Assembly: GCA_050950165.1 (NCBI GenBank)
Contig: JBMNHC010000001.1
Span: forward strand, 1-37,046
Length of the DNA stretch: 37,046 nucleotides
Source of the DNA: Candidatus Dojkabacteria bacterium
Lineage (GTDB): Bacteria > Patescibacteriota > Dojkabacteria > SC72
Direction: 5' to 3'
This document shows, one piece after another, positions 1 through 37,046 of the stretch (positions are counted from its first letter, which is position 1; each line of letters begins with the position of its first letter). The translations under genes were made by a program, and so were the position numbers. The notes under the pieces were generated by a model. That model was not told the origin of the DNA. It saw only the letters and a list, made by a program, of their open reading frames with translations, and did no database searches.

Positions 1-321
1 TTCAGAATAACAAAGAGTAACCCTGATATTAAAAAGTATATTGATTTTATAGAAAACAACAGTAGCACTATTCTACTACCAGGAGAGAGTATGGAGGTAA
101 AATTTAATATACCCTCTGACCAGATAGAAAGAAATATCTATGCTCTACTTACTGCACAAAGCTCAACAGAGTACAGTAGTGAAAAATATATAGAAACAGA
201 ACTCTCTCTAATAGAAGATTCGAAAAGTCTAAAGATATTTTCTAAATTATCTTCTATACTACTCTACATCGTTATCGCTATTCCCCTCTATTTTATCTCT
301 AAAAAATTAAAACATGGATAA
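1..321 (+). CDS. 3' part of a gene entering from upstream; hypothetical secreted or surface protein with a C-terminal TM anchor
   Basis: Frame 1 is open from nt 1 (FRITKSNPDIKKYIDFIENNSSTILLPGES-MEVKF...), so the listed ATG at 91 is probably internal. Hydrophobic C-terminus LLYIVIAIPLYFI followed by KKLKHG. Stop overlaps the next start (ATGGATAA). Confidence 0.5.
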   Translation, partial: FRITKSNPDIKKYIDFIENNSSTILLPGESMEVKFNIPSDQIERNIYALLTAQSSTEYSSEKYIETELSLIEDSKSLKIFSKLSSILLYIVIAIPLYFISKKLKHG

Positions 322-730
322 TCCAATTTTAATAACAGTTGTCATTCTTGCCCTCATAGCCATACTTTTTCTAATGGCAAGAATAAATACATTAAAGATA
401 CCTGCTTCTAAGAAAGAAAAAATATTCAAAAGGTTAGAGGAATTAAAAATACAGATAGAAGAAAATGATGGATATGCTAGAAGAGATGCAATAATTAAAC
501 TAGATAACTTACTCTCACAGGCACTACAAAGTAGATATAGAAATAGTAATAGCTGTGGTGATAATCTTAAAATAGCAAAGAATCTTTTTAGAAAAGATAA
601 ATACCAAGAGATATGGGATGTACACAAGATTAGAAATGAGATAGTACACAAAGATAAAGAGATAGGATATGATACAGTATTACATGCTTACAAGGTATAT
701 AAAATGGCTATTAGTAAAATACTATCATGA
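314..730 (+). CDS. Small N-terminally TM-anchored protein with an HEPN-like RNxxxH motif (hypothetical)
   Basis: 138-aa ORF. N-terminal TM helix ILITVVILALIAILFLMA. C-terminal helical region with WDVHKIRNEIVH (Rx4H). 8-nt and 4-nt overlaps with flanking genes indicate an operon. Confidence 0.6.
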   Translation: MDNPILITVVILALIAILFLMARINTLKIPASKKEKIFKRLEELKIQIEENDGYARRDAIIKLDNLLSQALQSRYRNSNSCGDNLKIAKNLFRKDKYQEIWDVHKIRNEIVHKDKEIGYDTVLHAYKVYKMAISKILS

Positions 731-1350
731 AAACAATCAGAATACTCTTAATAACAATATTGCTCTTTGTACCTACTCTTCTTCTTGCACAGGAGAATGT
801 AGTTGAGATAGATGAGGAAGTATCTGAGAGTGAGTCTACACCCATTGTAGAAGAGAAAGAGAAGGCAGTAATCAGTAAAAACCAATACTTTGAACTAGAG
901 CTAATCAGAGGAGTACAGAATCCACTAACTAAAACCATTCCATTTACACTACGTATTACTCCTAAAGTTAAGTCAGAAAAAACACAGATACTTTGGAGTG
1001 TACCATCTACTCTCTCTCTAAAAACCCTTCATAGAGAATTTGTATCTTTAGAGAGTGGTAATACATACACATACAAGGTAAAAGTCAGTCCAAAAAGAGA
1101 AGGAACATACGACATTACAGCAAACATTGTGTCTTGGCAATACGATATTAACTACACAAACAGTGTAAGTTCAACAATTACATTAAGTCCAGGATTTGTT
1201 GTTCAACCAGTAGACGCAGAATATACAATCTCTTTACTACTAATTATCTTAGTAGGGATAGGGTTATTAGGTGCTGGAGGATTCTTTGCATACAGAGCAT
1301 CAGGTACTCTACTTAAAAAACTAAAGGCTTGGCTTACCCCTCCTGTTTAA
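727..1350 (+). CDS. Hypothetical secreted protein: signal peptide, acidic linker, beta-rich domain, C-terminal TM anchor
   Basis: N-terminus MKTIRILLITILLFVPTLLLAQE is signal-like. C-terminus ISLLLIILVGIGLLGAGGFFAY followed by basic residues. ATGA overlap with the upstream ORF. Confidence 0.6.
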   Translation: MKTIRILLITILLFVPTLLLAQENVVEIDEEVSESESTPIVEEKEKAVISKNQYFELELIRGVQNPLTKTIPFTLRITPKVKSEKTQILWSVPSTLSLKTLHREFVSLESGNTYTYKVKVSPKREGTYDITANIVSWQYDINYTNSVSSTITLSPGFVVQPVDAEYTISLLLIILVGIGLLGAGGFFAYRASGTLLKKLKAWLTPPV

Positions 1351-1621
1351 GTTTCTTCTTTAAAAGCTCATTCTCTCTCTCTAACCTCTCTATTCTCTTT
1401 AATAGCGATACCTGCTCATTACTACTAGTAGAGAGAAAGTAATCTGTAGGTTTTTTAAAAAATTCTGCTATCCTTTTAAGTATCTCTAAATTAGGATACG
1501 AGTTAGACGTCTCATATGAACTAATCGTTTTATCAGAAAGTCCTAAACTAAGAGCTAAACTCCTCTGTGATATACCGTACTCTTTTCTTACTTCTCTAAG
1601 TCTTTGTGCAAAAGATATCAT
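1334..1621 (-). CDS. XRE-family helix-turn-helix transcriptional regulator with a C-terminal coiled-coil tail
   Basis: FAQRLREVRKEYGISQRSLALSLGLSDKTISSYETSNSYPNLEILKRIAEFF is a classic Cro/C1 HTH. The tail LLKRIERLERENELLKKKL is heptad-like. Confidence 0.85.
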   Translation of the reverse strand: MISFAQRLREVRKEYGISQRSLALSLGLSDKTISSYETSNSYPNLEILKRIAEFFKKPTDYFLSTSSNEQVSLLKRIERLERENELLKKKLKQEG

Positions 1622-2169
1622 TTAAACAAATTACTAAGTAAATCTTTTAATATTTCTTTTACTGAAGGTCTCTCTTTTTCAACCACTTCTACATACCTAG
1701 CTGTACTGTAAACATCAAAACCTTCTTCAAATTTAGCACTTACCTCTGGAGAACTATACGGATTCTTAATCTGCTCTCTTAACTCTGAAATTATATTATT
1801 CTTCTCCTTCAACAGTACCCCACTCTGATCAATCTCTCCTTCCAAATCTGCAACCTTTTGTAAAAGCTTTCTCTCAATTATCTCTAAATCTCGAACTTTA
1901 TTCTTACATCCTACAAGCAAAGAGGCATCCTCAAGAATCTTTTTATGTTCATCTGATTGAAGTAATTTTTTGTATATATCTAATTCTTCAATAGCGGCAT
2001 ATCTATAATATGCATTCTCTCTACTACTTGGTTTTCTACCAAGAACAGCTAAAAAGATCTTCTCTATTGAACCTACTTTCTCTACTGCAAAATCTCTTAG
2101 TGAGCGTTTAGGCCCTGAACTAAAATCATCATTCTTGTCTTTGAAGAAATCTTCTCCCCCTCGTACCAT
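1618..2169 (-). CDS. Hypothetical protein, DUF4214-like segment plus coiled coil
   Basis: 183-aa ORF. VLGRKPSSRENAYYRYAAIEELDIYKKLLQSDEH resembles the DUF4214 pattern (LGR.P...G..YW....S.EF), followed by a long heptad-like region. ATGA overlap with the XRE gene. Confidence 0.5.
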   Translation of the reverse strand: MVRGGEDFFKDKNDDFSSGPKRSLRDFAVEKVGSIEKIFLAVLGRKPSSRENAYYRYAAIEELDIYKKLLQSDEHKKILEDASLLVGCKNKVRDLEIIERKLLQKVADLEGEIDQSGVLLKEKNNIISELREQIKNPYSSPEVSAKFEEGFDVYSTARYVEVVEKERPSVKEILKDLLSNLFK

Positions 2170-2206
2170 ACTTAATTATACCGTAGATATGAGGAAATTG
2201 CACCTG

Positions 2207-2282
2207 TGGAGCGGGAGACGGGACTCGAACCCGCAACCCTCTGTTTGGAAAACAGATATTCTAACCATTGAACTACTCCCGC
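2207..2282 (-). tRNA. tRNA-Gly(TCC), CCA encoded
   Basis: The reverse complement folds as a cloverleaf: gcgggag/ctcccgc acceptor, anticodon arm tctgt-tttccaa-acaga, T arm gcggg-ttcgagt-cccgt, 3' tcca. Confidence 0.9.
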
Positions 2283-2288
2283 ACACAC

Positions 2289-2777
2289 TTACTCCACACT
2301 CTCTTCATGTTTAACAGTTTCCTTTTCTTCCTCGACAACTTCCTCTTCCTGTTTACTAAGCTCTTCTTCTTCAATAGCTTCTTGATCTTCTCCTACCTCT
2401 GGTACTACAATCTCATCTGTTAAGTATAGATCTTTAGTATTCCCAACCTTAAGAGCCTTTCTACCTACTCTCTTTCTAAGATAGAATAGTTTGGACTTTT
2501 TAACATCTCCCCTCTTTATTACCTCTATCTTCTCTAAAAGATTTGAATGCATAGGGACTATCCTCTCTACACCTACACCATATGATATCTTCCTAACAGT
2601 AATTGTTTGATCTACACCTGCAGAACTCATTGCAATTACTACTCCCTCAAATACCTGAGTCCTCTCCTTACTTCCCTCTCTAATTTTCATAAAAAGCTTA
2701 ACCGTATCTCCAACCTTTACATCAGGTCTCTTCTTAAGTTGATCTTCACTTACTTTCTTTACAATATTTATATCCAT
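2289..2777 (-). CDS. rplS: 50S ribosomal protein L19 with an acidic C-terminal extension
   Basis: VKVGDTVKLFMKIREGSKERTQVFEGVVIAMSSAG...ITVRKISYGVGVERIVPMHSNLLEKIEVIKRGDVKKSKLFYLR matches L19. Start placed at the internal MDINIV (2777) rather than the ORF-track Met at 2861. Confidence 0.9.
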   Translation of the reverse strand: MDINIVKKVSEDQLKKRPDVKVGDTVKLFMKIREGSKERTQVFEGVVIAMSSAGVDQTITVRKISYGVGVERIVPMHSNLLEKIEVIKRGDVKKSKLFYLRKRVGRKALKVGNTKDLYLTDEIVVPEVGEDQEAIEEEELSKQEEEVVEEEKETVKHEESVE

Positions 2778-2879
2778 ATCTACTCTAGTTATATATAAAA
2801 AAGCATAGTACAAGTCATATGCACCGGCTATTATAGAATAATTTCCAAAATTATGCCACAATATATTACTAAAACTGCC

Positions 2880-4415
2880 ATGAACATTAAACAGAAAGTA
2901 TTACTAATAATTTTAGACGGCCTAGGAGTTGCACCAGATTCACCAGGTAATGCTGTTGTAAAAGCAAACACTCCCAATCTCTCTTCTCTTTGGAGTACAT
3001 CTCCTCATACATACCTTCTAGCATCAGGAGAAGCTGTAGGCTTACCAAAAGAGGTAAAAGGAAATAGTGAGGTAGGACATTTAAATATCGGTGCAGGAAG
3101 AGTAATTACTCAAACATTACCTAGAATAGATCAGTCAATAAAGAAAGGTCTCTTTTTTAAAAATAACACTTTGGAAGAAGCATTTAAATATGCACAGAGG
3201 TTTAACTCGAGAGTACACCTTCTTGGACTGTTAAGTGATGGAAGTGTACATTCACATATCTCACACTTTGAAGCAGTAATAAAATTCTTTGCAGAGAAAG
3301 GATTAAAAAGCCCTCTCTTCTTACACGCCTTTACTGATGGTAGAGACTCACCACCCAGTTCTGCCCTTACCTACTTTGACAGAATACAGAAGGTAATGGA
3401 TAACTACTCACTAGGCAAAATTGCAACCATATGTGGTAGAGCATGGGCTATGGATAGAAACGAGAGTTGGGATAGAACAAAAAAAGCATATGACCTTCTA
3501 ACTCTTAACAGTGGTAATACATGCCCATCATTTACACAGTGTGTACAGAAATCATACGAGAATAAAATTGCTGACGAATTCATAGAACCAACCGTAATTA
3601 TTCCAGACAGCATGATAAAACCGAGAGACGTTGTACTCTTTCTAAACTTTAGACCAGACAGAGCCTTACAGCTTAGTAAAGCATTAGTAGATAGCAGTTT
3701 TACACACTTCCGAAGAATAAATATATACCCAATATTTTTTGCTAGCATGGTAGAGTACAGAAAGAAATTCCCTCCCAAAGTACTCTTTCCTAAACAATAT
3801 ATTACATACCCTATTGGAAACATTATTGCATCTTCTGGTCTAAGACAGTTAAGAATAGCAGAGTCTGAAAAATTCCCTCATGTTACATACTTTTTCAATG
3901 GGGGAGCATCTATTAGATACACTAATGAAGATCGTATAGAGATACCATCTCCATCTGTTCCTACATATGATACAAAACCAGAAATGAGTGCAGTAGAGCT
4001 TACTAACCAGCTATTAGGAAAGATTGAATCCAATATCTATGATTTCATAGTAGTGAACTATGCAAATCCAGATATGGTAGGTCATACTGGTAATTTAGAA
4101 GCAACAATTAAGGCAATAGAGACGGTAGATGTTTGTGTTGGTCAGTTAGTCAAAACCTTTACAATACGAGGTGGTGCAGTAATAATTACTGCAGATCACG
4201 GTAATGCAGAAGAAGTTATTAACCTCGATACAGGCCAAACAGATACTGAGCACTCCTTCAATCCAGTACCCTTCTTAATTTCAGGATTAAATATCGCACC
4301 AAGAAATCTCCCATATGGAGCCTTAAAAGATATTACTCCTACAATTCTTAATATTATGGGAATACCTATTCCTTCAGATATGACAGGTTTCTCTTTACTA
4401 AATTCTACTTTTTAG
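2880..4415 (+). CDS. gpmI: 2,3-bisphosphoglycerate-independent phosphoglycerate mutase, copy 1
   Basis: LIILDGLG, GNSEVGHLNIGAGR, DGSVHSH, FTDGRDSPP, GRAWAMDRNESWDR, NFRPDR, EKFPHVTYFFNGG, NPDMVGHTG, ADHGNAE. Start at MNIKQK (2880); alternative Met at 2853. Confidence 0.93.
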   Translation: MNIKQKVLLIILDGLGVAPDSPGNAVVKANTPNLSSLWSTSPHTYLLASGEAVGLPKEVKGNSEVGHLNIGAGRVITQTLPRIDQSIKKGLFFKNNTLEEAFKYAQRFNSRVHLLGLLSDGSVHSHISHFEAVIKFFAEKGLKSPLFLHAFTDGRDSPPSSALTYFDRIQKVMDNYSLGKIATICGRAWAMDRNESWDRTKKAYDLLTLNSGNTCPSFTQCVQKSYENKIADEFIEPTVIIPDSMIKPRDVVLFLNFRPDRALQLSKALVDSSFTHFRRINIYPIFFASMVEYRKKFPPKVLFPKQYITYPIGNIIASSGLRQLRIAESEKFPHVTYFFNGGASIRYTNEDRIEIPSPSVPTYDTKPEMSAVELTNQLLGKIESNIYDFIVVNYANPDMVGHTGNLEATIKAIETVDVCVGQLVKTFTIRGGAVIITADHGNAEEVINLDTGQTDTEHSFNPVPFLISGLNIAPRNLPYGALKDITPTILNIMGIPIPSDMTGFSLLNSTF

Positions 4416-5025
4416 CAAATCTCTTTAATACACCCCTTAGCAGATAGAGAACAAAAAGAACTAAAAATACTACCAATATTATATTCTCATATTTACTAAC
4501 AAAACCCCCTACTAAATCCCAACTATCAGCCAACATATATCCTGCAAAAGTAAGTATTGTATTCCATATCAAAGCACCTATCAGTGTATATACTGAAAAT
4601 ACCAAAAACTTCATATTTGCAGCACCCGCAGGAAAAGAGATTACACTTCTTACAATAGGTATTAATCTACCTAACAGCACAATACTATTCCCACGCTTTT
4701 TAAACAATCTAAAAGCCCAATCTACATCCTCTCTCTCTATAAAAAGATACTTTCCATACTTATCAAGAAAATTAAAAAGAGCCTTCTCACTTAACCTACC
4801 TATAAAATAGAAAGGTAGAGTACCTAGATAAGCTGCTACAGTTGCAACCAATACAACTATATATATATTAAGAGCTCCAGAAGAGGCTACAAAGCCCGAA
4901 AACGGTAAAATTATCTCACTAGGTATCGGAGCAAAAAAACTCTCAACAAATACAGCTAGAGCAACACCAGGATAACCAATAGTGGTGATAATATTTACTA
5001 ACCAATCTATAAAAGTTTGTATCAT
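4405..5025 (-). CDS. DedA-family (VTT domain) membrane protein, copy 1
   Basis: GYPGVALAVFVESFFAPIPSEIILPFSGF..., RLIPIVRSVISFPAGAANM and a multi-pass hydrophobic profile are typical of DedA/SNARE-associated proteins. Confidence 0.85.
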   Translation of the reverse strand: MIQTFIDWLVNIITTIGYPGVALAVFVESFFAPIPSEIILPFSGFVASSGALNIYIVVLVATVAAYLGTLPFYFIGRLSEKALFNFLDKYGKYLFIEREDVDWAFRLFKKRGNSIVLLGRLIPIVRSVISFPAGAANMKFLVFSVYTLIGALIWNTILTFAGYMLADSWDLVGGFVSKYENIILVVFLVLFVLYLLRGVLKRFAKK

Positions 5026-5041
5026 GTACAGTCTCTCTTAA

Positions 5042-5629
5042 TTAATCTGAAGATGATATCTCAAATATACAGCTATTACCAATCTCTACTCTGTTTTGTT
5101 CTGCAAAACCCGCATTTAACTCCAGTGCATACTTAAATTTTTCATTAGAGTTAATAGCTGGACATATATTTCCCTCACAAGGTTGTAAATTCTCTTTAAT
5201 ATCTACAATAAAGCCCTTGCTATCGATAAAGAGGATATCTAACGGAATAAGCATCTCTTTCATCCAAAAAGAAGAAAAACCCTCATCATCCATAATAAAT
5301 AGCATACCCTCATAATCACCTAAATTCTGTCTACCAGAAAGACCTTGCATTCTCTTAGAAGCAGTATCTGCAATATCCACAGAGACAAGAATCGGATTAC
5401 CATCCCTGTTATATACCTCCATTTTCTCACCATCTTTGCTCTCATTTACTCTCTCTACTCCCTCTTTCCTATCCGATACCCTAATATCAAATATATGAAA
5501 TTTCTCTTGTACAAAGTAGAATATTGCAACAACAAAAAATATGTACAAAAGAATCTTAAGTGAACTATTCATATTCCATAATACTATGCACACAGAGAAA
5601 TAAAAAGTAGACACCCCAAAAAATATCAC
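5042..5629 (-). CDS. DUF192 domain protein with an N-terminal TM/signal segment
   Basis: MQGLSGRQNLGDYEGMLFIMDDEGFSSFWMKEMLIPLDILFIDSKGFIV...ALELNAGF fits the DUF192 signature. The start may be the internal MNSSLK (5572). Confidence 0.8.
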   Translation of the reverse strand: MIFFGVSTFYFSVCIVLWNMNSSLKILLYIFFVVAIFYFVQEKFHIFDIRVSDRKEGVERVNESKDGEKMEVYNRDGNPILVSVDIADTASKRMQGLSGRQNLGDYEGMLFIMDDEGFSSFWMKEMLIPLDILFIDSKGFIVDIKENLQPCEGNICPAINSNEKFKYALELNAGFAEQNRVEIGNSCIFEISSSD

Positions 5630-5666
5630 GTATAATTGCTACGCTATAAATTTGCATTCTCTAAAC

Positions 5667-7874
5667 ATGCAAACCTTCGAAAGTGAGCTCAATCCAATGC
5701 ACACTCGGATTGACCAGATTAACGATTTCTCTAGCATAAAGATAAAAAATCATACAGAGAAAGAAGAGTATCCACATTTAGAAAAAGTAACAAATATTAA
5801 TGCCTACTTCTGTAAGAAAATAATAAGGAGATTAAAAGAACTAGAGATAGAACTAGAGAAACAAGTCGAAGTTATAGAGATGGAAACTGATTTAGATGCA
5901 AGAAAAGAAGCAGTAGGAGTATACAACAAGATACTAAAGAATATCCAAGATTGCATTGTGAGAATAAATAGAGATCTTTCAAAATTAGACTCTCCTTACT
6001 TTGGTAAGATACTTTTTGAATTAAATATTAAAGACCGTATATCACAGATGCCTGTATATATAGGTAAGTTTGCACTTGTAGATCAAAATACATACAAACC
6101 CCTAATTAGTGACTGGAGAGCACCTATAGCTAACATATACTATGAAAATAGTGGACCTACAGAAAACTTACACTACAACACTCCCTCAGGAGTAAAAAGT
6201 GGTAATCTTTTACAAAAACGACAATTTAATATCAGTGAAGCCAGATTTATCAACATATATGATGCTAAAAGTGGTAATGTTGCAGCTGATGAATTCCTAC
6301 TTGCTCAACTAAACAAAAGACTAGGAGAGAAATTACAAGACATTGTAGCCACAATACAAGCTCAACAAAACGATATCATTAGAGACAAAATTAATAGACC
6401 TATTATAATACAGGGAGTTGCAGGAAGTGGTAAAACTACAATATTACTACACAGATTAGCATACCTCTTCTATACATACAAAGAATATATACACCCAGAA
6501 AGGAGTTTAATAGTAGGACCGAATAAAATGTTTCTAGACTACATTGCTGATGTACTTCCAAGTTTAGGAATAGATAATGTAGAAGCTAACACATATATAT
6601 TCTGGGCAAAAAACATACTAGGATGGAACGATAAATATACTCTAGACCCTTCTGAACCAGATTTAGAGATAAAAGAGTATAAAGGATCTATACAATTTTT
6701 AGAAACAGTAGATTCATACTTCGAAGAATTTGAGTCTGATCTTCTGGAAAATATCCCATACACTACAAAAGAGATAGTAAAACATAGATATTACGAACTT
6801 AAAAAGACATATCCCAATATCGCGATGAATGAACGCTTAACTCTAGCACTGGAGTACAGCTTTACACAGAAACAGTTTAGAGAGAAGAGGATAGAGGCTC
6901 TTAGTAAGAAAAGTGATTTTGAAAAAGAAAAGAAGAAAGAAATCTCTAAATACTTTAATAGAAATACCGTACCGATAGAGGTATACAAAAATATGTTTAA
7001 GAAAGGATATACAACATCTAAGATAGCAAAATATACACTACCTACTCTAACTAAGAAAGGTAAAAATCATATTCTAAGAATTGAGGATATAGCTCCAATC
7101 CTCTATCTCCATCTTAAGATATATGGAACTAAAGAGTATGAGAAAGAATATGTCATGGTAGATGAAGCACAAGATTTAAGTGTAGTTCAAATTGCTACAC
7201 TACTTCAGATATCAAGAAAGCATAATGTAACAATAGCGGGAGACCTTGCTCAATCAATCATAGCTCCTTTCTACATAAAGGACTGGAATCAGATAATTGA
7301 GCTTTTTAAGAAACTAAATATTGAGGAATATTCTTTCCATCAATTAAATAGATGCTACAGAAGTACTGTAGAGATAATAGAGTATGGAAACAAAATATTT
7401 AGAGATAGATTTCCTAAAAGCTATAAATTACCCGAAGCAGTATTAAGACATGGAGAAGATATTAAAACAATTGTACATGATAAGACAATAGATTCATTAG
7501 ACGAGAATAGAGTTAAAGAGCTAATAGATATTCTTAAAAAAGAATTTGCAAAGGGATCTGTCACATGTGCATTAATTTGTAGAAACAGAAAACATACTAA
7601 AGATACATATGAGAGATTAAGTAAATATGAACAATATTTAGGAAAAGAAATAGTTGATTTTACCTTAAATGATTACAAAACTGGATTATTAATACTACCC
7701 ATTGAAGATGCAAAAGGACTAGAATTTGATACTGTAATACTCCTAGATGTAAATAGAGAACACTATCCTGATAGTGAGCTCTCTACAAGGCTTCTTTATG
7801 TTGCAATAACAAGAGCTTTACATAGATTAATAATTATAGAGAATAGTAATAGATCAGTACTTTTTGAAAAATGA
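5667..7874 (+). CDS. UvrD/Rep superfamily-1 helicase, HelD (helicase IV)-like
   Basis: Walker A GVAGSGKTT; VMVDEAQDLS; GLEFDTVILLD; LYVAITRALHRL. The N-terminal region has LISDWRAPIANIYYE, typical of HelD-type proteins. The ORF track starts at TTG 5652; the first ATG is 5667. Confidence 0.85.
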   Translation: MQTFESELNPMHTRIDQINDFSSIKIKNHTEKEEYPHLEKVTNINAYFCKKIIRRLKELEIELEKQVEVIEMETDLDARKEAVGVYNKILKNIQDCIVRINRDLSKLDSPYFGKILFELNIKDRISQMPVYIGKFALVDQNTYKPLISDWRAPIANIYYENSGPTENLHYNTPSGVKSGNLLQKRQFNISEARFINIYDAKSGNVAADEFLLAQLNKRLGEKLQDIVATIQAQQNDIIRDKINRPIIIQGVAGSGKTTILLHRLAYLFYTYKEYIHPERSLIVGPNKMFLDYIADVLPSLGIDNVEANTYIFWAKNILGWNDKYTLDPSEPDLEIKEYKGSIQFLETVDSYFEEFESDLLENIPYTTKEIVKHRYYELKKTYPNIAMNERLTLALEYSFTQKQFREKRIEALSKKSDFEKEKKKEISKYFNRNTVPIEVYKNMFKKGYTTSKIAKYTLPTLTKKGKNHILRIEDIAPILYLHLKIYGTKEYEKEYVMVDEAQDLSVVQIATLLQISRKHNVTIAGDLAQSIIAPFYIKDWNQIIELFKKLNIEEYSFHQLNRCYRSTVEIIEYGNKIFRDRFPKSYKLPEAVLRHGEDIKTIVHDKTIDSLDENRVKELIDILKKEFAKGSVTCALICRNRKHTKDTYERLSKYEQYLGKEIVDFTLNDYKTGLLILPIEDAKGLEFDTVILLDVNREHYPDSELSTRLLYVAITRALHRLIIIENSNRSVLFEK

Positions 7875-8572
7875 GTATATACGGATTAATAATTGGAGTA
7901 GCCACTATTTTAGGATTAGAACTCCTAAGAAGAAAAACTAATATAAAAGAATATCACCTACTTCTACTACCCATTTTCGCTTTAATAGGAGCAAGAACAC
8001 TCTTTCTTCTTCATAATATAGAGGAGATCGTAAGAGGAGAGATAAAAATATTTCATATATGGAATGGTGGACTTGCATTTTGGGGAGCATTAATTGGCTT
8101 ACTTTTTGGTATATATATACTCTCAAGAAAATATAAGACTCCCTTTCTATCCCTTACCGATACCTCTTTACTCTTTCTACCCCTTCTACAAGCTATTGGA
8201 AGAATAGGAAACTACTTTAACAGAGAACTCTATGGAAAACCAACAGACTTACCATGGGCAATAGAGATACCTAAAGAATTTAGATTAGAAGGATATGAAA
8301 ACTTTCTTACCTTTCATCCTCTCTTTCTCTATGAAGCAGTCCTAAACATATTCCTTTTTACACTACTACTTTACATCTCTAAAAAAAGTAAAATGAAAGG
8401 AGTAGTAACTACAATATATCTAATAGGGTACAGCTTAATTAGAATATGGATGAATAGAATTCGTATAGATAAAGAATATTTTTTAGGTATAGAAACATCA
8501 GATCTTTTCGCTTCTATTTTCTTAATAATAGGAATACTACTATTAGTAGTAATATATAAAAAGCATAAATAA
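7871..8572 (+). CDS. lgt: Phosphatidylglycerol-prolipoprotein diacylglyceryl transferase
   Basis: HIWNGGLAFWGALIG; QAIGRIGNYFNRELYGKPTDLPWAI; multi-TM profile. ATGA overlap with the helicase gene. Confidence 0.9.
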   Translation: MSIYGLIIGVATILGLELLRRKTNIKEYHLLLLPIFALIGARTLFLLHNIEEIVRGEIKIFHIWNGGLAFWGALIGLLFGIYILSRKYKTPFLSLTDTSLLFLPLLQAIGRIGNYFNRELYGKPTDLPWAIEIPKEFRLEGYENFLTFHPLFLYEAVLNIFLFTLLLYISKKSKMKGVVTTIYLIGYSLIRIWMNRIRIDKEYFLGIETSDLFASIFLIIGILLLVVIYKKHK

Positions 8573-8600
8573 ACAGTACAAAAGCCTTACAAGAAACTCT

Positions 8601-9479
8601 TTAAGGTTGAAGAATATCTTCAGTCCTACCCTCTATAGAAATAATAACCTCTTTACTACTATCAAACTGTAGTAATGTTGCCTTTATCTGAGATCTAATA
8701 CTACTAACCCTACAACTACCACCAACTCCCTCTTCTAATTCCTTGCTAAAATCTACCTTAATAGTATTGTCTAAACTTTCAATACTCAAAACCTCAACCC
8801 CCTCACCTATATTACTATAATACCCTAACTGTTTCTCCTCACTACTAACACCCTTAAGCAACTCCTCAATAGATATCTTGCTAAGATTGGAACTACTTAC
8901 TACCTTTCTCTCAACAGGATAAACCTTTTCACAATCCTCTGGAGATTCCATCTTCGAGTTAGCAAAATATATTTTAACAACAACTTCTTTCTCTCTAACT
9001 AATATCTCTCTTTTCCATTCAATATATTCATCATTTTCCTCTAAGCCAGAAGGATTGCTTCTCTCAAATCTGAACACTAATTCACTACTCTCTTCTAAAT
9101 CAAAATCTAGCTTAAACGAAAACTTAATCTCATCTGAAACTGTCCAGTCCTCATCCGTTTTAGCAATCAATGTTGCAATTAAATCTCCCTCCTCATTAAA
9201 AACAGTTATAGGAAACTCCCCTTCAAAAAACCACTCATTACTTATCTTTCCAACCACACTATCATCAATATAGAACTCTTCTAACTCCTCTATATACAAT
9301 TTCTTTCCCTCAGTATTAGACAGAGCGGTATATTGTTCTTCACTCTTACATATATTGGTAAGATACTTACACATTTCATACCTACAACATATCTCTTCAT
9401 TCCTAAGAAGGTATGAAAACAACAAAAGCGCAACTGAGAAAAAGATAATAGAGATTATTAACATCAGATTTTTTATCAT
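8601..9479 (-). CDS. Membrane-anchored Gmad2 Ig-like plus GerMN domain protein
   Basis: N-terminal TM. WFFEGEFPITVFNEEGDLIATLIAKTDEDW...FSFKL is Gmad2-like. VKIYFANS...CEKVYPVERKV...IEELLKG...GGSCRVSSIRSQIKATLLQF is GerMN-like. Confidence 0.75.
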   Translation of the reverse strand: MIKNLMLIISIIFFSVALLLFSYLLRNEEICCRYEMCKYLTNICKSEEQYTALSNTEGKKLYIEELEEFYIDDSVVGKISNEWFFEGEFPITVFNEEGDLIATLIAKTDEDWTVSDEIKFSFKLDFDLEESSELVFRFERSNPSGLEENDEYIEWKREILVREKEVVVKIYFANSKMESPEDCEKVYPVERKVVSSSNLSKISIEELLKGVSSEEKQLGYYSNIGEGVEVLSIESLDNTIKVDFSKELEEGVGGSCRVSSIRSQIKATLLQFDSSKEVIISIEGRTEDILQP

Positions 9480-9541
9480 TCCTTAATAAAGGATAAATCT
9501 AATACTTATAGTATACCTGAATATAAAATAAATACAATATC

Positions 9542-10072
9542 CTACCTATGACCATATTGACCTGTAACTGGATCTTTAAAAAGAAAGTTTTTAGGAGTAT
9601 AGAAAGTAAATATACCAAACAGAATAAATAAGCCTATGAGTATACCTAAACTAACTCCTTCTCCTAAAAATGATATACCACTATTTAATAAAAAATATAC
9701 TAGTAAATACCCTAATATTACTGAAAGAACAAAGATGAGAATAGAGACTAAGACAACCTCTTTTTTTAAAATATATCTAATTGGATAGTAGAGTGTTGGA
9801 ATAAGAAGAAGTGTAAGTAATATACCTAAAAGATTACTCTCTAACGTATTATTATACTGACTCTTTAGTAAAAAATGATGAATAAAGGAGAGAAAGAACA
9901 TAGGAGCAAATGCTAACTTCAAATGTTCCCATGTACTCTCATTTGTAGCTGAAAAGATATGCAATATTAAACTCCTAGTATACTTATTGTGAGTATAGTG
10001 AAAGAGAACTCCAAATACATTAGCTAACAACATACTTATTAGTATAACGATATACAGCATACTTATTAACAT
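9542..10072 (-). CDS. Hypothetical multi-pass membrane protein (possibly DUF6512-like)
   Basis: 176-aa ORF with about 5 hydrophobic helices and a conserved-looking STWEHLKLAFAPMFF segment. Family assignment is from memory only. Confidence 0.55.
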   Translation of the reverse strand: MLISMLYIVILISMLLANVFGVLFHYTHNKYTRSLILHIFSATNESTWEHLKLAFAPMFFLSFIHHFLLKSQYNNTLESNLLGILLTLLLIPTLYYPIRYILKKEVVLVSILIFVLSVILGYLLVYFLLNSGISFLGEGVSLGILIGLFILFGIFTFYTPKNFLFKDPVTGQYGHR

Positions 10073-10164
10073 TAAGTTATATTACATAATAACAAAAAAT
10101 ATTTAAGGAAGAAAAATAAAAGTGGGCTACACTTGCAGGCATGGAACTTAAATATCTCCTTTCT

Positions 10165-10596
10165 TTATAAATATTTTTGTAATGCTTTTACAGCATCTGT
10201 AGAGTTATCCAATTCTCTTACAAATTCTACTGATTTCCATCCAAAATCTGTATGTTTTTCTGGTTCCATATTTGAAGGGTTTCCATCAAAAGAATTTACT
10301 TTGATTAAAGATGCTCTTACAGTTACATCTTGACCGTCTCTGAGATAGCTATTTTCTTGCTGATGTACTATTCCATATTCTTTAATATCAATACCTAATT
10401 CCTCCCTACCTGTTCTAATGACTGCATCTTCCAAAGTTTCTCCTGGATTTGATTTCTCTAATGGTATAGTCCAGCATCCAAACTTTTTGTGATATTGCAT
10501 TAGAATCTGCCCTTCTTTATTTTGAATCCATAGCCATACTCCTAAGTGATCTCTTAAATCTGATTCATTATATTGAGGTTTTTCCTTCATATCCAA
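10165..10596 (-). CDS. NUDIX-family hydrolase
   Basis: Nudix-box-like PGETLEDAVIRTGREELGI. The first Glu of the RE pair is Thr, so the box is slightly atypical. Confidence 0.75.
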   Translation of the reverse strand: MDMKEKPQYNESDLRDHLGVWLWIQNKEGQILMQYHKKFGCWTIPLEKSNPGETLEDAVIRTGREELGIDIKEYGIVHQQENSYLRDGQDVTVRASLIKVNSFDGNPSNMEPEKHTDFGWKSVEFVRELDNSTDAVKALQKYL

Positions 10597-10640
10597 AAGT
10601 TTAAAATTATTGATTATTATATGTCAAAATGCTTAGAAAA

Positions 10641-10716
10641 TGGTGAGCCGCCTGAGACTCGAACTCAGCACCTACTGCTTAAAAGGCAGTTGCTCTACCG
10701 GATGAGCTAGCGGCCC
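10641..10716 (-). tRNA. tRNA-Lys(TTT), CCA encoded
   Basis: Reverse complement gggccgc-ta-gctc...gagc-a-actgc-cttttaa-gcagt-aggtg-ctgag-ttcgagt-ctcag-gcggctc-a-cca. Confidence 0.9.
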
Positions 10717-10767
10717 ACAAATGGACAAGCCGATTATAACCCCTAGGTATACATTTTTACAAGTTTT

Positions 10768-11394
10768 TTAGAACCAATCTTTAATAGGAGCAAAAGACCT
10801 TCTATGTATATCTGTAGGACCAAACTTCTTTAAAAGCTCCATATGTAGCTTAGTACCATACCCTACATGCTTTTCAAAACAGTAATCTGGATACCTATTT
10901 GCTATCTCTCTCATATACCTATCTCTTTCCACTTTAGCAAGTATAGAAGCTGCAGAAATAGAGTAATGCTTCATATCTCCACCCTTAATCTTTTCCATAT
11001 TGTATCCAATAATAGTGGATACATTCGTACCATCAACAATTAAATAATCTACCCTACTTTTAAGCATCTTCTCCACCTGAGCCAACGCCTGTTGCATAGC
11101 TACTCTAACTGCTTTCTGTATCCCAACCCTATCTATCTCTTTAGCACTAACCATCCCTATTCCCCAAGCTAAACAAGTGGATTTAATCTCATCAAAAACA
11201 ACCTCTCTTTTCTTAATACTCATCTTCTTACTATCCCTAACTGTAGGTAGTAACTGTGTAGAACTATCTATTACTACAGCACCAGCACACACAGGCCCTG
11301 CAAGAGGTCCTCTACCAGCCTCATCCAAACCTACTACATACTTAATACCTTTTCTCCAAAGACTCTTCTCTAATTGTATATCTGGAACTATCAT
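10768..11394 (-). CDS. rnhB: Ribonuclease HII
   Basis: VVGLDEAGRGPLAGPV; DSKKMS; ISAASILAKVERD; HVGYGT. Confidence 0.92.
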   Translation of the reverse strand: MIVPDIQLEKSLWRKGIKYVVGLDEAGRGPLAGPVCAGAVVIDSSTQLLPTVRDSKKMSIKKREVVFDEIKSTCLAWGIGMVSAKEIDRVGIQKAVRVAMQQALAQVEKMLKSRVDYLIVDGTNVSTIIGYNMEKIKGGDMKHYSISAASILAKVERDRYMREIANRYPDYCFEKHVGYGTKLHMELLKKFGPTDIHRRSFAPIKDWF

Positions 11395-11478
11395 ATTTAA
11401 ATATAATATTACAACTTCTAGATTATTTTTTCATTCTACTGTACTATATTAATATATTAAATTTTTATTTTTACCAAA

Positions 11479-11844
11479 ATGAGTTCATGTTCAACAGGTG
11501 ATTTCTTCAAAGGGTTACTTTTCGGAACAGTAGTAGGTTTAACAGCAGGAATACTTCTTGCACCTAAGTCTGGAGAAGAAACAAGAGAGGATATTAAAAA
11601 ATTAGCTTTAGATACAACAGATAAAGTGGAGAAATATTACCTCAAAGCTAGAAAAGATCTTCTTAAAAAGATAGAGGACGTAAAGAAAGCAGGTAGAAAA
11701 ATCGATTTAGAAGCATACAAAAAGCTTGTTTTAAAAGTCGTAGATGAAGTAAAGAAAAATGGAGAACTCACTTCAGATGCCGCAAAAAAGATTGGTATGC
11801 AGTTAACTGATGACTGGGAGGACTTTAAGAAAGCAGTATTGTAA
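11479..11844 (+). CDS. YtxH domain-containing protein
   Basis: GLLFGTVVGLTAGILLAPKSGEETREDIKK is the YtxH signature. The remainder is helical and charged. Confidence 0.8.
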   Translation: MSSCSTGDFFKGLLFGTVVGLTAGILLAPKSGEETREDIKKLALDTTDKVEKYYLKARKDLLKKIEDVKKAGRKIDLEAYKKLVLKVVDEVKKNGELTSDAAKKIGMQLTDDWEDFKKAVL

Positions 11845-11876
11845 TTAGATTACTCTCGGTATAAAATCGGGCAATT

Positions 11877-11950
11877 GCGAGAGTAGTTCAGTTGGCTAGA
11901 ATGTCTCCTTCCCAAGGAGAAGGTCGCGGGTTCGAATCCCGTCTCTCGCT
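11877..11950 (+). tRNA. tRNA-Gly(CCC), no encoded CCA
   Basis: gcgagag-ta-gttc-agttggcta-gaat-g-tctcc-ttcccaa-ggaga-aggtc-gcggg-ttcgaat-cccgt-ctctcgc-t. Confidence 0.88.
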
Positions 11951-11986
11951 TTTCTGTATCATTTTTGTTACAATCTTCAATATAGC

Positions 11987-12059
11987 GCTGATGTAGCTCA
12001 GCTGGTAGAGCATTCCCTTCGTAAGGGAGAGGTCGATGGTTCAATCCCATCCATCAGCT
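11987..12059 (+). tRNA. tRNA-Thr(CGT), no encoded CCA
   Basis: gctgatg-ta-gctc-agctggta-gagc-a-ttccc-ttcgtaa-gggag-aggtc-gatgg-ttcaatc-ccatc-catcagc-t. Confidence 0.88.
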
Positions 12060-12072
12060 TATCAAAAAACTA

Positions 12073-13161
12073 ATGAATACACATAAATATACAATCACAA
12101 ATCTAATACTAAACTATATCATCCGATATGAACTCAGTATTGAGAAAATAAAGGACACCCCAATGCCCTCCTCTACCCTCTCTACTATCAAAGAGAAATT
12201 TAGAACAGAAGAAATAGATAAACTAGGAGAATTAATATCATATCCAATCGGATACAACAAAGCTCTTACAGTTGAAAGAGGACAAGTACTACCATCTTTT
12301 AGAAACAAACTAAGAATATTTACCAACTTTAAAAACGCACAAGACTTCTTAGACACATACAGTGCAAAAAGTGCTCTTAAACCATCCATAGAGCTCTCTA
12401 CACATATAAATAGGATAGTTATGAAAAACATTGTAGAAGAATGGGATCTAGGAAAAATAAAAACATTCTCTGAAAAACCTTTCGATCTTTATGACACATG
12501 GTACACATTAAGAGATTACTACCCCAATGAAGATATGAGAGTATATTTTAATGACCACTTCTCCTCCATTACCAACTCCTCCTCTCAAACACACAAACTC
12601 ATTCAATTAGCAATACTACTCTATGAATATATTGATAAAGCACCCTTCTTTTCAGGTAATCAAATTACAGCAATATTAACAATCAAAGCATTAGCCAAGA
12701 TATATAATCTAAATCCATACAATCTCATACCATTCTGTAAAGCATTCTACCTAATCAGTGAAGATATACACTCAGCATTTAAAATCTCTAAAGGTAAAAA
12801 AGACCTTACCGTCTTTATCGAAGCAATACTCTACACTCTCTCATTAGCTACCATAGAACTAGCTAAAGAGATCTCACAAACATATGAAAAGAAAGAAGAG
12901 ATAAACAGAAGGATAGGAAAGGACCTAAACCCTAGACAGATAAAAATAATTGAATACTTAAACAACAACCTAAAACTAACAAGACAAGAGTGTACTAAAA
13001 TGATGGGAGTCTCCTTTATGACCTCATACAGAGATTTAAAAGAATTACTTGATAAAGGATATATACAACAGAAAGGAAAAGGAAGAGGAACATACTACAT
13101 TATCCCCGACGAAAGTGATAAAATATTGACCGAAGACGAAGATATTAAAATATTTACTTAA
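12073..13161 (+). CDS. Fic-fold protein with a degenerate active-site motif and a C-terminal winged-HTH
   Basis: HKLIQLAILLYEYIDKAPFFSGNQITAILTIKAL aligns to the Fic core (..IHPFxDGNGRxxRLL..), but H, D/E, G and both R are replaced. The C-terminus LTRQECTKMMGVSFMTSYRDLKELLDKGYIQQKGKGRGTYYI is wHTH-like. Confidence 0.65.
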   Translation: MNTHKYTITNLILNYIIRYELSIEKIKDTPMPSSTLSTIKEKFRTEEIDKLGELISYPIGYNKALTVERGQVLPSFRNKLRIFTNFKNAQDFLDTYSAKSALKPSIELSTHINRIVMKNIVEEWDLGKIKTFSEKPFDLYDTWYTLRDYYPNEDMRVYFNDHFSSITNSSSQTHKLIQLAILLYEYIDKAPFFSGNQITAILTIKALAKIYNLNPYNLIPFCKAFYLISEDIHSAFKISKGKKDLTVFIEAILYTLSLATIELAKEISQTYEKKEEINRRIGKDLNPRQIKIIEYLNNNLKLTRQECTKMMGVSFMTSYRDLKELLDKGYIQQKGKGRGTYYIIPDESDKILTEDEDIKIFT

Positions 13162-13172
13162 CCATTCCTAAT

Positions 13173-14687
13173 ATGAAAGATACCTCAAAATACGACATAA
13201 TCATTGGATTAGAGATGCATATACAGACTAAAACAAACAGTAAGATATTCTGTGGATGCTCTGCAAACTACTTCCAGAAAGAACCCAATACTCTTGTATG
13301 CCCTACATGCCTAGGATTACCTGGAGGACTTCCTAGACCGAATAGAAGGGCAATAGAGCTATGCATACTCTTAGGACTTGCAACAAACTGTAGTATAGAT
13401 AACGAAATACACTTTCATAGAAAACACTACTCCTACCCCGATCTACCTAAAGGATATCAAATTAGCCAGTATGACAGACCGATATGCTACAGTGGATATT
13501 TAGATGTAAAAAACGAAGATAACAATATCTCTAGAGTGGATATAGAGAGAATACATCAGGAAGAAGATGTCGCAAAATCAACACATCACAAAGAGGGTAG
13601 TACAAAATACACACTAATCGATTACAACAAATCTGGAGTATCCCTAATCGAATTAGTCACAAGACCGAATATAAAGAGTGCATATGAAGCAAAAGAGTTT
13701 GCATCTAAAATAAGACAGATTCTTAGATATCTTAATATATCAGATGCAGATATGGAGAAAGGACAGATGAGATGTGAACCTAATATATCTGTTCAAGAAA
13801 AAAACAGATGGGGATATAAAGATGGCAAAATTCTTCCCATCGGTGATTACAAACTTAATCCTAAAGTTGAGATAAAAAATATTGGATCAATATCTGCAGT
13901 AGAAAAATCTATAAACTACGAAGTAGACAGACTCATTAAAGAAATAGAAGAAGGAAAACAGATAATACAGCAAACAAGAGGATGGGATGCAGATAGAGGA
14001 GTTACAATATTTCAAAGATCAAAAGAATCTGCCGAAGACTACGGATATTCACCTGATCCAGATATCCCCATCATTGATATATCAAAAGAAGATATAGAGA
14101 GGATATCAAAAGAGCTAGTAGAACTACCAGATACTAAAAAACAGAGATATATTACTCAATACAATCTCTCAGAATATGATGCAAATGTACTAACTTCAGA
14201 TAGAGATATCTCCATCTACTATGAATCCGTCTTAAAGCTAGTCTCAAAACAACTAGATTCTAAAACTGCACCAAAAGCTACTGCTAACTGGTTAACAGGT
14301 TCCGTTTTTTCAATAGCAAATGAAAATAACTTAGAGATAAATGAACAAAATATCCCTAAAGAAGACTTAGCAACTTTAATTGTAGAATATGAGGATAAAA
14401 TATTAACTAAGAACAAAGCAGAAGAGCTTCTAAGAGAATCGATCATAGAGAAAAAAGATTTAGGTCAACTACTAAACGAAGCTAAAGAAAGTGCAAAGGA
14501 AACTACAACTAACCTCTCAAATATCATAGAAGAAGTTATTAACGAAAATAGTAAAGCGGTAGAAGATTTTAAAGGAGGCAAAGAAGCATCTCTTAGTTTC
14601 CTTGTTGGTCAGGTTATGCAAAAGACAAAGGGTACAGCAGACCCCAATAGTGCTAGATTACTTTTAATAGAGAAATTAAATGAATAA
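13173..14687 (+). CDS. gatB: Asp-tRNA(Asn)/Glu-tRNA(Gln) amidotransferase subunit B
   Basis: IIGLEMHIQTKTNSKIFCGC, CLGLPGGLPRPN, MEKGQMRCEPNISV, and a C-terminal GatB/YqeY tail FLVGQVMQKTKGTADP. Confidence 0.93.
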   Translation: MKDTSKYDIIIGLEMHIQTKTNSKIFCGCSANYFQKEPNTLVCPTCLGLPGGLPRPNRRAIELCILLGLATNCSIDNEIHFHRKHYSYPDLPKGYQISQYDRPICYSGYLDVKNEDNNISRVDIERIHQEEDVAKSTHHKEGSTKYTLIDYNKSGVSLIELVTRPNIKSAYEAKEFASKIRQILRYLNISDADMEKGQMRCEPNISVQEKNRWGYKDGKILPIGDYKLNPKVEIKNIGSISAVEKSINYEVDRLIKEIEEGKQIIQQTRGWDADRGVTIFQRSKESAEDYGYSPDPDIPIIDISKEDIERISKELVELPDTKKQRYITQYNLSEYDANVLTSDRDISIYYESVLKLVSKQLDSKTAPKATANWLTGSVFSIANENNLEINEQNIPKEDLATLIVEYEDKILTKNKAEELLRESIIEKKDLGQLLNEAKESAKETTTNLSNIIEEVINENSKAVEDFKGGKEASLSFLVGQVMQKTKGTADPNSARLLLIEKLNE

Positions 14688-14907
14688 GAACAAATCAAAA
14701 GATACTACAAAACTTTCTAAAACAGAGAAAAAAGTAGAAACAAACAAAATTTTACCTACTAAAAAACATATACCTTTTAACAATCTTAGAGAAGATAAAG
14801 TAGAAGAATCTCTACCTCAAAAAGAAGTTCTAGCTAATGCCAAACATACAGAAGGAGAATTTGTTAAAATATATGGTGAAGTATTTGACTCTCTTGAAGA
14901 GAGTTAA
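14680..14907 (+). CDS. Small Lys/Glu-rich hypothetical protein (uncertain)
   Basis: 75-aa ORF whose ATG overlaps the gatB stop (ATGAATAA). Low-complexity sequence with no recognisable domain. Confidence 0.35.
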   Translation: MNKNKSKDTTKLSKTEKKVETNKILPTKKHIPFNNLREDKVEESLPQKEVLANAKHTEGEFVKIYGEVFDSLEES

Positions 14908-14960
14908 TATTAAGAAATCTTTGTAAAATATCCATTTCTTTAGTAAAATATCCCTACTTA

Positions 14961-15046
14961 GCCGAAGTGGCGAAACTGGCAGACGCACATGCCTTAGGAG
15001 CATGTTGGGATAATACCCAGTGCAGGTTCGACTCCTGTCTTCGGCA
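14961..15046 (+). tRNA. tRNA-Leu(TAG), long variable arm, no encoded CCA
   Basis: Acceptor gccgaag/cttcggc, anticodon arm catgc-cttagga-gcatg, long variable arm, T arm caggt-tcgactc-ctg. Confidence 0.88.
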
Positions 15047-15069
15047 TATATATTACTAATACTAAAAAC

Positions 15070-15312
15070 ATGTATAAAAAAATAATAGCTCCTTTCCAAA
15101 AAGTATTACTAGAAAAGAGAATGTGTGTAGGATGTACAAATCCTTTAGACCAAGCAAAAAGAGTAGGAAAACTCTCTGAAAGAAGAGAGATGGTCGAGTG
15201 TAAATGTAAAAGAAGATATGTCTTTAACAAAGAATTAAATGAATACCAAAGAGCTAGTTTTCAAGAAGAGCAACAGTTTCTAAAAGAGCTTTCCAAAAAG
15301 ACTCTTGTATAG
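15070..15312 (+). CDS. Small zinc-ribbon-like hypothetical protein
   Basis: 80-aa ORF with CVGC...24 aa...CKC cysteine pairs. Sits 23 nt after tRNA-Leu and 19 nt before tRNA-Glu. Confidence 0.5.
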   Translation: MYKKIIAPFQKVLLEKRMCVGCTNPLDQAKRVGKLSERREMVECKCKRRYVFNKELNEYQRASFQEEQQFLKELSKKTLV

Positions 15313-15331
15313 TAAAATCTTTCTTAGATAT

Positions 15332-15407
15332 GCCGCTATCGTCTAGTGGACTAGGACAACAGGTTTTCATCCTGTAAACCGGGGTTCGATTCCCCGTAGC
15401 GGTACCA
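15332..15407 (+). tRNA. tRNA-Glu(TTC), CCA encoded
   Basis: Acceptor gccgcta/tagcggt (G1-U72 wobble), anticodon arm acagg-ttttcat-cctgt, T arm cgggg-ttcgatt-ccccg, 3' acca. Confidence 0.88.
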
Positions 15408-15481
15408 TCCAGCTAACCTATAGCTGTGAAGTATTGCAACAACAAGCATACTCCCCCTATACTATAAGTTAGCGGGATAAA

Positions 15482-16102
15482 TTGAAAGCCCCAAAACCTA
15501 TGTATGAAGTAAAAGAAGAGGAGAAAAAACAACTAAAAGCTACAGATTTTTTTGCCTCGATAGGAAGCTTTATCTCATCTTTTGTTGAAACTGTTGTAGT
15601 TGCTCTTGTATTAGCAGTAGTCCTCTATCTCTTCATCATGACACCTCATGAAGTTGTAGGAAATTCTATGCACCCCACATACAAAAATGGAGAGTATCTA
15701 ATGGCAAACAAGATTGTGTATAGATTCTCAAGTCCTAAAAGAGGTGATGTTGTAATATTTAAGTACTCTGATACACAGGACTTTATTAAAAGAATAATAG
15801 CTATACCAAATGATGAAGTAATGATAAAAGATGGAGCAATATATATAAATGATACGAAATTAGATGAATCTGGATATCTAGCAGAAACTGTTGTCACTAA
15901 TGGAGGAGCATATATTCATGAAGGACAGAGTATAAAAGTTCCTGAAGGTCACTATTTTGTATCAGGAGATAATAGACCAAATAGTTCAGATTCAAGAGAG
16001 TTTGGTCCAATTTCTAAAGACAGAATCAAAGGAAAGGCATGGATAGTATACTTTCCATTCTCTGAATTTAGACTAGTTACACACGAGAACTACAACATGT
16101 AG
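15482..16102 (+). CDS. lepB: Signal peptidase I
   Basis: GNSMHPTYKNGEYL (catalytic Ser), GDVVIFKY, FIKRIIAIPNDEV (catalytic Lys), GDNRPNSSDSREFGPI. TTG at 15482; the first ATG is 15500. Confidence 0.92.
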   Translation: MKAPKPMYEVKEEEKKQLKATDFFASIGSFISSFVETVVVALVLAVVLYLFIMTPHEVVGNSMHPTYKNGEYLMANKIVYRFSSPKRGDVVIFKYSDTQDFIKRIIAIPNDEVMIKDGAIYINDTKLDESGYLAETVVTNGGAYIHEGQSIKVPEGHYFVSGDNRPNSSDSREFGPISKDRIKGKAWIVYFPFSEFRLVTHENYNM

Positions 16103-16134
16103 ACTCCAGCTGTGAAACATGCTAGATTATACAG

Positions 16135-16929
16135 ATGAAAACTTTTGTAATTGCAAACCAAAAAGGTGGAGTAGGAAAAACAACTACTACAATTAATCTA
16201 GGAGCTGCATTAGCTAAAAAAGGGAAGAAGGTATTACTAATAGACTTAGATCCTCAAGCAAATCTCTCTTCAGGTGTAGGGTTTACACAACAGTTTGATA
16301 AAGAAAGTTGGAGTTCTACAGAAGGAGCACCTTACAAAAATATATACGATGTTTTAGTAAACTCTACAGATATTTCTTCCGTATTCGTTACTACCTCTAC
16401 CCCTAATCTCTTTCTTGTTCCCTCACATCTCTCTTTGGCAGGAGCAGAGATTGAGATGGTTAATATGCTCTCTAGAGAAACACTTCTAAAAAAAGCAATC
16501 TCCAAGGTAAATAATATTGATATTGTAATAATAGATTGTCCACCATCACTTGGTCTCTTAACAATTAATGCTCTCTGTGCTGCTGAACAATTACTCATTC
16601 CAATACAGTGTGAATATTTCGCACTAGAGGGGCTAGGACAGCTCATAGAGACATCAAAACTAGTAAAAGGTATAAATCCCTCCCTTAGTATAGGAGGTGT
16701 CATTTTAACGATGTACGACAGCAGAACAAAACTCTCTACAAGTGTAGTTAATGATGTAAAAGAATTCTTCAAAGAAACAGCCTTTAATACCATAGTACCT
16801 AGAAATGTTCGACTCTCTGAAGCACCTTCACACGGTAAGACAATATTTCAATACGATCCAAAATCTAGCGGTGCTTTAGCATACAAAGAATTAGCAAAGG
16901 AATTTATTAAAAGATTTTTTAAATTTTAA
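16135..16929 (+). CDS. parA: ParA/Soj chromosome-partitioning ATPase
   Basis: Deviant Walker A IANQKGGVGKTTTTINLGAALA; IDLDPQAN; IIDCPPSLG; PRNVRLSEAPSHGK. Confidence 0.93.
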   Translation: MKTFVIANQKGGVGKTTTTINLGAALAKKGKKVLLIDLDPQANLSSGVGFTQQFDKESWSSTEGAPYKNIYDVLVNSTDISSVFVTTSTPNLFLVPSHLSLAGAEIEMVNMLSRETLLKKAISKVNNIDIVIIDCPPSLGLLTINALCAAEQLLIPIQCEYFALEGLGQLIETSKLVKGINPSLSIGGVILTMYDSRTKLSTSVVNDVKEFFKETAFNTIVPRNVRLSEAPSHGKTIFQYDPKSSGALAYKELAKEFIKRFFKF

Positions 16930-16940
16930 ACTAAAACAAA

Positions 16941-17813
16941 ATGTCAGAAGAGAGATTAGGAAAAGGATTAGCTGCATTAATTGATTCAAAAGAGATAGAC
17001 AACTCTAGTAGCTCATATAGAGAGAAGTTTGATATCAACAAGATCTCTCCTAATCCATATCAACCTAGAATGAATATTGATCCAGAAGAGCTAATAAGTA
17101 TTGCAGATTCAATTAGAGAGCATGGAATAATACAACCATTGATTGTAACCAAGGATAAATCATCGGATAGATATCTAATCATTGCAGGAGAGAGAAGATT
17201 TAGAGCAGCACAACTAGCAGGTCTAAAATATATCCCCATTGTAATAAAGGAATCTTCTCCTCAAGAGATGTTAGAATTAGCATTGATAGAGAATATACAG
17301 AGAAAAGACCTAAACCCACTTGAAGAGGCCAACTCTTTTATTCAACTTCAAGATGAATTTGGTCTCTCACAAGATGAGATTGCTCAAAAGGTAGGATTAA
17401 ATAGAGTAACCATAACAAACAAGATTAGATTACTTAAACTACCCGATGAAGTAAAAGAGGTTGTAATGAACGAGACCATTAGTGAGGGACACGCTAGAGC
17501 TTTACTTGGTATTAGAGATGAAGAGTCTCTAATTGCAGCTACTGATATTACAATTAAAAGAGGTCTTAGTGTTAGACAAACAGAGGCCCTTGTTAGAAAG
17601 ATTAACTATGGTAAAACAGCTAAATACAAAAAATTACAAACATCTAGCCCAGAGCTACTACTTTACGCTGAAGAATTAACTAAAACACTAGGATATTACA
17701 CCACTATTAGAAAGATGAGTAAAGGTGGACGAATACAGATTAGATACATGTCTAACTCTGACTTAGATGACATATTAACCAAACTAGGAGTAGATGGCAA
17801 AAAGCTTATTTAA
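16941..17813 (+). CDS. parB: ParB/Spo0J partition protein
   Basis: ISPNPYQPR, GIIQPLIV, IIAGERRFRAAQLAG, ALIENIQRKDLNPLEEA, and an HTH segment SQDEIAQKVGLNRVTITN. Confidence 0.93.
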   Translation: MSEERLGKGLAALIDSKEIDNSSSSYREKFDINKISPNPYQPRMNIDPEELISIADSIREHGIIQPLIVTKDKSSDRYLIIAGERRFRAAQLAGLKYIPIVIKESSPQEMLELALIENIQRKDLNPLEEANSFIQLQDEFGLSQDEIAQKVGLNRVTITNKIRLLKLPDEVKEVVMNETISEGHARALLGIRDEESLIAATDITIKRGLSVRQTEALVRKINYGKTAKYKKLQTSSPELLLYAEELTKTLGYYTTIRKMSKGGRIQIRYMSNSDLDDILTKLGVDGKKLI

Positions 17814-18555
17814 CCCCTACCTCTTGTCTAAGCTTTTCATAAAGTAATACTCCAGCACTAACACTGACATTTAAAGACCCTATTCCCTCTTTCATAGGGA
17901 TGGAGATCTTTTCATCTGCTCTCTCAAGCATACCAGCAGACAACCCTACATCTTCTGCCCCTAGTATAAATGCACATGGACCTTTCAAATTACTCTCAAA
18001 ATATGTCTTACCTTCCATATCAGTAGCAAATATTTTAATGTCATTTCTCTTAAGTTCTTTTACAGCAGTAAAGAGATTCATCTCTACCAAAGGAATTCTT
18101 TCTGCAGCTCCCATAGAGACTCTCATACTCTCATCATTGATAAAAGGAACCTCCGATGGAGAGGTAATAACTCCATTTACCCCTACAGCAAATGCTGTTC
18201 TTAAAATAGCACCGATATTCTGACTATACTTAACATTATCTAAGATAATAAAGAAGGGCATTTTATCTGCAGAATATATACTCTCTAAAAGCTCTTCTAA
18301 AGTCCAATAGTTTTGAGAAATCATCATACCTACTACACTCTCAGACTTAGAGCTCTTTAATCTTCTTGTTAGAGTTTTCTTAGGTACTCTGATAATAGGG
18401 ATCTTTCTTTTAGTAGCAAGGTCAATTATCTCCTTAGTCTTTTCATCTCTGTATGCAGAAGACGCTATATATATATGCTCAAACTCCTTCTCCTCTCGAA
18501 GAAGTTCTAAGAGTGCATTCTTACTCTCAATTTGAATAAAGTGTTGTTTAGCCAT
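17806..18555 (-). CDS. rlmB: SpoU/TrmH-family RNA 2'-O-methyltransferase, RlmB-like
   Basis: N-terminal substrate-binding-like segment (NALLELLREEKEFEHIYI). SPOUT motifs NIGAILRTAFAVGV, FILGAEDVGLS, SLNVSVSAGVLLYE. Confidence 0.85.
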   Translation of the reverse strand: MAKQHFIQIESKNALLELLREEKEFEHIYIASSAYRDEKTKEIIDLATKRKIPIIRVPKKTLTRRLKSSKSESVVGMMISQNYWTLEELLESIYSADKMPFFIILDNVKYSQNIGAILRTAFAVGVNGVITSPSEVPFINDESMRVSMGAAERIPLVEMNLFTAVKELKRNDIKIFATDMEGKTYFESNLKGPCAFILGAEDVGLSAGMLERADEKISIPMKEGIGSLNVSVSAGVLLYEKLRQEVGVK

Positions 18556-18560
18556 CCTAC

Positions 18561-18827
18561 TTAAACAGATTCTAGCACATCAATGTAGAACTGTCCTCTT
18601 TTAAATCCACTCATACGTCTAAACTTTACAATACCATCTATTTTAGAGTGAATTGTATGGTCTCTAGATATATATGTATTCTTACCAGGATGATACACAG
18701 ACCCTCTCTGTTTAACCAAAACATTACCAGCTTTTACACTCTCTCCTTCAAACTTCTTTACTCCCAATCTCTTCCCAGCAACTGTTGAGCCCATTGAGAC
18801 ACTTCCTGCTCCAGCAACTTTCGCCAT
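18561..18827 (-). CDS. rpmA: 50S ribosomal protein L27
   Basis: KRLGVKKFEGESVKAGNVLVKQRGSVYHPGKN...RDHTIHSKIDGIVKF matches L27. The N-terminal tail is divergent. Confidence 0.92.
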   Translation of the reverse strand: MAKVAGAGSVSMGSTVAGKRLGVKKFEGESVKAGNVLVKQRGSVYHPGKNTYISRDHTIHSKIDGIVKFRRMSGFKRGQFYIDVLESV

Positions 18828-18851
18828 TTCTGTGTGTATTAAACTTAATTA

Positions 18852-20027
18852 TTATCTTCTGGATAATATGAAAATATTCCTTGTGATAATACTATTATTT
18901 CTCTCCCATTTCAAGTCCTCTTTTGAATACACCTTGTTTAAAACATCCCATTTTTTACCAATCAGAGAAGATATATTTAAAGTTCTCTGACCACTAAGAG
19001 TCTTGTAAGAAGGAATTACTAGTACAACCTTAAAACCTTTCTTTGCTACAGTATCTAATACTTTGAACAGTCCTGTATACAAGCTCTTAACCTCTTCTAA
19101 AAGAGTATCTGCTTTAAAACTTGTTATCACTTTTCGCAAAACAGGACCCATAAATGGTTCACAGACAACAGCTCTAATACCAGTCTTTTGTAGATCTTTA
19201 ACTATCTTTTTCTCAACATTACGGATATCTAATTGAAAAAGATTGTACTTTACTCCTGCAATTAATCCCTCTCTATGCAACCACAAAATATTCTCATGAG
19301 AGTTAGATATCGCTCTCTGATCTATATCCGTACCTAAGATATCAAAACCTAAAACTGCAGCTTCCATTAGTATAGTACCACTACCACAGAAAGGGTCCCA
19401 GATAATGCCATCTTTTAGTCCTACCAGATTACACATAATTCTAGCTAACTTCTGAGGCAAAACACCCATATCATAGTCTGACTTTGGCCTATCTATATCC
19501 CTTCTTACAAATGATTCAACATCCTGTACACCCAGAGTCCTACCATACATCTGTTTGGTAGGTGTATTAAATATTACAAACTCAAACCCCTTCTCCAATA
19601 TCTTGTTGTTTCTAATTTGAGCCTCATTTAATTGACCTTCTTTGGGTAAAATAAATCTGGAAGAGACACCTTGGTTAGTAAAGAATTTCTTAATCTCATT
19701 AGAAAGCTTCTCTATACTCCTTCTATCTACCTTCCCTCTATCTAAAAACGAGACCCCAAACAGTACCTTCTTGAACTCTAAAAACTGAGGAAGAAAAGAA
19801 TCAATATCCTCAATTACCTCACCATATCTAATATATCCACCTAATCTAGAAAATATTTTAGATATAATTTGTGGTGTAGCTAATTTACTCTCTAAAAGAA
19901 ACACTCCACCTCCAATATTTTTAATAGAGTCTTTAGAAATACCATACGTTTCTAAAACAGTAGATAGCTCTACCAAAGAGAGTGATTGAAACACACCAAA
20001 TTGAAAGAAATATCGCATATTAAGCAA
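18852..20027 (-). CDS. SAM-dependent methyltransferase (UPF0020/Trm11-RlmL-like putative RNA methylase)
   Basis: Motif I WDPFCGSGTILMEAAVLG; motif IV-like VCEPFMGP. The N-terminal about 180 aa is a non-catalytic domain. The start may be MRYFF (20018). Confidence 0.7.
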   Translation of the reverse strand: MLNMRYFFQFGVFQSLSLVELSTVLETYGISKDSIKNIGGGVFLLESKLATPQIISKIFSRLGGYIRYGEVIEDIDSFLPQFLEFKKVLFGVSFLDRGKVDRRSIEKLSNEIKKFFTNQGVSSRFILPKEGQLNEAQIRNNKILEKGFEFVIFNTPTKQMYGRTLGVQDVESFVRRDIDRPKSDYDMGVLPQKLARIMCNLVGLKDGIIWDPFCGSGTILMEAAVLGFDILGTDIDQRAISNSHENILWLHREGLIAGVKYNLFQLDIRNVEKKIVKDLQKTGIRAVVCEPFMGPVLRKVITSFKADTLLEEVKSLYTGLFKVLDTVAKKGFKVVLVIPSYKTLSGQRTLNISSLIGKKWDVLNKVYSKEDLKWERNNSIITRNIFILSRR

Positions 20028-20352
20028 TAGATTTAACCAAAACCCTTGTTATTAAAGCCCTATGGCCCTGAGATCTTCTATATCTAGACTTCGCCTTATA
20101 CTTAAACACATTAACCTTATCATCCTTTTTCTGAGAAGTAATCTCTAAAACTACCTTTGAGCCTTCAACAAGAGGAGTTCCTATTTTAACATCACTACCA
20201 TCAGATACTAGTAAAACATCTTTAATCTCTACCTTATCACCCTTGTTTCCTTTAATCTTGTTTATTTCGTACTCTCTACCTTCATATACCTTAAGCTGTA
20301 CACCAGAGATCTTGATTACTGCAAACTTTTTATTTTCATCAGATTTAATCAT
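20020..20352 (-). CDS. rplU: 50S ribosomal protein L21
   Basis: FAVIKISGVQLKVYEGREYEINKI...VLLV...VKIGTP...KVNVFKYKAKSRYRRSQGHR matches L21. Confidence 0.92.
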   Translation of the reverse strand: MIKSDENKKFAVIKISGVQLKVYEGREYEINKIKGNKGDKVEIKDVLLVSDGSDVKIGTPLVEGSKVVLEITSQKKDDKVNVFKYKAKSRYRRSQGHRALITRVLVKSIA

Positions 20353-20364
20353 AACAGAAGGATT

Positions 20365-21687
20365 TTAATTTATAAAGTCATAATTGTCAATTATCTTTCC
20401 CTTTGTTCTTCGCTCTTTTGTATTATTCATTATACTCTGAATAACTCCCAAAGAGAACAATGTCATAACAGTAATACTTCCTCCAGCACTTACTAAGGGA
20501 AGAGGAATACCTGTTGCAGGAATAGCTCCCGTATTAGTCCCAATGTTAACAAATACTTCTAACAGTATCTTCATAGTAATACCTATTGAGAGCATAAGGA
20601 GGAATGGATTATCCACATTATTAACAGAGAGAATCAGTCCATTTATAATAATTATTCCATACATTATCAGTAAAAAAAGAGAACCTACTAAACCAAACTC
20701 TTCTGCAAAAGATGCAAAGATAAAGTCTGTTTGATGCTCAGGAAGAAAGTTCCTCTTACTCTGAGTACCGTTACCAAAACCTTTTCCAAATATCTGACCT
20801 GACCCTATCGCTATTCTTGCTTGATTAACATTAAACCCTAAGTTTTGAGTATCTTGGCTAGGATTAAGAAATACCTCTATCCTATCCCTTTGGTAATCTT
20901 TTAGAATATCACGATACAAAACAACAGAGAATATACCCACTAATATACTTAAAAATACAGCAGATATGATAAATATTCTCCAGCTATCTCTATAATAGAA
21001 TGAGAATATCGCTAATATTACACCGATTAGTGATATTAAAAGATAGAACCAGTTATTTAGAATAGTCGAGGTAAAAAAGGCAACCGTTATACTTGCAATA
21101 ATGATTAGTAATACACTATTTCTTAATTGGTTATTTAACCCTGTAAACGCAACAAGAAACCATATCAGTAGTATTAGTATAGACATACTACCACTAGGTT
21201 GCATATATACTAGGATAACAATCGGTAGAACTAGAAGAAGAGATATAAAAAAAAGAAACCACTCGTTGTACCTATCTTTAAAAGAAAATACTAATGCAGT
21301 GGTTAATATCACTGTAAACTTCGCTATCTCAGAGGGCTGAATCTGTACTCCAGCTACTACTAACCATCTCTGTACATTGTTAACAACAGGACCAAAAAGA
21401 AGAACCAGAACTAAAAGAACTATCGTTATTAGATATATAACTAATCCTACCTGCCACTCTCTGAATATAGAGATGTTAAACATAGAGAGAAGAAAATATA
21501 TACCAAAACCAAAGAATAAGAATATTAACTGTTTAGTAACAATAGAGAGGTCTCCAAAGGTACCGTCTGTTTGAATCACAGTAGAAAGTAGTGCAATTAT
21601 TCCAATTAAAGAGAGAAAAAGCATAGGAAGAAGCAACCCAAGGTTTACATTTATTTTCCTACTCTCTTTCTTGGATATATTTATCAT
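20365..21687 (-). CDS. SEDS-family peptidoglycan polymerase (FtsW/RodA/SpoVE)
   Basis: About 10 TM segments. QPSEIAKF, RNFLPEHQTDFIFASFAEEFG, GIPLPLVSAGGS. I cannot separate FtsW from RodA by sequence alone. Confidence 0.9.
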   Translation of the reverse strand: MINISKKESRKINVNLGLLLPMLFLSLIGIIALLSTVIQTDGTFGDLSIVTKQLIFLFFGFGIYFLLSMFNISIFREWQVGLVIYLITIVLLVLVLLFGPVVNNVQRWLVVAGVQIQPSEIAKFTVILTTALVFSFKDRYNEWFLFFISLLLVLPIVILVYMQPSGSMSILILLIWFLVAFTGLNNQLRNSVLLIIIASITVAFFTSTILNNWFYLLISLIGVILAIFSFYYRDSWRIFIISAVFLSILVGIFSVVLYRDILKDYQRDRIEVFLNPSQDTQNLGFNVNQARIAIGSGQIFGKGFGNGTQSKRNFLPEHQTDFIFASFAEEFGLVGSLFLLIMYGIIIINGLILSVNNVDNPFLLMLSIGITMKILLEVFVNIGTNTGAIPATGIPLPLVSAGGSITVMTLFSLGVIQSIMNNTKERRTKGKIIDNYDFIN

Positions 21688-21908
21688 ACTCCAATATCTA
21701 TTAACTTAGTTCTACTTCTAATTCCTTTCTTTATTTCAATAAAGCTTTTAGGACATTGGAAATATTCAGAAAGTAATTCTATTAACTCTAAATTAGCATT
21801 ATTGTCATGTGGCTTAGAACGAAGAAATGCCAGATACTTATGTTTTCCTAAATGAGAAATCTCAGATTTAAAAGAGTTTGTTTTTACAACAACCTCTATC
21901 CTAATCAT
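21684..21908 (-). CDS. DUF167 (YggU/UPF0235) family protein
   Basis: PHDNNANLELIELLSEYFQCPKSFIEIKKGIRSRTKLIDI fits DUF167. TAATG overlap with the ftsZ stop. Confidence 0.7.
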   Translation of the reverse strand: MIRIEVVVKTNSFKSEISHLGKHKYLAFLRSKPHDNNANLELIELLSEYFQCPKSFIEIKKGIRSRTKLIDIGV

Positions 21909-23161
21909 TACTTCTTCTTACCTTTAAACATACGTCTCATAAAGGCAGGTTTGTCTAGTGGATCTTCAAAGTCATCATCATCCATCTCTACCTTTTTAGT
22001 TGCTCCTTTCTGAACTTCCTGTTTAAGAGGTTTCTCTGCCTCACTCTCCTCTGGCTCTAGTTCATCATTATCATCAAAGAACATCTCTTTCTTCTCTTCT
22101 ACTTCCTCCTGCTCATCTTCTTCCTTTTTGAAAAATGATGGTTTAAAAGAAAAGTCCTCTATATCATTATCACTCTCTTCTTCTCTTAGTTGTTTTGTAT
22201 ATATCTGTTTGTTTTCATCAAAACCGGTAGCCACTATTGTAATGACAATCTCATCTTCTAAATCTGGATCTATCTGAGCACCAAATATAATATTTGCAGA
22301 TGGATCTACAGCCTCCTTTATTAACTCTGATACCATACTTATTTCAGGAAGTGTTATATCTGCTCCTACAATATTGTAAAGAACACCCGTTGCTCCCTCA
22401 ATAGACATATCAAGTAATGGACTTGTGGTAGCTGCACGAGCTGCTAGCTCTGCCCTATTCTCACCTTTTGCTCTACCGATACCCATAAGGGCTGTCCCAG
22501 AGTTAAGCATTACAGATTTAGCATCATTAAAGTCTGCATTAATATATCCTGTTTGATTAATCAAGTTAGAGATACTATTTACTCCCTCTGCTAAAACAGA
22601 GTCTACCATTTTCATAGCTTCAATAAAGGAGATATTCTCATCTGCTATCTCCAGTAGTCTCTGGTTAGGTACTATAATTAAAGTATCTACCTTGTCTCTT
22701 AATGCCTCTATACCTTCTTCAGCTACCTCTCTTCTCCTATTACCTTCAAAATCGAAGGGTTTAGTCACAACAGCAACTGTTAAAGCTCCCATATTCTTAG
22801 CAACACCTGCTATAATTGGAGCTGCACCAGTACCTGTACCACCTCCCATTCCTGCTGTAATAAATACCATATCTGCTCCCTCTAAAAGTTCCTGTATCTG
22901 ATCCAAACTCTCTTCAGCAGCCTCTGCCCCTATCTCATGATTTCCTCCTACACCCAATCCTTTAGTAAGATTTTCACCTAACTGAAGGGTAATAGGTGCC
23001 TTTGATTGCTTTAGAACCTGAGCATCTGTATTAAAGGCCATAAATTCAACCCCTGTAATATCGTAGTCCATAATCATAGTATTGACGGCATTACATCCTC
23101 CACCACCAACTCCAACTACTTTAATTTTTGCTACCGGATCTACATTTGTTGTAATTAACAT
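21908..23161 (-). CDS. ftsZ: Cell division GTPase FtsZ
   Basis: VVGVGGGGCNAVN, the tubulin signature GMGGGTGTGAAP, NADFNDAKSV. Long acidic linker and C-terminal peptide DKPAFMRRMF. Confidence 0.97.
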   Translation of the reverse strand: MLITTNVDPVAKIKVVGVGGGGCNAVNTMIMDYDITGVEFMAFNTDAQVLKQSKAPITLQLGENLTKGLGVGGNHEIGAEAAEESLDQIQELLEGADMVFITAGMGGGTGTGAAPIIAGVAKNMGALTVAVVTKPFDFEGNRRREVAEEGIEALRDKVDTLIIVPNQRLLEIADENISFIEAMKMVDSVLAEGVNSISNLINQTGYINADFNDAKSVMLNSGTALMGIGRAKGENRAELAARAATTSPLLDMSIEGATGVLYNIVGADITLPEISMVSELIKEAVDPSANIIFGAQIDPDLEDEIVITIVATGFDENKQIYTKQLREEESDNDIEDFSFKPSFFKKEEDEQEEVEEKKEMFFDDNDELEPEESEAEKPLKQEVQKGATKKVEMDDDDFEDPLDKPAFMRRMFKGKKK

Positions 23162-23196
23162 AACTCCCCAAAACTTTTAAATTAAATCTGGACAGT

Positions 23197-24489
23197 TTAC
23201 GGCATTAACGACTTAAACCAATTAATCACTTTACCAAAGAAATCACTACCTCCACTCTTACCATGTGGTGTCTCTATATCTACTTCATCATCTATAGCGT
23301 GTTTAATCAAACCTTGTACACAAGCAAAAGAAGGATCAGAGATCTCTTCTGTCATACCACTCAAACCTGATGGATACCCTATTCTAGCAGCTACTCCAAA
23401 TACTCCTTGTGTAAACTTAGTTAAATCTTTTAACAGAGAAGTACCTCCAGAAAGAACTATACCTGCAGGCATAGCGATATCAAATCCTGCCTTCTTAACA
23501 TTCTCTCTAGCCATTTCAAATATCTCTTCACATCTAGCTTCTACAATCTTTCTTAGCATATCCTTAGAAATCTTCTTACCAGGGATATCCAATATCGACA
23601 AATCTATCTCATCTTCCTTACTCTTTTTAGGTTTCTCATCCTCTACTTTACGAAGCAATGCAGGAGTAGAATCACTACCTAGTTTTTTACTTTTTGCTTT
23701 ATTCTCCATTAAATCAGACATATGTACCTTTATACGCTCAGCATCTTCTAAAGACACTTGTAATCCAATTGCAATATCACTAGTAATATTAATTCCTCCT
23801 AAAGATATTGTACTACTGTAGATAATAGAGCCTTCTTGGAATATTGAAATAGCTGTTGTACCAGCACCAATATCTAAAAGAGAAACACCTAATTCTTTCT
23901 CTGTATCTGTAAGAACAGAGAGTGAAGACGCCCAACCTGCAAATACAACATCGTATACATTTAAGCCTAACTGTTCTACACATTTCTTTAAGTTCTGCCA
24001 GTAAGAGTTAGGAGCAGTAATGATATGGGTTTCTACCTCCAGTCTACTTCCAGACATACCGATAGGATACTTAATACCACCCTGACTATCTACAACAAAC
24101 TCTCTAGGGATAATGTGGATAGGGTTTAGATTCTCTGGTAAAGATAATGTTCGTGCATTCTCTATAGCTCTGTATGTATCATCTATTGTTATTTCTGAAC
24201 CTGCAACTGCAACTACTCCCTTGTTATTAAGACTCGTAACTGCTTCACCATTAATAGAAACAAAAACATCAGAGACTGTCACACCTGCCATCCTCTCAGC
24301 AGCAGTCACACTCTCTGAGATAGCTGTAGTAGCATCATCAATATTAACTACTACTCCCTTCTTAATACCCTTACTAGGATATGAACAGACACCTATTACT
24401 GAGGGAGCTTGATTATCCTCCACTGAGGAGATTACTGTAGTAATCTTGGAAGAACCAACATCTATTGCTGTTATTATTTTCCGTGCCAT
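23197..24489 (-). CDS. ftsA: Cell division protein FtsA
   Basis: Actin-fold motifs AIDVGSSKI, LLDIGAGTTAISIF, VLSGGTSLL. C-terminal amphipathic helix FFGKVINWFKSLM. Confidence 0.95.
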   Translation of the reverse strand: MARKIITAIDVGSSKITTVISSVEDNQAPSVIGVCSYPSKGIKKGVVVNIDDATTAISESVTAAERMAGVTVSDVFVSINGEAVTSLNNKGVVAVAGSEITIDDTYRAIENARTLSLPENLNPIHIIPREFVVDSQGGIKYPIGMSGSRLEVETHIITAPNSYWQNLKKCVEQLGLNVYDVVFAGWASSLSVLTDTEKELGVSLLDIGAGTTAISIFQEGSIIYSSTISLGGINITSDIAIGLQVSLEDAERIKVHMSDLMENKAKSKKLGSDSTPALLRKVEDEKPKKSKEDEIDLSILDIPGKKISKDMLRKIVEARCEEIFEMARENVKKAGFDIAMPAGIVLSGGTSLLKDLTKFTQGVFGVAARIGYPSGLSGMTEEISDPSFACVQGLIKHAIDDEVDIETPHGKSGGSDFFGKVINWFKSLMP

Positions 24490-24620
24490 ATTTTTCGGCA
24501 GTCTAATTTTACTTTAATTTAAGAATTATTTTTACTTATATATAATATAATCAAAATACTTTCTCTTAGCAAGAACCTTTATCAATTCTTTCAAAGTAGC
24601 CAATATATGTCAATAAAGGA

Positions 24621-25385
24621 CTACTTTAATCTCATTACCGGTCTCTCAAAACGAAGATCTAACGAAGCAAATTCAATATTTTCATCATTAATCTTCTGAC
24701 CAACTAAATACATTCTAGAGAGTTGCAAATCAAGATCAAAACTTATATCAAAAGTAAAAATCTTACCATCTTCACTAGTAAATCTACTAACACCCTCATC
24801 TAAAGTAATACTAGATACAGAGTACCCAAATGTAGAGAGTAACTTCTCTATATCTTTTATCTCTTCTACAAATATTAACCTGTTGTTACTCTCTAAAAAG
24901 GCATTACTCTGAATAGATATATATCCTTCACTCCTACAGGTATCTAAGCATTCTGTACAAACTTGCTCTATCCTAGTTCCCTCACTTGAAAAAAGAATAC
25001 ATCTCTCTGCAGAATATCCCATATACAAAGGGATATATTCATCTACTTTAATCTCCAGAGTAAACGGAATCTTCTTCTCAACATATATTTTTTTTACATA
25101 CCCTTTCTCTTTACTAATATCTTCCTCTACTAACTTTGATGAAAGCAAGAATATATTCTTACCTTTAAATTTCTCTACTCTTTTACTTAAGTTCTCTAAA
25201 TTTACATTACTCCCTTCTTTAGTACTAAACTGTATATTCCTAACATTCCAAAGACCAAAGATATTACTAAGGATGAAAAAGAGAAGTATTAAAAAGGGTA
25301 AAGAGTATCGTTTTAGAAAGATACCTACAGATGTACGACTTACTTTATTTATAAAAACACTCTTTCTTAAATCAACCTTGTGCAT
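24621..25385 (-). CDS. ftsQ: FtsQ/DivIB-like cell division protein (TM plus POTRA-like)
   Basis: Single N-terminal TM (LPFLILLFFILSNIFGLW) and a beta-rich extracytoplasmic domain. Lies immediately upstream of ftsA-ftsZ. Assignment rests partly on context. Confidence 0.7.
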   Translation of the reverse strand: MHKVDLRKSVFINKVSRTSVGIFLKRYSLPFLILLFFILSNIFGLWNVRNIQFSTKEGSNVNLENLSKRVEKFKGKNIFLLSSKLVEEDISKEKGYVKKIYVEKKIPFTLEIKVDEYIPLYMGYSAERCILFSSEGTRIEQVCTECLDTCRSEGYISIQSNAFLESNNRLIFVEEIKDIEKLLSTFGYSVSSITLDEGVSRFTSEDGKIFTFDISFDLDLQLSRMYLVGQKINDENIEFASLDLRFERPVMRLK

Positions 25386-25465
25386 ACAAAAAGTTTATCC
25401 TACAACTAGATATTTGAAAAGAGAATTCAAAGATTAAAAAATATCTGCTACTATTTATCATCTCT

Positions 25466-26113
25466 ATGATAGATTTAATACTAACAAAAACAGCAGAGAT
25501 ATTAGTCGGTATGGGATACTGGGGAGTATTTTTCTCTGCAATGGGGATATTTCCTACTGAAGTAGTCATTACTCTTTTTGCAGCATCTAAGACTAGCTCT
25601 ATGTGGTTAATAGCTGTTGTATCTTCCTTAGGTGCGGTAATAGGGGGGATACCTACATACTTTTTAGGATATATCTTTAGAGAAGATCTCTTATACAAAT
25701 GGCTTAATACAAAAGGGAGCTTCTTAGGTATAGATACGAACAAGATAGAGGAGAGCAAAAGGAAGATAAGGAAGCATGCATTTTGGTATCTTTTTCTTAC
25801 TAAATTTGTACCATGGTTAAGGGTAGCAGCCAATATTGCAGCAGGATATGTAAGAATAGGTCTACTGCAGTACATATTAGCTACTTTCTTCGGTATGTTT
25901 CTATACACTGTAATACTGGCATTAATAGGGATAGAGGCTGGTGAGAGCTGGGATGAAATAAATAGGTATATAAATATGTTAGATAAAGGAACTGTAACTA
26001 TAATAATAGCGATACTGTTAACATACTTCCTCTACAAGAGTAAGAAAAAGGTAATTTCCAAAGTAAGAGATAGTGAAAGAGATACTATCGATTCTAAACA
26101 ATCAAAATACTAA
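25466..26113 (+). CDS. DedA-family (VTT domain) membrane protein, copy 2
   Basis: GYWGVFFSAMGIFPTEVVITLFAASK, LTKFVPWLRVAANIAAGYVRI and a multi-pass profile. Paralogous in layout to 4405..5025. Confidence 0.8.
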   Translation: MIDLILTKTAEILVGMGYWGVFFSAMGIFPTEVVITLFAASKTSSMWLIAVVSSLGAVIGGIPTYFLGYIFREDLLYKWLNTKGSFLGIDTNKIEESKRKIRKHAFWYLFLTKFVPWLRVAANIAAGYVRIGLLQYILATFFGMFLYTVILALIGIEAGESWDEINRYINMLDKGTVTIIIAILLTYFLYKSKKKVISKVRDSERDTIDSKQSKY

Positions 26114-29100
26114 GAATAGGATTGTTCTCTCCTTCCTCTCTTTGCTAGTAAGATAATTAGTAACATGATAAATAGACCTACTCCCCCTATCACAATATAT
26201 TTTACCTGTGATGAAGAAAGGACCTTACTCTGATCTGGTTCTTCTGTAGGAGTCGTCTCTAACTTCTTTGCTGAGTCACTATCTTTAGTTGTAGCACTAA
26301 TTTCATTTGACCAAACTTCTTTTGCACACTTATTATCACTTCTAATTCTGAAATAGTAGGTTGTATTTGGAGAGAGAGCTTCTACTAGATAAGTTCTGGG
26401 TGTACCCAAAGTCATTTTTACACCAACTAGCTCGTTAGTATAATTTCCTGATTGAGTTCCATATTGTAAGATATATTTACTTGCAAAGTTACTCTTGTCT
26501 GATAAACGTAGCAATATACTGGTAGAACTTTGAGCAACAGCACTATACAACGTTGGTGCCTCTGACTCATATGTACAATCTTGGATTGGTAAAGCTGAAC
26601 TAGTTTTCTTCCTAGGCAACGTAGGTTGAGTAGTAGAGGATTCTGGTGTTGTATCCTCTTTTTCCTTGTTAACAACTAATACTCCTTCTGATTCAGAACT
26701 GTGAAGTCCTGCACCACTTACTGCTTTTACAAAAAAGGTATAAATACCTTCTCCTAAATTTGTAACTACGCTAGTAGATGTAGTTGTACCAGTAAGAGAA
26801 GCTGATCCAGTTACTCTCCATATATATTCAACTATGCCTGAAACCGTATTTGTTGCTGCTGTCCAGAACCAAGTTTGAGATAATAGTGTTGTTGGAGTAG
26901 TAGTTGAAGGAATACCTGGTGTAGAGGGTAGAGATGTATCAACCTTAACAGTATTTGATCCTGTATACGTTGCTTGATTGCCAGCATTATTAGAAACTAG
27001 ATACTGGTATTGATAACAGTAACCTGATGAAATTGTAGTATCAGTATAATCAGGATAATCACCTGATACTGCAATAGTAGAATACTCTCCATATGAATCA
27101 CAAATACCATTTGATAGGGTTGCTGATCTACGCTGAACTGTTCTAGAAGAAGTGTCAATACCTGAATATGGATCGTAACCATCATATACTGTTAGTGCAA
27201 CAGAGCTAGAAGTATTATACCCATCTGCATAATCAATTGATCCTCCCATTGGAACTGATATACCAACTTTGACAGTATTTGATCCTGTATAGGTAGCTTG
27301 ATTTCCAGCATTATCAGAAACTAGGTACTGGTATTGATAACAGTAACCTGATGAAGCTGTATCGTCAGTATAATTAGGATAATCACCTGATACTACAATA
27401 GTAGAATACTCTCCATATGAATCACAAATACCATTTGATAAAGTAGCCAATCTACGTTGGACTGTTCTAGTTGATATATCTATTCCTGAATGTGTATCAT
27501 TACCATCAGCTACCGTTAATGCAATAGACTCAGAAGTACTATACCCATCTGCATAAGCTATTGATCCTCCCGTTGGAGTGATTGTATCAACTTTAACAGT
27601 ATTTGTTCCTGTATAGGTAGCTTGATTACCTGCATTATCAGAAACTAGATATTGGTATTGATAACAATTACCTGATGAAATTGTATCGTCAGTATAATTG
27701 GGATAATCACCAGATTCTGCAATAGTAGAATACTTACCATAGTCACTACAAGCACCATTTGATAAAGTAGCTGTTCTACGCTGAACTATTCTAGTTGATA
27801 TATCTATTCCTGAATGTGTATCATTACCATCAGCTACTGTTAGTGCTACAGATCCTGAGGTATTATACCCATCTGCATAAGCTATTGATCCTCCCGTTGG
27901 AGTGATTGTATCAACTTTAACAGTATTTGTTCCTGTATAGGTAGCTTGATTACCTGCATTATCAGAAACTAGATATTGGTATTGATAACAATTACCTGAT
28001 GAAATTGTATCGTCAGTATAATTGGGATAATCACCAGATTCTGCAATAGTAGAATACTTACCATAGTCACTACAAGCACCATTTGATAAAGTAGCTGTTC
28101 TACGCTGAACTATTCTAGTTGATATATTTATACCTGAGTGCGCATCATTACCATCGTTTACTGTTAGTGCAACAGAGCTAGAGGTGTTGTACCCATCTGC
28201 ATAAGCTATTGATCCTCCCGTTGGAGTGATTGTATCAACTTTAACAGTATTTGTTCCTGTATAGGTAGCTTGATTGCCGGCATTATCTGAAACTAGATAT
28301 CGATATTGATAACAATTACCTGATGCTACAGTATCATCAGTATGATTAGGATAGGTTCCTGATATTTCAATAGTAGAATAACCTCCATACAAGCCACAAG
28401 TACCATTTGATAAAGTTGCTGATCTTCGCTGAACTATTCTAGAAGATATATTTATACCTGAGTGTGCATCAGCACCATCAGCTACCGTTAGTGCTACAGA
28501 CCCAGAAGTATTATAACCGTCTGTATAAGCAATTGATCCACCTGTTGGAGCTGATGTGTCTATACCGAAGTCTGGATTACCACCTTTTGCTGTCCATGGG
28601 CCTGTACCAACAACATTATTAGTACTAGCTTGCCAATGATAGGTTGTTCCATTTGTTAAACCTGAAACTGTTACAGATCCCAAAACTGGACTATCCGAAT
28701 ACTGTACTTCTGTACCTGAGTGAGTCATTGAATCTGTGAAAGGCGATGCATTAGGCTTAACTTCTACATATGGTGTTAATGAATCAGGACTGTTTGTTGA
28801 GGACATATTAAATTTAAGAACTACTGATGTTTCATTTATCCAGCCACCAGAAGGAATTAATGTTACCCCATCGGATCTGTATTGTGAAAGAGAAGTTGCT
28901 ACAGCAGGAGCTTGATATTCATATGGTCCTATATCAGGATTCCCTACCAACTCATTACCTAAAATATCAGCTGTTCTAGAGGCAACTGTTATCCCTTCAT
29001 TGATCATCGGAGAACTAGCCGTTAGACGGAAGTCATCATTACCACTAAAATCTCTCGTAAAGATACTACCTTCTGAATTAGTCCAATCTTCAGAAGTCCT

Positions 29101-29406
29101 AATTGTATTAATAATATTCTCAAAAGAATTAACTTCTATATATTTACCATTATATTTTGCTACCTCATCAATCATCCAAGCCCACTCTTGATGAGTCATC
29201 TCATCAGTTGAATGAGAAAGTAGTCCATAAAAATACCCATTACTTGCTATAGATGCTAAAACCCTAGCCCCTTGTTCAATGTCACCTTTTGAACGATCTC
29301 CAACAAAAGTACTAACTGTTGGACGACCATAAATGTTAAATACATCGATTGATCCAAGCCAAGTTTGTTGTAAGGAAGTACCAACATTGCTACTTCTTGC
29401 TCCTAT
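26110..29406 (-). CDS. C-terminal part of the giant surface protein: end of a CE4 domain, FN3-like module, 5 x 108-aa repeats, 2 FN3-like modules, P/T linker, TM anchor
   Basis: The frame is open from 29406; the first ATG is 29199 (the ORF-track 1029-aa ORF). There is no signal peptide after that ATG. TTYHWQA and TTYYFRIRS are FN3-like. The C-terminus is IVIGGVGLFIMLLIILLAKRGRRE. Confidence 0.8.
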   Translation of the reverse strand: MGARSSNVGTSLQQTWLGSIDVFNIYGRPTVSTFVGDRSKGDIEQGARVLASIASNGYFYGLLSHSTDEMTHQEWAWMIDEVAKYNGKYIEVNSFENIINTIRTSEDWTNSEGSIFTRDFSGNDDFRLTASSPMINEGITVASRTADILGNELVGNPDIGPYEYQAPAVATSLSQYRSDGVTLIPSGGWINETSVVLKFNMSSTNSPDSLTPYVEVKPNASPFTDSMTHSGTEVQYSDSPVLGSVTVSGLTNGTTYHWQASTNNVVGTGPWTAKGGNPDFGIDTSAPTGGSIAYTDGYNTSGSVALTVADGADAHSGINISSRIVQRRSATLSNGTCGLYGGYSTIEISGTYPNHTDDTVASGNCYQYRYLVSDNAGNQATYTGTNTVKVDTITPTGGSIAYADGYNTSSSVALTVNDGNDAHSGINISTRIVQRRTATLSNGACSDYGKYSTIAESGDYPNYTDDTISSGNCYQYQYLVSDNAGNQATYTGTNTVKVDTITPTGGSIAYADGYNTSGSVALTVADGNDTHSGIDISTRIVQRRTATLSNGACSDYGKYSTIAESGDYPNYTDDTISSGNCYQYQYLVSDNAGNQATYTGTNTVKVDTITPTGGSIAYADGYSTSESIALTVADGNDTHSGIDISTRTVQRRLATLSNGICDSYGEYSTIVVSGDYPNYTDDTASSGYCYQYQYLVSDNAGNQATYTGSNTVKVGISVPMGGSIDYADGYNTSSSVALTVYDGYDPYSGIDTSSRTVQRRSATLSNGICDSYGEYSTIAVSGDYPDYTDTTISSGYCYQYQYLVSNNAGNQATYTGSNTVKVDTSLPSTPGIPSTTTPTTLLSQTWFWTAATNTVSGIVEYIWRVTGSASLTGTTTSTSVVTNLGEGIYTFFVKAVSGAGLHSSESEGVLVVNKEKEDTTPESSTTQPTLPRKKTSSALPIQDCTYESEAPTLYSAVAQSSTSILLRLSDKSNFASKYILQYGTQSGNYTNELVGVKMTLGTPRTYLVEALSPNTTYYFRIRSDNKCAKEVWSNEISATTKDSDSAKKLETTPTEEPDQSKVLSSSQVKYIVIGGVGLFIMLLIILLAKRGRREQSYS
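26926..28545 (-). repeat. Five in-frame tandem repeats of 324 bp (108 aa) inside the giant gene
   Basis: Units start at TGGSI(A/D)Y(A/T)DGY and end at NTVKV(D/G). Units 2 and 3 are 100% identical over 264 bp (27540-27803 and 27864-28127). Confidence 0.9.
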
Positions 29407-31012
29407 TTAAGTTTGTATGTTCCTGTATCCAGTTTAAAACCGCACTATTTGCCTTATTAAATGGAAATGCCAAAGTTTTTACCGTATATCCTGAACAACC
29501 CGAACCCCCTTGCACTGCTTCTTCTAAATCAGTAATGGAGTTTGTTATCTCCTCTGTATAATATCTATTCGTAGCCTCTGTTGAATCATCAAAAGGAATT
29601 CCTATTGGAGTACCAATAGGTAAACTTGTAGAAGCATCCTTCAAAGTAATCGAAGGTGTATAAGGAGAAATATTAGTCACTACAGAACACATATAATTTG
29701 GCCAATTATCTTCAATTATTGCGCATAATTTCCCAATAGTATCGTAAGATATATTTGTTAAATCAATAGAAGTGTGCGTATCACCTGAGCCTGTTACAGA
29801 TAGTCGAGTTCCATTATTAGAAACAACAAATGTAATATCATCATGAAACCCAATATAGGTAACACTAATAGCATCAGATAGGCTTAAATCATTGTGATGT
29901 CTTGTATGAACTCCTACTTCATGTCCCTTTCTATAAAGATCTTGTAGTTTTGTTTTATCACTATCATTTAATCTATGCGTGTCTGAGATATAACAAGATA
30001 TTGGAATGTTATAATTTGTCATTGCATAATTAGCATTTGTCACACAGTAGTTAAGATTTTCCCTATCATCTGTAGAAAAAGCTAAGTAACCTAGATTTGT
30101 TCTAGTAGATTTATAATGTGGGAAAGCATTAATAATATCATCTGCTGAATTCCAAGTTTTTGCACCTGTACCACTAGTAACAGTCTGAGGCGTATCCCAC
30201 CTACCCTGAATCAAACAATTAGTAGTATTAATTGTTCCCCCATTATTATAATGAAAGACATTTCCTGTTAAAGTACCATTTGCTGTAAAGCTACAGTTAG
30301 TAAAATTAGCTTCATCCCCACTATGTACAGACACAGCTACATTAGCAACCCCATTAACTACACAATTGTAGAAATAAGCAGTTCCAGCATTTGCAGCATT
30401 AAACTCAATACCTCTAGCATTTGGATTACCATACAAAACAACGTTTATAAAGGTTGTTGTATAAGAACTATCAGTTCTTAAGCTAATACTATAATTGTTT
30501 CCTCCAGCATTAACAATATATACATTTTTTACTAAAGTATTGTTCTTATATATTGCTAAAGGTACATAACTACCTGACCCTGAGATAGTTAAATTTTGAA
30601 TAACAATATTATCTGCATTTGCTCCTAGGGTATAAGAAGAATTATTATTCGTAATCGTTACTGCTCCATTAAATCCAGCAATAGATGAACCTTGAATAGT
30701 TAACTGTTTGTTTATGGAAGCATTATGACCTGCATAACTTTTTCCATTTGCTCCTCCAGAAAATTCAATTGTATCTCCATTAGTAGCAGCAGTAAAAGCA
30801 GCAGAAAAAGTCTTATACGAATTGTTCGCTGTATATTCAGGATCATCAAAAGGTCGAGTTGGATTATTTGCACTACCATCAGAATCTGCATTTACATAAT
30901 GTGTCGCTGCATTAACTGGAGAGTGCATTATGAGAAAGAAACCTATTACAAAGAAAAGAGAGATTAAAAACCTAAAAACCCTCAAAGAGGAAAAACTACT
31001 ATCTGTACACAT
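29390..31012 (-). CDS. N-terminal part of the giant surface protein: signal peptide, parallel beta-helix, first part of a CE4/NodB polysaccharide deacetylase
   Basis: Signal peptide LISLFFVIGFFLIMHSPVNA. Asn/Gly-rich about 22-aa rungs (NIVIQNLTISGSG, VKNVYIVNAGG, FINVVLYGN, FYNCVVNG, FTNCSF, TTNCLIQG). CE4 motifs FSTDD, HTRHH, LAFPF. Confidence 0.8.
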   Translation of the reverse strand: MCTDSSFSSLRVFRFLISLFFVIGFFLIMHSPVNAATHYVNADSDGSANNPTRPFDDPEYTANNSYKTFSAAFTAATNGDTIEFSGGANGKSYAGHNASINKQLTIQGSSIAGFNGAVTITNNNSSYTLGANADNIVIQNLTISGSGSYVPLAIYKNNTLVKNVYIVNAGGNNYSISLRTDSSYTTTFINVVLYGNPNARGIEFNAANAGTAYFYNCVVNGVANVAVSVHSGDEANFTNCSFTANGTLTGNVFHYNNGGTINTTNCLIQGRWDTPQTVTSGTGAKTWNSADDIINAFPHYKSTRTNLGYLAFSTDDRENLNYCVTNANYAMTNYNIPISCYISDTHRLNDSDKTKLQDLYRKGHEVGVHTRHHNDLSLSDAISVTYIGFHDDITFVVSNNGTRLSVTGSGDTHTSIDLTNISYDTIGKLCAIIEDNWPNYMCSVVTNISPYTPSITLKDASTSLPIGTPIGIPFDDSTEATNRYYTEEITNSITDLEEAVQGGSGCSGYTVKTLAFPFNKANSAVLNWIQEHTNLNRSKK

Positions 31013-31083
31013 TTTTCTTAGTTTGAGAATTTAAATATTCTCCTAATTTATTTAAACAGTTATGTCACTAGAAAGCAAGAGAA

Positions 31084-31266
31084 TTATAATGTCTCATAAT
31101 ATTGTAGATTTAGTGATTCCTGTTGTATAATCTCATCACAAACTCCCCACATAATTTGTTTTAAATAATTAATATATATGGATCCTAAAGAGTTTGATGA
31201 AGTAGCAAGTACCCCAGACACAGATAAAGAGATAATTTCCTCAAGGATAGTTTTTCCAAAAATCAA
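31084..31266 (-). CDS. Orphan 60-aa ORF in the largest intergenic gap (doubtful)
   Basis: The only ORF in the 328-bp gap. No recognisable motif. Confidence 0.2.
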   Translation of the reverse strand: MIFGKTILEEIISLSVSGVLATSSNSLGSIYINYLKQIMWGVCDEIIQQESLNLQYYETL

Positions 31267-31340
31267 ATAGCAAAGAAACTAGAAAAGGATAAATCTGTGG
31301 TCAAATAACAGACCTACTTCCAATGCTTACTTTGTTAACG

Positions 31341-31417
31341 TGGAGCGAGAGACGGGATTCGAACCCGCGACCTACACATTGGCAATGTGTCGTTCTAGCC
31401 AACTGAACTACTCTCGC
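31341..31417 (-). tRNA. tRNA-Gly(GCC), CCA encoded
   Basis: Reverse complement gcgagag-ta-gttc-agttggcta-gaac-g-acaca-ttgccaa-tgtgt-aggtc-gcggg-ttcgaat-cccgt-ctctcgc-t-cca. Confidence 0.9.
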
Positions 31418-31421
31418 GGTA

Positions 31422-31494
31422 TGCCGAGACTCAGATTTGAACTGAGGACCCTCTGTTCTTCAGACAGATGCTCTACCAACTGAGCTATCTCGGC
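31422..31494 (-). tRNA. tRNA-Phe(GAA), no encoded CCA
   Basis: Reverse complement gccgaga-ta-gctc-agttggta-gagc-a-tctgt-ctgaaga-acaga-gggtc-ctcag-ttcaaat-ctgag-tctcggc-a. Confidence 0.9.
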
Positions 31495-31519
31495 AAGTAG
31501 TAGTAATAATAACAAGGTA

Positions 31520-32626
31520 TTAGATATTTTTCAATATTATCCTCTCTAACTCCATCTTAAATCTCTCCGTACTAAATCTCTTTGCACTAGCACTAACCTC
31601 CCCCCTATCCCACTCAATCTTTTTAAATCTATCCATAGCTTCTTTAAATGATTCCAAAGTCATCTCTTTAAAAAACACCCCATTAACTCCATCTACCACA
31701 CCATCCATATATCCACTCTCCATATATGCAAGTACTGGAGTACCAAAAGAGAGAGCCTCAATAGGGAAAATACCGAAATCTTCTACACCAGCTCCAATAA
31801 ATCCAAAAGCCTTAGAAAAAAGCCTCTCCTTTTCCTTCTCTGAAACCCTACCTAAAAACTCAATATTTGAAACCCCACTATACATTCTCTTAAACCTTTT
31901 ATACAACAGTCCCTTACCAATTACTTTTAGATTAAACCCTAACTCTTTAGCACACTCAAACAGAAACTCTCCACCCTTGTTCTCATCAAAAGGAGCACCA
32001 GAGAGAAAATATGGTTCTCGCTTCTTTCTAATCTCTCCTTCATATATCTTAACTGGAGGATGTAGTAAGTAGTCACACTTCTTCCTCCAATATTTAAATA
32101 TCCTTTTTTGAACAAAGGTAGAGTTAGCTATCAACAGATCAGCTCTCTCTGAAGCAGAAATATCCCATATTCTTAGAAAATTAACAAACATGCCCACTAT
32201 TATCCTCTTTAGGACAAAACTTCTACTAAAATATTCATTGTAAAGATCCCAAATATATCTCATAGGGGTATGAATGTATGAAATATGCTTAGTTTTAACT
32301 GGAACAATTACACCGTGAGCAACAGAAAAACTATTAGAAATCACTAAATCATATTCCGAAAAATCAAAAGATTCTATAAATATCGGCCATAGAAAGAGAG
32401 TATATCTATAATATCTTTTTAAAAAGGGTAACCTATTCAACTTAGAAAAAAATACTCTCTCTGTTTTAAAATACCTCTTAGCTTCTTGTTCATAACCCAT
32501 TAAGAAAAAGTAATCTACTGAAGAAAACATCTGACCAATACACCTACTAACAGAAGATGCACCAGCAAAACCGAAACAATGATCTCCAACTATTGCAACC
32601 TTGATATCTTTTAAATCCTTAGTCAT
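31520..32626 (-). CDS. GT-B fold glycosyltransferase (family 4 / group 1)
   Basis: KVAIVGDH...GASS N-terminal domain. C-terminal EX7E motif EDFGIFPIEALSFGTPVLAY. Start placed at MTKDLK (32626); the ORF-track Met is at 32656. Confidence 0.85.
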   Translation of the reverse strand: MTKDLKDIKVAIVGDHCFGFAGASSVSRCIGQMFSSVDYFFLMGYEQEAKRYFKTERVFFSKLNRLPFLKRYYRYTLFLWPIFIESFDFSEYDLVISNSFSVAHGVIVPVKTKHISYIHTPMRYIWDLYNEYFSRSFVLKRIIVGMFVNFLRIWDISASERADLLIANSTFVQKRIFKYWRKKCDYLLHPPVKIYEGEIRKKREPYFLSGAPFDENKGGEFLFECAKELGFNLKVIGKGLLYKRFKRMYSGVSNIEFLGRVSEKEKERLFSKAFGFIGAGVEDFGIFPIEALSFGTPVLAYMESGYMDGVVDGVNGVFFKEMTLESFKEAMDRFKKIEWDRGEVSASAKRFSTERFKMELERIILKNI

Positions 32627-33302
32627 GATAAACAATTGTACCTCTTCTTCTTTCAAAAAGAGATATTTTACTATTTACAATAAAGATACCTACTCCAATT
32701 AATACTAGACCTACTATTACACCAATATATGTAGGCTCTATAGCTGTTTGAGGGCTCTTAAATCTACCTAATGAAAAAACAGCATCTTCTGGTTTAACAA
32801 GTAATACATTCTGTGGAGGACTACCCTCTTGCATAATTGAAGATTTAAAGAGTTCATTAGAACCAGAATATTCAAAACTTAATACAACATCATCTTTACT
32901 CTCAGTTATTACCTCAAACTCTACTCTAGCTATTACATCAGGATTACTTACTGTCTTGTACAAACTCTTCCCTGTTCCAGACTGAGTAAATCCTGTAAGC
33001 ATTAACATCCCCCTACTGTTATCTATAGTGCTCTCATCTTCTGGCCAAAGATTAAACAGAGTGTTATTCTTACTAGCCTTAACTACACGTACTTGCGTAG
33101 GATTAAACTTAATAGCAAACCTTGCAGAGGTAATATCTGCACCTTCAGAATCTATTAAAATATCTACTGTAAAAATCCTTGATGTACTCTTAACTGTTCC
33201 GTTTGAAGGATAGAAAGAAAAATTTGCAGCTAAGGTATAAATCGGTGATATTAACAGTAAAACAACAGCTAGTAATATTACTTCTAGATTTTTTCGTGTC
33301 AT
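32619..33302 (-). CDS. Cohesin-like domain protein with a signal peptide and a C-terminal TM anchor
   Basis: Signal peptide VILLAVVLLLISPIYTLA. FSFYPSNGTV...FTVDILIDSEGADITSARFAIKFNPTQVRVV...MLMLTGF resembles the type-I cohesin fold pattern. C-terminal TM IGVIVGLVLIGVGIFIV. Family assignment is from memory. Confidence 0.6.
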   Translation of the reverse strand: MTRKNLEVILLAVVLLLISPIYTLAANFSFYPSNGTVKSTSRIFTVDILIDSEGADITSARFAIKFNPTQVRVVKASKNNTLFNLWPEDESTIDNSRGMLMLTGFTQSGTGKSLYKTVSNPDVIARVEFEVITESKDDVVLSFEYSGSNELFKSSIMQEGSPPQNVLLVKPEDAVFSLGRFKSPQTAIEPTYIGVIVGLVLIGVGIFIVNSKISLFERRRGTIVYHD

Positions 33303-33350
33303 ATACAGTATGATATTACCACAAGTAATTAATCTAGCATATCAAAATAT

Positions 33351-34118
33351 ATGGAGATGTTTAATATTGTACTTCTAGCTATAGAACAAGGTATTACAGA
33401 ACTACTACCGATATCTAGTAGTGCTCATTTAATTTTAACAGGCCAATTACTAGATATTAAGGTAGATACATATCTTCTTTCAGTATTTCACTTAGGTACT
33501 ACTATTGCTACTGTAATATATTTCTTGCCTCTCTTTTTAAAAAATATCAGTAAAAAGAGTTCTTTACTTTTCTATACAAAGGTCATAGTAGCTACTATAC
33601 CTGTAGCTTTAATAGGGTTGCTTTTTAAAGATATCGTTGAACAAGTATTAAGAGGAAACATTATTATAGTGATATCACTCATTCTCTGGGGAATTGTCAT
33701 GATATTTATTGAAAGTAGATATACAGAGAGAAAGGAAATAGATCCATACAAGATTAGCTGGAAACAATCCTTAACAATGGGTTTTGCACAAATATTAGCT
33801 CTAATACCTGGTACATCTAGATCTGCAATTACTACCATTGCTGGTATTTTTTCAGGTGTTAATAAATATAGTGCTATACAATTCTCTTTCATATTAAGTA
33901 TCCCTATTCTCTTAGGAGCATCTATCTATGGAATATATGAAGGTTTACCAACAGAAGGATTTACTACTCAACATTTGGTAGGAATTACTCTCTCTGCAAT
34001 AGTGGGATATATATCATTGCAATTTCTTAAGAGGATTAAAAAGGGAAAATGGTTATCTGTATTTGGATATTACAGAATAGTGTTAGGTATAACGATTCTT
34101 CTTCTTACACTTCTTTAA
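33351..34118 (+). CDS. uppP: Undecaprenyl-diphosphate phosphatase
   Basis: GITELLPISSSAHLIL and PGTSRSAITT are the BacA/UppP signature motifs. About 8 TM segments. Confidence 0.92.
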   Translation: MEMFNIVLLAIEQGITELLPISSSAHLILTGQLLDIKVDTYLLSVFHLGTTIATVIYFLPLFLKNISKKSSLLFYTKVIVATIPVALIGLLFKDIVEQVLRGNIIIVISLILWGIVMIFIESRYTERKEIDPYKISWKQSLTMGFAQILALIPGTSRSAITTIAGIFSGVNKYSAIQFSFILSIPILLGASIYGIYEGLPTEGFTTQHLVGITLSAIVGYISLQFLKRIKKGKWLSVFGYYRIVLGITILLLTLL

Positions 34119-35761
34119 AGTACAGTTCTTAAATCTATACCTGTCATACTATCTGGTACTTCTAATCCTAAAAGTCCTAGACATGTAGGAGCAACATCAG
34201 CTAATAAACCAGTAGTTTTAGCATTAGGACCAGTACCTACTTTTAAGAGGTTTCTACCAGGAGTTGGAGTAAGCTCTTTTGAATCTGTAACAACTATAAG
34301 AGGTACAGGATTGTTAGTATGAGAGATATCTATCTCTTTTGTCACCCTATTTATCATAGTCTCACAGTTTCCGTGATCAGCTGTAACGATAGCTGCACCT
34401 CCAGCTGCTACTGTAGCTTTTACAATCTCTCCTGTTAGAGTATCCACTATCTCATTACCATGAATAGTTGCTCGTATATCTCCTGTGTGTCCTAACATAT
34501 CTGGATTAGCAAAATTGATTAGAATAAATCTATACCTATTCTCCTTAATCCTCTTTATCCTATCCAACACCTCATCTCTAATGATAGGTGCACTCATTGC
34601 TGGAACCTTAGCATAGTTATCTATCTTAGGAGATGGAATATTGATAGTATCCTCACCTTTGAGAGCCTGTTCAATACCACCATTAAAGAAATATGTAACG
34701 TGCATATTCTTCTCTGTCTCAGATACATGCAACTGATTCATATTAAAATCTGCAAGATGTGATGCTAAAGACTTCTTAATCTTTTTAGGAGGAAAGATTA
34801 CATGTGCAGGAATACCTTCTTCGTATCCAGTCATAGTAGTAAAAAATAGATTCTCAGGAAAATCTCTTCTAACAAAATGAGTAAAGTCCTTAAGAACGAA
34901 AGCCTTAGTTAACTCTCTTGCTCTGTCTTCCCTAAAATTCCAATATATAACTACATCATTAGATCTAATTGGACCTACAGGTACACCATTTGCATCTACA
35001 CACGTTCTTGGTATAAAGAACTGGTCTGTTTCATTTACTGTATACGCTTTCTGTAAAGCAACAATTGGATCTTGAAAAGTCTCTTGAGAAAGACCTACCA
35101 TAGCATCATAAGCTAGTTTAATTCTCTCCCACCTACTATCCCTATCCATTCCATAAAACCTACCTTGCAAAGAAGCTATTCTACCTACACCAAGTTCCGC
35201 AATCTTTTCATTTAACTTACTAAGATACAAAAATCCATCTCTAGGAGGAGTATCTCTACCATCTAGCATAGGGTGAATAAAAGGATTTACACCGTTAGCT
35301 TTTGCAAGCTCCATTAAAGAAAAAAGGTGTTTAATATGACCGTGAACTCCTGCAGCACTCAATACCCCAACAAGATGCAAATTAGAACCTCTTTGCTTAA
35401 CCTGAGTAAAAACCTCTTTTAAAACCTCATTACTATCTAACTCATGTGTAGAGATAGCGTCATTAATCCTAGGCAATGTTTGATACACTACCTGCCCTGC
35501 ACCTAAGTTAAGATGTCCTACCTCACTGTTACCATCCTCTTCTCCAGGAAGCCCTACATATGTTCCAGAAGCATGAATCAATGTAGATCTAGCCTGTGTC
35601 CATATTGTATCTAGAAAGGGTGTCTTTGCAGCCACTACCGTATTACCTTCAGGATCTGGATGTATTCCAAAACCATCCAATATTATCAATGTAACAAATT
35701 CTCTCGTTTCTTGCTCTTGTTTACTGTCCTCCGCTTTTTTTCTACTAAAAAGTCCGAACAT
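34115..35761 (-). CDS. gpmI: 2,3-bisphosphoglycerate-independent phosphoglycerate mutase, copy 2
   Basis: LIILDGFG, GNSEVGHLNLGAGQ, AGVHGH, LDGRDTPP, GRFYGMDRDSRWER, NFREDR, EKNMHVTYFFNGG, NPDMLGHTG, ADHGNCE. Start placed at MFGLFS (35761). The ORF-track start at 35881 would overlap prfB on the other strand. Confidence 0.92.
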   Translation of the reverse strand: MFGLFSRKKAEDSKQEQETREFVTLIILDGFGIHPDPEGNTVVAAKTPFLDTIWTQARSTLIHASGTYVGLPGEEDGNSEVGHLNLGAGQVVYQTLPRINDAISTHELDSNEVLKEVFTQVKQRGSNLHLVGVLSAAGVHGHIKHLFSLMELAKANGVNPFIHPMLDGRDTPPRDGFLYLSKLNEKIAELGVGRIASLQGRFYGMDRDSRWERIKLAYDAMVGLSQETFQDPIVALQKAYTVNETDQFFIPRTCVDANGVPVGPIRSNDVVIYWNFREDRARELTKAFVLKDFTHFVRRDFPENLFFTTMTGYEEGIPAHVIFPPKKIKKSLASHLADFNMNQLHVSETEKNMHVTYFFNGGIEQALKGEDTINIPSPKIDNYAKVPAMSAPIIRDEVLDRIKRIKENRYRFILINFANPDMLGHTGDIRATIHGNEIVDTLTGEIVKATVAAGGAAIVTADHGNCETMINRVTKEIDISHTNNPVPLIVVTDSKELTPTPGRNLLKVGTGPNAKTTGLLADVAPTCLGLLGLEVPDSMTGIDLRTVL

Positions 35762-35807
35762 AGGTTGTAGATATTGTAAAAATAAAAATCTAGTATAATA
35801 TACATAA

Positions 35808-36890
35808 ATGTATATGATTAGTAAAAAGGATATCACACAGCTTGAAAAGAAACTCTCTGATATCACAGAGTCCTTAGACATCCCTTCTAAAAAAGATACC
35901 TTAGATATATTAACTCGTGAGAGTAAAAAAGAAAACCTCTGGAAAGATCAAAAGAATGCTCAGAAGATTCTAAGTGATATTAATGAGATAACGGAAGAGA
36001 TTGAAAAGGTAGAAAGGTTTAAAAACCAACTCTTTTCACTACAAACTCTTCTAGAAGAAACTAGCGAAGAGGAGATATCTTTGTTAGAAGAAGAGTACTG
36101 GAAATTAAAAAAAGAGATAGAGGAATTTGAAATACTAAAGTTTCTCTCTAACAAATATGATAAAGCAGGAGCAATACTCTCAATACATTCAGGACAGGGA
36201 GGAACAGAAGCTGAAGACTGGGCTAGAATGCTTCTTAGAATGTATACCATGTATATTGAAAAAAGAGGTTGGCAGTATACAACAGTGAACATAGCGAAGG
36301 GAAGTGAAACAGGTATATCTACTGCTACACTAAATATTCCAAATAGATACGCATACGGTATGCTAAAAAAAGAACACGGAGTACACAGACTCGTCAGACT
36401 CTCTCCATTTAATGCACAGAATCTTAGACAGACATCTTTTGCTGCAGTAGAGGTAGTACCAATACTTGAAGAATTAGATGATGAGATAGAGATACCTCCT
36501 TCAGATATTGAATTTAAGGCTGTTAGATCTGCTGGTCCAGGTGGACAGAATGTAAATAAAACATCGACTGCAGTCCAAATTACACATACTCCAACTAATA
36601 TTGTTGTTCACTGTTCAGAGAGAAGAAGCCAACTAGAAAATAGAGAGAGAGCTATGCAGATATTAAAAGGTAAACTTTGGAAAATATTAGAAGAGAACAG
36701 ACTAAAAGAGATATCCGAGATAAAAGGAGATTATAAAATAGCGGGATGGGGAAACCAGATACGAAACTACATACTACACCCATACAAACTAGTAAAAGAT
36801 TTAAGAACTGGAGTAGAAAGTAGTACTCCTGAGCGTGTATTGGATGGAGATTTAGATAAATTTCTTGAAGCTGAAGTCAGAATACAGTAA
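35808..36890 (+). CDS. prfB: Peptide chain release factor 2, uninterrupted frame
   Basis: SPF tripeptide (RLSPFNAQ), GGQ motif (SAGPGGQNVNKTSTAV), SGQGGTEAEDWA. There is no in-frame UGA or frameshift near codon 25. Confidence 0.93.
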   Translation: MYMISKKDITQLEKKLSDITESLDIPSKKDTLDILTRESKKENLWKDQKNAQKILSDINEITEEIEKVERFKNQLFSLQTLLEETSEEEISLLEEEYWKLKKEIEEFEILKFLSNKYDKAGAILSIHSGQGGTEAEDWARMLLRMYTMYIEKRGWQYTTVNIAKGSETGISTATLNIPNRYAYGMLKKEHGVHRLVRLSPFNAQNLRQTSFAAVEVVPILEELDDEIEIPPSDIEFKAVRSAGPGGQNVNKTSTAVQITHTPTNIVVHCSERRSQLENRERAMQILKGKLWKILEENRLKEISEIKGDYKIAGWGNQIRNYILHPYKLVKDLRTGVESSTPERVLDGDLDKFLEAEVRIQ

Positions 36891-36924
36891 GATATTTAAA
36901 GTATTAAGATAACTGCCTAAATAG

Positions 36925-37046
36925 ATGGTACTTTTCGATACAGTCACTAAAAAATATAAAGATGATATTACTGCATTAGAAGATGTAAACTTCTTAATCG
37001 AAGAAGGAGAATTTTGTTTCCTTACAGGTCCTTCAGGAGCAGGTAA
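36925..37046 (+). CDS. ftsE: 5' end of the cell-division ABC ATPase FtsE (runs off the window)
   Basis: My translation: MVLFDTVTKKYKDDITALEDVNFLIEEGEFCFLTGPSGAGK. This is an FtsE-like N-terminus with a Walker A motif, in the common position after prfB. Confidence 0.7.
   Translation, partial: MVLFDTVTKKYKDDITALEDVNFLIEEGEFCFLTGPSGAG

Follow-up and report, generated by a model that had tools for sequence, protein, structure and literature searches.

A putative CE4/NodB-type surface-protein gene split by a frame change in a Dojkabacteria-like genome: most likely a young pseudogene

The enzymes of the CE4 family (PF01522), such as B. anthracis BA0150 (4m1b), B. cereus Bc1960 (4l1g), B. subtilis PdaC (6h8l) and Salmonella ArnD (8t0j), are the described proteins to which the module encoded at this locus can be compared. 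Like them it contains the motifs MT1 (FSTDD) and MT2 (HTRHH), an MT3-like AFPF and an MT5-like LSH, with key residues that are invariant in the family alignment, and its predicted fold matches theirs. In contrast to these enzymes the module has a β-rich insert of about 130 aa between MT2 and MT3, lacks the MT3 arginine at the canonical place and is always fused to an N-terminal β-helix and a C-terminal choice-of-anchor-Q-like motif. Its sequence similarity to the solved CE4 enzymes is undetectable by HMM.

Two further systems are relevant to the frame change that splits the gene. In prfB (RF2) a Shine-Dalgarno (SD)-like core precedes, at a short distance, a stop codon that has C as its next base, with a slippery codon of the CUU-U type and a spacing of 3 nt. 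The present locus likewise shows an SD-like AGGAG shortly before the P-site codon, followed by a stop codon and C, but it has no slippery codon of this type, its spacing is 4 nt and, most importantly, its shift is conserved in no relative. Ordinary frameshift pseudogenes of large bacterial surface-protein genes are characterised by a single indel in an otherwise intact long ORF, orthologues that are intact at the site, a truncated product without essential residues and the lack of a recoding signal. The locus shares all of these features and differs in nothing essential, its one unusual aspect being the different single lesions by which this gene is affected in sister lineages.

Organisation of the split gene

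The window, i.e. the whole stretch of 37,046 nucleotides that was analysed, derives from the Dojkabacteria-like (Patescibacteria/CPR) genome of a very small bacterium that has not been cultured. Its minus strand carries a 540-aa ORF and an open frame of 1098 codons which are parted only by a +1 frame change. The features of the locus are the following:

29390..31012, minus strand: upstream ORF, 540 aa, with signal peptide, right-handed β-helix region and the N-terminal two thirds of the CE4/NodB module
30908..31012, minus strand: predicted Sec signal peptide, aa 1-35 (...HSPVNA/AT), judged by eye
29095..30091, minus strand: CE4/NodB-like (β/α) barrel module, aa ~308-639 of the fused protein, with the ~130-aa β-rich insert
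29390..29409, minus strand: lesion, a 14-nt overlap (29393-29406) between TAA 29407-09 and TAG 29390-92
26110..29406, minus strand: downstream open frame, 1098 codons, first ATG/GTG/TTG at 29199
26935..28555, minus strand: five tandem 324-bp copies (87% matches) encoding the 108-aa Ig-like stalk repeats
26113..26199, minus strand: C-terminal hydrophobic anchor and basic tail, YIVIGGVGLFIMLLIILLAKRGRREQSYS

The 540-aa ORF, which carries FSTDD, HTRHH and AFPF, has the C-terminus ...NWIQEHTNLNRSKK; its final five codons (NRSKK) are out of frame and precede the stop codon TAG at 29390-29392. The second ORF was listed as 26110..29199 (minus strand, 1029 aa). The translation agrees exactly with the original prediction that this frame stays open upstream of the ATG at 29199 as far as 29406, preceded by TAA at 29407-29409, with the stop codons of the two frames 14 nt apart. 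Translated from 29406 the downstream frame reads IGARSSNVGTSLQQTW...GLLSHSTDEM. The removal of any single base within 29390-29408 results in one ORF of 1633 aa. An open frame of 1098 codons cannot be due to chance in a genome of 34% GC, while the out-of-frame stop codon, which is reached five codons past the shift, is expected in AT-rich DNA.

The downstream frame contributes to the CE4 part the last three barrel strands, the invariant arginine and the histidine of LSH (29212-29214). These are followed by the choice-of-anchor-Q-like motif, FN3/Ig-like domains, the five 108-aa repeats, two FN3 domains and the C-terminal membrane anchor, and the tails of the homologues L007 and L010 resemble this anchor and tail. 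Judged by eye, the gene has a single export signal, the predicted Sec signal peptide of the upstream ORF, and the downstream frame has none of its own, as had been proposed; the homologues P0006-P0012 and P0014 begin with similar hydrophobic leaders. The downstream frame also has no start codon before 29199 and no obvious ribosome-binding site at this position. Scans for promoters and terminators between the two ORFs gave counts not above those in shuffled sequence, and in an exact look-up of the 1029-aa product no further contig was found to carry it.

The catalytic module and the position of the break

In the family alignment (11 sequences, 45-85% identity) FSTDD (D29, D30), HTRHH (H83, H87) and P231 are invariant before the break, and R253, the histidine of LSH (H314) and W326 after it. 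The Asp-His-His metal triad and the catalytic Asp/His motifs (MT1 TFDD, MT2 H[ST]xxH, MT5 LxH) are present. At the canonical place of the MT3 arginine AFPF is found, and the invariant R253 comes after the junction, which corresponds to aa 535/536 of the fused protein.

A first structure prediction from four sequences was unusable (pLDDT 40) and was redone with 11 sequences. The resulting AlphaFold2 model of the module (pLDDT 73, pTM 0.71) has the distorted (β/α) barrel fold of the CE4 type, with the strands 251-253, 268-270 and 307-314 falling after the junction. In a Foldseek search it matched the CE4 deacetylases 6hm9, 4m1b, 6h8l, 8t0j, 3rxz, 4l1g and 2j13 with a probability of 1.0 and target-normalised TM scores of 0.5-0.65 over 330-400 columns, and thus past the junction, though with E-values of only 3e-4 to 4e-2. 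Based on motifs and fold the protein is predicted to be a putative polysaccharide deacetylase of the CE4/NodB type. The proposal that the CE4/NodB motifs straddle the break is in agreement with the invariant residues on both sides and with the predicted fold running past the junction.

The expectation that one PF01522 alignment would span the junction was not borne out, because the ~130-aa insert interrupts the domain and confines the match to its first half (residues 323-377, profile positions 20-72 of 124). The upstream ORF alone scored 24.1 bits against a cutoff of 23.1, whereas the fused protein remained below it with 21.4 bits; the family members P0087, P0098 and P0042 reached 33-37 bits. 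A complete NodB domain ending before 29390, which would have spoken against a split, was not found. An exhaustive profile search with the module retrieved 1073 representative proteins, each standing for a cluster, at E<=1e-3, several of the closest being from Patescibacteria, and in nearly all of the best 150 of the 1073 the alignment forms a single stretch between profile positions ~20 and ~423. The sequence-profile search against PDB chains gave nothing significant (top match a sulfatase, E = 0.25). According to alignment and model, the break falls inside one conserved module, the predicted CE4/NodB barrel with its large insert.

The lesion in comparison with relatives

The mRNA at the lesion reads CUU AAA UAG GAG CAA GAA GUA G. 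In place of the CTTAAATAGGAGC of the window, the two closest relatives show CTTAATTGGAGC, so that the window has one extra base at about 29404-29408. The frame shift itself was predicted correctly, with a small addition: relative to these two lineages the window also shows one substitution and, 12 nt further on, an in-frame 3-nt deletion (SSDTVG to SSNVG), giving a net difference of -2 nt. The frameshifted allele of the window is CTTAAATAGG; an in-frame allele would be CTTAATAGG or CTTAATTGG.

All 13 relative lineages that cover the site (44-85% identity) are continuous (...HTNL-IGARS...), the consensus read through the site being N(T)xLIG(A)R across the homologues. The intact 1573-aa homologue P0014 is colinear with both ORFs from end to end. 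Its residues 24-545 align with the upstream ORF, residue 546 meets the first codon of the downstream frame and the boundary is exactly ...HTNL/IGAR.... These comparisons support the original assumption of one gene split by one frame change, as the relatives read straight through instead of keeping two separate genes. Intact ORFs of 869-1573 aa were found in L004, L005, L007, L009, P0006-P0012 and P0014. The gene of the window is thus disrupted relative to intact orthologues, and the disruption removes essential residues, as in a pseudogene.

In one distant lineage and in both of the closest sister lineages this gene is likewise interrupted, each time by a single premature stop codon that differs from lineage to lineage. 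In L003, the contig of which was seen in five samples, TGG is changed to TAG at the invariant tryptophan, 78 codons downstream of the shift in the window. L006, L011 and L012, three assemblies, have CAG changed to TAG in the repeat region, and L010/P0004 has TAA between the β-helix and the CE4 module. The membrane anchor and stalk are lost in the window through the frameshift (aa 535) and in the two closest sisters through TAG codons (aa 613 and aa 968). L006 originates from an anaerobic digester.

Possible causes of the frame change

A recent and genuine loss-of-function frameshift, i.e. a young pseudogene, is the most likely explanation and one in which we place considerable confidence; it is also the best supported of the four causes originally listed, the other three (assembly indel, recoding and on/off switch) each being disfavoured. 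The ancestral state would be a single gene, about 1633 codons long, whose multidomain product is anchored at the surface and presumably consists of signal peptide, β-helix, CE4/NodB-type polysaccharide deacetylase with the large insert, Ig/FN3 stalk (the five 108-aa repeats) and C-terminal membrane anchor. In this strain the insertion of one base at about 29404-29408 would have shifted the frame within the catalytic barrel, so that translation from the native start would end at 540 aa. The product would be exported without the last three barrel strands, the invariant arginine, the LxH histidine, the stalk and the anchor, and the remaining 1098 codons, with neither a start before 29199, an obvious ribosome-binding site there nor an export signal, are probably not expressed. 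Since these three elements are missing downstream and the product is cut short, the gene most likely represents a loss-of-function allele. The dN/dS ratio against the two sisters is 0.26-0.49 on either side of the lesion and the downstream frame contains no second lesion, which suggests that the break is young relative to a dS of 0.17-0.35.

Some observations speak against a pseudogene. The intact 1098-codon frame also fits continued use by low-level frameshifting or by reversion in part of the population, and the single lesions of the closest relatives may reflect tolerance of truncated forms, or even selection for them, rather than a gene that is simply dead. There is also some small probability that systematic sequencing error or a population of mixed alleles lies behind the extra base.

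A functional split or an on/off contingency locus, in which the truncation is selected or reversible, for instance shedding a surface anchor targeted by phage or host contact, is conceivable but appears unlikely. Here the secreted truncated β-helix fragment or a re-initiated downstream product may keep a role. The independent single lesions in the closest lineages are consistent with this scenario, as are the dN/dS values below 0.5, which indicate that the gene is otherwise under purifying selection. However, only four lesions are known, and a surface-protein gene of such length offers mutation a large target, here in an AT-rich genome, where G:C to A:T changes readily produce TAG and TAA. Furthermore, the cut strips invariant residues of the catalytic barrel from both halves, and the downstream half could neither be exported by a signal peptide of its own nor be initiated before 29199. 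The site also lacks any homopolymer or simple-sequence tract (the longest run is AAA) and hence a mechanism of reversible switching; tandem repetition within the gene is confined to the 324-bp coding unit, which lies far downstream of the site. That the break is one instance of a recurrent, selected truncation of the surface enzyme in a Dojkabacteria clade, maybe with some read-through or +1 shifting at a low level at AGGAG-N4-AAG-UAG in addition, seems similarly doubtful. If true, it would point to an exposed surface structure that is repeatedly switched from on to off, e.g. under pressure from phage or host contact.

It is quite improbable that the genome has an intact 1633-codon gene and that the extra A is a sequencing or assembly error. 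The difference does consist of one base only and lies in a short run of A (AAA, 29406-29408), but a run of three bases is not a typical error site. The identical broken DNA is present in the Logan assemblies of two runs (SRR31061295 and SRR31061296), which may be the same libraries that the genome was assembled from. The window and the contigs L001 and L002 come from three assemblies that differ in software or in run and are identical at every base, and both Logan contigs cross the site unbroken. The other approximately 30 genes of the window have full-length Pfam matches with no second split gene among them. The same broken DNA in the assemblies of two read sets, together with these intact neighbours, makes an assembler artefact unlikely. 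A strain-level contig (L013, 99.58% nucleotide identity) ends 3.5 kb short of the gene, so that the sister-strain allele is not in it.

A programmed +1 frameshift of the prfB type, by which some full-length protein would be formed, is extremely unlikely. A ribosome with AAG in its P site and UAG in its A site would pause, and the SD-like AGGAG located 4 nt upstream of AAG would push it +1 into AGU-AGC. The known stimulators are indeed present in the mRNA (U-AGGAG-C-AAG-AAG-UAG-C), namely an SD-like element upstream and, in the A site, a slow stop codon that has C after it, and the downstream frame is intact over 1098 codons. However, the 13 continuous relatives include sisters at 80-85% identity, in which the same GGAGCAAGAAGTAG is read in frame and simply encodes Gly-Ala-Arg-Ser-Ser. 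The resemblance to an SD core, like the stop codon, is therefore a by-product of conserved codons read out of frame. Moreover, the re-pairing of tRNA-Lys from AAG to AGU would be poor (U:U mismatch), and according to codon-anticodon rules none of the codons in the 14-nt window (AAU, AGG, AGC, AAG, AAG) offers a good +1 re-pairing, in line with the earlier observation that a canonical slippery site is missing. The local RNA structure is not stable (z = -0.32). A shift that is not conserved and lacks both a slippery codon and a repeat tract argues against programmed frameshifting as well as classical phase variation.

TAG reassignment or suppression as a shared cause of the in-frame TAG codons in the relatives was rejected, since TAG serves as stop codon in 7 of the 32 genes of the window (TAA, TAG and TGA are all in use), no suppressor tRNA was found in the window and its own lesion is a frameshift.

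The break thus looks real but like an ordinary recent inactivating mutation rather than a programmed recoding signal. An annotation should join the two ORFs into one gene and mark it as frameshifted; the downstream "1029-aa protein" is no gene in its own right. From the intact orthologues a widespread and uncharacterised module emerges, composed of β-helix, CE4 barrel with large insert and choice-of-anchor-Q motif; its probable role is to modify glycans of the cell envelope or of a host. That close lineages have repeatedly and independently acquired lesions is a hint that some settings, the anaerobic digester among them, make this surface protein dispensable or select against it, which in itself is not surprising.

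The two reading frames and their homologues

The 540-aa ORF on the minus strand (29390-31012) terminates with ...NWIQEHTNLNRSKK-TAG. The ORF list and direct translation agree with the original prediction that a gene is split into two ORFs by a frame change, and translation also matched its claim that the 1029-aa ORF (26110-29199) belongs to a frame open as far back as 29406, right after a TAA at 29407-29409, with just 14 nt between the stops of the two frames. The translated start of this downstream frame reads IGARSSNVGTSLQQTW...GLLSHSTDEM, and a single-base deletion anywhere in 29390-29408 results in one ORF of 1633 codons. Since the GC content of the window is 34%, the open frame of 1098 codons is not a chance occurrence. 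In the ORF list no ATG, GTG or TTG start was detected in the downstream frame before 29199, and this frame lacks a signal peptide.

Searching with the junction region in its conceptually fused form revealed homologues reading uninterrupted through the junction. The loci L004-L010 came from scans of genome and metagenome collections; four of them (L004, L005, L007 and L009) carry the whole match inside a single ORF (907-1205 aa). A profile search added the proteins P0005-P0012. An exhaustive HMMER search against 1.84 billion representatives yielded 1073 proteins at E<=1e-3, and nearly all of the best 150 of these 1073 show one unbroken alignment from profile position ~20 to ~423. In the intact homologue P0014 (1573 aa), residues 24-545 match the upstream ORF with 64% identity, ending with ...WIKTHTNL, and residue 546 onward (IGARR...) pairs with the first codon of the downstream frame. 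The comparison with orthologues, which had been set beforehand as a test, revealed no relatives that keep two separate genes, since P0014 aligns continuously to both ORFs with the boundary at the first downstream codon. The main interpretation of one gene with one frame change is borne out by these homologues, and the two ORFs are parts of one gene.

The predicted fused protein comprises the following parts, in order from the N-terminus and all on the minus strand:

N-terminal, Sec-type signal peptide (judged by eye)
After the signal peptide, right-handed beta-helix
29095-30091, CE4 module (polysaccharide-deacetylase-type barrel) with an insert
After the CE4 module, choice-of-anchor-Q-like motif
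After this motif, FN3/Ig-like region
26935-28555, five Ig-like repeats of 108 aa (324-bp tandem units, 87% matches)
After the repeats, two FN3 domains
Protein end, C-terminal hydrophobic anchor

Two contigs from Logan assemblies that match the window, L001 and L002, both break at or before the repeat array, and the copy number of the 324-bp units may be unreliable in short-read assemblies.

The CE4 module across the junction

The original prediction had placed CE4/NodB motifs on both sides of the break and proposed a PF01522 alignment spanning the junction as a check. This alignment was not obtained: the match in the upstream ORF (24.1 bits vs a cutoff of 23.1) covers residues 323-377, corresponding to profile positions 20-72 of 124 and thus to the first half of the domain only, and the test is unable to span the junction because an insert of ~130 aa follows the matched half.

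The placement of the motifs was confirmed by an alignment of the module from 11 sequences (45-85% identity), in which D29 and D30 (FSTDD), H83 and H87 (HTRHH) and P231 (AFPF) are invariant before the junction and R253, H314 (LSH) and W326 after it (module numbering). The junction falls between module residues 249 and 250, equivalent to residues 535 and 536 of the fused protein. An AlphaFold2 model based on the same alignment (pLDDT 73, pTM 0.71) continues past the junction with strands at 251-253, 268-270 and 307-314 and several helices. Foldseek matched the model to many CE4 deacetylases in the PDB (6hm9, 4m1b, 6h8l, 8t0j (ArnD), 3rxz, 4l1g and 2j13) with a probability of 1.0, a target-normalised TM of 0.5-0.65 and 330-400 alignment columns. 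Since invariant residues, modelled strands and CE4 fold matches span the junction, the break cuts a single predicted catalytic barrel. The 540-aa product is devoid of the invariant Arg, the His of the LxH motif and all downstream parts.

The unit of CE4 barrel and ~130-aa insert (29095-30091; fused residues ~308-639) followed by the choice-of-anchor-Q-like tail also occurs in the homologues P0014-P0157 and is widespread (1073 representative clusters, E<=1e-3). The barrel with its insert usually follows a beta-helix, some 300 aa into the protein; among its members there is no solved structure, and neither Pfam nor NCBIfam names any of them specifically.

Nature and age of the lesion

The split most likely results from a genuine, recent frameshift inactivating the gene of a surface-anchored CE4-type enzyme, an event of an ordinary kind in an uncharacterised yet recognisable protein family. 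The two closest relative lineages, L003 and L006/L011/L012 (hereafter sisters), share 80-85% amino acid and about 87% nucleotide identity with the window. At the lesion the sisters read ACAAACTTAATTGGAGCAAGAAGTAGTGATACTGT and the window reads ACAAACTTAAATAGGAGCAAGAAGTAGCAATGT, therefore the window has one extra base in TTA-A-AT. All relatives covering the junction encode N(T)xLIG(A)R across the site, and the ancestral reading is ...EHTNL-IGARSS..., which fits the removal of one A from AAA at 29406-29408. The window further differs from the sisters by one synonymous-type T>A change and, at 29378-29392 (minus strand), by substitutions and the in-frame loss of 3 nt, located 12 nt downstream of the extra base (AGTAGTGATACTGTT to AGTAGCAATGTT; SSDTV to SSNV). 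Multiple changes between window and sisters are bunched into about 30 nt.

When the window is paired with L003 or L006, dS is 0.17-0.35 and the Nei-Gojobori dN/dS amounts to 0.48-0.49 on the upstream side of the lesion and 0.26-0.34 on the downstream side. These values, together with the lack of a second lesion in the 1098 downstream codons, indicate purifying selection over nearly all of the divergence and a recent break.

Different single lesions were found in the sisters: in L003 a TGG->TAG change at the invariant Trp (2395-2397; W326 of the module) on a contig found in 5 samples, and in L006 a CAG->TAG change at IVQRR in a repeat unit (5104-5106, equal to L011 4846-4848 and L012 2892-2894; three assemblies). 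The window and both sister lineages have thus been disrupted independently, which would fit a selected on/off behaviour or contingency split. Such a reading is nevertheless considered unlikely: the recurrent lesions are explained most simply by target size, as long genes for surface proteins offer many positions where, in an AT-rich genome, G:C->A:T changes produce stop codons, and slipped-strand phase variation is not supported since the site contains no homopolymer >3 or short repeat. In the habitats that were sampled, losing this gene may be either tolerated or favoured. Intact copies occur in at least seven more distant lineages. In the distant L010 a TAA lies between beta-helix and CE4 module (6046-6048), five codons ahead of an ATG. 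In L011 (6500-6600) the gene stops ~110 codons short of the end seen in the window, at ...YILEYGTESGK-TGA, behind which come a GC-rich hairpin and a T run; this version is thus missing the membrane anchor and the last FN3 half.

It is improbable that the frame change stems from an error in sequencing or assembly. The exact 540-aa product is present in the Logan assemblies of SRR31061296 (L001, 3125 bp) and SRR31061295 (L002, 2098 bp), whose DNA across the site is 100% identical to the window, and none of the other ~30 window genes, which have full-length domain matches and include FtsQ/A/Z/W, GatB, ParA/B, L21, Lgt, UppP (BacA) and two iPGM paralogues, is split. Both observations argue against an assembler artefact; a small residual doubt persists because the two runs may be the source libraries of the window.

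Programmed +1 frameshifting is very unlikely: the window mRNA in the shifted frame (AGGAG-C-AAG-AAG-UAG-C) resembles prfB in its SD-like element followed by a P-site codon and a stop, but this layout is a by-product of conserved codons, the string GGAGCAAGAAGTAG in the sisters representing normal in-frame Gly-Ala-Arg-Ser-Ser codons, the shift is missing in the sisters and in all other relatives that cover the site, AAG is poor at re-pairing in +1 (AGU), and no local RNA structure was detected at the site (z = -0.32). The window genes end in TAA (22), TAG (7) or TGA (3), and none of its eight tRNAs is a suppressor.

Genomic neighbourhood

The GatB of the window shares 70-71% identity with proteins named Candidatus Dojkabacteria, and MAGs labelled "Patescibacteria group" and "Candidatus Saccharibacteria" contain orthologues of the broken gene; the metagenome behind L006 comes from an anaerobic digester (PMC10477309). 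L006/L011 and the window are homologous only within the gene and for some 70 nt upstream of it. In the flanks (L011 1-1868 vs window 31085-33000), L011 has genes for a SpoU methylase and YunG, and the window has tRNA-Gly/tRNA-Phe and a gene for a GT4 glycosyltransferase, so the gene resides in differing neighbourhoods among lineages that are 87% identical within it. The contig L013 (ERZ21942150, another assembly) shares 99.58% nucleotide identity over 9.7 kb (window 12934-22606) and thus represents a strain-level relative in a different data set; it ends before reaching the split gene. Further features of the window are:

31341-31495, minus strand, tRNA-Gly(GCC) and tRNA-Phe(GAA), about 330 nt upstream of the start of the split gene
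2853-4415 (plus strand) and 34115-35881 (minus strand), two full-length paralogues of iPGM, the cofactor-independent phosphoglycerate mutase (iPGM_N plus Metalloenzyme), within 37 kb
4405-5025 and 25466-26113, two DedA/VTT-domain proteins

Both L001 and L002 start at window position 31370, within the tRNA-Gly.
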